Origin: an uncultured beta proteobacterium
GTDB lineage: Bacteria > Pseudomonadota > Gammaproteobacteria > Burkholderiales > Nitrosomonadaceae
Direction: 5' to 3'
Assembly (NCBI GenBank): GCA_942493155.1
Contig: OW818677.1
Coordinates: 2,169,302-2,201,301 of the forward strand
Length of the DNA: 32,000 nucleotides
The notes under the pieces were generated by a model that was not told where the DNA came from, did not search any database, and saw nothing but the letters and a program-made list of their open reading frames with translations. Both the position numbers and the translations under genes were made by a program. Numbering within the stretch: the first letter of the stretch is position 1; each line of letters starts with the position of its first letter. This document shows, one piece after another, positions 1 through 32,000 of the stretch.

Positions 1-1
1 T

Positions 2-616
2 GTTGAAATCATTGCTACTATTGCGGAAGTCATTTCTGATTATCCGTATATTCCGCTGGTCATGGATCCGGTATTAACTTCTGGACGTGGAGACGAGTTA
101 GCCAACGAAGACATGGTCGATGCCATGCGTGAATTGTTACTTCCGCAAGTCACGGTCTTGACGCCCAATAGTCTTGAGGCTCGGCATTTGGCTCAGCAGG
201 AAAATGACCCGAGTGAATCCAAATTGGATTTAAGTCTCTGTGCGCAAAGATTATTGCTGATGGGATGCGAATACGTACTTATCACCGGCACGCATGAAAA
301 TACGCAGCAGGTTAGAAATACACTGTTTGCTTCCAGCGGCATTATACGCACCGATGATTGGGAAAGACTTGAGCACACTTATCATGGTTCGGGCTGCACG
401 CTGGCGTCTGCGATAGCAGCTTCATTGGCTAATGGCTTATCAGTCAGTGACAGCGTACTTGAAGCTCAAGACTATACATGGCATACATTGCAGGCGGGTT
501 TTCGTCCAGGCATGGGACAATATATTCCCAATAGGCTTTTTTGGGCTAAAGATGGAGAAGATAACGAAGGCGAGCATGAAGAAAAGGAAGTAATCATTGA
601 GCAGCCTGAAAATTAG
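2..616 (+). CDS. thiD: Hydroxymethylpyrimidine/phosphomethylpyrimidine kinase, 3' part (5' end upstream of window)
   Basis: Frame is open from base 2 with no start. VMDPV, ITGTHE and YHGSGCTLASAIAA resemble ThiD-type kinase motifs. It overlaps the following thiE by 20 nt. Confidence 0.85.
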   Translation, partial: VEIIATIAEVISDYPYIPLVMDPVLTSGRGDELANEDMVDAMRELLLPQVTVLTPNSLEARHLAQQENDPSESKLDLSLCAQRLLLMGCEYVLITGTHENTQQVRNTLFASSGIIRTDDWERLEHTYHGSGCTLASAIAASLANGLSVSDSVLEAQDYTWHTLQAGFRPGMGQYIPNRLFWAKDGEDNEGEHEEKEVIIEQPEN

Positions 617-1229
617 CGGACCTTATGCAATAACTCCAGATCTTAATCAAACCAATGATCTGTTGAATAAAACCCGGCAGGTATTGGAAGGCGGAGTAAA
701 ACTCGTGCAATATCGTAACAAATCGGCCAATGAATCTTTACGTAGAGAACAAGCGAAATTACTATTGTCGCTTTGTCGAGAACACAACGCTCTATTAATT
801 ATTAATGATCATCTTGAAATAGCTATTGAGATAGATGCAGATGGAGTCCATGTGGGGAAAAATGATGTGTCGGTTTCTGCAGCGAAAAATCAACTTGGAC
901 ACAATAAAATTGTGGGAACCTCATGTTATAACCAGTTAGATTTAGCCATGCAGGCACAAAAAGACGGAGCAGATTATATTGCTTTCGGCGCTTTTTTTTC
1001 CTCACTGACGAAACCTAATGCAGTTTCAGTGTCTATAAGCTTAGTCAATCAAGCTCAAAAGGCGCTATCAATTCCTATTGTAGGCATCGGAGGTATTCAA
1101 TTGACTAACGCCAGAACAGTTATTCAAAGCGGATGCGCAGCAATCGCTGTGTGTCATGATTTATTTCAGGCTGAAAATATAAAAGCAACGGCAGAGCACT
1201 ATGTGCAATTATTTGCAGAAACCATGTAA
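597..1229 (+). CDS. thiE: Thiamine-phosphate synthase
   Basis: TTG start preceded by AAGGAAG. YAITPD, VQYRNK, DGVHVG, GTSCY, DYIAFGAFF and IVGIGGI are ThiE-like. Sits next to thiD. Confidence 0.85.
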   Translation: MSSLKISGPYAITPDLNQTNDLLNKTRQVLEGGVKLVQYRNKSANESLRREQAKLLLSLCREHNALLIINDHLEIAIEIDADGVHVGKNDVSVSAAKNQLGHNKIVGTSCYNQLDLAMQAQKDGADYIAFGAFFSSLTKPNAVSVSISLVNQAQKALSIPIVGIGGIQLTNARTVIQSGCAAIAVCHDLFQAENIKATAEHYVQLFAETM

Positions 1230-1278
1230 CGCATTAAAAACAAGATTATCCTTATAATTTTTTATCAAGAGTAACTCA

Positions 1279-2559
1279 ATGACTTCACGCAATCATCAAT
1301 TATTTGAACAGTCTCAACAATATATTCCTGGCGGAGTAAATTCACCCGTTCGTGCTTTTAAATCAGTGGGAGGGGAACCGATTTTTTTTCAGCGTGGTGA
1401 AGGGGCTTATTTTTGGGATGCCGATGGTAAATCCTATATTGATTATGTCGGATCTTGGGGACCATTGATTCTTGGTCACGCCAACCATGATGTCGTTAAG
1501 GCAGTGCAGACAGCCGCTCAAAATGGGCTAACATTTGGAGCGCCAACTGAAGCAGAACTAGAAATTGCCAAAATGATTTGCCACTTGCTGCCTTCAATCG
1601 AACAAGTCAGATTGGTCAGCTCTGGCACCGAAGCCGGCATGAGTGCCATCCGACTGGCACGTGGTTTTACAGGTCGAAGCCGGATTATAAAATTTGAAGG
1701 TTGTTATCATGGGCATGACGATGCTTTATTGGTTAAAGCTGGTTCTGGCGCATTGACATTTGGTCATCCGAGTTCTGCGGGAGTACCGGCTGAAACGGTG
1801 GGCCATACCATTGTTCTGGATTACAACGATATTTCCGGTATCGAAGCAACATTTAATCAATTCGGGCAGGAGATAGCTGCGGTAATTGTCGAGCCCGTTG
1901 CCGGTAATATGAATTTGGTTGCCCCCACTGCAGATTTCTTGACCAAATTACGGTCATTGTGTACTCAAAGTGGCAGTGTCTTGATATTTGATGAAGTCAT
2001 GACAGGATTCCGTGTTGATCTTAAGTGCGCGCAAGGGCTTTACCAAATCAAACCGGATCTGACTATTTTAGGTAAGGTAATTGGTGGCGGCATGCCGATG
2101 GCCGCATTTGGCGGCAGGCGCGAAATTATGCAATGTTTAGCGCCGCTGGGGCCGGTTTATCAGGCAGGCACATTATCTGGCAATCCGGTTGCAGTGGCCG
2201 CAGGTCTCGCCACGCTAAAACAGATCCAAGCCCCCGGTTTTTATGAAAAACTGAGCAACAGAACACAGCAATTAGTCGATGGCATTAGTGCATCTGCCAA
2301 GCAATATGGTATTGATTTTTGCGCGCAATCGGTGGGAGGCATGTTCGGCTTATATTTCAGAAAAGAAATTCCGACCAGTTTTGCTGAAGTGATGCAATGT
2401 GACAAGGAATCTTTCAATCGATTCTTTCACGCGATGTTGAATGAAGGCATATATTTTGCTCCATCGGCATTTGAAGCTGGTTTTGTATCATCCGTACATG
2501 GCGATAATGAATTAAGTAAGACACTATCTGCTGCAGATAAAATATTTAAGAACTGGTAA
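1279..2559 (+). CDS. hemL: Glutamate-1-semialdehyde 2,1-aminomutase
   Basis: 426 aa. [31 protein letters not shown] and [11 protein letters not shown] (PLP lysine context) are typical of HemL. Confidence 0.92.
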
Positions 2560-2582
2560 ATACTCATTAAGAAATTAATCAT

Positions 2583-2612
2583 AAAAAAAGGCGACTTGAG
2601 TCGCCTTTTTTT
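2583..2612. terminator. Bidirectional rho-independent terminator between hemL (+) and cytochrome c4 (-)
   Basis: A7-GGCGAC-TTGA-GTCGCC-T7: a perfect 6-bp GC stem flanked by an A-run and a T-run, between convergent genes. Confidence 0.8.
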
Positions 2613-2650
2613 ATACCGCCCAATTTATAAGCAGGGCTTTTTATTAATTT

Positions 2651-3307
2651 TCAGCGCATGGTAGAAATATAGACAGAAACAGCGCGTTTTTCTTGTCCAC
2701 TCATACGAGTCAGAACTTTCTGCATTATTTGATTGTCGTTGCCACGGTCGCCTGTGTTAAACAAATTGAGCTGAGTCAGGGTATATTCTGCATGCTGGCC
2801 AGCTACTGCAGGGTAGTGCGGCGGAATGCCTGATCCATTAGGGCCATGACAACTGGCACAAGCAGGCACGCCATTCTCGATATTGCCGCCATGATAAAGA
2901 ATCTTACCTATTTCGATCAATTTCGCATCAGCATCAGTAGCTACTTGACTTGGATTCGCTTTCTGTTTTGCATAGTACGCGCCCAGTTTCTTCATATCAT
3001 CCTGCGAAAGTGCCGCTACCATGGATGACATCACAGGGCTGTTTCGTTTTGCCGGTTGGGTTTCAGTTGCCTTAAAATCAATTAACTGCTTGGTGATATA
3101 CTCAGCGTGTTGTCCTGCCAAGATCGGATTCATTGGAATAACGCTATTACCATCTGCGCTATGGCAACCTGCACATACTCCGGATGCAGTTTCTTCAACG
3201 GTGGCAGGTGCAGCGGGAGCCGCATCTGGATTTTCTGTCGTTTCAGCTGAGATGGGTGCAGATAGCGCTAACGCTAGCAGCATGACTGTATTCTTAATCA
3301 TTTTCAT
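2651..3307 (-). CDS. Dihaem cytochrome c4, periplasmic
   Basis: N-terminal signal peptide (LLALALSAPISA). Two CxxCH haem motifs (CAGCH, CASCH), each followed by a distal Met region. About 200 aa. Confidence 0.85.
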   Translation of the reverse strand: MKMIKNTVMLLALALSAPISAETTENPDAAPAAPATVEETASGVCAGCHSADGNSVIPMNPILAGQHAEYITKQLIDFKATETQPAKRNSPVMSSMVAALSQDDMKKLGAYYAKQKANPSQVATDADAKLIEIGKILYHGGNIENGVPACASCHGPNGSGIPPHYPAVAGQHAEYTLTQLNLFNTGDRGNDNQIMQKVLTRMSGQEKRAVSVYISTMR

Positions 3308-3444
3308 ATTTCATATCCTGTTCTTAAAAAGGAGTTCAAAAGTTGGTAGATGTATTTGACAGTTAACGTCATATTTTAGCAAGGCACAAGAACGTTAACA
3401 ACAAAATTAAGTTAATATCAAATTTTAAAAATTTATTCATTTCA

Positions 3445-4038
3445 ATGAAAATAATCTTTATTCTGCTACTGATTATTAATATCGCTTATGTGATTGGCAT
3501 ACAATTTTACGCAAATGATCAGCAGGCAGCAGTGCCACAATTAATGAATGCTGAGAAAATCATATTGCTGCCAGCAAGCGAGAACTGCTTGGAGTGGGGC
3601 AATTTTCATGAAGAGCAAATGCAGTATGCTGAAACGATTTTATCAGAAATGGTTTCTGATAAAACTTATGAACTGGAAGAAGCGGGTAATGCCTTGATGT
3701 ATTGGTTAGCTATTCCACCCTTCATGAATAAAGAAGCAGCCAATCGTGAAATTAATAAACTAAGAAATCTTGGCATCGTCAGTTTTCGCGTAAAAGACGA
3801 AAATCAATGGAAGAATGCCATCTCTCTAGGCATATTCCATGATAAAAATGAAGCACTTAAGCAACTGCAAGAAATAGAAAACAAAGGCATCGAAAATGCC
3901 ATGATTGAAGAGCGCAGTGTCACTTTAAAGAAAATTGTTTTTCATAATCCCTCACGAATGCTTACAGAGCAAATGGAGAAATTAGTTAAACAATTTGAAG
4001 ATACCCATTTAGCTGAAAAAAAGTGTGAACGCTTATAA
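3445..4038 (+). CDS. Membrane-anchored SPOR-like domain protein (hypothetical)
   Basis: N-terminal TM helix. The C-terminal part (YWLAIPPF...EANREINKLRNLGI...ISLGIFHDKNEA) resembles SPOR peptidoglycan-binding repeats. Weak call. Confidence 0.45.
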   Translation: MKIIFILLLIINIAYVIGIQFYANDQQAAVPQLMNAEKIILLPASENCLEWGNFHEEQMQYAETILSEMVSDKTYELEEAGNALMYWLAIPPFMNKEAANREINKLRNLGIVSFRVKDENQWKNAISLGIFHDKNEALKQLQEIENKGIENAMIEERSVTLKKIVFHNPSRMLTEQMEKLVKQFEDTHLAEKKCERL

Positions 4039-4166
4039 TGTCAATCAATAAAGATCACTGGGTTGCGGCTATAATTAACCACATGCAAAACAAAATGCAG
4101 TAGTGCTTATTAACGTAAGCTTCTATAATTACTACGTATATCACTGAATAATCAAACTAAATAACA

Positions 4167-4973
4167 ATGACGGTACACATAAAAACAGCGCAGGAAATTG
4201 AAAAAATGCGTATTGCTGGTCGATTAGCCTCCGAGGTACTTGATTACATTACTCCATTTGTCGAGGTAGGGGTCACCACAGAGGAGCTTGATACGCTGTG
4301 TCATCACTACATGGTCGATGTGCAGAATACTATTCCCGCACCGCTAAACTATGCGCCTTCAGGTCATTCACCTTATCCTAAATCGATTTGTACTTCTGTC
4401 AATAATCAAATCTGCCACGGCGTTCCGGGACAGAAAAAATTAAAAAACGGCGATATCATTAATATTGATATCACTGTCATTTACCAGGGTTACCATGGCG
4501 ATACCAGTCGCATGTTCTACGTGGGAGAACCTTCCATTCAAGCCAAACGCTTATGTGAAGTGACATATGAAGCCATGTGGAGAGGGATCGATCAAATTAA
4601 GCCCGGCAAGCATTTAGGCGATATCGGTCATGCCATTCAGAAGCTGACAGAAGGCGTCGGATACAGTGTGGTTAGAGAGTTCTGCGGGCATGGCATCGGT
4701 GCAAAATTTCATGAAAATCCACAAGTGCTGCATTACGGACGCCCAGGCACTGGTCTCGCGCTTAAACCCGGCATGATATTTACGGTGGAACCAATGATTA
4801 ATGCAGGCAAAGCGGCCATTCGCCATCTACCGGATGGATGGACGGTCACCACCAAGGATGGAAGCTTATCGGCACAATGGGAGCATACCGTCTTGGTAAC
4901 TGAAGATGGCTATGAAGTGTTGACTGTTTCGACGGGTTCGCCTGCTAAGCCTGTTTATCGATATGCAGTTTAA
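4167..4973 (+). CDS. map: Type I methionine aminopeptidase
   Basis: GDIINIDIT, GYHGDTSRMF, FCGHGIG, FTVEPMIN and QWEHTVLVT give the D-D-H-E-E metal-ligand pattern. Confidence 0.93.
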   Translation: MTVHIKTAQEIEKMRIAGRLASEVLDYITPFVEVGVTTEELDTLCHHYMVDVQNTIPAPLNYAPSGHSPYPKSICTSVNNQICHGVPGQKKLKNGDIINIDITVIYQGYHGDTSRMFYVGEPSIQAKRLCEVTYEAMWRGIDQIKPGKHLGDIGHAIQKLTEGVGYSVVREFCGHGIGAKFHENPQVLHYGRPGTGLALKPGMIFTVEPMINAGKAAIRHLPDGWTVTTKDGSLSAQWEHTVLVTEDGYEVLTVSTGSPAKPVYRYAV

Positions 4974-4993
4974 CTTTTCATACTGAAAAATAA

Positions 4994-5734
4994 GTGACCA
5001 TGACACGAAGTAATCATCGCACCCCCACTCAAATCCGCCCGGTTAACATCACTCGGCATTATACGAAACACGCCGATGGCGCTGTCCTGATCGAATGCGG
5101 GGATACAAAAGTGATTTGTACCGCCAGTATCAGTGAACAAGTGCCGCCTTTTCTGAAAGGCAAAGGACAGGGATGGCTGACTGCCGAATACGGCATGCTG
5201 CCTTGTTCGACGCATTCGCGCATGCAGCGCGAAGCGGCGAAAGGTAAACAATCCGGACGCACGATGGAAATTCAACGGCTTATTGGGCGCGCATTACGAG
5301 CTGTTGTTGATTTGGGAAAATTAGGCGAACGAACCATACAAATCGATTGCGATGTCATCCAAGCCGATGGTGGCACCCGAACCGCGAGTATTACCGGTGC
5401 TTTTGTGGCATTGCATGACGCCGTGGAGCAACTGATTTATCGTCAACTACTCGAAACCTCACCAATCATCGATCACGTGGCAGCAATTTCCGTAGGCATT
5501 CATCAAGGCACGCCGGTACTCGATCTGGATTATGTGGAAGATTCTTCATGTGATACCGACATGAATGTCGTCATGACTGGCCATTCCGGCATCGTCGAAG
5601 TACAAGGCACGGCTGAAGGGGTCGCATTCAACCGAAAAGAATTGGATATCATGCTGGATATGGCGCAACAGGGGATTCAGGAGCTGATTGCAATACAAAG
5701 AAAGGTGCTAGCCCTGGAAGCAAAGCATGGATAA
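4994..5734 (+). CDS. rph: Ribonuclease PH
   Basis: [23 protein letters not shown] and [18 protein letters not shown] are RNase PH motifs. Start is GTG 4994 or ATG 5000. Confidence 0.92.
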
Positions 5735-6329
5735 GCTGAAAAAGCTGGTGATCGCCAGTAATAATCAGGGCAAGTTGCGTGAGATCAACACCTTGCTGGA
5801 ACCTCTGGCGATCGAGGCAGTACCGCAATCCGATTTTGATGCTGGCGAAGTGGACGAGCCTTACGCCACCTTTGTCGAAAATGCACTGACCAAAGCGCGT
5901 CATGCCAGCCGCTGCTCAGGATTACCGGCATTGGCGGATGATTCGGGCATCTGCGTCAGTGCGCTGGGCGGTGCGCCGGGCGTTACCTCCGCACGCTACG
6001 CCGGAGAGCCGAGATCCGATGAACGCAATAACCTGAAACTGATTGAAACGCTTAAAAATCAATCGAACCGATGCGCCTATTACTACTGCGTGATTGTTTT
6101 GGTGCGTCATGCCGATGACCCGCAACCCATCATAGTCGATGGATCGTGGTATGGTGAAATCGTCGATCAGCCGCGGGGCGAGGGCGGGTTTGGTTACGAT
6201 CCGCACTTCTTTCTATCCGAGTTTGGCAAAACATCAGCCGAGCTTTCCGCTGAACAGAAAAACCGAATCAGCCACCGCGGCCAGGCGCTGGCGCAATTGG
6301 TGGATATTTTGCGCGCTGGGAAATTTTGA
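5727..6329 (+). CDS. rdgB: Non-canonical purine NTP pyrophosphatase (dITP/XTP pyrophosphatase)
   Basis: [25 protein letters not shown] and ISHRG are typical. The conserved rph-rdgB adjacency is present. Confidence 0.9.
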
Positions 6330-6728
6330 GAAAACATCAGGAACATAATCACCAAAGCTTGCCGAGCTTTCTACAATAACAACCCTATAACACACCTCTT
6401 TACATAAATCCCGCTTGTTTTAGCCCATGGATAAGCGTGTTGGACGGAATATTCATGTGGAATATTTGGCATAAATCAAGTGCCTTATTTCTAGTAAATG
6501 CGTGATTCTTGTACCTCTACCTGATTTTCTACTTGCTCAGATTACGATAGATAGTGATCGGTCTTGGTTTGATCCAGCTCAATATCTCACATATCGCAGT
6601 TGGTATCCTGCGAAATAATGTAACAAAAAGTTTGATTATCAATTGTTCATTAAAATGTCTTATCTGCGTATTACCTATTTTTGAAAAATCGAATTATTAA
6701 AAATTTTAAACTCGCAAAGGGGGCAATC

Positions 6729-7565
6729 ATGAAAAAATATCAGGCACTAATGATACCGTTGGGTGTCGTCTTACTTAGCTTCGCCGGAGGCTTGCAGGCG
6801 AAGAAAATTCTGCTTTGGAACACACTGGATAGTGAAGAAGCTGTCATGAACAGCGAAATAGGCCCGAACGGCACCATCGTCGGCACGGCATTCGCCTTCG
6901 AAGCTGGCCAGTTCGGCAATGGCTACATTCGCAAGGACTTAGGTGATAACTGGGTCGAGTTCCCGCAATCCATTCCGGAACAGTTACATGGCGAAGGCAC
7001 GGTCGAAATGTGGATTGTTCCGAAGGTACCGCATCCGGAACCATATGAGTACGGCGCCTTTGGTTTGCTAAATGGCGTCTACGGCCCCTACGGCGGTTTC
7101 CGGTTGAACTGGGGGGATGGGGTTACTGGACTGGGCATTTGGGCTGATCTCGATACCATCGTTCCTACGCCCACTACGTCATCGGAACCACAACAGTTTG
7201 TCGCAACGCCGGGCGTCCCTTTTCACGTTGCGTTAACTTGGGATACAACTGGAATTGATGGATCGGCAGATACAATGCGCGTATATCGTGACGGTAATGT
7301 CGTCGGGAGCACTACGATCACATGGGATCCGGCTAGTCCTGGCCTGACTCCACATCCTCTCCTGATTGGCTGGAGTCCCGACGGCGGAGGTTATGACAAG
7401 TACATCACCGACCAGATCGTTGTCAGGGACTACGCAAAGGTGTCATATGCTGACCGGTTCGATGCTGTGCCGTCGATTCCAGAACCACAAACCTACGCCA
7501 TGTTATTAGCTGGTTTAGCGGTGCTGGGATTCATGGCGCGCCGCAGAAAAGAAACTATCATTTAA
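6729..7565 (+). CDS. PEP-CTERM sorting-domain secreted protein (possible LamG/lectin-like fold)
   Basis: ATG 6729 is preceded by AAAGGGGG. Signal peptide ends in AGGLQA. C-terminus is PEPQTYAMLLAGLAVLGFMARRRK: a PEP motif, a TM helix and a basic tail. Confidence 0.8.
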   Translation: MKKYQALMIPLGVVLLSFAGGLQAKKILLWNTLDSEEAVMNSEIGPNGTIVGTAFAFEAGQFGNGYIRKDLGDNWVEFPQSIPEQLHGEGTVEMWIVPKVPHPEPYEYGAFGLLNGVYGPYGGFRLNWGDGVTGLGIWADLDTIVPTPTTSSEPQQFVATPGVPFHVALTWDTTGIDGSADTMRVYRDGNVVGSTTITWDPASPGLTPHPLLIGWSPDGGGYDKYITDQIVVRDYAKVSYADRFDAVPSIPEPQTYAMLLAGLAVLGFMARRRKETII

Positions 7566-7671
7566 TTCAACCATACATTTAATCCATAACGGAGGTCTAG
7601 GCTTCCGTTATGGTTAAGTGATAATTGACGCGAATCAAGAAAATAAAAACAGAAAACGAGGTCTTTAATTA

Positions 7672-8508
7672 TCATAGCAACGCATCGCGATGATATTTCA
7701 AATGCTCGCCGATAAATGTGCTGATGAAATAATAACTATGATCGTAGTCCTGATGGTAATGCAACGTCAGTTTCTGACCGGTCGCAGCGCAGGCATTTTC
7801 CAGGTGGTGCGGGTGCAGTTGTTCGGTCAGAAATTGATCGTTCAAGCCTTGATCGACCAGGAGATCCGGCACCTTGCGGCCATCTTTGATGAGTGCAGTG
7901 GCGTCATATAGCTGCCAGTTTTCCTGATTTTCTCCGAGATAATTCCGAAATGCCTTTTGCCCCCATGGACATTGCATCGGTGCGCAAATAGGAGCAAAAG
8001 CCGACACTGAACGATACAATTCAGGGTAGCGTAGCGCCAGTGTCAATGCGCCGTGTCCACCCATGGAATGGCCAAAGATGCCCACGCGATTTTCATCAGC
8101 AGGAAAATGCTTGATGATGAGGCCACGCAATTCCTGGGTGATATAACTTTCCATACGATAAAAATTGCACCAAGGCTCGGTAGTTGCATCCAGATAAAAT
8201 CCAGCTCCCGCACCGAAATCCCAATGATCCGCTTCTCCTGCGATACCGGTTTGGCGCGGGCTGGTGTCCATCGATACCAACATTAGACCGTATTCTGCTG
8301 CGTAACGCTGCGCACCGGCTTTGATCATGAACGTTTCTTCGGTGCAGGTCAGTCCGGCCAGGAAAAACAGCACTGGCACGGCATGATCTTTGGCTTGCGG
8401 GGGTTGATAAACCGAAAATCGCATGGGTAAGCCAATGATCGACGATGGGTGCTGATAAAAGCCTTGTATTCCACCAAAGCAAGCATGTTGATTGCGGGTT
8501 TCTAACAT
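7672..8508 (-). CDS. fghA: S-formylglutathione hydrolase (esterase D family)
   Basis: GHSMGGHGAL serine-hydrolase motif and HQDYDHSYYFI C-terminal motif. Lies directly downstream of class III ADH. Confidence 0.9.
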   Translation of the reverse strand: MLETRNQHACFGGIQGFYQHPSSIIGLPMRFSVYQPPQAKDHAVPVLFFLAGLTCTEETFMIKAGAQRYAAEYGLMLVSMDTSPRQTGIAGEADHWDFGAGAGFYLDATTEPWCNFYRMESYITQELRGLIIKHFPADENRVGIFGHSMGGHGALTLALRYPELYRSVSAFAPICAPMQCPWGQKAFRNYLGENQENWQLYDATALIKDGRKVPDLLVDQGLNDQFLTEQLHPHHLENACAATGQKLTLHYHQDYDHSYYFISTFIGEHLKYHRDALL

Positions 8509-8515
8509 ATCACCA

Positions 8516-9622
8516 CTAATAAATAACGACTGAGCGAATCGATTCGCCCGCTTTCATCAAACGAAAACCTTCATTAATGTCATCCAGCGATAGGGTATGG
8601 GTGATCAGTGAATCAATATCGATTTTTCCTTCCATATACCAGTCTACAATTTTAGGCACATCAGTGCGGCCTCGTGCGCCACCAAAGGCAGAACCTTCCC
8701 ACTTTCTCCCTGTAACCAACTGGAAAGGGCGAGTGCTAATTTCAGCGCCAGCTTCTGCTACGCCAATAATAATGCTGCGCCCCCAGCCTTTATGCGTGCA
8801 CTCCAGGGCTTGCCGCATGACCTTGGTATTGCCGATACACTCGAAGCTGTAATCAGCGCCTCCGTTCGTCAGTTGCACGATCGCATCTACAATATTGGGT
8901 ACATCATTGGGGTTGATGAAATGCGTCATGCCAAATTTTCTCGCCATCGCTTCTCGCTGGGGATTGATATCGATACCGATAATTTTATCCGCACCCACCA
9001 TGCGAGCACCTTGTATGACATTCAAACCGATTCCACCCAGGCCAAACACAACGACATTGCTGCCAGCTTCCACCTTGGCGGTATAGATGACTGCGCCAAT
9101 GCCGGTGGTTACTCCGCAGCCGATGTAACATACTTTATCAAAAGGAGCATCTTCACGAATCTTTGCCAATGCTATTTCAGGTACGACCGTGTAATTGGCG
9201 AAAGTGGATGTTCCCATGTAATGCAGTAATGGTTTTCCATCCAGAGAAAATCGCGATGTGTTGTCCGGCATTACGCCACGCCCCTGCGTACTGCGGATGG
9301 CTTGGCACAGGTTGGTTTTTTGCGAAAGACAAAACTTGCATTCCCGGCATTCCGGAGTGTACAAAGGAATGACATGGTCACCCTTGCGTAAGGATTTTAC
9401 ATCGGGACCGACATCAACCACCACGCCAGCGCCTTCGTGACCCAGAATGGCTGGAAACAAACCTTCCGGATCCGCACCTGAAAGTGTGTAATAGTCAGTG
9501 TGACAAATACCGGTCGCTTTGATTTCGACCAATACTTCACCAGATTTCGGACCTTCCAGATCAACGTCTTCTATTGTTAACGGTTCACCGGCCTTCCAGG
9601 CAACAGCAGCTCTTGTTTTCAT
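8516..9622 (-). CDS. frmA: S-(hydroxymethyl)glutathione dehydrogenase / class III alcohol dehydrogenase
   Basis: [21 protein letters not shown] structural-zinc cluster and GLGGIGL Rossmann motif. 368 aa. Confidence 0.92.
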
Positions 9623-10128
9623 TAGAACATTTCCTTTTTATTGTTGCATAGATGCGCAAGGAGCCCATGACTGGCTTCTTCAACCATATTCAATACCAGT
9701 TCGAAACCTTCGTGTCCACCAAAATAGGGGTCGGGCACCTCTGCATTGGAATTGGCGCTTTTGCTATATTGCATGAATAACTGAATCTTGCTCAGGTGCT
9801 GTTGAGGGCTCTTTTGTTGCAATAAACTAAGATTCTCTTTGTCCATCGCAAGAATATAGTCGAACTCTTCAAAATCGCTGGCTTGAACGGCACGTGCACG
9901 CAAATCGTGCATTTGATAACCACGTTTCAAAGCAGTGTGCTGGGCGCGTTGATCCGGCGGATTGCCAATGTGATAAGCATGAGTGCCCGCAGAATCAACT
10001 TCAATCATATGATCAACCCCCGATTCTTTCACAAAATGTCTGAATACAGCATCGGCTGTGGGTGATCGGCAGATATTGCCCATGCAGACAAATAAAACTT
10101 TGGTTTTTTTAAGTGCTTCAGATTTCAT
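9622..10128 (-). CDS. Low-molecular-weight protein tyrosine phosphatase
   Basis: [14 protein letters not shown]-loop (CX5RS), then DSAGT and DPYFG. Confidence 0.85.
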
Positions 10129-10439
10129 ATGAATTTTCTAAAAATGATAGGGATTGTTTCTTAGGAAACTGCCATGGATTTGAATTTGATTACTATATAT
10201 TTCGCACGATAGAGATTATCACGAAGATCGTTAAAATAGAATTCGGTTATGTGTGCAATTAATACATCCATCTATTTTTATAATCATGATTTATATCATT
10301 ATTGTTGACTCAGATATATTGAATCTTTTAAAAAAACATCCGTAATATGAAACATAAGAATTTCAGATTACGAAATTATTTTCTACGATGATAAACGATA
10401 GATCAATTTCTCTGCTTAAAGCCAGAAGGGTTATACGAT

Positions 10440-10697
10440 ATGTCACTAAAAAATTCAATTAAGGAATTTAAAGCACTATTGGGTGATGAGGAATCACTGC
10501 TTGATATTAATTATCCCAAGATCTCCGAAATGATTAAATTGCATTGGGGCTATAAAGAAATTTATCTATACATCAATAAGCTACTTGTTGTTGATAAAGA
10601 TCGCAGCAGACAAGGGTTTCCTATCGAGGTTATAAAAGAAATCTACCTCTTGCAAGAAATACATGAAAAGCTATTTCCTGGTTTGAAAAAAATGTAA
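10440..10697 (+). CDS. Hypothetical 85-aa protein in an AT-rich flank
   Basis: ORF only. No motif recognised. Lies in very AT-rich DNA between the chromosomal genes and the prophage breakpoint. Confidence 0.35.
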   Translation: MSLKNSIKEFKALLGDEESLLDINYPKISEMIKLHWGYKEIYLYINKLLVVDKDRSRQGFPIEVIKEIYLLQEIHEKLFPGLKKM

Positions 10698-11057
10698 TTG
10701 AGGAGGTAAGTATGGTAAAGAAAGCATTTACTCTACTCTCATAGGTCCGAATTTTCAAAGTTACAATAATTTTATTTCAAAAGCAGCTGAGGTCAATGAT
10801 TTAAAAAATCATGAGATGAAGAATTTGCATAGAAATTACAGAAGGTTATTATCCTAGCCCTGAAATAGCATGTAATGCTGCTGTGAAAGTCCATTATAAC
10901 GGCGCATATTCTGCTAACCCTGCGCCTTACAATGGACAAGATAATTATTATGATTGTCATTATAAGGATGCTAATGGTAATCCTACTTATATTTCTGGTT
11001 ATTCTCCCCGTTCGGCTGGTTGCCCTGATAACTAGAGCTTACTCAGAAATTCAGCGA

Positions 11058-11939
11058 TCAGATATGCGCTACCAAGTAAGAATTCCGGTTTGAGATGAAC
11101 TGGCAGGCGTGCGCAAACGGAATTTCTCTGGGGATGCACTTTTTTGTCACCCAAAATGCTATTTTGGCGGCAAGATTCCTCAGACAAATAAAAACCCGCA
11201 CCAAGATGAGCAGGTTCATAACCAGGAAGATACTATTAATCCATGCGGCAGACGTATCAGCGCGCTTGGCTCGAATATTGTTGAGCCGATAACCATACTT
11301 TCCTTGGCCAAACTTTCCTTCAATTGGAATGCGTTCGCGATATTCCTGCCGGCGTTGTGCTTTCAGGCGATTGATCTCATCTTTGTTTTCAGGTGTACTC
11401 TTTGGCGGACGTCCCAGTGGTTTTCCTGAGAAGCGGATGTGCTTGCGTTCCAGATAGCTGCGATTATCACGTGAACCATATAGCGTGTCGGCAATGACGA
11501 CTTCTGGATAATAGCCGTAACGCTTTTTGTAGGCTTCAACTTGCGCTTCAAGATCATGGCCTTCATGTTGCGCATCCCAGTGCAGCTTGTCGACATGCGC
11601 CAATCCTTTGTCTGTCAGACTCACGCTTATTTTGGCGCCAAATTCCACTGCCTTGCCTTGCTTTCCCCTGATAATGGGCCGAAGATACGGCTGACTGATA
11701 CTGACAATGCGATCATCACAGCGTCTGGTGTTGGTTTTGTACATTGCATAATGTTGTTGGTACAGATGGGGTAATACCCAGTAGCGGCGTAACAACCCAT
11801 TGGGTAACGGTATGGGTGTGCCAAGCGGATATTCCGTCAGCATCGCTTCAATATGATTTAAATTCCGCTGCAGGAATTGCAATTGCTGCCTGATACCGGC
11901 ACGGCGTTTTCTGTTGGATGGCCGTCTCAGCTTGACCAA
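11058..11939 (-). CDS. IS5-family transposase, DDE catalytic part (-1 frame relative to the upstream part)
   Basis: VVIADTLYGSRDN and RIPIEGKFGQGK resemble DDE_Tnp_1 motifs. It overlaps the upstream ORF by 13 nt in the -1 frame, with no obvious slippery heptamer. Confidence 0.7.
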   Translation of the reverse strand: MVKLRRPSNRKRRAGIRQQLQFLQRNLNHIEAMLTEYPLGTPIPLPNGLLRRYWVLPHLYQQHYAMYKTNTRRCDDRIVSISQPYLRPIIRGKQGKAVEFGAKISVSLTDKGLAHVDKLHWDAQHEGHDLEAQVEAYKKRYGYYPEVVIADTLYGSRDNRSYLERKHIRFSGKPLGRPPKSTPENKDEINRLKAQRRQEYRERIPIEGKFGQGKYGYRLNNIRAKRADTSAAWINSIFLVMNLLILVRVFICLRNLAAKIAFWVTKKCIPREIPFAHACQFISNRNSYLVAHI

Positions 11940-12670
11940 GCTGAGATAGCTTTTCTGGCAATCTCGCGATAAGTGCGCGGCTTCTTTCTCTGTGCCCGGT
12001 TACTTTTGGCATGCAGTTCATCAATGATACGCTCACTCAATTCACGCGCTTCGTTCAGCAGTCCAAGATCTGTCGGATAGCGTATGGCCTGTTCTGCAAC
12101 GGTGGCATCCAGTATTAATTTGCCGTGATTGCGCGGCTGCTCATCTGCCAAAGATTGCTCTGCTTCCATTGCGGTGGCCGCGCCGCTGCTACCTACCTCA
12201 CCGCTATTTGACACATCATCGTCGTTGTCATCATCACTTGCTTTGACTGACTTCTTTGTCCGCCTAGGTTCAACCGTTTCGATGATCGACTCATGAAATT
12301 CATCGAATACCGTCTGACCCATGCGCTTGCGTATCTCAACCAGTAATGATGACGCAAACGGCGCCTTCGCTTGAAAACCTTTCAGGCCAATAAAATATTG
12401 CAGGTACGGATTCTCTCGAATCTGTTCAACCGTCTCTTCATCTGAAATCGATAATTTATGTTTAATAATCACCGCTCCAATCACAATCCTGGCATCTTTG
12501 GCTGGGCGGCCCAGATTTGAACATAACGTCTTATAGTAGCTCTCGGACAACTCATCCCACGGTAGGCAATCCCTCAGTTTTACCCAGCGATTAGTGGGAT
12601 CTAGAATCATGCCGGGCGGTGTATCAAATCCTTCGAGGGGCAGTTGCTTTTGGCTGACGTAACGAATCAT
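11927..12670 (-). CDS. IS5-family transposase, N-terminal part (InsH/DUF772-like)
   Basis: NRWVKLRDCLPWDEL...GRPAKDARIVIGAVIIKHKLSISDEETVEQIRENPYLQYFIGL is an InsH-type N-terminal domain. Confidence 0.8.
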   Translation of the reverse strand: MIRYVSQKQLPLEGFDTPPGMILDPTNRWVKLRDCLPWDELSESYYKTLCSNLGRPAKDARIVIGAVIIKHKLSISDEETVEQIRENPYLQYFIGLKGFQAKAPFASSLLVEIRKRMGQTVFDEFHESIIETVEPRRTKKSVKASDDDNDDDVSNSGEVGSSGAATAMEAEQSLADEQPRNHGKLILDATVAEQAIRYPTDLGLLNEARELSERIIDELHAKSNRAQRKKPRTYREIARKAISAWSS

Positions 12671-13451
12671 AGTGCACGGTTTTTGGTGTTAATTCACATA
12701 TTTATGTGCACTATTCTACCAAAAAACAAAATATTAATAAATTCAATCAGCTAGTTATACTTTTTGAGTAAGCTCTAACTATGTATTCAATGGCACTCTA
12801 TGTGCTCTTCAAGGTAATGCTGAAAGTCGTGTTCCAACTGCCTCCGATTGGGATTCCAAGCAATCATTGCTGAATGATCAGCGCTTTGTACCTGAACTGA
12901 ATGAGAAGGGCGCGGATATTCCAACCGGCATACCCACCTTAACGCCCAACCAGAAAAAACAGCTCGGCCTTGATTCCGTACCTACCAAGGATTCAAGCGG
13001 CAATATCACAGGGCGCGAAGATACCACTACCGAAATTGAAGCCGTAGACGCTGGAACCTCTGATAATCCCGGCCGTGTCATCATCAAGGAAACTAAGACC
13101 ACGATTAAATATGACACCAACAACACGCAGATAAGCAGCACCACCAATACCAGCTACAGCTCTCAGCCACAAGAAAAAGAGCCGTCACAATTCACCATAT
13201 CATTCGACACCGTACCCGAAGCCACATTACCCAGTTACAGCGTCCCTAATACCTTCAACTCAGATAGTTGGGGTTCTGGCACTTGTCCGCCCAATATCGA
13301 CGTATCACTAACCAATCATTCTTTCACCATACCGACACAGCCAATCTGTGACACGGCGGAAATGATTAACCCATTTACGCTGTTACTGGCTTCAATCATC
13401 AGTGTCTACATTATCGCGGGGGTTCGTGGCGGCTCTGCCACGTAAAAAACT

Positions 13452-13742
13452 ATGTTCAATATCTTAATTCCTTTAGGTGCTTTTCTTTCGGCTGGTGTTG
13501 GTTTCCTTGCTGTACGTGCTTTGATGGGTGTAGGTGTCGGCTTAATCAGTTATGGCGCGGTCGGTGTTGTTCTGCAGCAGCTTCTAACCTTAGCGCAAGG
13601 CCATTACAACAACATTCCAGCATTCGCGCTGCAAATCGCCGGACTCTCAGGCATTGGCCAAGCGCTCGGCATGATCGCTGGTGCCATTACTTTCAGGGCT
13701 ACTTTTATGTTGATGTCTAAACTCGGAGTGATTCCAAAATGA
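13452..13742 (+). CDS. Inovirus g6p-like small membrane protein (DUF2523-like), unit A
   Basis: 96-aa hydrophobic protein directly upstream of zot, overlapping it by 4 nt. Differs from 22383-22673 at one residue. Confidence 0.7.
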   Translation: MFNILIPLGAFLSAGVGFLAVRALMGVGVGLISYGAVGVVLQQLLTLAQGHYNNIPAFALQIAGLSGIGQALGMIAGAITFRATFMLMSKLGVIPK

Positions 13743-14707
13743 CGATTATCGTTTTAACGGCTACGCCGGGCTGTGGCAAAACCAATCACGCGGTATGGAG
13801 CTATATTAAACCAGCGGTGGAAGCGGGGCGTGTTGTCTATGTTTGCGGTGTTCCGGATTTAAAGCTAATGCATATCAAGCTATCCATTGCCAAGCTCAAT
13901 ACCTGGGCAGAACGCACACCCCTAGACCCGGAAGAACCAGAAGGAAAGCAAAAACTAAACAACATCTTGGAAGGTAGTCTTATTGTAGTGGATGAAGCTG
14001 CTTATCCTTGGCCGGCGGTTGACCTGAAAGACCCTCCGGAATATATCAAATACTTAAGCCAGCATAGAAAGCACGGCTTAGACTTCCTTGTTATTACTCA
14101 ATCACCGAAGTTCGTGCATCCGTTTGTATTGGAAAATGCCGACCGGCATATCCATTTAAGCCAAGAGTGGTCAGGCTCAAAAAGCTACGAATGGCCGGAA
14201 TACTGCGCCAATCCAAAACTCAAGACCAACAAGCAGAATGCAGTCAAAAAGCCGTACCGGCTCGTTAAGGAAGCATTCCCGCTGTATTACTCAGCAAGTC
14301 TGCATGTGGAAAAACCGAAGCGGGCGATACCTAAAATGGTCTATGCGGCTATTTTTCTGCTCTTTGCAGTGCCAGCTATGGCCATGTTCACATATGGCCG
14401 TGTAACTGAACGCCTTGAGTCTCCAATGGCATCGACTGAAACTGAAAAAAACACAATAACGAAGCAGAGGGGTGATATACCGCCAGCAAGCTTAATACCG
14501 GTCTCTCAGCCTGTCGTAGCATTGCCGAGTACAAAAGAATCGCTCTCAATGTTATCAAATGCGGTTGACTGGTCACAAGTGGCCGCCTGTGTTGCAAATA
14601 AAACTAATTGCGTTTGTTATGGGCATCAGGCTCAACGTTTGAATATTGTTCCAGATACTTGCAATGCTGCAATAAGTTATGGGTGGATCGTTCCTAAAAA
14701 ACTTTAA
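13739..14707 (+). CDS. Zot/pI-like filamentous phage assembly ATPase, unit A
   Basis: Walker A ATPGCGKT, Walker B LIVVDEA and a central TM helix (VYAAIFLLFAVPAMAMFTY). About 26 differences in 322 aa from the unit B copy, counted by eye. Confidence 0.85.
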   Translation: MTIIVLTATPGCGKTNHAVWSYIKPAVEAGRVVYVCGVPDLKLMHIKLSIAKLNTWAERTPLDPEEPEGKQKLNNILEGSLIVVDEAAYPWPAVDLKDPPEYIKYLSQHRKHGLDFLVITQSPKFVHPFVLENADRHIHLSQEWSGSKSYEWPEYCANPKLKTNKQNAVKKPYRLVKEAFPLYYSASLHVEKPKRAIPKMVYAAIFLLFAVPAMAMFTYGRVTERLESPMASTETEKNTITKQRGDIPPASLIPVSQPVVALPSTKESLSMLSNAVDWSQVAACVANKTNCVCYGHQAQRLNIVPDTCNAAISYGWIVPKKL

Positions 14708-14790
14708 AGGAATAATAAAACATACGTGAAAATTATGCTTTATTGAAACATGTCTTCAATCATTCCATAGCCAGAAAAAATCGAAGACAT

Positions 14791-14839
14791 GCTTATAGCT
14801 TATAGCTTATAGCTTATAGCTTATAGCTTATAGCTTATA
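14791..14839. repeat. Perfect heptanucleotide tandem repeat (GCTTATA)x7
   Basis: Read directly. Seven uninterrupted copies, preceded by an imperfect hairpin (CATGTCTTC...GAAGACATG). Confidence 0.95.
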
Positions 14840-14990
14840 GTTAAATATTAAAATTTAATACGGAAAAGAATCTTATATTTTCTAAAAAACTTACTTTTTT
14901 GTATTACATATAACAAATATAGTGTAATAATAGCGGAGATCTCCTATAAATGAGTAGTGAGCTCTACTCGGTAAAAAGGTGATTGTCTTA

Positions 14991-15024
14991 AAAAGCCGTA
15001 TTGCGTAAGCATTTCGGCTTTTTT
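14991..15024 (+). terminator. Terminator-like hairpin with T-run in the unit A intergenic region
   Basis: AAAAGCCG...CGGCTTTTTT, with an inner TGC-GTAA-GCA stem. Confidence 0.5.
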
Positions 15025-15055
15025 CATTTATGATTCTTTAAGAATCCATGCAATA

Positions 15056-15089
15056 GTAGCAGCAAATATCAGGTAGCAGCAAATATCAG
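15056..15089. repeat. Perfect 17-bp tandem direct repeat (GTAGCAGCAAATATCAG x2)
   Basis: Read directly. Possibly an iteron or protein-binding site. Confidence 0.9.
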
Positions 15090-15257
15090 GAATGCGCACA
15101 CAGTTTTTTACAATAAACATAAAAATAAACTTCAGAAGATAATCTCGCCACAAATTGTTGTGAATTTCAATAAGTTTCTAGATCTTTTAAACCGTAAAAT
15201 TTTTTAGCCTGTAGCCCCAAGGGTCGCGCCGCCGACCGGCGCGAAGGGTATGCACCC

Positions 15258-15328
15258 AAAAGGGGGCATGCTGCCCGATCCCTAACGCAGTCTATCTTTA
15301 TTCTGATTTCCCCCTTATTGCTAAACAG
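15258..15328. repeat. Copy 1 of an approximately 70-bp element shared by the two cargo regions
   Basis: AAAGGGGGCATGCTGCCCGATCCCTAACGCAGTCTATCTTTATTCTGATTTCC... aligns with 25365-25432 at roughly 80 percent identity by eye. A GC-rich hairpin (TCGCGCCG-CCGAC-CGGCGCGA, 15224-15244) precedes it. Confidence 0.8.
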
Positions 15329-15386
15329 AATTTGATTTTGATTCTGTGAGGTATAATCCTGGAAACAATCTTAAGAGGATAAAATC

Positions 15387-15593
15387 ATGGAGCTTTCCGC
15401 CGTATTAACACCAGCGCCAGAAGGTGGTTATGTTGCCTTCAATCCTGAAACCGGAACGACCACGCAAGGCGACACAGTTGAAGAAGCTTTGGCTAATTTG
15501 GCTGAGGCAACAGAACTCTTCCTTGAAGAATTTCCGATGACCATATCTGCCCGCTCATTATTGACAACCTTTCAAGTTGCAGAGCATGCCTAA
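15387..15593 (+). CDS. hicB: HicB-family antitoxin (UPF0150-type, 68 aa)
   Basis: PEGGYVAFNPE..GTTTQGDTVEEALANLAEA is HicB/UPF0150-like. The adjacent hicA remnant supports the call. Confidence 0.75.
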   Translation: MELSAVLTPAPEGGYVAFNPETGTTTQGDTVEEALANLAEATELFLEEFPMTISARSLLTTFQVAEHA

Positions 15594-15808
15594 ATTGCCT
15601 GTCATCTCAGCGGCAGAAGTGATTAGGGCGTTTGAACGATTAGGTTTTACCACATAGTACGCCAGCGAGGCAGCCATATCGTTCTTCGTAGGGGTTCTTC
15701 TGGCTGTGTTGTACCCAACATCGCGAACTGAAAACGGGAACTTTGAGCGGCGTGCTTAAGCAAGCCGGGGTATCTCCAGATGAATTCGTTAAAGCATTGC
15801 GTGCTTAA
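15586..15808 (+). pseudogene. hicA: hicA mRNA-interferase toxin gene, disrupted (one in-frame stop and at least two frame changes)
   Basis: Three frames give MPKLPVISAAEVIRAFERLGFTT*, VRQRGSHIVLRRG and HRELKTGTLSGVLKQAGVSPDEFVKALRA. Joined, they make a complete HicA. Confidence 0.8.
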
Positions 15809-15953
15809 TTTTCCTGTATTGAAAAACGTATTTATATTTTTGTTGCTCGTCTTTAATTTTTTATTTTTAGGACTTGCACAAATCTAGAGAATGCACCGCC
15901 AACGACGGAAAGATAGAAGTTGTAAATTTATGAATTTTGATTTGGGAGTCTTG

Positions 15954-17063
15954 ATGTCAAAATATGTAGAAGAACTGGAAACAGAATTAAACGATGAGCG
16001 TAATGTTGAAGATGAGGCTGCTGAAGATGAAGCGGAAACTTTTGGTCGCTATGATATCACTTCCTATGGAATAGATTTTGATGTCGCAGGTTTAGTCAGG
16101 AGAATCGAAAAAGGTTTAATTTTTATTCCACCTTTTCAGAGAAATTTCGTCTGGAAACTTCCTGAATCTTCTCGTTTAATAGAATCATTATTGTTAGGTT
16201 TACCAGTCCCAGGAATATTTTTAGCTCAAGAGGCAGATACTGGAAGAATGTTAGTTATAGATGGCCAACAAAGACTTTTATCCTTAAAATTCTTTTTTGA
16301 CGGGGTATTTAATCCTATAGAAGGCGAGAAAAGACAAAGAGTTTTTAAGCTATCGAAAGTTCAACCACAGTATGAAGGAAAGTCATATAAAGACCTTGCC
16401 CCAAATATTCAAAACGATTTAGAGAATTGCGTTATTCATGCGACTGTTGTAAAACAGGACGCTCCTGAAGATGACGACACTAGTATTTACCATATTTTTG
16501 AGCGCTTGAATTCAGGTGGAAGAAAATTATCTCAGCAAGAAATTAGAACCGCAATTTATCATGGAAATTTTATCAATAAAATTCATGATCTTAATTCTCA
16601 TAAATCATGGCGCCTTATTTATGGCCGCATCAACGATAGGATGAAGGATCAGGAGTTAATTATTCGCTTTTTTGCAATGTTAAATAACTATTCTTCATAC
16701 GAAGCTCCAATGTACGACTTTTTGAATAAATTTGCTAAGAAACATCGTAACGATAAAAATCAAATTCTAAGTGAGTACTCGGAACACTTTAAAGTTTGTT
16801 GTGATATTTTTCTAAAAGCCATTGATGGAAGACCATTTCGTCGAACCGTTGCAATTAATGTCGCATTATTCGAAGCTGCTATGGTAGCTCTTACAGAAAA
16901 AATACGCCGTGATGGCATACCAACTTCAGAAGTTGTTAGGAATAAATACAATGCTTTATTAATGGATAATGAATTTATTTCAGCTATTTCACAATCTACA
17001 GGCAATAAATCTACTGTACTCACTCGAATTGATACAGCAAAAAAAATATTCCTGAATGATTGA
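15954..17063 (+). CDS. DUF262 (ParB-like NTPase/nuclease superfamily, GmrSD N-terminal type) protein without a DUF1524 nuclease domain
   Basis: IPPFQRNFVW, VIDGQQRL and FERLNSGGRKLSQQEI are DUF262 hallmarks. ATG 15954 is preceded by GGGAG, and an upstream in-frame start at 15891 is possible. No H-x-x-P/HNH-like C-terminal motif was seen. Confidence 0.8.
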   Translation: MSKYVEELETELNDERNVEDEAAEDEAETFGRYDITSYGIDFDVAGLVRRIEKGLIFIPPFQRNFVWKLPESSRLIESLLLGLPVPGIFLAQEADTGRMLVIDGQQRLLSLKFFFDGVFNPIEGEKRQRVFKLSKVQPQYEGKSYKDLAPNIQNDLENCVIHATVVKQDAPEDDDTSIYHIFERLNSGGRKLSQQEIRTAIYHGNFINKIHDLNSHKSWRLIYGRINDRMKDQELIIRFFAMLNNYSSYEAPMYDFLNKFAKKHRNDKNQILSEYSEHFKVCCDIFLKAIDGRPFRRTVAINVALFEAAMVALTEKIRRDGIPTSEVVRNKYNALLMDNEFISAISQSTGNKSTVLTRIDTAKKIFLND

Positions 17064-17554
17064 TGAAAAACGTAAATCTTAATCAACAATATCAAAAGAT
17101 ATTGCATTTAATAAATAATACGGATAAATCTACTCATGGAGATATAGAGTTACAGGGACATTGGGGAAAGTATTTGTGCGTTCTAGTAGCAGGTTTTCTG
17201 GAGAATGCTATTATCGCCGTTTACTCAGATTTTGTTTCTGGCGCAGCATCTCCTCATGTCTCACAATTCACATTAGTAAACTTAGAAAAGATTCAAAACC
17301 CAAAGACTGAAAAATTTATACAAGTTGCTATTCAATTTAAGAAAGACTGGGGCGAGGAATTAAAAAATTATTTCATTAGTCATCCGGACAAAAAAGCAGC
17401 CATCGATTCGATTATGACTAATAGACATTTAGTTGCACATGGTAAATCAACAAGTATATCTGTACACAGAGTGAGAGAATATTTAACTCTCAGTATAGAG
17501 GTAATAGAATTTATAGAGGATATGTGTGCAAATAAAAAAAGCAAATTAAGATGA
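17063..17554 (+). CDS. HEPN-domain protein (MAE_28990-like), putative RNase effector
   Basis: Rx4H motif in TNRHLVAHG near the C-terminus. HWGKYLCVLVAGFLEN resembles the AHWEGF helix of MAE_28990-type HEPN domains. The start ATG overlaps the DUF262 stop (TGATG). Confidence 0.7.
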   Translation: MKNVNLNQQYQKILHLINNTDKSTHGDIELQGHWGKYLCVLVAGFLENAIIAVYSDFVSGAASPHVSQFTLVNLEKIQNPKTEKFIQVAIQFKKDWGEELKNYFISHPDKKAAIDSIMTNRHLVAHGKSTSISVHRVREYLTLSIEVIEFIEDMCANKKSKLR

Positions 17555-17559
17555 TTTGA

Positions 17560-17988
17560 CTAAAGAAAGCTTCTTTGTAATATCATTCCAAATCGGCTTT
17601 CAAGTACCAGCTGACGCCTATAAAAATCAGCCTTAATTTCAAGTCTATTAATTGCCTCGCTATGCTTCTCATTATCTTTTTTTAAAATTTCGATTTCACG
17701 TTTTAAACTAGAAACCTGCTGAACTTGCCAGAATAATGCCCTAATTTCATGAGGAGTTAGACCGCGCCGCCATTCGGGTATATATAATAGATTATTTCTG
17801 AAGTAGTGCCCATTCCAATCTGTACCCAATAAAGCACTCGCTTCACCTAGAATATACAATCTCAAGAGACGGGTTGCTGATTCTGAGATCTTCTTAGTTC
17901 CTTTTTTCCATTGCTTAATTGTTTTTTGACTTTCTCCTGTAATTCTTTCTATTTCTTGGCAGTCGATGTTTTTTATTAAATCTTCCAT
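17560..17988 (-). CDS. 142-aa phage regulatory protein (HTH-like N-terminus, coiled-coil C-terminus), last gene of unit A
   Basis: Gap-free paralogue of 26658-27086, with 91 of 142 residues identical by hand alignment. Shared blocks are EIERITGE, WKKGTK, RLLRL, PEWR, PHEIRALFW and KADFYRRQLVLESRFG. Confidence 0.6.
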   Translation of the reverse strand: MEDLIKNIDCQEIERITGESQKTIKQWKKGTKKISESATRLLRLYILGEASALLGTDWNGHYFRNNLLYIPEWRRGLTPHEIRALFWQVQQVSSLKREIEILKKDNEKHSEAINRLEIKADFYRRQLVLESRFGMILQRSFL

Positions 17989-18199
17989 TTTTTCTGCCTA
18001 AAGGCAACATCATTACAAAATTTTGGAAACTAATTCTGTCGAATAACGTAATGTTTAATATTGATTTTAAAGGTTTATATCACTTAATGGGTTTGGGGAT
18101 ATTCATCAAGATGTGAATATACTGGAAGAGTTGTTGAAGGGAATTTGAATCTGGGTAAAAGTTTATAAAATTTTCTGCTTTCAAAGCTGAGAATATATC

Positions 18200-18577
18200 C
18201 TATTTTACATAATACAAATTGATCTCACTCCCTTTTTCTGACATAGCAGCATGGGCAGGGGAGGAAGTCATTGAACTACCACCGAAAATTAATGCCGCCG
18301 CCGCTATAGTCGCAGCTCTAGAAAAACAACTTTTAAAAATTTTTATCTTTTCTTCGTCTTTCTCAGTAACAAGATTACTTGCAGCAATAACTTCAAGTCT
18401 ATCCGCACCAATATAGTCAGCGAGTTTTATACAAATATCTGCGGGCAAGCCTCTTCTTCCGCTTTTAACTATCCTTATATAACTATCTGGAATCCCTAGA
18501 ATTCTTGCTAATTCTATTTGCTTTCCGGCTTTTTCCTCACCCAATTCTAGGTATTTTTTCATTTCCATAGTATTCAT
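18200..18577 (-). CDS. XRE-family HTH repressor with a hydrophobic C-terminal segment
   Basis: QIELARILGIPDSYIRIVKSGRRGLP is a Cro/C1-type HTH. The gene is divergent from the replication operon. Its last nine codons lie inside the dif-like site. Confidence 0.75.
   Translation of the reverse strand: MNTMEMKKYLELGEEKAGKQIELARILGIPDSYIRIVKSGRRGLPADICIKLADYIGADRLEVIAASNLVTEKDEEKIKIFKSCFSRAATIAAAALIFGGSSMTSSPAHAAMSEKGSEINLYYVK
18202..18229 (-). other. dif-like Xer recombination site at the junction of units A and B
   Basis: The reverse complement is AGTGAGATCAA-TTTGTA-TTATGTAAAAT. Its XerD arm matches E. coli dif (TTATGTTAAAT) at 10 of 11 positions. Homology with the 27339 region stops exactly here. 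Confidence 0.65.
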
Positions 18578-18583
18578 GTCCTA

Positions 18584-18645
18584 TTGACAGTTACAAACGC
18601 AACTGATAATTTCAGTTACGTTTGTATCGGATCCATTTGTAACTG
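18584..18645 (+). promoter_or_regulatory. Divergent promoter/operator region of unit B
   Basis: TTGACA (18584-18589) and GATAAT (18605-18610). The motif CAGTTAC occurs three times: 18588 and 18613 direct, 18639 inverted. Each copy carries AAACG or CGTTT/TTTG flanks. Confidence 0.55.
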
Positions 18646-18697
18646 CATTTGTTCGCATATTACGGCTCAGATTTCCATAAGTCAAGGAAGGGTATTC

Positions 18698-18985
18698 ATG
18701 AGAAACATTAAAAATAGTTATTTTCGAGCAATTCATGAAGTAACTTGCAACGGTAAATTACCGGAGTATTCCGATTTGTGGCGCTGCTACCATCCTACTG
18801 CTTTGATGCTGGATAGCGATTATTGCCTATTTGCAGATTCAAGCCGGTTTTCGACGACGACGCAGGAGGAGGAGATAACCGGCAGCGCACCTAAAAAAAT
18901 ACTTTACGTCCCAGTTACACGTAAAGTTAGTCTCACAGATGAGACAAAAGAGCAAAAATTGAACGCTGGAATGATTCAAAGATGA
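18698..18985 (+). CDS. Hypothetical 95-aa phage protein upstream of Rep
   Basis: ATG preceded by AAGGAAG. Its stop overlaps the Rep start (ATGA). Confidence 0.5.
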   Translation: MRNIKNSYFRAIHEVTCNGKLPEYSDLWRCYHPTALMLDSDYCLFADSSRFSTTTQEEEITGSAPKKILYVPVTRKVSLTDETKEQKLNAGMIQR

Positions 18986-19992
18986 TGAATTTAATTCCTG
19001 TCTTTGTCGACTATTTAACTATCCGACAAGTGCATGACGGCGGCAAACTGCCAATCATTAATGGTGGTAGGGTGCTCAGAATTGATTCGGATGGCGAGAT
19101 TGAATATACCGTGGATACTCGGCAAGGCTTGGAAGGTAGTTTTGATAGCCGGGTAGAAGTTCGCTGTGATGGTCATCAAGTGGAATTCAGTGGCAATATT
19201 TCTCGCTATGGCCGACAAGATAATCTTTTCGGTTTTACTTTCGCGGATAGTATCGAACGGATTAATGAACTGCTAAAAACTCTGGGTTTGCCGCCTTTTA
19301 CTGCTGGCAAATTATACAAATTTGCTGATTCTGGCTGGACATGGACAGGTGCCAGAGTCAGCCGGATAGACATAACCTGCAATTATGTCACCGGCTCTAT
19401 GGTCGACTCCGAAGCATTACTCCGAAATATGGCAGGTCACCATATTGGCCGCCAAAAAGGCTCCCTAGCGGTTAATGGCGCAACAGTTGAATATGGCCGG
19501 GGTTCCAAATATGTTTACGGCAAACTCTACTGTAAAACCACTGAACTAAAAAAACACCGCTCCAAAAAATCCGGTCAACACGTCACTGAGGAAGTTATCG
19601 ACTTTTGCCAATCTCTCGGAGTAATACGAGAAGAGTTTACCCTTAAATCGCGCTTTCTTCTACAAAACGGCCTGGCTTTTCTAGGCGCAATAACCGACTC
19701 ATTATTGATTGAGGTTTATATGAACAGAACACAATTACAACGACTGGAGAACGTGAAATACGAGAATTTCAGCGATTTACCAGCACACCTAAGAGCAACG
19801 TATGTCAGTTGGAAATATGGTTACCCAATCGATCTTTCACGGGCTGCATTTTATCGTCATCGTAAAGCTTTGCTTTCCTACGGTATAGATATCTCCATTC
19901 CAAACAACGTTCAAACGATGCCAATTAAAGTGAAAACTATCGAACTGGCTGCACTTACAGCGCCTGACTGGTACATCAAGAAATACGCTTAA
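18982..19992 (+). CDS. Rolling-circle replication initiation protein (filamentous phage gene II/X, Phage_CRI-like)
   Basis: Call rests on position, size (336 aa), and N-terminal DYLTIRQ and RIDITCNY blocks resembling Phage_CRI-type initiators. Not verifiable without a search. Confidence 0.6.
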   Translation: MMNLIPVFVDYLTIRQVHDGGKLPIINGGRVLRIDSDGEIEYTVDTRQGLEGSFDSRVEVRCDGHQVEFSGNISRYGRQDNLFGFTFADSIERINELLKTLGLPPFTAGKLYKFADSGWTWTGARVSRIDITCNYVTGSMVDSEALLRNMAGHHIGRQKGSLAVNGATVEYGRGSKYVYGKLYCKTTELKKHRSKKSGQHVTEEVIDFCQSLGVIREEFTLKSRFLLQNGLAFLGAITDSLLIEVYMNRTQLQRLENVKYENFSDLPAHLRATYVSWKYGYPIDLSRAAFYRHRKALLSYGIDISIPNNVQTMPIKVKTIELAALTAPDWYIKKYA

Positions 19993-20067
19993 TTTTTAGT
20001 TTTACGCTCTGAATTCATTAACTGCCGGTTCAGATAAAGCGTTAATAGGTGGTGTTAAGGGGTTGTT

Positions 20068-20364
20068 ATGTTAGAGAAAGTAAAAGTGACAGGTATCACA
20101 TTCTTCAAAGATACCATCGACGGAAAGCCAATTGATTCAGGCGCGGCATTTGTTGAAGAACATTTGAATTTCCAGACGGGCAGGTCAAAGGGCACTGCAA
20201 CACAAAAATACCCGTTAGGCGATGCAGGCAAAGCACAAGCCCTGATGCACCTGGAATTTCCTCTGATCTGTGAAGTTGAATTTGTTCGTGTAACTAATGG
20301 CAATGTTTCCAAGAATATAATCAACTCAATTAAACCGGTTTCTCAAGTTAAACCTGCCGCGTGA
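20068..20364 (+). CDS. Putative ssDNA-binding protein (gene V analogue)
   Basis: 98-aa ORF between Rep and the major coat gene. The call is by position only. Confidence 0.4.
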   Translation: MLEKVKVTGITFFKDTIDGKPIDSGAAFVEEHLNFQTGRSKGTATQKYPLGDAGKAQALMHLEFPLICEVEFVRVTNGNVSKNIINSIKPVSQVKPAA

Positions 20365-20439
20365 TTTCAGCCTATACGCTCTTAGTTGGGGCGTATGGGG
20401 TGCAATTCCGCACCATTTAAACTTAAAGGAGTATTCAAT

Positions 20440-20715
20440 ATGTTTAGCAAAATAAAAAACTGGTTAATTTCTGCAAAAGACGCTGTGATAGCGCTCGGTC
20501 GCCGTGTAGTACAAAAAACCAAACGTTATGTTGCCGCTTTCTTCCTAACCTTCGGTATCACTTTTGGTTTTCTCTCTCCGGTTCACGCTGACGTACCCGC
20601 CGGTGTAACCACTGCCATCACAACCGCCGCAACCGATGTTGCAACCGTAGGTGCCGCCGTCATTCTCGTGTTCGTCGGCATCAAAGTCTGGAAATGGATT
20701 AAAGCCGCTCTGTAA
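20440..20715 (+). CDS. Inovirus major coat protein precursor
   Basis: ATG preceded by AAAGGAG. Leader ends in VHA. The predicted mature peptide is DVPAGVTTAITTAATDVATVGAAVILVFVGIKVWKWIKAAL: acidic N-terminus, hydrophobic core and basic C-terminus. Confidence 0.8.
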   Translation: MFSKIKNWLISAKDAVIALGRRVVQKTKRYVAAFFLTFGITFGFLSPVHADVPAGVTTAITTAATDVATVGAAVILVFVGIKVWKWIKAAL

Positions 20716-20716
20716 C

Positions 20717-21013
20717 ATGGCTTATCTGTATCAGGGAAAATGTCTTGATACCGTGCAGCGGCTACATGAATCTGTGGCCGCTGCATGTCCACCCGTATCC
20801 GGCAATTACTCCCTTCAATGTACGCCAACAAGCACGCAAGTCGATATTGTCGCTGCCGACCTCACGAACTCTATCATTTATTCCAGTGTGCTTGTTCCTC
20901 CTCAAATTCCCTGTGATGTAACCCTATTGGATCAAACCGCCTTTTACTGGCAATTAGTCGGCGTTTTGGTCGCGGGTTTCGCTATCCGGGCACTGATACA
21001 GGTCTTTAAATAA
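20717..21013 (+). CDS. Putative minor virion/membrane protein (98 aa, C-terminal TM helix)
   Basis: The ATG lies 1 nt after the coat gene stop. C-terminal YWQLVGVLVAGFAIRALIQVF. Confidence 0.5.
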   Translation: MAYLYQGKCLDTVQRLHESVAAACPPVSGNYSLQCTPTSTQVDIVAADLTNSIIYSSVLVPPQIPCDVTLLDQTAFYWQLVGVLVAGFAIRALIQVFK

Positions 21014-21087
21014 TGGAACTCTGGATTGTTGACTTGGGTTATATGCTGGCTTTCTTAGGTGCGCTATGGCTTATCTTTACCGCTTAA
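21013..21087 (+). CDS. Possible 24-aa hydrophobic minor coat protein (g7p/g9p-like micro-ORF)
   Basis: TAATG overlap with the preceding stop. Product is MELWIVDLGYMLAFLGALWLIFTA. Below the ORF-track size cut-off and found by hand. Confidence 0.3.
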   Translation: MELWIVDLGYMLAFLGALWLIFTA

Positions 21088-22376
21088 TAGTTATTTTAAT
21101 CATTGCATTACCAAACCTTGTTAATGCTCAATCTGCGCCAGTCGGTGCCATCGATCTGGCCGGATGGATCAAGGGCGCTGACGGTGCTTATTCTCGGGCT
21201 TTCGCTGATGGTGCCGGATCCAGAGCAACACCAACCAATTCCACAATAAATAGCACATCTACCGCGTTGGTTCAGACATCCAAAGGCTTGCAGTCCTTCG
21301 ATATCCAAAAAATTGCTGCTGTCGATGTGAACCGGGTAGGCGCCGCGGTGGCCAATTTAGCCAAGCGGGTTGGACCAGTCGGCATGACCTTGACGGCCGC
21401 ATCACTGGTTTGTGAACTGACTACTATCTGCAATCAAGCCGGACAATGGATGCTCGGTGCCGATCCTGCTTTTGAAGGTTTTCCAACCACAACACCAAAT
21501 TATAAATGGGGTGGTTATGGTGGTTATTATCCTAGCCCTGAAATAGCATGTAATGCTGCTGTGAAAGTCCATTATAACGGCGCATATTCTGCTAACCCTG
21601 CGCCTTACAATGGACAAGATAATTATTATGATTGTCATTATAAGGATGCTAATGGTAATCCTACTTATATTTCTGGCTATTCTCCCCGTTCGGCTGGTTG
21701 CCCTGATAACTATGTATTCAATGGCACTCTATGTGCTCTTCAAGGTAATGCTGAAAGTCGTGTTCCAACTGCCTCCGATTGGGATTCCAAGCAACCATTG
21801 CTGAATGATCAACGCTTTGTACCTGAACTGAACGAGAAGGGAGCGGATATCCCGACCGGCGTTCCCACATTAACGCCCAACCAAAAAAAGCAGCTTGGCC
21901 TTGATTCTGTTCCAACCAAAGACAGCAGCGGCAACATAACAGGGCGCGAAGATACCACTACCGAAATTGAAGCCGTAGACGCGGGAACCTCTGATAATCC
22001 CGGCCGCGTCATTATTAAGGAAACCAAGACCACGATCAAATATGACACCAATAATACGCAGATAAGCAGCACCACCAATACCAGCTACAGCTCGCAGCCA
22101 CAAGAAAAAGAGCCGCCACAATATACGATTTCATTTGATAGCGTGCCAGAAGCAACGCTTCCAAGTTACAGCGTACCCAATACCTTCAGTTCAGATAGTT
22201 GGGGCTCCGGCACTTGTCCGCCCAATATCGATGTATCGCTAACCAATCATTCTTTCACCATACCGACACAGCCAGTCTGTGACACGGCGGAAATGATTAA
22301 CCCTTTCACGCTTCTTTTGGCTTCAATCATCAGCGTCTACATTATCGCGGGGGTTCGTGGCGGCTCTGCTACGTAA
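21066..22376 (+). CDS. g3p-like minor coat/adsorption protein (intact copy)
   Basis: Signal peptide (LIIALPNLVNA), Cys-containing N-terminal domain, T/S/N-rich linker and C-terminal TM anchor (LLLASIISVYIIAGV). Lies upstream of g6p and zot. Confidence 0.7.
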   Translation: MAYLYRLIVILIIALPNLVNAQSAPVGAIDLAGWIKGADGAYSRAFADGAGSRATPTNSTINSTSTALVQTSKGLQSFDIQKIAAVDVNRVGAAVANLAKRVGPVGMTLTAASLVCELTTICNQAGQWMLGADPAFEGFPTTTPNYKWGGYGGYYPSPEIACNAAVKVHYNGAYSANPAPYNGQDNYYDCHYKDANGNPTYISGYSPRSAGCPDNYVFNGTLCALQGNAESRVPTASDWDSKQPLLNDQRFVPELNEKGADIPTGVPTLTPNQKKQLGLDSVPTKDSSGNITGREDTTTEIEAVDAGTSDNPGRVIIKETKTTIKYDTNNTQISSTTNTSYSSQPQEKEPPQYTISFDSVPEATLPSYSVPNTFSSDSWGSGTCPPNIDVSLTNHSFTIPTQPVCDTAEMINPFTLLLASIISVYIIAGVRGGSAT

Positions 22377-22382
22377 ATAACT

Positions 22383-22673
22383 ATGTTCAATATCTTAATT
22401 CCTTTAGGTGCATTTCTTTCGGCTGGTGTTGGCTTTCTAGCAATCCGTGCATTGATGGGCGTAGGTGTCGGCCTTATCAGTTATGGCGCGGTCGGTGTTG
22501 TCCTGCAGCAGCTTCTAACCTTGGCGCAAGGCCATTACAACAATATTCCAGCCTTCGCGCTGCAAATCGCCGGACTCTCTGGCATTGGCCAAGCGCTCGG
22601 CATGATCGCCGGTGCCATTACTTTCAGGGCTACTTTCATGTTGATGTCTAAACTCGGAGTGATTCCAAAATGA
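22383..22673 (+). CDS. Inovirus g6p-like small membrane protein (DUF2523-like), unit B
   Basis: 96-aa hydrophobic protein that overlaps the zot start. Confidence 0.7.
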   Translation: MFNILIPLGAFLSAGVGFLAIRALMGVGVGLISYGAVGVVLQQLLTLAQGHYNNIPAFALQIAGLSGIGQALGMIAGAITFRATFMLMSKLGVIPK

Positions 22674-23638
22674 CAATTATCGTTTTAACGGCTACGCCGG
22701 GCTGTGGCAAAACCAATCACGCGGTATGGAGGTATATAAAACCAGCGGTGGAAGTGGGGCGTGTTGTTTATGTTTGCGGTGTACCTGACTTAAAGCTCAT
22801 GCACATCAAGCTATCGATAAATAAGCTCAATACCTGGGCAGAACGCACACCCCTAGACCCGGAAGAACCGGAAGGAAAGCAAAAACTAAACAACATCTTG
22901 GAAGGTAGTCTTATTGTAGTGGATGAAGCTGCTTATCCGTGGCCGGCCGTTGACTTGAAAGACCCGCCCGAGCATATCAAATACCTAAGCCAACATAGAA
23001 AGCACGGCCTGGACTTCCTTGTTATTACTCAGTCACCGAAGTTTGTGCACCCGTTTGTACTGGAAAACGCTGATCGGCATATCCATTTAAGCCAAGAGTG
23101 GTCAGGCTCAAAAAGCTATGAATGGCCGGAGTACTGCGCCAATCCAAAGCTGAAAACCAACAAGCAGAATGCAGTCAAAAAGCCGTACCGGCTCATCAAA
23201 GAAGCATTCCCGCTGTATTACTCAGCAAGTCTGCATGTGGAAAAACCGAAGCGGGCGATACCTAAAATGGTCTATGCGGCAATTTTCCTGCTCTTTGCAG
23301 TGCCAGCTATGGCGATGTTCACTTATGGCCGTGTAACCGAGCGGCTTGAGTCTCAAATCGCATCCACAGAAACCGAAAAAAACACAATAGCGAAGCAGGG
23401 GGGTGATACGCCGTCAACAAGCGCAATACCGGTATCTCAGCCTGTCATTGCATTACCGAGTACAAAACAATCGCTCTCAATGCTTTCTGATGCGGTCGAT
23501 TGGTCGCAGGTCGCGGCCTGTGTGGAAAACAAAACCAACTGCGTTTGTTATGGGCATAAAGCGCAACGCTTATCCATTGTTCCGGAAACCTGCCAAGCGG
23601 CCGTGAAGTATGGATGGATTGATACTAAACAACTTTAA
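22670..23638 (+). CDS. Zot/pI-like filamentous phage assembly ATPase, unit B
   Basis: Walker A ATPGCGKT, Walker B LIVVDEA and a TM helix. Confidence 0.85.
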   Translation: MTIIVLTATPGCGKTNHAVWRYIKPAVEVGRVVYVCGVPDLKLMHIKLSINKLNTWAERTPLDPEEPEGKQKLNNILEGSLIVVDEAAYPWPAVDLKDPPEHIKYLSQHRKHGLDFLVITQSPKFVHPFVLENADRHIHLSQEWSGSKSYEWPEYCANPKLKTNKQNAVKKPYRLIKEAFPLYYSASLHVEKPKRAIPKMVYAAIFLLFAVPAMAMFTYGRVTERLESQIASTETEKNTIAKQGGDTPSTSAIPVSQPVIALPSTKQSLSMLSDAVDWSQVAACVENKTNCVCYGHKAQRLSIVPETCQAAVKYGWIDTKQL

Positions 23639-23648
23639 AGGAGTAATT

Positions 23649-23819
23649 ATGAAACAGACGCAGGAAAGATTTAATTATCTAATGGAAACACTTGATGAGC
23701 AGAGAATGTCAATTCTTCTTGATGACTTAACACCCGAGGAAAGAGAAGCTACCAATGCAATAATTGCCGATCTTGAAGCAGAACTCGAAGAATATGGTTT
23801 AAATATCTCCAGTAGCTGA
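23649..23819 (+). CDS. Small, strongly acidic 56-aa protein
   Basis: ATG preceded by AAAGGAG. Product is MKQTQERFNYLMETLDEQRMSILLDDLTPEEREATNAIIADLEAELEEYGLNISSS. Unit A keeps only a degenerate trace of its 5' end (14708-14730). Confidence 0.5.
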   Translation: MKQTQERFNYLMETLDEQRMSILLDDLTPEEREATNAIIADLEAELEEYGLNISSS

Positions 23820-23895
23820 TATCCGAAGAAGGTTCCGAGGCTTGACCGAAGGTCAAACGTAGGAATTCCGGATTCAGCGTCAACGGGTTACAACT

Positions 23896-23925
23896 GGCGC
23901 TCGGCCATGCCGAGCCGCCGCTTTT
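23896..23925 (+). terminator. GC-rich hairpin followed by a T-rich tract after the structural operon
   Basis: GGCGCTCGG-CCATG-CCGAGC(C)GCC, then GCTTTTACGTTT. A smaller hairpin, TTGACC-GAA-GGTCAA, lies at 23842-23856. Confidence 0.5.
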
Positions 23926-24121
23926 ACGTTTAAAATCCCCTTTTTTTACAGAACGGTTTATATTTCATGTTGCTGCGGTAAAAATCCATTCTTTGCTCTT
24001 GCTTGTTAAACCAAGTTTCGTCCTAAATATCGATTCTATTTTTGAAATGCAATTTTAAATTCCATCAGAATTGTTATCATGTAATATCGCATTATCTTTG
24101 TATCTTCAATGAGGCGATCAT

Positions 24122-24850
24122 TTGTTAATTGAGTCCCTGGAGTCATTACGATCTCGCGTTATCACTGACTTTTGTGCAGTAATGGAGTTTAAGCTTTACA
24201 CCGACCTCGCCTACATATTAAGTGGAGAATATACAAAATCAATTCCTGGGGGTGAATTTATTATTGACTATCCAGCTATTGCTCCGTTTCTCAGCCTTGC
24301 ACCAAATATAATTAACCCATATGAATTGCCTCATCGCCTCGAACAAGCTAAAAATAGCTACCTGTTACTACTTGTTCATCAACAACAGGTTGCGATATTT
24401 GAGAACTCTTTCTTCGATATACTGCGCACTCTATTTATTGATCAACCATTAAGGTTACCCAATAAACAGCGTCAAATTGAATATTCCATAATTATCAATG
24501 CTCAAGATAAAGATGAGATTATTTTTGCCCTTATTGAAAAAGAAATAAACGAAATTAAATATAAAAATGTTAAAGATTGGTTTAAATACTTAGAAAATCT
24601 TGTTTCCAAATATAAGATTACCGACTCTGATCTGGGACGAATCGCGGAAGCAAAAGCAACACGTGATTTATTTGCACACAATGCTGGAATCGTAAACGAA
24701 ATCTATTTACAAAAGGCCGGAAATTTTGCGCGCTTTAAAATTGGTGAGAGCGTTTCAGTAGAAGGAGATTATATGCGCGATACTTGGGTAGTATTTTCAA
24801 GGGTGTTGATCTTAATTTTAGATCTTCTTATAAAAAAATATAAAACTTAG
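24122..24850 (+). CDS. HEPN-like protein with Rx4H motif (242 aa), cargo of unit B
   Basis: ATRDLFAHNAG gives R-x4-H followed by N. The upstream helix VAIFENSFFDIL is in the same relative place as HWGKYLCVLVAGF in the 17063 protein. TTG start is preceded by GAGG, and ATG 24182 is an alternative. Confidence 0.55.
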   Translation: MLIESLESLRSRVITDFCAVMEFKLYTDLAYILSGEYTKSIPGGEFIIDYPAIAPFLSLAPNIINPYELPHRLEQAKNSYLLLLVHQQQVAIFENSFFDILRTLFIDQPLRLPNKQRQIEYSIIINAQDKDEIIFALIEKEINEIKYKNVKDWFKYLENLVSKYKITDSDLGRIAEAKATRDLFAHNAGIVNEIYLQKAGNFARFKIGESVSVEGDYMRDTWVVFSRVLILILDLLIKKYKT

Positions 24851-24916
24851 ACAAATAATATTGCTTTAACTGAACTCTTTTTTACATGTAAGCTATATCT
24901 AATTGGTATTTCTACA

Positions 24917-25336
24917 ATGACAAGACCTTCAATTTCATTTTTTGTATTGATTATGATGCTATTGACTATTAATCCGGCGCTAGCGCTGTCAGATTATAGG
25001 TGTTTGATTCAAAGAATCATAACAGCAGAGGAGCAGTCACAAAAGCTAACATTTTATGAAAAAAATTACTTAAATAAAGAATTTACCGTTGAGCGAAGTA
25101 CTGGATTAATGGCTGGCGCTTTGAAGAACTCATACGTCACAAAGCCTCAAGTCATTGATTATGGCTCACATGAAAATTCATTTAAAGTTATAACAACCAT
25201 GCGCTTAGAGCAAGGTGTCGGCTTGGGATCGAATGTATATATGCTCACTATTAACGAATATTCTGAATCCTCAAAGAAGCCCTTTGTTTTTATCGATAAT
25301 GATGTTGTTTACCTTGGAGAATGTGTCCATTTTTAG
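24917..25336 (+). CDS. Secreted/periplasmic hypothetical protein (139 aa)
   Basis: Signal peptide FFVLIMMLLTINPALA-LS. Two cysteines. No motif recognised. Confidence 0.5.
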   Translation: MTRPSISFFVLIMMLLTINPALALSDYRCLIQRIITAEEQSQKLTFYEKNYLNKEFTVERSTGLMAGALKNSYVTKPQVIDYGSHENSFKVITTMRLEQGVGLGSNVYMLTINEYSESSKKPFVFIDNDVVYLGECVHF

Positions 25337-25364
25337 AGCTACAGCTCGAAGTGTATTCTCCCTA

Positions 25365-25432
25365 AAGGGTGCATGCTGTCCGATCCCTAACTCGGTTTAT
25401 CTTTATTCTGACTTCCTCATTTTGCTGAACGA
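25365..25432. repeat. Copy 2 of the approximately 70-bp element shared by the two cargo regions
   Basis: AAAGGGTGCATGCTGTCCGATCCCTAACTCGGTTTATCTTTATTCTGACTTCC... aligns with 15258-15328. Confidence 0.8.
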
Positions 25433-25482
25433 TTTTATTAATAAAGCAAACAAACATCAGTAATAATTTGCACAAGAATTAT

Positions 25483-25608
25483 TTATTTCTTGGGTATATG
25501 ATCCCTAACGAGACGTGGAGATGGTGGTGGAGGTGGAGGCGGTGGTGATGAGGTTTTATGATCACCTCCCGAGGGGTTTGATGGAGGTTTTTTTTGATTA
25601 TCAGTCAT
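25483..25608 (-). CDS. 41-aa polyproline micro-ORF (MTDNQKKPPSNPSGGDHKTSSPPPPPPPPSPRLVRDHIPKK)
   Basis: Hand translation. It starts 9 nt after the previous micro-ORF. The two start contexts are near-identical (AAAACAAAATGA). No clear Shine-Dalgarno sequence. Confidence 0.3.
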   Translation of the reverse strand: MTDNQKKPPSNPSGGDHKTSSPPPPPPPPSPRLVRDHIPKK

Positions 25609-25617
25609 TTTGTTTTA

Positions 25618-25755
25618 TTACTTAGGTTGTATAAGATTTCCGGGCTTTTTAACTATTTCTACACCTTCTTTAATTTGTCTCATAGCAGGTGGAGGTGGAG
25701 GTGGAGGAGCTGCATTAGGTTTTTTTATCGCGGAGTTTTCCTTAGTATCATTCAT
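25618..25755 (-). CDS. 45-aa polyproline micro-ORF (MNDTKENSAIKKPNAAPPPPPPPAMRQIKEGVEIVKKPGNLIQPK)
   Basis: Hand translation. Its ATG overlaps the stop of the upstream membrane-protein gene (ATGA). AAGGA lies 10 nt upstream. Confidence 0.4.
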   Translation of the reverse strand: MNDTKENSAIKKPNAAPPPPPPPAMRQIKEGVEIVKKPGNLIQPK

Positions 25756-26477
25756 TTTGTTTTTTCCTTTTGCTCATTTTTCAACTTATCGTTTGAAATA
25801 GCAGTCTCTAAATTTTCTTGACTTTTTTTAGTGAGCTCCAAAATTGCGTTTGATAAAACATCTGCTGATTCTCGAAGGGATATTATATTACCATCATTTA
25901 GTGTAATGGGACTAATAACTGAAACTTGAGAAATTTTTGTGCTCTGATCTTTTTCAAGATTACCTAAAAAAAAAGCAAGAAATGATATAAATGCAATTGC
26001 CACTGTATAGACAATTTGTCTATTTGTTTTATGAAGATTTAGCAAACGGAGATCGTTGTTTCGAGTATTTATTGATGAACATTCAACATAACTTCTCATT
26101 AAAAATTCCGTAAAATATTTGGAAGCCAAATCTACATCTTCAGAATATGGCTGATACATTTCTATAAGTTTATTACGATATTCTTCAGTCTCACATGCTG
26201 TTGGTAAAAATGAATATGTATAGTTGTACCATGATCTTATAAAAAAGAATATTGCACTTATCAAAATTGAAAATGTGATCGCTATTGATATTAAAAAAAT
26301 AATTTCAGCAGTAGAATATGATTTATGTTCATAATTCTGCAATAAAAAAGATAGCAACCCTACAATGGAAATAATAATGGTTAAAGGTATTTGTAATCGA
26401 GAGTTTAATTTTTCCCTTGTTTCTATTTCATGAAAGTACAATTTTTCATAGAGTTCAATAACTTGTTTTTTTTGCAT
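25752..26477 (-). CDS. Three-TM membrane protein of unknown function (241 aa), cargo of unit B
   Basis: TM helices are LTIIISIVGLLSFLL, IIFLISIAITFSILISAIFFFI and IVYTVAIAFISFLAFFLG, with a soluble insert between TM2 and TM3. Very AT-rich. Confidence 0.6.
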   Translation of the reverse strand: MQKKQVIELYEKLYFHEIETREKLNSRLQIPLTIIISIVGLLSFLLQNYEHKSYSTAEIIFLISIAITFSILISAIFFFIRSWYNYTYSFLPTACETEEYRNKLIEMYQPYSEDVDLASKYFTEFLMRSYVECSSINTRNNDLRLLNLHKTNRQIVYTVAIAFISFLAFFLGNLEKDQSTKISQVSVISPITLNDGNIISLRESADVLSNAILELTKKSQENLETAISNDKLKNEQKEKTK

Positions 26478-26657
26478 TATTTTTATATTATTTTTAAAAT
26501 TTAATTGCTCAAGGATATCAAATATGTGATTAACTTTGTAACTGCTTGTAATCTAGTCGTCGATGCAATATAAATAGTGGAATGATTAAACACACAGAAA
26601 CTTTTCCCTTCCATATGGTCATGGTTAAGGATTTTCTAAGCGTGCTCCGTGATTTTG

Positions 26658-27086
26658 TTAAGAAAAACTCTTATGCAAAATCCACCCGAACCGACTTTCA
26701 AGCACCAACTGCCGCCTATAGAAATCAGCTTTAACCTCAAGATTATTAATAACTTCATCACGCTTTTCCATTTCCAGCTTCAAAAAATCAATTTCTCGCT
26801 GTAAGCTCCAAATCTGCTGACATTTCCAGAATAAAGCCCTTATCTCATGCGGTGCAAATCCATTCCGCCACTCAGGAACATAAAACAAATTACCCACGAA
26901 GCGATATCCTTTCCATTCATCACCCAATAAAGCACTTGCATCACCAGTAAGATGCAGCCTTAAAAGCCTTAGCGTTGATTCTGGAATTGGCTTAGTTCCT
27001 TTTTTCCATTTCTTAATTACTTTTAGTTCTTCACCGGTAATTCTTTCTATTTCTTCTATGTTGATGCCATATAGTAGCTCGTTCAT
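26658..27086 (-). CDS. 142-aa phage regulatory protein, last gene of unit B (paralogue of 17560-17988)
   Basis: Gap-free alignment with 17560-17988, 91 of 142 residues identical. Confidence 0.6.
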   Translation of the reverse strand: MNELLYGINIEEIERITGEELKVIKKWKKGTKPIPESTLRLLRLHLTGDASALLGDEWKGYRFVGNLFYVPEWRNGFAPHEIRALFWKCQQIWSLQREIDFLKLEMEKRDEVINNLEVKADFYRRQLVLESRFGWILHKSFS

Positions 27087-27338
27087 TTTCTCAACCTAAA
27101 AGTAAAAACCAATCATTGCAAATTTCAAATGGTTTTCATTTCGATAAAAGAGACACGACAAGCAACGTATTCAGAAGTTGTTATTGCTTGTCGGATATGG
27201 GGATATTGAATGTGGAATGTTATTTTGAAAGGGTGGACAAATGATCAAAGCTGGTATTTTTGCACCCGTTGAGAAGCCTATCTAGGAATTCAGAAAATTT
27301 ATCGTATTTTCTGCGGAATTTATTTCTACGATTATTCA

Positions 27339-27366
27339 ATTTAACATAATACAAATTATCGGCAAT
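27339..27366 (-). other. dif-like Xer recombination site at the right end of the prophage array (possibly the reconstituted chromosomal dif)
   Basis: The reverse complement is ATTGCCGATAA-TTTGTA-TTATGTTAAAT. The XerD arm matches E. coli dif at 11 of 11 positions, and the whole site matches GGTGCGCATAATGTATATTATGTTAAAT at 22 of 28. Confidence 0.65.
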
Positions 27367-27592
27367 TACTTTATAATTTTTGCGGAATAGTTTTGCTCCA
27401 GACAGGATTTAAAAATGTTTTGTTATTTTGTAAATAGGCATTCTTTGCATTTTATGGAAATTCTGCAATTTCTCGGCTTCAATAGTTTCTGGATCAATGT
27501 TTTTTTATGGCTTCCGGTCAAGCTGTCTTTGCTTGAATTGAGGTTCAAGTATGGCTTTTTGGAAAATTACCTAGAAGAAAGGAAGAAGCCAA

Positions 27593-27757
27593 ATGAATCA
27601 GCGCAAGGAAAACATCAAGCCAGTTCTAGCGCGTAGCTATGCCGCAGCACATGGTTTGCGAGTTGGTCAAGTCATTCACTACTGCAGAACTGGAAAGATT
27701 AGCGGCGCGCGCTTTGATCGCGATTTGTGGCAATGGGTTTTACACCCACCTATATAG
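27593..27757 (+). CDS. Possible 54-aa small DNA-binding protein (excisionase/MerR-like HTH?)
   Basis: Hand-found ORF, MNQRKENIKPVLARSYAAAHGLRVGQVIHYCRTGKISGARFDRDLWQWVLHPPI, preceded by AGGAAG. Lies between the dif-like site and the RND genes. Confidence 0.3.
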   Translation: MNQRKENIKPVLARSYAAAHGLRVGQVIHYCRTGKISGARFDRDLWQWVLHPPI

Positions 27758-27801
27758 CCCTTATCAAATCTCTGCAACTCAATTCGATGTGATCGAATAG
27801 A

Positions 27802-30800
27802 TCAATCCGTTATGGGCAATTCACCCATTAAATCCTCTCTCAAAACAACATAACTGACTGGTACTAGAATTAAGGTGATGAAAGTTGCAAACATAATGCC
27901 AAATGCCAATGTAATCGACATAGGAAAAATTTTCTCGGCATGAGGACTTTGTTCACTCATGAGTGGCAACAGTCCTAAACAGGTAGTTGCCGTCGTTAAA
28001 AAGATGGCCCGAAAGCGCGCTTTACCGGCCAATAGGACAGCGTCATGCAATGAAACATTTTTTTTCCAAGTCTCATTAATTTTTTCAACCAGTATCAGAC
28101 TATCGTTAATTACGATTCCACCCACGGCAAATAACGCAACATAAGATTCGAGAGTCAAAGGGATTCTTAGCAGCAAGTGTCCCAATACAGCACCAATAAA
28201 ACCAAAAGGAATTGCCAGCATAATAATTAGCGGCTGCACATACGAACGCAAGGGGATTGCTAACAAAGCATATATTCCAAGCATCGCCAACGCGCCAAAC
28301 CCCCAAAGCTTTGATAGTGTTTCCTCTTGTTTCTGCCTGGATTGTCCTGGTTCAATTCTTAATCCTGGATATTGTGCTTCCAGCGCAGGGATCACCACCG
28401 TACGCAAATCGACAAGAATGTTTTCAACATCGACTTCATCTTTGTACACCTCCGCACTGATTAGTTGGATACGTTCGCGATTCTGGCGTGTAATGCTGGC
28501 AAATCCAGGCATATATACAGCTTCGGCTACAACGGAAAAAGGCGCGGTAGCGCCACTCGGTAGCTTGACCGGCATGTTGTACAGATTATCCAAAGAACGA
28601 CGATGCGTGGCAGGAAAACGTAACATTACTCTAACCTCGTTCCGATCCTGAAAGAATCGCTGCACTTCGAGTCCGAAGAATCCTTGACGGACTTGTTCAC
28701 CTAGGCTTTGCATGGTCAATCCGTGAAATGCCGCTTCAGGCTTAAGTTTCAAGCGCAATTCTGGTTTACCAGCCTGCATAGAACCAGTAATACTGTGAAC
28801 TCCTGTATAAGAAGACAGCTTGGCTTTCAGAATCTCCCCGGCAGCGCTTTGCATTGCGGTATCCGGCGCCATCAGTTTCAACTCAATCGCTTTAGCAGAT
28901 TGAGTAGCAGGCATGCCAAGATTTCGGGGCCAAAATGTCTGGAAAGACAACGTCGCATTTGAAGGCACTTCTCCAAAACGATCTTGCCAGCGTTTTTTAA
29001 TCTCATTCATGCGAGCCCGAATGCGTTCATCAATGGCAATCTCGATATCAACCATACCTACGTTTTCATCAAGAATTGAAATAATATGTTGAAAACTATC
29101 ACCAGACCCACCTTCCAAAGCACTAATACCCAGCTCCGCGTTCAGTTCTGCTCGAATTTGCTGTGCAATCTCCTCCAGACGTTTTACCTGGTGATCAACC
29201 TGCTCAAGTGCAGTGCCGGGACGAAATTCAATCTGTGCCAGCAAGTAATACTCGTTTACCTCCGCATCCATAACACTTGGGACACGTCCCGATAGAACCA
29301 GTGCGCCAACAATCAGCAATGCAACCGCAAATCCTGTCAGCGTGATATAGCGCAATCGTAATAGTACTAGCAACGTCGGTATATATATATGATTAATAAA
29401 CCTTTGTAATCCTGCATCTATACGTTCTTGAATATAGCCAATAGCAGACGACCAGACATTTTGTTTTGCGGTCGATGAATAATTGGTTGCCAAATGAGAA
29501 GGCAATATCAGCAATGCTTCCAACATTGAGAATGCTAAAGTCAGCATGATCACCAGGGAAATGTTATACATCAGGTTTCCGCTGAGTCCTGGCAGAAATA
29601 ACCCTGGAACAAAGGCAATCATTGTAGATAGCACCATCATGACGACCAATGGCGTTACTTCAAGGGTGCCACTGATGGCACCGGATAACCCTAAGCGTCC
29701 ACCCTGCTGGTGCGTGTAAATATTTTCACCGACCACAATGGCATCATCTGCTAACACACCCAATATCAAAATAAGCGCAGAAATTGAATAGCTATTCAAG
29801 GAAATACCAACTATTGGCATCAGCCAAAGCGCACCTAACAGGGATATCAGAATCCCGCTGCTTACCCATAATGCCAAATGAAATTTGAGTGTGAACATCA
29901 ATACCAAAAACACCAGTATAAAACCTGATATCGCATTTTCCATTAGCATGGATATATATTGCTCATAGTATTTCGACCAATCATCCCATGTCGTTACTTC
30001 AACACCTGGCGGCAATTGGGAACGAAATTCTGCAATAACCTGATGAACGGCCTCGACAGTCGTTTTAATCTGATCTTTGGTCATGACAACAATCTCTACT
30101 GCCGGTTGATTATCGACTCTGACCAGTAAATCTTGCTCACCGACAGTTTCTCGAATCTGTGCAATATCTCCTAATAGCAGATGTGCTCCCTGATAGGACG
30201 GACGTAATTCAATTGCTGCAAAATCAGCAACACTGAGTGCTTGCCCTTTACTTCTGAGTAACAATTTTCCATCCAGTTTTTTTAATTCACCCGCTGGAAT
30301 ATTTTGCGACGCATTTTGAATAGCCTCAGATACCTCTTCAAAGCTCAGTGCATAGCGACGCAAATCGGATTCTGTGATCTCAATCGCTATTTCATAAGGA
30401 TACTGTGGCCAGGAAGTGAGTATTCCGATATCAGGGTGTTTACTCAGCCGCGCTTTCAATTGATCGCGTTGCTGTTGTAGCGTTAACATATCCGCTTCAC
30501 CTCTTACCACGACAATCACTGCCGGCGTACCTGTTTTCAGTTCTTGGATATTCAGTTTCTCTATTTCTTTGGGCAAGACTGTTATCGCATCTATTTTCGC
30601 CTTAACAGCTGCTTGAAATTTTGTTGAACCAATAGCCGGATCAAATTCTATGGTGATTTCACATTGGGCTTGTTGTGCAACCGAATTGATATGCTTGATT
30701 CCTTCTAACTCATGTATGGCTTCTTCAATGGGGATGCATAATGCTTGTTCTACTTCGCTTGGTCCCGCGCTCGGATAAGCAGCGATGATTTGTAGTTGAT

Positions 30801-30927
30801 TCTGTGGCTCTGGAGGAAGTGTATATTTCTTGGATGAAATAATTCCTAAGATGCCTCCTGCAATGATCAACACCATCAGAAAATTGGCGGCAACAGGGTT
30901 ATTGGCAAACCAAATGATCAGTCTCAT
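27802..30927 (-). CDS. RND efflux transporter permease subunit (AcrB/HAE1-type)
   Basis: 1041 aa with 12-TM architecture and two large periplasmic loops. GVLADDAIVVGENI is a TM4 motif. Confidence 0.9.
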   Translation of the reverse strand: MRLIIWFANNPVAANFLMVLIIAGGILGIISSKKYTLPPEPQNQLQIIAAYPSAGPSEVEQALCIPIEEAIHELEGIKHINSVAQQAQCEITIEFDPAIGSTKFQAAVKAKIDAITVLPKEIEKLNIQELKTGTPAVIVVVRGEADMLTLQQQRDQLKARLSKHPDIGILTSWPQYPYEIAIEITESDLRRYALSFEEVSEAIQNASQNIPAGELKKLDGKLLLRSKGQALSVADFAAIELRPSYQGAHLLLGDIAQIRETVGEQDLLVRVDNQPAVEIVVMTKDQIKTTVEAVHQVIAEFRSQLPPGVEVTTWDDWSKYYEQYISMLMENAISGFILVFLVLMFTLKFHLALWVSSGILISLLGALWLMPIVGISLNSYSISALILILGVLADDAIVVGENIYTHQQGGRLGLSGAISGTLEVTPLVVMMVLSTMIAFVPGLFLPGLSGNLMYNISLVIMLTLAFSMLEALLILPSHLATNYSSTAKQNVWSSAIGYIQERIDAGLQRFINHIYIPTLLVLLRLRYITLTGFAVALLIVGALVLSGRVPSVMDAEVNEYYLLAQIEFRPGTALEQVDHQVKRLEEIAQQIRAELNAELGISALEGGSGDSFQHIISILDENVGMVDIEIAIDERIRARMNEIKKRWQDRFGEVPSNATLSFQTFWPRNLGMPATQSAKAIELKLMAPDTAMQSAAGEILKAKLSSYTGVHSITGSMQAGKPELRLKLKPEAAFHGLTMQSLGEQVRQGFFGLEVQRFFQDRNEVRVMLRFPATHRRSLDNLYNMPVKLPSGATAPFSVVAEAVYMPGFASITRQNRERIQLISAEVYKDEVDVENILVDLRTVVIPALEAQYPGLRIEPGQSRQKQEETLSKLWGFGALAMLGIYALLAIPLRSYVQPLIIMLAIPFGFIGAVLGHLLLRIPLTLESYVALFAVGGIVINDSLILVEKINETWKKNVSLHDAVLLAGKARFRAIFLTTATTCLGLLPLMSEQSPHAEKIFPMSITLAFGIMFATFITLILVPVSYVVLREDLMGELPITD

Positions 30928-32000
30928 GGGACCGACTGCTCATTTGGATTATCTGGATTATTTTCTATCGTTCGAATCGCCGCCTCATCACTGGATTGAT
31001 CAATAAATATCGGTTGAACCTGCATTCCTTCAATCGGATAAGGAATTCCCGCCACAAGGACATTTTCTCCTTGGTTTAGTCCAGCAGAGATCATTACCTG
31101 CTCACGTTCCCGCTTCAATACCTTTACCGTGCGAAATTGCAATTGATTGTGATGATCGACCACAGCAACTTGGCTATTCTTGATTAGCGCACTCGCCGGC
31201 AGGATTGCCAAATGGTCTACCCATCGTCCCTCAATTATGGCTTCCACGAACAAACCCACAGGCAAACCAACAACTGAAGTAGCCTTTACGGTTGGCGAGC
31301 TGGACTTGGTGGCTTCAATCCCAAAGGGGTCACGAACTTGTGCGATCACTGCCATCATGCCGGTGTCTTTATCAATTATCCCTTCACTACGCACGATATG
31401 ACCTTGCCAAATACGATCCTGACCTTGATAAAATGCTGATAACGTAACCTTGGCCATCTTAGGCGATTGGTTGCGATCGGATAGATCGGGAAATTCTACA
31501 AATGCCAAATCGGAAGTGTTTATGGGCAAGCGGATTTCAACCAGGTCGCTGCTATACACTCTGCCCAATACCGTGCCACTGCTAATATATTGCCCAATTC
31601 CCGCTAATTTGCTGCGCACCCTTCCATCAAAAGGCGCACGGATACTGGTTCTTGATTGCAATAGCTTGGCATTCTCTAGCTCCGCCACCTCCGCTGCCAA
31701 CTTGGCACGCTTCTCCTCTAATTGTGGTATGCGCAAACTCAGTGGACTCGGAGTCCCTTGCCCTAAATGTTCCCATTCATCCCGAGCTTGCTCGGATTCG
31801 GCTTTTTCACGAACTAACTGATAACGTGCTTCCATCACTTTGGCGTTGGCCTGAGTGACTCTGAGTTTATAGTCCGATGGATCGATTTCTATCAATACAT
31901 CTCGTTTTTTGAAAAAACCACCCTCCACGAAATTGGGTGCAACTTTGATAACATGACCAGACACCTCTGCAACCAAATCAATCTCAGTATGCGCTATTAC
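30924..32000 (-). CDS. RND efflux periplasmic adaptor (membrane fusion protein), 5' end beyond window
   Basis: The frame stays open to base 32000, so the track's M is a TTG artefact. EVSGHV..V..F.EGG.. is a lipoyl-like motif, followed by a coiled coil and beta-barrel. It overlaps the permease start by 4 nt. Confidence 0.85.
   Translation of the reverse strand, partial: VIAHTEIDLVAEVSGHVIKVAPNFVEGGFFKKRDVLIEIDPSDYKLRVTQANAKVMEARYQLVREKAESEQARDEWEHLGQGTPSPLSLRIPQLEEKRAKLAAEVAELENAKLLQSRTSIRAPFDGRVRSKLAGIGQYISSGTVLGRVYSSDLVEIRLPINTSDLAFVEFPDLSDRNQSPKMAKVTLSAFYQGQDRIWQGHIVRSEGIIDKDTGMMAVIAQVRDPFGIEATKSSSPTVKATSVVGLPVGLFVEAIIEGRWVDHLAILPASALIKNSQVAVVDHHNQLQFRTVKVLKREREQVMISAGLNQGENVLVAGIPYPIEGMQVQPIFIDQSSDEAAIRTIENNPDNPNEQSVP

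Follow-up and report, generated by a model that had tools for sequence, protein, structure and literature searches.

A probable cargo bay between zot and a xafT-like gene in dif-integrated filamentous prophages of Nitrosomonas

We report that the interval between zot and a xafT-like gene in dif-integrated filamentous prophages of Nitrosomonas is very probably a cargo bay, that is, a phage-encoded hypervariable region. It was studied in a window of 32,000 nt (the whole stretch of DNA analysed) that holds two filamentous (Inovirus-type) prophages, units A and B, in tandem at the chromosomal dif of a Nitrosomonas genome. A previous reading of this DNA from its sequence alone (the sequence-only reading) had proposed a cargo slot, variable and rich in defence genes, with conserved flanks on either side. 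All the features that it stated for the two slots are present, and the proposal is borne out by comparison of 19 slots, which have almost no families in common and include several recognised defence systems. The position itself, although the sequence-only reading was not aware of a defined hotspot in chromosomally integrated inoviruses of this type, has already been published as a hotspot for Vibrio (PMC12715192, PMC11630473); Nitrosomonas is a new host group.

Unit B is complete (18.2–27.3 kb) and canonical in order: its first gene, abutting the att site, encodes a 125-aa HTH_3 protein (rstR-like repressor; 18200–18577, minus strand), and there follow the G2P replication protein, Coat_B, DUF2523 (g6p-like) and Zot, with no integrase found among the unit B genes. 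Unit A is an older remnant, 5' truncated and with an IS inside g3p. At the junction of the units a hybrid dif-like site shares sequence with the 3' end of the repressor gene of unit B, and the right end of the array is a chromosomal-type dif that occurs once in the genome and agrees at 22 of 28 positions with what we take to be the E. coli dif sequence. A good XerD arm with the common TACAAA spacer is found only at 18202 and 27339. The cumulative GC-skew maximum (∼2.13 Mb) lies ∼40 kb off the window, near this chromosomal dif; the array is therefore of the XerCD/IMEX type (integrative mobile elements exploiting Xer), and the host XerC and XerD recombinases would be the agents of insertion. The phage is a ssDNA phage of ∼9 kb, and one third of its genome is cargo.

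The left anchors of the two slots are closely similar. The Zot proteins are 91.9% identical over 322 aa, with exactly the 26 differences that had been estimated, and self-BLAST aligns 12776–14716 with 21707–23647 at 90.3% nucleotide identity. On the right, self-BLAST aligns 17563–18002 with 26660–27100 at 69.8%, and the two 142-aa proteins encoded there are 64.5% identical (64% in the sequence-only reading). In both units this right-hand gene is the last before attP, convergent with zot, and lies 213 bp (unit A) or 252 bp (unit B) from a dif-like site. It had been taken for a generic regulator; it looks instead like XafT, with a predicted XRE helix-turn-helix followed by a putative DUF3653 and a long helix. 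The two proteins of the window score 20.7 and 16.4 bits against PF12375 (DUF3653), below the curated cut-off of 22.4, and the domain is matched in 12 of 19 XafT-like homologues (E ≤ 0.01; best 1.4e-5). In the AF2 model of the unit A protein (pLDDT 88.5) the first ∼49 aa have an XRE-type HTH fold and align with HigA, Aca11, C.Kpn2I and HipB at an rmsd of 2–3 Å and a probability of 0.8–0.95, with weak E-values over the whole chain. XafT is a Xer recombination activation factor with the architecture HTH plus DUF3653 (PMC6744903); an alternative role for a DUF3653 protein is packaging-signal binding, as for PSB15 (bioRxiv 10.1101/2024.03.19.585677). XafT-like genes are present in 43 of the 120 Nitrosomonas genomes searched, and none of the 50,697 deposited phage genomes searched by tblastn with the XafT-like protein contained a match at E ≤ 1e-3.

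Table 1. Features of the two zot-to-xafT slots and their surroundings (positions in the window)
Feature	Position	Strand	Basis
zot / pI-like assembly ATPase, unit A, left anchor of slot A	13739–14707	+	Pfam Zot 1.9e-17
Variable sub-region 1 of slot A, non-coding	14708–15216	.	TRF
Structured element copy A, core ∼74 nt (15217–15290), T-rich tail ending TTGCTAAAC	15217–15328	+	covariance model R1, 99.6 bits
hicB-like antitoxin gene	15387–15593	+	DUF7387 1.6e-6; HicB_lk 0.015
Remains of a hicA toxin gene, with two frameshifts and in-frame stops	15577–15810	+	tblastn
DUF262 / ParB-like NTPase gene (DGQQR motif), first of putative PD-T4-2-like pair	15891–17063	+	Pfam GmrSD_N 6.1e-31
RiboL-PSP HEPN gene, 164 aa, R-x4-H = RHLVAH	17060–17554	+	Pfam PF18735 1.3e-14
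XafT-like gene, unit A, right anchor of slot A (predicted XRE HTH, putative DUF3653, long helix)	17560–17988	-	DUF3653 4.8e-4; AF2 model
Hybrid dif-like site, unit A/unit B junction, ATTTTACATAATACAAATTGATCTCACT	18202–18229	+	pattern search; direct sequence reading
zot / pI-like ATPase, unit B, left anchor of slot B	22670–23638	+	
69-aa acidic ORF, semi-conserved after zot in relatives	23610–23819	+	tblastn
242-aa HEPN-like cargo gene, R-x4-H motif RDLFAH, sub-region 1	24122–24850	+	motif read from sequence
139-aa cargo gene, signal-peptide-like N-terminus	24917–25336	+	sequence
Structured element copy B, core 25327–25395	25327–25432	+	R1, 58.6 bits; alignment
Cargo operon, sub-region 2: 241-aa membrane protein and two polyproline micro-ORFs	25483–26477	-	ORFs
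XafT-like gene, unit B, right anchor of slot B	26658–27086	-	DUF3653 0.011
Chromosomal-type dif, right array end, reverse complement ATTGCCGATAATTTGTATTATGTTAAAT	27339–27366	+	pattern search, GC skew

Both slots are AT-rich, as the sequence-only reading had it, with a GC content of 0.36 (A) and 0.34 (B) compared to 0.47–0.49 in the structural genes. The content given for slot A (repeats, hicB, a decayed hicA, DUF262 and HEPN genes) was recovered with Pfam, tblastn and TRF. Its sub-region 1 contains the tandem repeats (GCTTATA)x7 at 14791–14840 and a 17-mer x2 at 15056–15090, and has no homology to the same part of the slot of one relative, L001, where a RES-toxin gene is found. The HicB-like protein is 93–96% identical to copies in L001 and L012 that adjoin an intact HicA. 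An intact HicAB toxin–antitoxin system was rejected for unit A, its hicA being broken across three frames in tblastn with the intact L001 HicA (73 aa; PF07927, 9.4e-18) as query. The DUF262 gene and the RiboL-PSP HEPN gene, whose start overlaps the DUF262 stop by 4 nt, form a putative PD-T4-2-like defence pair, in which the ParB-like NTPase would probably be the sensor and the HEPN RNase the effector, to judge from what is known of the families. As in PD-T4-2, a DUF262 protein is followed by a PF18735 HEPN protein, and PF18735 is in the domain list for that system (PMC10952713; system from Vassallo et al. 2022). Unlike in PD-T4-2, the HEPN partner has no match among PADLOC models, and the DUF262 protein scores higher against NsnA of Menshen (1.3e-75) than against PD-T4-2_A (1.8e-59). 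Menshen (NsnABC) itself was rejected: despite the NsnA match the next gene encodes the 164-aa HEPN protein, and there is neither an NsnB ABC-ATPase nor an NsnC.

Slot B contains the genes listed for it by the sequence-only reading, with one reassignment: the acidic micro-protein is the product of a semi-conserved gene and not free cargo, because tblastn finds homologues at the matching position in L003 (41%) and L006 (37%). The 242-aa HEPN-like protein has weak profile matches (Csx1_HEPN 0.096, CARF_HEPN 0.0014) and no relative among the other slots compared. No family was found in Pfam or PADLOC for the 139-aa protein, nor a significant one for the proteins of the membrane/polyproline operon, and the whole slot has no PADLOC match at E ≤ 0.001.

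Relatives were gathered by using Zot and the 142-aa protein as anchors, as the sequence-only reading had suggested, and gene content proved variable, not fixed, across 19 distinct zot-to-xafT intervals from Nitrosomonas genomes (274 to 4969 bp; GC 0.32–0.39 compared to ∼0.48 for the backbone). Only five small protein families are common to any two of the 19 slots. Four slots are nearly empty (274–601 bp), and cargo is thus optional. Clear PADLOC defence-system matches occur in 5/19, with a weaker, PDC-M28-like one in L049. The relatives' slots hold retron II-A (NDT and RT, 1.6e-82 and 1.2e-115), PARIS AriA/AriB and OLD/AriA-like genes (6e-50), PDC-S20 (3.5e-142), Swt1-HEPN/PDC-M34B, Abi_alpha, HicAB, a RES toxin, and further Abi-type and HEPN genes; most cargo ORFs have no family assignment. 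Turnover inside a conserved backbone is seen in a set of three (unit A, L001 and L094, a viral contig), which are 84–93% identical in zot, in the stretch from the structured element described below through hicBA, and in xafT. Downstream of hicA these three carry, respectively, the PD-T4-2-like pair, PDC-S20 and DUF5677, and upstream of the element either repeats or a RES toxin.

Under the cargo-bay reading, the 3' end of zot and, on the other side, xafT together with attP would act as conserved flanks, joined by the structured element of ∼110 bp in the slots that have it; through this homology, relatives that are co-resident or co-infecting would exchange the AT-rich genes by recombination. 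We infer this mode of exchange solely from homology breakpoints. The cargo would consist mostly of self-contained conflict modules (abortive-infection systems, nuclease systems and toxin–antitoxin pairs) that protect the lysogen, and hence the prophage, from other phages, or stabilise the element. Slot A would contribute the hicB/decayed-hicA and PD-T4-2-like pairs, and slot B a solo HEPN-like gene, a secreted protein and the membrane/polyproline operon.

The boundaries of the module are looser than "zot to xafT", because two complete prophages (L088 and L082) run from zot through the element to cargo without a XafT-like gene, and one complete genome has eight elements and five XafT-like genes but no zot. 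Identity is moreover mosaic, at 72–75% in the XafT-like protein of L049 and L057 and only 24% in their Zot. All of this would suit a different arrangement, in which element, cargo, xafT and attP make up a separate TLC-φ-like satellite IMEX beside a xafT-less phage and the slot is the junction of the two elements; TLC-φ is indeed a satellite that encodes XafT without morphogenesis genes (PMC6744903). We nevertheless consider such an arrangement unlikely, since both units lack a dif-like site between zot and cargo. Furthermore, the order repressor–zot–pHVR–xafT–attP inside one att pair is that of the published CTX-I phage genome (PMC12715192), and the copies without zot are in keeping with the degraded relics that the CTX-I report describes.

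The element found in both slots is previously undescribed. The sequence-only reading had seen it as a shared stretch of ∼70 bp; it is there, with an extent of ∼88 bp and a start ∼20 bp earlier (self-BLAST of 15239–15326 and 25344–25430, 83% over 88 bp, E 3.7e-18). The possibility then raised of a dispersed genome-wide repeat gives way to a conserved structured motif within the slot. Hairpin 1 of copy B differs in sequence from that of copy A and keeps its pairing, the alignment shows covariation, and copy A has a DNA fold z of -3.6 on the plus strand, the structure being specific to the zot strand. Rfam covariance models gave no relevant match at E ≤ 1 in 9500–28500. Within slots the element is always downstream of zot and divides the slot into two; it does not border the variable segment, a point that the sequence-only reading had put forward for testing, since the DNA to its left and to its right is variable and several complete, cargo-bearing slots (L047, L050, L052 and L055) lack it. 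Of the Nitrosomonas genomes searched, about half contain it.

The conservation of the element (77–94% at the nucleotide level) exceeds that of the flanking proteins, with Zot only 24–55% identical across the same phages. This, the start of homology between unit A and L001 at the element's 5' edge (15195), and truncated copies that adjoin single defence-like genes outside prophages (e.g. a 3' half-copy and a NDT-like gene beside tRNA-Ser, genome 432.9 kb) would be expected if cargo were swapped at the element by a site- or structure-specific mechanism of the cassette type, in place of homologous recombination across the flanks. Such a mechanism, which we place next after the satellite arrangement, is improbable given the variability on both sides of the element and the cargo turnover downstream of hicBA, 0.6 kb away. 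Cargo is likewise held by slots without the element, the partial copies break at differing positions, the element shows, in our reading of its sequence, no inverted core sites of the attC kind, and no dedicated recombinase gene goes with it. An integron attC site was also rejected as an identity for the element. attC sites have complementary R''/R' core sites (RYYYAAC ... GTTRRRY) at both ends of an imperfect hairpin, and in our reading of the alignment the element has a CCCTAAC-like motif on one side only, with no complementary partner.

Tentatively, this Y-shaped, T-rich-tailed element of ∼74 nt may represent a new class of functional element, single-stranded, in Nitrosomonas inoviruses, an exchangeable cassette travelling with defence cargo; if so, it is a marker of relics or satellites without zot that would be open to mobilisation by helper phages. 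Our best guess at its role, by analogy, would be a complementary-strand origin recognised by the host, with a packaging signal as the alternative. The sso of rolling-circle plasmids and the Ff complementary-strand origin are non-coding, strand-specific and folded. The element resembles them in these respects and in being better conserved than its neighbouring genes, optional, common to divergent replicons of one host group, and placed after the morphogenesis operon; it differs in having no sequence similarity to them.

That the slots are functionally meaningless junk at no preferred position in decaying prophages is very improbable: unit A is degraded (with simple repeats and the decayed hicA in its slot) and the L046 slot contains IS elements, but ORFs that are long and intact correspond to entire multi-gene defence systems (retron, PARIS, the PD-T4-2-like pair), and do so at one position in many genomes; the rest of unit B is intact, the gene turnover seen is confined to the zot–xafT interval, and Vibrio phages have their hotspot at the same position (PMC12715192, PMC11630473).

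Thus, the zot–xafT cargo bay of dif-integrating filamentous phages is not special to Vibrio. Nitrosomonas are ammonia oxidisers important for nitrification in wastewater treatment and soils, and the slots, with their retrons, PARIS, OLD, PD-T4-2-like pair, toxin–antitoxin modules and unannotated genes, help explain how phage resistance may move among nitrifiers. With the two anchors and the structured element, the genus can be mined for new defence candidates in a simple way.

The closest known system is that of the Vibrio CTX-I inoviruses (Commun Biol 2025, PMC12715192), in which "pHVRs ... located between zot and xafT" of 1.9 ± 1.3 kb carry PARIS, OLD, RM, CBASS and Abi, and are retained by degraded relics. 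The Nitrosomonas prophages match the CTX-I layout (rstR-like repressor, replication and morphogenesis genes ending in zot, variable region, xafT, dif-like attP), and share dif integration, tandem arrays, cargo-keeping relics, a similar slot size (0.3–5.0 kb) and an overlapping repertoire (PARIS, OLD, Abi, toxin–antitoxin). They differ in host, a betaproteobacterial-type ammonia oxidiser and not Vibrio, and in a XafT-like protein without BLAST-detectable similarity to deposited phages; many of their slots also have the additional structured element that splits the region, of which the available portion of that report makes no mention for Vibrio pHVRs.

A second precedent is the accessory-gene hotspot near the prophage border of filamentous/tailless Vibrio prophages (ISME J 2024, PMC11630473), likewise one variable locus near the border, often beside a transcriptional-regulator-like gene, enriched in toxin–antitoxin systems, retrons, PARIS and RM, and made up mostly of unannotated genes. 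That hotspot is described for Vibrionaceae only, with flanking genes that vary by phage cluster, whereas both anchors are defined here across one genus. In the V. cholerae IMEX array, too, cargo follows zot directly (ctxAB of CTX-φ), integration is by XerCD at dif in heterogeneous tandem arrays, and TLC-φ encodes a DUF3653 plus HTH protein, XafT, beside attP (PMC6744903); toxin genes of the ctxAB kind are absent from the prophages studied here. The Xer pathway may be different from that of TLC-φ, because the degenerate phage-derived arm is here the XerC-side one (TTGATCTCACT, hybrid site), whereas the TLC-φ attP is without a proper XerD arm. Finally, the principle of an AT-rich cargo, with defence cassettes that can be interchanged between flanking genes that are conserved, is shared with the defence hotspots of P2/P4 and lambdoid phages (Rousset et al. 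2022, as cited in PMC11630473); the latter hotspots belong to tailed dsDNA phages and to satellites, which have integrases of their own, whereas here the cargo is carried by a ssDNA phage of ∼9 kb.

We have collected relatives of the two prophages using Zot and the 142-aa protein as anchors, fetching the flanks and mapping the backbone genes, and have recovered 19 non-identical zot-to-xafT intervals, which upholds the proposal of the sequence-only reading that a variable cargo hotspot lies between zot and the gene it called a 142-aa regulator. Four intervals are short (274-601 bp) and the remaining fifteen span 579-4969 bp; an all-against-all comparison of the ORFs in the 19 slots produced just five small families common to any two. 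Gene content in this interval is not fixed among relatives, and cargo differs even in near ones. The sharpest evidence for slot variability is the comparison of unit A with the related locus L001 and with L094, a viral contig from a metagenome, among which zot, the block formed by the shared non-coding element and hicBA, and xafT keep 84-93% nucleotide identity, with three different cargos 3' of hicA; 5' of the element, L001 has a RES-toxin gene and unit A repeats only. Similar turnover was not seen between other backbone genes of the mapped loci.

Profile scans of slot ORFs named the cargo: a RES toxin, HicAB and PDC-S20 (3.5e-142) in L001; a type II-A retron in L044 (NDT 1.6e-82, RT 1.2e-115); PARIS in L046, with AriA apparently broken by an IS-like ORF, plus AriB; an OLD/AriA-like nuclease (about 6e-50) with an aspartyl protease in L055; a 907-aa protein matching PDC-M28B and PDC-M28C in L049; an SDH-type ClpP-like protease in L047; DUF4747 in L052; DUF5677 in L094; Swt1-type HEPN / PDC-M34B in L096; DUF2726 in L091; and Abi_alpha in L088. 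The PARIS slot (L046, 10262-15230) also has a second, IS110-like ORF after ariB; with IS families read from sequence, cargo slots apparently accumulate IS elements too.

For the two slots of the window, every quantitative detail noticed at first holds. The Zot copies differ at 26 of 322 residues (91.9% identity), the 142-aa proteins, put at 64% identity, measure 64.5%, and the slots are indeed AT-rich (GC 0.36 in A and 0.34 in B, versus ~0.48 in structural genes). The sole sequence shared inside the slots is 15239-15326 versus 25344-25430 (83% over 88 bp, E 3.7e-18). Pfam confirms both DUF262 and the RiboL-PSP HEPN in slot A, and hicA is decayed as described, being split over three frames compared to an intact homologue. 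The 242-aa protein of unit B has the motif RDLFAH (R-x4-H), but its profile matches are weak. No tRNA, tmRNA or known RNA family was found in the slots.

The gene layout, taken from the ORF listing, self-comparison and Pfam scans of the window, is given in the table; the genome itself is a single contig of 3.12 Mb (window, G000:C1:2169302-2201301).

Layout of the prophage array in window coordinates
Feature	Position	Strand
Chromosomal genes	up to 10128	
AT-rich stretch	10129-10843	
g3p fragment, unit A remnant	10844-11034	
IS with DDE transposase	11035-12775	
g3p C-terminus, unit A	12776-13445	
g6p-like gene, unit A	13452-13742	
zot, unit A	13739-14707	
Slot A	14708-17559	
Slot A, sub-region 5' of element	14708-15216	
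Slot A, sub-region 3' of element	15329-17559	
142-aa XafT-like gene, unit A	17560-17988	-
HTH repressor, start of unit B	18200-18577	-
Hybrid site	18202-18229	
133-aa ORF, unit B	18584-18985	
G2P-type replication protein, unit B	18982-19992	
98-aa ORF, unit B	20068-20364	
Coat_B major coat protein, unit B	20386-20715	
120-aa ORF, unit B	20651-21013	
g3p-like gene, unit B	21066-22376	
g6p-like gene, unit B	22383-22673	
zot, unit B	22670-23638	
Slot B	23639-26657	
Slot B, sub-region 5' of element	23639-25326	
Slot B, sub-region 3' of element	25433-26657	
142-aa XafT-like gene, unit B	26658-27086	-
dif-type site	27339-27366	
Chromosomal AcrB-type pump	27802 onward	

The dif-type site, whose reverse complement reads ATTGCCGATAATTTGTATTATGTTAAAT, has a perfect XerD arm and occurs nowhere else in the genome; the cumulative GC-skew peak is ~40 kb distant. 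The hybrid site has the same TACAAA spacer, an XerD arm matching at 10/11 positions and a divergent other arm; it marks the boundary of units A and B, and the repressor gene of unit B runs into it. Because the last codons and stop of that gene fall within the site (18200-18229), the repressor C-terminus depends on the DNA left of the site. The array lies at dif and lacks an integrase gene, and is therefore an XerCD-dependent IMEX (integrative mobile element exploiting Xer) array of the sort found in V. cholerae. Unit B, which is intact, adjoins the functional dif; unit A, which is decayed, lies further in. An older insertion may have left the AT-rich stretch (GC 0.31-0.33) that separates the truncated unit A from a chromosomal phosphatase gene; this stretch includes an 85-aa ORF (10440-10697) with a homologue in none of the fetched loci.

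The cargo is AT-rich, foreign-looking DNA that lies between conserved blocks. Among close relatives, homology runs out at the 3' end of zot, the 5' edge of the element, a point past hicA and the 3' end of xafT, positions that point to homologous exchange between co-resident phages. Heterogeneous tandem arrays such as the present one place two diverged copies side by side. Within 10844-14716, the part of unit A g3p on the left side of the IS matches unit B at 99.5% identity and the part on the right at 90.3%, with the rest of unit A at 90%; from this contrast, the units have probably undergone recombination or gene conversion recently. The IS that splits this gene has its transposase read in two ORFs (PF13586, PF05598), and the two unit A/B alignments overlap by 6 bp (21707-21712), resembling a target-site duplication. 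That the element, cargo and xafT were in origin a separate satellite is conceivable in general but unlikely here, because a search for a concealed dif-like site between zot and cargo returned none.

BLAST against the fetched loci found the shared element conserved across many related prophages. Wherever zot or a zot fragment precedes, it lies on the zot strand, 110-1700 bp downstream, and it follows Zot proteins 24%, 40-55% or 75-100% identical to those of the window, accompanying replication proteins of two types that are mutually 31-34% identical. A 24-copy alignment folds as a three-way junction of ~74 nt, in which a 3-bp helix closes off a GC-rich hairpin and a longer one; a conserved single-stranded GATCCCTAAC comes next, and after it a T-rich tail that often ends TTGCTAAAC. 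In a 34-copy model-guided alignment, 95.5% of cells pair, versus 37-46% with partners slid. Both partners vary at six pairs, of which five belong to the long hairpin, and on each of the five measures the alignment outscores all 500 of its 500 shuffles; it was fitted to the model, a bias in favour. The fold owes its specificity for the zot strand to two almost invariant G-U pairs, and the first hairpin of the unit B copy differs in sequence yet pairs. No Rfam family matches the element, nor does it show similarity to deposited phage genomes.

Among 150 further genomes sampled from the family (151 with the present one), the element occurs in 39 of 81 Nitrosomonas genomes, at up to 8 copies each, with one weak match only among 69 genomes of three other genera. 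It is optional, being absent from five complete slots (L002, L047, L050, L052 and L055), and two loci have it without a detected XafT-like gene (L082, L088). It is thus not a constant border of the variable segment; it splits the slot into two variable sub-regions. In this genome it is no dispersed repeat either: the covariance model detects the two slot copies only, and BLAST adds one truncated 3' half (G000:C1:431859-433317; L115:960-2418). This half-copy sits in a ~1.4-kb AT-rich islet that is missing from relatives and adjoins tRNA-Ser(CGA) and rpoH; the islet, with a 307-aa ORF weakly matching nucleoside 2-deoxyribosyltransferase (NDT; 1.4e-5, below cut-off), resembles a small remnant, away from dif, of the element together with a defence-like gene. 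ORFs adjoining orphan or XafT-less copies on their downstream side (L084, L085, L088) carry DUF4062, DUF4238 and Abi_alpha; the element therefore keeps defence-type company even outside complete slots. The complete Nitrosomonas genome G032 has eight element hits and five XafT-like hits, and Zot was not found genome-wide; its copies (L045, L060, L072, L073), scattered over 1.07-2.93 Mb and not limited to one dif site, are either zot-less relics or satellite-type elements.

We tentatively put first, for the function of the element, a host-recognised complementary-strand origin, a reading that fits its strand-specific fold, its site after the morphogenesis operon and its dispensability, as well as its being more conserved than the surrounding proteins across phage lineages in one host genus. 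In these respects it recalls the sso cassettes that rolling-circle plasmids carry and the minus-strand origin of Ff, which is non-essential. An RNA-level role in the morphogenesis operon, as its 3' UTR or as a signal for processing or termination, is conceivable if doubtful. A consensus scan for sigma-70 promoters and intrinsic terminators did not rise above shuffles and placed nothing convincing at the element; the -35/-10 pair TTGCTA ... TATAAT fails, its spacing being 28 nt. A packaging signal is improbable, because the element is common to phages with very different morphogenesis proteins, and a recombination site is less likely still, since breakpoints vary and cargo also turns over at a distance from the element. 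A plus-strand origin is unlikely because the same element accompanies such divergent replication proteins, and an attC-like site was rejected, as a CCCTAAC-like motif stands on one side only and lacks a complementary partner.

The right-hand anchor is a predicted XafT-like protein. The 142-aa proteins of the window match DUF3653 slightly under the Pfam cut-off, and 12 of 19 diverse homologues match it (best 1.4e-5). An AlphaFold model on the homologue alignment (pLDDT 88.5) has four short helices at the N-terminus and a single long one at the C-terminus, plus a small beta hairpin, and in Foldseek its first ~49 residues align with the XRE-family HTH domains of HigA, Aca11, C.Kpn2I and HipB. Across the family, 51 of 190 genomes have the protein, and within the genus 43 of 120 do; it shows no BLAST-level similarity to deposited phage genomes, and a PDB sequence search with the family returned coiled-coil noise only. 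DUF3653 genes mostly adjoin dif (PMC6744903); in Xanthomonas phages a DUF3653 protein, PSB15, instead binds the packaging signal (bioRxiv 10.1101/2024.03.19.585677). A corresponding pairing here, with the element as partner site, is weakened, since each occurs in prophages without the other. One locus (L004 10001-12889, the same as L059) has the XafT-like gene on the zot strand, opposite to the usual convergent layout, with its dif-side (upstream) DNA facing zot and a second partial copy following, possibly a local inversion or head-to-head junction.

The hotspot reading of the slots is right, and the kind of hotspot is already published for Vibrio, although the sequence-only reading knew of none defined in such inoviruses. 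Integrated Vibrio inovirus genomes start with rstR, their cargo includes PARIS, RM, CBASS, Abi and OLD, degraded relics keep the phage-encoded hypervariable region (pHVR), and the pHVR has exactly the same arrangement as the Nitrosomonas zot-xafT slot (PMC12715192). Earlier work on filamentous and tailless Vibrio prophages had described an "accessory gene hot spot" that carries retrons, PARIS, TA and RM (PMC11630473). On each architectural test the present array behaves as a Vibrio-type hotspot. The unit A DUF262 and PF18735 pair corresponds in domain composition to PD-T4-2 (PMC10952713); it is not Menshen, because neither NsnB nor NsnC follows (PMC12065111). Only for the structured element, which is specific to the genus, did we find no earlier description. 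Nitrosomonas was among the new inovirus hosts listed in 2019 (PMC6813254). What is new is thus the host clade, an environmentally important genus, and not the principle.

Follow-up and report, generated by a model that had tools for sequence, protein, structure and literature searches.

Two overlapping genes carried by a filamentous prophage raise the question of whether they form a new kind of phage defence system or a divergent member of one already described. The genes are located in a 32,000-nucleotide stretch of DNA (the window; contig OW818677.1, positions 2,169,302 to 2,201,301) from an uncultured member of the Nitrosomonadaceae. They encode a DUF262/ParB-like protein (gene A) and a HEPN protein (gene B). 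A first-pass annotation of the window proposed that they constitute an undescribed defence or abortive infection system. The features of the locus are listed in Table 1.

Table 1. Features of the A-B locus and its surroundings (positions within the window).
Feature	Position	Strand	Details
zot/pI-like assembly ATPase, unit A	13739..14707	+	Pfam Zot 1.9e-17; left border of cargo slot
HicB-like antitoxin ORF	15387..15593	+	68 aa; Pfam DUF7387 1.6e-6, HicB_lk 0.015; neighbouring cargo, outside the pair
hicA toxin pseudogene	15586..15808	+	Split over three reading frames; stitched 73-aa product matches Pfam HicA_toxin, 8e-18
Presumed promoter region of gene A	15809..15953	+	AT-rich, directly upstream
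Shine-Dalgarno-like GGGAG	15944..15948	+	5 nt before gene A ATG 15954; read from sequence
Gene A (ORF1, PD-T4-2A-like)	15954..17063	+	369 aa; ATG 15954, TGA stop 17061-17063
Stop/start overlap TGATG, genes A/B	17061..17065	+	1-nt overlap; A of ATG 17063 shared with gene A stop
Gene B (ORF2, PD-T4-2B-like)	17063..17554	+	163 aa; small all-alpha HEPN, Rx4H R121-H126
xafT-like gene (VC1465-family Xer activation factor)	17560..17988	-	Right border of slot; convergent with gene B
rstR-like HTH repressor, opens prophage unit B	18200..18577	-	Pfam HTH_3 5.9e-4; PHROG 638, transcriptional regulator, 6.9e-11

Architecture of the two genes and their junction

Gene A was found to possess the full DUF262 signature that had been read from the sequence, with IPPFQRNFVW at residue 58, VIDGQQRL at residue 101 and FERLNSGGRKLSQQEI at residue 182, and with a Pfam match to GmrSD_N/DUF262 (PF03235) of 5.4e-31 over residues 46-202. 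Within these motifs (I-III), residues Q62, R63, W67, D103-R107, F182 and N186 are invariant across 31 homologues. The N-terminal ParB/DUF262 NTPase-type domain (~46-202) is followed by an all-helical C-terminal domain (~205-369), the counterpart of which in Menshen NsnA is the DNA-binding domain termed 'ParBDB'. The protein ends after what is the helical middle domain, with no C-terminal DUF1524 fusion. As the first-pass annotation had claimed, no DUF1524 was identified by Pfam at E<=1, nor was any other nuclease domain.

The AlphaFold model of gene A (pLDDT 85.5) is likewise all helical in its C-terminal half, and its nearest solved structures are BrxU (7.4e-6) and SspE (2e-4), followed by ParB/Noc. 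When solved structures were searched by sequence, only the N-terminus of BrxU and another DUF262 protein were identified. Gene A also matches PHROG 2598 (1.2e-79), and no NCBIfam family was found to match either gene A or gene B. Two other in-frame start codons, ATG 15930 and ATG 15891, are located upstream of ATG 15954. The start at 15930 (377 aa) is the one chosen in public gene calls; ATG 15954 is favoured here because the homologues are 367-369 aa in length and align from residue 1. A promoter scan of the region upstream of gene A (15809-15953) found no consensus sigma-70 site at the thresholds of the scan.

Gene B carries the predicted Rx4H HEPN motif, NRHLVAHG at residue 120, and was matched by the Pfam family HEPN_RiboL-PSP (PF18735) with an E-value of 1.3e-14 and a score of 55 bits (cut-off 28.4). 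Its suggested likeness to HEPN domains of the MAE_28990 type held in part, as the expected HWGKY (residue 33) and GFLEN (residue 44) are present but the score against Pfam HEPN_MAE_28990 (PF18737), at 26.4 bits, is slightly below the cut-off of 26.8. Across 29 homologues, eight residues do not vary (H33, W34, E47, N48, R121, H122, H126, and G127). The predicted model comprises seven helices (pLDDT 91.5). Foldseek returned no significant solved-structure match for it, the best HEPN entry being 4nqf (TM 0.42-0.45, E 6.4), and therefore the evidence for a HEPN domain is the Pfam HMM together with the motif; a search of solved structures by sequence gave nothing meaningful. Gene B is predicted to be an RNase effector.

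The TGATG overlap and the 163-aa reading frame opening at ATG 17063 were read in the sequence as first described, and no separate Shine-Dalgarno sequence is visible for gene B. In relatives the junction takes the form of a 4-nt overlap (13 loci), a 1-nt overlap (4), abutting genes (10) or a gap of 1-6 nt (~20). The translational coupling of genes A and B is real.

Prophage setting and distribution of the pair

The pair is placed between zot and the xafT-like gene of a decayed inovirus prophage, designated unit A, and a second unit (unit B) is present in the window. Inovirus genes identified were those for Zot, the G2P replication protein, coat protein B and DUF2523. Unit A is without a replication module and contains an IS insertion. 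DNA matches between the two units are confined to four segments (10844-11034, 12776-14716 at 90%, 15239-15326, and 17563-18002 at 70%), and thus the A-B pair is without a counterpart in unit B. The zot region of unit A is 90% identical to positions 21707-23647 of unit B, and the xafT-like gene shares 70% DNA identity with the unit B copy at 26660-27100. The match of the latter gene to the NCBIfam model VC1465_fam (5.7e-10, 39 bits) is under the cut-off of 70. A search for dif-like sites at the unit junctions yielded nothing convincing.

The G+C content of the pair is 33.7%, compared with 46.6% for the phage core, the cores of the two units taken separately having 46.8 and 46.4%. This agrees with the first-pass annotation, as do the location in variable cargo of the filamentous prophage, established by unit-to-unit DNA comparison, and the toxin-antitoxin remnant next door, which consists of a HicB-like ORF and a broken hicA. 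The cargo differs between units A and B. A 242-aa cargo protein of unit B was considered as a relative of gene B and rejected, the similarity not being significant (hhalign E 0.23; Csx1_HEPN E 0.096). Both ORFs are intact, and three independent metagenome contigs carry the A-B region at 99.96-100% identity.

A comparable arrangement is known from Vibrio. In the passages covered of a study of XafT-positive 'CTX-I' Vibrio inoviruses, the zot-xafT interval is described as a hypervariable region (pHVR) with defence genes (PMC12715192). As far as those passages describe it, the slot in unit A resembles the pHVR in having its cargo between zot and a convergent xafT-like gene, with the rstR of the next unit beyond, and in being AT-rich, variable and differently loaded in each unit. 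It differs in that the pHVR is described there for Vibrio, whereas the present prophage belongs to Nitrosomonas and its xafT-like match is sub-threshold. PD-T4-2 is absent from the figure-legend abbreviations in the same passages. The zot-xafT defence hotspot of Vibrio inoviruses seems to exist also in filamentous prophages of Nitrosomonas.

The two genes, proposed to act as a unit, were found to occur together in other genomes. Among 61 loci in GTDB genomes that encode a gene B relative, 59 have a gene A relative directly upstream on the same strand, and the other two are cut at a contig end. These loci are found in Proteobacteria, Chloroflexota, Cyanobacteriota, Bacteroidota, Acidobacteriota and other phyla. 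When the flanks of the 59 loci were clustered, no third conserved gene emerged, only gene A fragments and generic ABC-transporter/SDR paralogues. In Cronobacter, Pantoea and a Pseudomonas-labelled MAG, relatives are located at prophage ends or beside integrases or IS elements, and relatives also occur on two IMG/VR contigs. No DNA or protein match to the pair was present in the phage record collection, and plasmids gave only three weak HEPN matches (22-26% identity). A blastn search of all complete E. coli genomes found no DNA match for the pair or for its Cronobacter orthologue.

Relation to PD-T4-2 and other DUF262 systems

The closest described system is PD-T4-2 of E. coli ECOR65, listed as 'DUF262, HEPN' and comprising two CDS in 1540 bp on contig QOYX01000002 at 338334-339873, of which PD-T4-2A corresponds to PF03235 and PD-T4-2B to PF18735 and PF18737 over residues ~7-163 (Vassallo et al., 2022). 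It confers protection against T4, as a clone and also in the native ECOR65 host, and lies outside the TA-like class of systems in that study; the T-even systems of the screen generally protected against T2 and T6 too (Vassallo et al., 2022). The demonstration of T4 protection comes from that work and concerns only the E. coli homologue. The pair in the window shares with PD-T4-2 a two-gene operon of similar length (1601 bp here), an A protein of ~360 aa which is DUF262/ParB-like and has no DUF1524, a B protein of ~163 aa with a HEPN domain of the RiboL-PSP/MAE_28990 type, and a location on a mobile element. The top two HHpred matches of PD-T4-2B, PF18735 and PF18737, are the same families as those of gene B. 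On the other hand, gene B is too divergent for a direct match to PD-T4-2_B, and the pair in the window is carried by an inovirus in a betaproteobacterial ammonia oxidiser.

PD-T4-2 figures in lists of defence systems, and PADLOC carries models for both PD-T4-2_A and PD-T4-2_B; the outcome of a search with these was divided between the two genes. Gene A matched PD-T4-2_A (PDLC04027) at 1.6e-59 over its full length (profile positions 8-361 of 363), but gene B gave no match to the PD-T4-2_B models at E<=1. The Cronobacter orthologue of gene B was also without a match to PD-T4-2_B at E<=1e-10. Two members of the gene B family did match it, namely L060 (6.2e-7, full length) and L055 (1.2e-4), which in turn match the gene B family HMM at 2.6e-25 and 1.3e-32, respectively (Z=1e6). 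The homology of gene B to PD-T4-2_B is therefore transitive only, and as gene B is invisible to these models PADLOC would probably not call the system here. The best PADLOC score of gene A was to NsnA (1e-75, full length, profile positions 20-379 of 385), and in gene A and all relatives tested the NsnA model scored above PD-T4-2_A.

The combination of the two domains had been noted earlier, when Anantharaman et al. (2013) tabulated a 'Ribo L-PSP-HEPN ... operon with ParB'. The gene neighbourhood tabulated there is the one seen here, and a role in intragenomic conflict and defence was predicted for it computationally; that work was bioinformatic only, with no system named and nothing tested. 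Since PD-T4-2 has the same architecture and the HEPN-ParB operon was tabulated in 2013, the description of the pair as an undescribed system is not supported, and it belongs in essence to a system that already has a name. The A-B pair is best regarded, with a probability of roughly 0.78, as a PD-T4-2-type two-gene anti-phage module, carried as cargo of the zot-xafT slot in a decayed filamentous prophage of a Nitrosomonas chromosome.

Other known systems resemble the pair in gene A but differ in the effector. The Type IV restriction enzymes GmrSD, BrxU and SspE, which include the nearest solved structures to gene A, also have an N-terminal DUF262 NTPase with QR, DGQQR and FxxxN motifs followed by a helical domain. 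In these enzymes, however, the effector is a fused C-terminal DUF1524 His-Me nuclease, to which cleavage has been assigned, whereas here the predicted effector is a separate HEPN protein, presumably targeting RNA. The Menshen system, NsnABC, requires the ATPase NsnB and the inPIN-nuclease effector NsnC (Millman, 2022; Li et al., 2025). Gene A has the architecture of NsnA, ParB-DUF262 with a helical ParBDB, but a small HEPN protein stands in place of NsnB and NsnC, for which there is no PADLOC match and no such ORF, nor any ATPase downstream of gene A.

Proposed mechanism and alternative explanations

No mechanism for PD-T4-2 has been reported in the literature searched. A split module consisting of a sensor and an RNase effector is a reasonable reading of the A-B pair. 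Gene A would be the sensor, its ParB/DUF262 NTP-binding domain (QRxxxW, DGQQR, FxxxN) and helical DNA-binding domain recognising a feature of invading phage DNA, perhaps modified DNA or a replication intermediate. NTP binding or hydrolysis may then serve as a conformational switch, as proposed by analogy with the same module in GmrSD, BrxU and SspE. Translational coupling would fix the output of gene B relative to gene A, and the HEPN RNase, whose Rx4H active site would arise on dimerisation, would stay inactive, presumably in a physical complex with its partner, until gene A is triggered. Active gene B could cleave RNA (tRNA, rRNA or mRNA), by which translation would stop and the infection be aborted.

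A more specific version is tentative and rather unlikely. It holds that the large, phylum-spanning DUF262-HEPN clade is a sister of E. coli PD-T4-2 with a function of its own, in which a DNA clamp or sensor of the ParB type, gated by NTP, would license the RNase directly. The inovirus would use it to shield the Nitrosomonas host against lytic phages, or to exclude rival elements, through recognition of a DNA feature that is not the base modification of the T-even type. The HEPN subunit of this clade escapes current PD-T4-2_B models, and its sensor looks more NsnA-like.

The same gene pair could also be a toxin-antitoxin-like addiction module, in which the DUF262 protein constantly neutralises a HEPN toxin and the main role is the stabilisation of the prophage or its cargo, not the arrest of lytic phages. 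According to the background cited, toxin-antitoxin systems often include small HEPN toxins. The larger gene comes first in a tightly coupled pair, and the pair shares its slot with an adjoining, decayed hicAB module and has been kept in unit A despite the lost replication module. However, a 369-aa partner that has a DNA-binding domain and whose NTPase motifs are invariant exceeds what a neutraliser needs, and the homologous PD-T4-2 was selected and validated as phage defence and is not classed as TA-like. The nucleotidyltransferase of HEPN-MNT modules is also absent, no such family being found by Pfam in gene A or gene B, and the partner is instead a DUF262 protein. An addiction module is considered unlikely on these grounds. 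Such a module would be compatible with an abortive-infection side effect.

T4, T2 and T6 phages have modified DNA, and it is conceivable that the ParB-like DUF262 protein is a nuclease or nickase acting on modified phage DNA in the manner of Type IV restriction, with the HEPN protein only a regulator or adaptor. This explanation would suit a system selected with T4 in a screen where T-even coverage generally extended to T2 and T6; among solved structures, the Type IV enzymes BrxU and SspE come closest, and the partner was called a 'ParB nuclease' by Anantharaman et al. (2013). It is nevertheless quite improbable given that gene A is without the DUF1524 to which cleavage is assigned in GmrSD, BrxU and SspE, and that the Rx4H catalytic dyad of gene B is invariant across phyla, which argues for gene B being an active RNase. 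Descent from Menshen, with NsnB and NsnC lost and an unrelated HEPN gene alongside by chance, would account for NsnA being the best full-length PADLOC match of gene A. Yet no ATPase or NsnC-like gene follows the pair, the next gene being xafT-like and on the opposite strand, and a HEPN partner is present in all 59 testable loci of many phyla with a conserved overlapping junction. The A subunits paired with a B subunit that does match PD-T4-2_B also score higher on NsnA, and therefore the NsnA model is simply broader. In view of this linkage, the junction and the breadth of the model, a Menshen remnant was rejected as effectively refuted. It is also very improbable that the pair is inert, decaying cargo of a dead prophage which has lost expression and function. 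The state of unit A, with its missing replication module and its IS insertion, the neighbouring hicA pseudogene and the promoter scan without a consensus site are in line with such cargo, but neither ORF is truncated, all catalytic motifs are preserved, and the region is near-identical across three separate metagenome assemblies.

The main value of the finding lies in annotation, in that the pair is to be labelled a PD-T4-2-type defence system and not a new system. Current PADLOC profiles see only half of the clade because the B subunit is missed, and with the A subunit in addition ranked under Menshen NsnA, such pairs are probably under-counted or mislabelled. Little work exists on the phage defences of the ammonia oxidiser Nitrosomonas. 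The alignments of genes A and B supply invariant residues for mutation, by which it may be probed how a ParB-like NTPase controls a HEPN RNase in PD-T4-2.

Architecture and conservation of the DUF262–HEPN pair

Two co-directional genes were found, ORF1 (A, DUF262/ParB-like) and ORF2 (B, HEPN), in which the stop codon of the former and the start codon of the latter share one base (TGATG). Every motif quoted for the two proteins in the first-pass annotation was found where it had been placed. The start of ORF1 is ambiguous, with further in-frame ATGs at 15930 (377 aa; used by public gene calls) and 15891 (the longest, 390 aa). However, the ATG at 15954 is likely the true start, because homologues are 367–369 aa in length and align from residue 1, and because a Shine-Dalgarno-like GGGAG precedes it.

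Residues 46–202 of ORF1 match GmrSD_N/DUF262 (5.4e-31), as the first-pass annotation had proposed; neither DUF1524, whose absence it had also noted, nor another nuclease family was detected by Pfam at E ≤ 1. The three DUF262 motifs (Q62-R63...W67, D103-G-Q-Q-R107 and F182...N186) show no variation across 31 aligned homologues. The N-terminal half of the AlphaFold model (mean pLDDT 85.5) is alpha/beta and the C-terminal half entirely helical; among solved structures the model matched BrxU best (7.4e-6), followed by SspE (2e-4) and ParB/Noc CTPases. The same "ParB-DUF262 + ParBDB" architecture is seen in NsnA of Menshen, a three-gene defence system (NsnA, the ATPase NsnB and the effector NsnC).

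ORF2 matches the Pfam family HEPN_RiboL-PSP (1.3e-14; 55 bits, cut-off 28.4). Its Rx4H residues R121, H122, H126 and G127 are invariant in 29 homologues, as are H33, W34, E47 and N48, which upholds the Rx4H HEPN assignment. HEPN_MAE_28990, to whose domains one helix had been likened, scores slightly under the Pfam threshold. The predicted structure, a seven-helix bundle (pLDDT 91.5), had no significant PDB match by Foldseek, the best HEPN entry being 4nqf (TM 0.42–0.45, E 6.4); the HEPN assignment is therefore based on HMM and motif rather than on a fold match.

About 200 ORF2 relatives of 155–170 aa are detectable. Co-occurrence of the two genes was borne out when GTDB genomes, one for each species, were scanned and gave 61 loci with an ORF2 relative in many phyla; an ORF1 relative (33–74% identity) lies upstream on the same strand in 59 of these, nearly always immediately so, and the other two are cut at a contig end. 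The junctions comprise 4-nt overlaps (n = 13), 1-nt overlaps (n = 4), abutting genes (n = 10) and 1–6 nt gaps (n = ~20), indicating that the coupling noted in the window is a family trait. Clustering of flanking ORFs revealed no third conserved gene, only A fragments and generic ABC-transporter/SDR paralogues. At one locus (L026, Nisaea sp. MAG, about 2058–5997) the DUF262 gene 5' of the HEPN gene is apparently in two parts ~3 kb apart, which suggests insertion or pseudogenisation; truncated or frameshifted A genes, possibly assembly artefacts, also occur at L002, L010, L022, L034, L035 and L040.

Inovirus units and their cargo

The window contains two tandem inovirus units, of which unit B is complete (see table). 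Phage-core matches of unit A to unit B are limited to 10844–11034 and 12776–14716 (90%). The intervening IS element is inserted at a point corresponding to 21707–21712, inside the pIII-like gene of unit B, and its two transposase ORFs possibly represent a single gene with a frameshift. Unit A has no repressor, replication or coat genes and is thus a defective remnant. The chromosomal flanks (1–10128 and 27802–31976) encode S-formylglutathione hydrolase, class III alcohol dehydrogenase, LMW phosphotyrosine phosphatase, a PEP-CTERM protein and an RND efflux pump. By exact sequence match these flanking genes occur in Nitrosomonas sp. genomes and MAGs, and the phage genes likewise match Nitrosomonas sp. 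exactly. No clear dif-like site was found at the prophage junctions.

Coordinates of features in the window
Feature	Position	Strand	Remarks
IS element, unit A	11035-12775		between the two segments matching unit B
IS transposase ORF	11058-11939		DDE_Tnp_1_2
IS transposase ORF	11927-12670		DUF772
Unit A cargo	14717-17562		followed by xafT-like gene, 70% identity to unit B copy
HicB-like ORF	15387-15593		intact, 5' of hicA pseudogene
hicA toxin pseudogene	15586-15808		three frames, two frameshifts; stitched product Pfam HicA, 8e-18
GGGAG before ORF1	15944-15948	+	Shine-Dalgarno-like; direct reading
DUF262–HEPN pair	15954-17554	+	two co-directional ORFs; direct reading
ORF1	15954-17063	+	369 aa; ATG 15954, TGA 17061-17063
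ORF2	17063-17554	+	163 aa; ATG 17063
Unit B rstR-like repressor	18200-18577		
Unit B G2P replication protein	18982-19992		
Unit B coat protein B	20386-20715		
Unit B pIII-like gene	21066-22376		
Unit B DUF2523	22383-22673		
Unit B Zot	22670-23638		
Unit B cargo	23648-26657		
Unit B cargo ORF	24122-24850	+	
Unit B cargo ORF	24917-25336	+	
Unit B cargo ORF	25752-26477	-	
Unit B xafT-like gene	26658-27086		

With inovirus genes confirmed and the pair placed between zot and the xafT-like gene (VC1465-family Xer activation factor) of unit A, its description as filamentous-prophage cargo stands. The cargo also includes the HicB-like ORF and the broken hicA, in keeping with the toxin–antitoxin remnant reported beside the pair, and the claimed AT-richness was evident (33.7% GC; about 46.6% in the phage core). 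A 2025 study of Vibrio inoviruses (PMC12715192) describes a 1.9 ± 1.3 kb hypervariable zot–xafT region with anti-phage systems. This layout is the same as that in the window, so the location appears to be a known hotspot type, with a betaproteobacterium as the host in this case.

In other genomes, too, relatives of the pair are carried by mobile elements: that of Cronobacter adjoins a phage integrase, that of Pantoea ananatis has a P2-like prophage and IS elements as neighbours, that of a Pseudomonas-labelled MAG is at a prophage end adjoining Fic and an AcrIF11-like gene, and two IMG/VR viral contigs carry others. No Zot, G2P or XafT homologues were found at these loci, and inovirus carriage was seen only in the window element and three metagenome contigs (99.96–100% identical).

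The unit B cargo occupies the same slot and is equally AT-rich (34% GC). None of its ORFs received an assignment from Pfam, PADLOC or NCBIfam. The 242-aa protein has an Rx4H-like "TRDLFAH" motif and HEPN hints below threshold (Csx1_HEPN, E 0.096; hhalign against the ORF2 family, E 0.23). The 139-aa ORF has, on reading of its translation, a signal-peptide-like hydrophobic N-terminus, and the 241-aa ORF matches PHROG 36961 (1.7e-13) and has hydrophobic stretches, suggesting a membrane protein. Given their zot–xafT position, these ORFs are candidates for uncharacterised defence or exclusion functions, and are arguably more novel than the pair. An 88-nt element (15239–15326 and 25344–25430; 83% identity) with a GC-rich hairpin (GGGCAGCATGCCC) occurs within the otherwise unrelated cargo of both units, and could be a terminator or a small RNA, or could mark a boundary where recombination exchanges cargo.

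Relation to PD-T4-2 and possible mode of action

The proposal that the system is undescribed was not sustained. PD-T4-2 of E. coli ECOR65 was reported as "DUF262, HEPN", two CDS over 1540 bp, with PD-T4-2A assigned by HHpred to PF03235 and PD-T4-2B to PF18735 (97.8%) and PF18737 (96.9%) over residues ~7–163; it conferred protection from T4 on E. coli K-12, and T4 plaquing returned when it was deleted from ECOR65 (Vassallo et al., 2022). Families, gene order and sizes are the same in the window. A later review tabulates PD-T4-2 under DUF262 and under PF18735, the Menshen paper places it among DUF262 systems without DUF1524, which it calls largely uncharacterized, and a "Ribo L-PSP-HEPN ... operon with ParB" had been tabulated previously (Anantharaman et al., 2013). 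We therefore regard the pair, with a probability of about 0.78, as a divergent PD-T4-2 family member whose place in the inovirus is a defence slot of a known kind.

ORF2 matched no PADLOC model at E ≤ 1, and its Cronobacter orthologue none at E ≤ 1e-10. However, distant family members at two of the GTDB loci match PD-T4-2_B (L060, 6.2e-7, full length; L055, 1.2e-4) as well as the ORF2-family HMM (2.6e-25 and 1.3e-32, respectively; database size set to one million), so that homology of ORF2 to PD-T4-2_B is supported transitively rather than directly. No DNA-level relative of the pair was found in complete E. coli genomes.

ORF1 matches NsnA (1e-75) and PD-T4-2_A (1.6e-59) end to end, and NsnA outscored PD-T4-2_A for every HEPN-linked A protein compared (the window pair and loci L001, L041, L045, L046, L055, L057, L060 and L062), including those whose partner matches PD-T4-2_B; most HEPN partners in this set were missed by the PD-T4-2_B models. 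This ranking thus reflects a broader NsnA model, not Menshen membership, which was excluded as neither an NsnB ATPase nor an NsnC effector lies downstream; that the pair is a Menshen remnant is the least probable of the readings weighed. In automated annotation, this HEPN-linked clade is probably under-called or labelled partial Menshen. An addiction module of toxin–antitoxin type, as a tightly coupled pair beside a hicA remnant might be read, is unlikely, and a DNA-targeting system would have as its nuclease a protein with no Pfam nuclease family, which is somewhat less likely again. Dead cargo, next to invariant motifs in both proteins, is very improbable. None of these fits the evidence as well as the PD-T4-2-type reading.

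A literature search found no published mechanism for PD-T4-2. In GmrSD, BrxU and SspE, DUF262 acts as a sensor of modified DNA, and NTP hydrolysis turns on the attached effector. HEPN Rx4H domains are dimeric RNases whose targets in defence systems are often tRNA anticodon loops or mRNA. From these roles, established in other systems, we infer a model in which A would bind a feature of phage DNA, an NTP-dependent conformational change in A would release or activate a B dimer, and RNA cleavage would lead to translation arrest. For the pair itself, the analysis shows the domain identities, the invariant catalytic residues, the coupling and the co-occurrence. The initial idea of a DUF262 sensor with a HEPN RNase is reasonable, although the system is not an undescribed one. 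What value the pair retains lies in the blind spot of annotation tools at subunit B and in the mechanism of the PD-T4-2 family.

Follow-up and report, generated by a model that had tools for sequence, protein, structure and literature searches.

The locus studied here raises the question of why a membrane protein gene is followed by two tandem micro-ORFs, each with a run of consecutive prolines, and of what such an arrangement could do for the bacterium or the mobile element that carries it. The window, i.e. the whole analysed stretch of 32,000 nucleotides from an uncultured beta proteobacterium, carries the three ORFs at 25483-26477, together with two repeats inside them:

25752 to 26477, minus strand: membrane protein gene, 241 aa, helical with three transmembrane (TM) helices, from the ORF call
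25618 to 25755, minus strand: gene of polyproline microprotein A, 45 aa, MNDTKENSAIKKPNAAPPPPPPPAMRQIKEGVEIVKKPGNLIQPK
25483 to 25608, minus strand: gene of polyproline microprotein B, 41 aa, MTDNQKKPPSNPSGGDHKTSSPPPPPPPPSPRLVRDHIPKK
25687 to 25707, no strand assigned: perfect hexanucleotide repeat (AGGTGG)3.5, CCTCCA on the coding strand, encoding the proline run of A (Tandem Repeats Finder)
25515 to 25547, no strand assigned: imperfect hexamer/trimer array encoding the proline run of B (Tandem Repeats Finder)

Peptide A contains seven consecutive prolines ('AAPPPPPPPAM') and peptide B eight ('SSPPPPPPPPSP'). The ATG of peptide A overlaps the TGA of the membrane protein gene as ATGA; A lies in the -1 frame, with an AAGGA motif 9 nt upstream of its start; a further 9 nt separate the TAA of A from the start of B. 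In all these points, that is the three minus-strand ORFs, their coordinates, the proline counts, the ATGA overlap and the 9-nt gap, the locus is exactly as an earlier note on this DNA had described it. The start contexts of A and B (AAAACAAAATGA(A/C)TGATA) are identical at 17 of 18 positions.

Polyproline ORFs do travel with the membrane protein. When only homologous loci with enough downstream sequence are counted (n=51), one to three polyproline ORFs are linked to the membrane protein gene in 50 of them, and these loci belong to Beta-, Gamma- and Deltaproteobacteria, Magnetococcales and Campylobacterota. Most frequent among the 50 is a fused A with a separate B (19 loci), followed by one separate ORF (12, plus three with an interrupted run) and two separate ORFs (11), while three loci have a fused ORF only and two have three separate ones. 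The linkage holds in distant plasmid and chromid homologues with 29-37% identity. The same fused tail is found, nearly always preceded by Met or Val, in 36 of 147 representatives, each of which stands for a different 50%-identity cluster. No neighbouring gene family is common to three or more loci among 25 loci. The three ORFs are best explained as one self-contained, horizontally mobile gene module, made up of an all-helical inner-membrane protein with three TM helices and the polyproline microproteins that belong to it.

The motif M-[SAT]-[ND]-x-K…P(5-24)-x-R-x-[IV]-[KR]-[EDG] is common to the microproteins, which consist of a short polar N-terminus, a rigid run of five to 24 prolines, the x-R-x-[IV]-[KR]-[EDG] segment and a Lys/Pro-rich tail. 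The strongest conservation lies after the proline run, in R-x-[IV]-[KR]-[EDG]; in type-B peptides, which are encoded by a separate gene in most loci, the run is followed by x-R-L-V-[KR]-[DG]. Across loci the proline codons are mixed (CCA, CCG, CCT, CCC) without a common DNA repeat, a motif like the Shine-Dalgarno (SD) sequence precedes nearly all polyproline ORFs, and orthologues of peptide B give dN/dS values of 0.02-0.22 (16 pairs). Because the arrangement recurs in 50 of 51 loci, uses mixed proline codons and shows purifying selection on a separate small ORF, it is beyond chance. On this comparative evidence A and B are real protein-coding genes, with B under purifying selection. Eight otherwise identical copies of 1.36 kb differ only by one CCTCCA unit, giving seven or nine prolines in frame, and the peptide A protein is called with 45 or 47 aa in public collections. 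In many records peptide A is buried within an out-of-frame 'T-rich tail' of the upstream ORF. Peptide B is called as a gene in loci L029 and L030 and is missing from the protein collection that was searched.

The two micro-ORFs are thus coding as had been supposed, but A did not arise as a gene of its own: most family members have an in-frame C-terminal tail to which it is homologous. Peptide A is this tail, which occurs in the family as an in-frame fusion or as a detached ORF, the latter being the case at the present locus. The split architecture with A in another frame occurs in at least 13 loci of different lineages. All 29 fused genes have an SD-like motif 3-12 nt before the in-frame ATG or GTG of A, whereas the rate is 5.8% for the remaining core codons and 1% for the remaining in-frame ATG/GTG codons. 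This pattern indicates that peptide A has a ribosome-binding site of its own from which it is translated, also where a fused copy exists. A programmed -1 frameshift at A_AAA_TGA, which would join the 241-aa ORF to A, was considered and set aside as unnecessary, because an SD-like motif and an ATG precede or open every split peptide A, and the frame of A varies among loci. The near-identical starts had been taken as a sign of duplication, and A and B are indeed paralogues; however, the duplication is ancient and family-wide and not a local event. The stretch 'PPPP…RQIREGVEVVK' resembles the WH2 motif of N-WASP ('LLDQIREGAQLKKV'). We rejected an actin-binding motif of this kind because the hydrophobic N-terminal half of WH2 is absent, the type-B peptides have no such likeness and the hosts are free-living bacteria.

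The AlphaFold2 model of the 241-aa protein has a mean pLDDT of 84, with most of residues 1-175 above 90, and the modelled fold is confident and unusual. It consists of an N-terminal helix (3-27), TM1 (29-47), TM2 (56-83), a helical soluble part (94-152) and TM3 (about 153-171), the latter being the end of one long helix (114-171). Hydropathy and model agree on three TM helices with a soluble part between TM2 and TM3, in line with the shape first read from the sequence, two closely spaced TM helices, a soluble insert and a third TM helix. The family core comprises residues 1 to about 196, and residues 197-241 are a lineage-specific helical extension of low confidence. Conserved residues are Y10, E11, Y14, F15, H16, E17, R21, R27, Q29, P31, F61, Y88, P92, Y100, L104, Y108, N137, N141 and R144, as well as a conserved segment after TM3, 'TEVSIVxPVxLxG'.

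We found 55 homologues of the membrane protein at 30-55% identity, and a profile search yielded 2,399 clusters (50% identity) at E<=1e-3, of which at least 1,500 at E<=1e-10. The only significant match is PHROG 36961, which has no annotated function (residues 7-172 align with positions 7-175 of the 245-position profile, E 1.7e-13). Pfam, PADLOC and NCBIfam hold no curated family for any of the three proteins; in PADLOC-DB 2.0, A and B have no match and the 241-aa protein has only a spurious one (MTase_II, E 1e-4). Structure comparison with Foldseek gave no match at E<=0.1 in either PDB or BFVD, nor did PDB sequences searched with an HMM, and by megablast neither E. coli genomes nor GenBank phages contain anything similar to the region. 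No description of this module was found in the literature either, and the statement of the earlier note that the arrangement is not known from any described system holds for curated families, defence models and publications alike. The module is widespread in bacteria, and we found no earlier description of it.

Several known groups of proteins invite comparison. SLATT proteins have been predicted to act in defence as effectors that form pores (bioRxiv 10.64898/2026.04.29.721553). Like the SLATT effectors of CBASS, DRT3 and DRT10, the membrane protein of the module is small and helical and is located on mobile elements near defence genes. The N-terminal helix, the TM1-TM2 hairpin and the following helices of its model may correspond to the conserved cytoplasmic N-terminal helix, the tight hairpin of two TM helices and the further helices of SLATT. 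The profiles (NF033632/NF033634, DUF4231, SLATT_1-6) gave no match at their curated cut-offs: the 241-aa protein reaches 12.7 bits with SLATT_1 (cut-off 41) and homologue P0005 15.8 bits with SLATT_4 (cut-off 55). SLATT_4 is the top NCBIfam signal, found in 18 of 148 members with a best E of 5.8e-5, all below threshold, and DUF4231 is matched by four of the 148. The octameric membrane protein family 8xMP (PF24838), on which no paper was found in the literature, gives 12.5 bits for the 241-aa protein, below the cut-off of 30, and is weakly matched by 28 of 148 members (best E 3.4e-4) with most of the profile covered. The likeness to SLATT and 8xMP, far below the curated cut-offs, is on a par with that to membrane families of no relation, and the composition of the TM segments might by itself explain it. 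The module family differs from SLATT by its third TM helix and by having no conserved nucleotide-signalling or reverse-transcriptase partner (SMODS, SLOG, RT) among 25 loci. To our knowledge, SLATT proteins have no polyproline peptide partners.

Toxin-antitoxin (TA) and abortive-infection (Abi) cassettes with a membrane toxin and a small cognate protein are likewise compact sets of two to three genes in variable context, with a small downstream partner and tight translational coupling, and the genomic context of the module speaks for a putative place among them. In contrast to these, the module has a polyproline peptide as the partner, and this peptide is in many cases joined covalently to the membrane protein; we know of no TA or Abi family of this kind, and none was found in PADLOC, NCBIfam or the literature. 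In the PRAD-WAT assembly of ColQ or PRiMA with acetylcholinesterase, aromatic-rich partner helices assemble around a polyproline-II helix core. Consecutive prolines beside a membrane anchor are common to both systems, the module core has invariant aromatic residues, and family members match PRIMA1 weakly, matches that are driven by the proline run. PRAD-WAT is eukaryotic, extracellular and without homology to the module; an assembly role of this type is only an analogy. Proteins of the CadC type depend on EF-P for their output, and their copy number is set by translation. They are ordinary proteins with two to three consecutive prolines, whereas in the module five to 24 prolines form the centre of dedicated proteins of 30-55 aa.

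The genomic setting of the present copy is given by the following features:

18202 to 18229, minus strand: degenerate dif-like site (…GATCAATTTGTATTATGTAAAAT), left boundary of the module's prophage, upstream of the other XafT-like gene
25344 to 25421, no strand assigned: repeat D3', a 78-nt conserved element at the inner edge of the accessory slot
26658 to 27086, minus strand: XafT-like (VC1465-family) Xer recombination activation factor, 142 aa (NF040522 at E 5.7e-7, under the curated cut-off)
27339 to 27366, minus strand: dif-like site ATTGCCGATAATTTGTATTATGTTAAAT, right att of the module's prophage
15387 to 17554, plus strand: cargo that the sister prophage has at the corresponding slot, with a HicB-like 68-aa ORF, a DUF262 protein and a 164-aa protein with an Rx4H motif

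In this Nitrosomonas-like genome an inovirus prophage of the dif-integrating (Xer/XafT) type carries the module as accessory cargo. The prophage encodes Zot (PF05707), a DUF2523 protein, a Rep (phrog_702, 1.4e-61) that is 35% identical to those of Vibrio cyclitrophicus inoviruses, and the XafT-like factor. An inovirus prophage integrated by Xer recombination (IMEX) is recognised by Zot/pI, pVI, pIII, a Rep of the rolling-circle type, a factor like XafT and dif-like sites on both flanks, and the present prophage agrees with this picture; Xer-dependent IMEX elements include TLC-phi, which has XafT. The XafT-like gene lies 180 nt upstream of the module on the same strand. It has a paralogue in the sister prophage (17560-17988), where the DNA at 17563-18002 is 70% identical. 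The canonical gammaproteobacterial dif has no match within three mismatches; a divergent dif-like site was spotted by eye and then confirmed. The site at 27339-27366 resembles the dif consensus, with the XerD arm TTATGTTAAAT.

A second copy of D3' (15239-15316, 83% identity) bounds the same slot in the sister prophage. The D3' copies have no significant common hairpin, and a role of this repeat as hairpin or terminator was rejected for want of a conserved stable fold. The cargo of the sister prophage, which is not part of the module, was compared for the slot only; its DUF262 protein (15891-17063) matches the PADLOC models NsnA (1.3e-75) and PD-T4-2_A (1.8e-59). Variable cargo beside a XafT-like gene that differs between two related prophages is like the accessory slots (moron or defence) of phages and satellites, but this likeness concerns the site of the module in this genome and not the nature of the module. 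The term prophage cargo, used in the earlier note, fits this copy, which lies between dif-like sites in a slot that holds an NsnA/PD-T4-2A-like gene in the sister. It does not fit the family, because the module is mostly chromosomal or plasmid-borne and no relative was found among the 2.9 million viral contigs of IMG/VR. The GenBank phage collection has no relative either.

In order to see the company the module keeps, 130 ORFs within two genes of it were surveyed at 38 loci. Matches near the module include MmeI-type IIG restriction-modification (three ORFs), type I methylases (two), GajA, GajB, a CBASS 4TM effector, caspases (two), AriA (two), NgoMIV with a C5 methylase, and IS91 transposases. 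A copy on a Pseudomonas syringae plasmid adjoins a tyrosine recombinase. Many loci lie beside housekeeping genes such as those of gyrB, a FAD-binding dehydrogenase or an ABC-2 permease. The defence-island signal, estimated from family counts, is moderate, since no relative occurs in IMG/VR or among GenBank phages. Most plausibly, the module would act at the membrane in defence or conflict.

The reading that we prefer, with a probability of roughly 0.42, is that a membrane effector and its cognate partners, the polyproline peptides, form a self-contained unit that probably serves defence or conflict. The membrane protein would be an effector that perturbs the membrane, and the microproteins would be its binding partners or regulators, which set whether the effector fires; as a conflict device the module may serve abortive infection, act in a toxin-antitoxin-like manner, or serve exclusion. 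A candidate docking site is the invariant face formed by Y10/Y14/F15/H16, E11/E17, R21/R27 and N137/N141/R144 at the interface of cytoplasm and membrane. The AlphaFold2 monomer model of a fused homologue, in which the tail is disordered (pLDDT 38-60), is uninformative on this docking. More speculatively, the supply of peptides might report the translational state of the cell and couple effector activity to it. Consecutive prolines require EF-P, and because runs of seven to 24 prolines need EF-P and slow translation, the supply would follow this state. The variation in run length (5-24 across the family, 7-9 in the identical copies) fits a role as spacer as well as a role in stalling.

Among the alternatives, the one that survives best, though unlikely, is that the proline run is a rigid periplasmic spacer after TM3, as in TonB or TolA, so that the module would have an envelope function and not be a suicide effector. 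The free peptides would then be exported, perhaps via the membrane protein, for anchoring, sensing or receptor masking. The topology formally argues for this, with the N-terminus predicted inside and TM3 expected to place the fused tail in the periplasm; K+R is 2.9 on the N-side and 0.7 in the TM1-TM2 loop, and there are three hydrophobic helices. The conserved segment after TM3, the frequency of fused tails and the weak matches to PRIMA1, a proline-rich membrane anchor, point in the same direction. Yet the free peptides A and B have neither a signal peptide nor a hydrophobic segment, and K and R are as abundant after TM3 (2.4) as before it (2.5), which leaves the positive-inside rule ambiguous at TM3. 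Runs of five prolines would span little of the periplasm. Further, the SD-like motif and start codon kept in 29 of 29 fused genes argue that the fused form is no substitute for the free peptide.

Rather doubtful as well is the assignment to a widespread class of bacterial immunity or addiction modules that has so far gone unrecognised, in which a pore-forming or membrane-perturbing effector with three TM helices would be checked or armed by EF-P-dependent peptides, and translational capacity would be the signal sensed. The effector would be triggered when infection or stress hampers the elongation of proline runs and the peptides run short as a result.

It is improbable that A and B are themselves toxins, that is cationic proline-rich peptides of antimicrobial type directed at the ribosome or DnaK of a competitor or host, with the membrane protein as immunity or export partner. 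Both are short and strongly basic peptides, rich in Pro (25-45%) and with R/K beside the proline run, and two-peptide bacteriocin loci, which the locus resembles in its layout, also have tandem peptide genes beside a small membrane protein. On the other hand there is no leader peptide, processing site, dedicated transporter or other conserved neighbour, and no similarity to the known motifs of proline-rich antimicrobial peptides (PRP repeats); a diffusible toxin would hardly be expected to be fused covalently to the membrane protein as frequently as A is.

Somewhat less probable again is that the translation of the proline runs is what matters, EF-P-dependent stalling controlling mRNA fate or expression, and that the peptide products have no function. 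Runs of seven to 24 prolines are among the strongest stalling sequences known, and the ATGA overlap and the 9-nt spacer couple A and B to the membrane protein gene. The suggestion that the micro-ORFs are leader-like regulators did not stand up: such a role is unlikely because they lie downstream of the only conserved gene, nothing conserved follows, and the best-conserved residues, R-x-[IV]-[KR]-[EDG], come after the proline run and are not yet made at the stall. The low dN/dS of the B orthologues, moreover, applies to the whole peptide.

That the locus is a pseudogene, in which a frameshift and an insertion broke a single gene and left A as a dead remnant of the tail, is very unlikely. This would account for the homology of A to the fused tail and for what is left of the ancestral junction ('LNDGNII' where homologues have 'LNGGNMS'), after which come 45 residues without a counterpart in homologues. 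However, the lineages with A split into another frame each have an SD-like motif and ATG, A retains the full motif and the ATGA coupling, and the eight independent 1.36-kb copies are identical save for the in-frame hexamer. A non-coding microsatellite, with the GGTGGA-type repeats as mere products of slippage, would explain the perfect hexamer of polymorphic length, but it is refuted by the heterogeneous proline codons of runs that are conserved across phyla without a common DNA repeat, by linked ORFs in 50 of 51 loci, each with a start codon and, with few exceptions, an SD-like motif, so that repeats absent or out of frame in homologues were not what we found, and by purifying selection (dN/dS 0.02-0.22).

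If the module works as a membrane effector with polyproline partners, it would be the first of its kind to have dedicated polyproline microproteins at its centre, and it would give extreme EF-P-dependent sequences a physiological role beyond the tuning of protein copy number. A large family, with its at least 1,500 clusters (50% identity, E<=1e-10), would then join the membrane effectors of mobile elements, filamentous phages included. Whatever the function may be, tens of thousands of such genes of 30-55 aa are probably missing or mis-annotated, and the module is a clean natural example of a gene pair that has repeatedly switched between fused and separate forms while the internal translation start was kept.

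The module comprises a gene for a three-TM membrane protein and two small polyproline ORFs:

26477..25752, minus strand: membrane protein, 241 aa
25755..25618, minus strand: peptide A, 45 aa, 7 consecutive prolines
25608..25483, minus strand: peptide B, 41 aa, 8 consecutive prolines
25687-25707, plus-strand reading: perfect (AGGTGG)3.5 hexamer repeat encoding the proline run of peptide A
25515-25547: imperfect hexamer array encoding the proline run of peptide B

The TGA of the membrane protein gene overlaps with the ATG of peptide A (ATGA), nine bases separate the TAA of peptide A from the start of peptide B, and both starts share the context AAAACAAAATGA(A/C)TGATA. AlphaFold2 models the 241-aa protein with confidence (mean pLDDT 84, residues 1-175 mostly >90) as helices 3-27, 29-47 (TM1), 56-83 (TM2), 94-107 and a long helix 114-171, the end of which is TM3; residues 176-198 are disordered and 199-240 form a low-confidence helix. 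Since ORFs and model agree with it, the layout proposed in the earlier note (three ORFs, a TM pair, a soluble insert and a third TM helix) is accurate.

No curated family for this protein was found in Pfam, NCBIfam or PADLOC, where all matches were sub-threshold or spurious, and the sole significant family match was PHROG 36961 (no function annotated, E 1.7e-13). A word-indexed search returned 55 homologues with 30-55% identity. With a profile built from polyproline-free family members, 2,399 clusters at 50% identity were found with E<=1e-3 and 1,506 with E<=1e-10. In the alignment most homologues end in frame with '…M-x-x-x-K…PPPPPPPPP-x-RQIREGVE(V/I)VKP…', and this fused C-terminal tail is the sequence of peptide A; it occurs in 36 of 147 family representatives, one per 50%-identity cluster. 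We then compared the DNA of 24 genome and 57 metagenome loci and classified the region after the family core (residues 1 to about 196). In 51 loci at least 700 nt follow the core, and these are arranged as follows:

A fused in frame, B separate: 19 loci
Two separate peptides, as in the window: 11 loci
One separate peptide: 12 loci
Fused A only: 3 loci
Three separate peptides: 2 loci
One separate peptide with an interrupted run (PPPTPPPP), initially scored as none: 3 loci
No polyproline peptide: 1 locus (L024, the most divergent homologue)

Polyproline peptides, fused or separate, thus accompany the membrane protein in 50 of 51 loci, which answers a question raised by the earlier note. The hosts are Beta-, Gamma- and Deltaproteobacteria, Magnetococcales and Campylobacterota. 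The small ORF is likewise present beside two distant homologues (29-37% identity), carried on a plasmid or chromid in Pseudomonas syringae PP3 and Photobacterium DA100; the incomplete PLSDB gene tables of these records do not list it. 'Threonine/serine-rich' tails of some homologues (loci L014 and L018; database proteins P0036, P0047, P0048, P0051 and P0053) are artefacts of the upstream ORF reading through in the wrong frame, across the polyproline gene in its +1 frame, and the true small genes beneath them are unannotated. The loci of two related Herbaspirillum species, L021 and L023, differ by a stop versus a serine between membrane gene and polyproline ORF ('LEK*MSETKK' versus 'LEKSMSETKK'), a recent switch between fused and separate forms. 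One 95-kb contig (JGI24728J21555_1000036, loci L038-L041) carries the module four times, 24.9 kb apart, and seems to be a circular element of ~24.9 kb (plasmid or phage) assembled as a concatemer.

Four lines of sequence evidence, namely codons, selection, start signals and internal starts, lead us to regard the small ORFs as genes. The proline runs use mixed CCA, CCG, CCT and CCC codons which vary between loci, so that the protein and not a DNA repeat is conserved. The separate B gene has a dN/dS of 0.02-0.22 in 16 pairwise comparisons with dS from 0.3 to >1. A Shine-Dalgarno-like motif lies 4-9 nt upstream of nearly every peptide start. In all 29 fused genes an in-frame ATG (or GTG) is kept 6-25 codons ahead of the run, with a GGAGG- or AGGAG-type motif in front of it; elsewhere in these genes such a motif stands before 5.8% of codons and 1% of in-frame ATG/GTG codons (binomial p about 1e-36, a value inflated by kinship among the loci). 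Read as protein, this ribosome-binding site yields the conserved 'NGGNM' and 'KGxxM' residues. Because motif and start are kept in every fused gene, peptide A is predicted to be made free even from genes that also encode it as the membrane protein's tail. The number of prolines varies from 5 to 24 across the family, yet the run is always in frame; near-identical peptides (L068-L072) have 8, 9 or 10. A non-coding microsatellite, which the earlier note expected to show as repeats absent or out of frame in homologues, is therefore rejected on codons, selection, start signals and reading frame.

The module sits within a complete inovirus prophage, the second of two sets of Zot-type filamentous phage genes, between a conserved 78-88-nt element and a XafT-like gene:

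11058-12670: transposase ORFs of the IS truncating the left, older prophage
12867-13445: partial pIII, left prophage (which also retains pVI)
13739-14707: Zot, left prophage
15239-15316: copy of the conserved element
15387-15593: 68-aa ORF directly upstream of the DUF262 gene, HicB-like by eye
15891-17554: DUF262 gene (PADLOC NsnA 1.3e-75, PD-T4-2_A 1.8e-59), then the gene of a 164-aa protein whose Rx4H motif, 'NRHLVAH', is HEPN-like
17560-17988: 142-aa XafT-like paralogue (VC1465/XafT family)
18202-18229: degenerate copy of the dif-like site
~18.2-27.37 kb: complete (right) prophage with Rep, coat genes, pIII, pVI and Zot
18200-18577: repressor-like gene
18982-19992: Rep (phrog_702, 1.4e-61)
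22670-23638: Zot
25344-25421: conserved element, 78 nt, inner edge of the cargo slot
26658-27086: 142-aa XafT-like paralogue (VC1465/XafT family)
27339-27366: dif-like site ATTGCCGATAATTTGTATTATGTTAAAT

The limits of the complete prophage follow from the flanking XafT-like genes and the sites ~220-250 nt upstream of each, which we take to be dif-like from the dif consensus. Both paralogues resemble VC1465/XafT Xer recombination activation factors with E 5.7e-7, under the curated cut-off. The two copies of the conserved element are 83% identical, with no convincing shared hairpin. The nearest GenBank inoviruses by Rep, from Vibrio cyclitrophicus, show just 35% identity, and the AcrB-type gene adjoining the prophage has its best named relatives in Nitrosomonas (72-77%). 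Several metagenomic contigs match positions 21752-27751 at 98-99% identity, which ends at 27751. Beyond this point, loci L025-L027 continue not into the AcrB operon but into a different element (DUF3653 XafT-type and small proteins), which suggests that several Xer-dependent elements are stacked at one site. The two related prophages (10800-27400) form an array at what looks like the chromosomal dif region, and the cumulative GC skew maximum near 7-8 kb fits a replication terminus nearby. Directly left of IS and array, 10001-11000 has low GC (32% versus ~45% around) and an 85-aa ORF (10440-10697). In the equivalent slot of the older prophage the DUF262 and Rx4H proteins are probably a two-gene defence system; the HicB-like ORF had no PADLOC match. 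The complete prophage carries further cargo at its 3' end (24122-25336), two genes without curated family. One product, of 242 aa, has an Rx4H motif ('ATRDLFAH') and weakly matches CARF-HEPN (E 1.4e-3); the other, of 139 aa, has a signal-like hydrophobic segment at its N-terminus.

No relative turned up in IMG/VR or among GenBank phages; the family is mainly chromosomal or plasmid-borne, with the inovirus as one of several vehicles. The module stands without other partners: in an all-against-all ORF comparison of 24 loci and the window no neighbour family was common to three or more loci, and the genes directly beside the module are as varied as gyrB and those for GGDEF proteins. Its context is mobile and accessory. 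Among 130 ORFs at most two genes from the module in 38 loci, defence or mobility genes are a noticeable minority, roughly 1/8 by an estimate based on family counts rather than per-locus tables: MmeI-type IIG enzymes (three), type I methylases, caspases, AriA and IS91 transposases (two each), GajA and GajB, a CBASS 4TM effector, and NgoMIV with a C5 methylase.

The reading we consider most plausible, at a probability of about 40%, is a self-contained module at the membrane that serves in conflict, whether through abortive infection, addiction of the toxin-antitoxin type or exclusion. The three-TM protein would be its effector, in a putative defence role, and the polyproline microproteins would be the cognate partners that bind it. 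Residues at least 75% conserved in 148 diverse members (Y10, E11, Y14, F15, H16, E17, R21, R27, Q29, P31, F61, Y88, P92, Y100, L104, Y108, N137, N141, R144) fall on the N-terminal helix and on the part of the long helix immediately ahead of TM3, a surface which by charge distribution is the cytoplasmic face beside the membrane. The peptides have a polar N-terminus (M-[SAT]-[ND]-x-K), the proline run, a near-invariant Arg one or two residues later, a hydrophobic residue two on, Lys/Arg, Glu/Asp/Gly and a Lys/Pro-rich end; no hydrophobic segment or signal peptide was found in them. Known domains bind polyproline-II helices via aromatic-rich surfaces, and so the invariant aromatic and acidic face is a reasonable, if unproven, candidate docking site. 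The AlphaFold2 monomer of a fused homologue, with its tail disordered, is neutral here. More speculatively, the proline runs could let the supply of peptide report on EF-P-dependent translation.

The positive-inside rule is clear for the TM1-TM2 hairpin (K+R 2.9 versus 0.7) and ambiguous for TM3 (2.5 versus 2.4). With the N-terminus inside and three TM helices a fused tail should be periplasmic, but free peptides should be cytoplasmic; the internal start kept in every fused gene suggests that tethered A does not substitute for free A. An envelope-structural role, with a proline rod outside the membrane, is a doubtful alternative. A proline-rich peptide toxin, with the membrane protein as immunity or export partner, is improbable, and purely cis-acting stalling by the proline runs slightly more so. 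Local gene decay is unlikely, the least probable of these, given the coding evidence and eight copies of the window locus from different samples (L025-L031), identical over 1.36 kb except for one in-frame CCTCCA unit that gives 7 or 9 prolines in peptide A.

Among named groups the closest are SLATT effectors, described as toxins of defence systems with a predicted pore-forming action (bioRxiv 10.64898/2026.04.29.721553). In NCBIfam the family matches SLATT_4 most often (18 of 148 members, best E 5.8e-5), with all SLATT scores far under the cut-off. Because the 241-aa family, unlike SLATT, has a third TM helix and lacks SLATT partners, membership is not established. The Pfam 8xMP match is likewise weak (28 of 148, best E 3.4e-4); a literature search found no paper on 8xMP. 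Since unrelated membrane families (DUF2721, tetraspanin) give comparable weak matches, transmembrane composition may lie behind both signals. No solved or viral-predicted structure resembled the AlphaFold2 model, and in the literature searched no membrane protein was described together with polyproline microproteins.

The finding is real: this is a large family of modules, each a small membrane protein with dedicated polyproline microproteins, undescribed as far as these tools can tell and here the cargo of a dif-integrating inovirus prophage. The module is worth attention because its components are unusual, it is widespread, and the hypotheses on it are directly testable.
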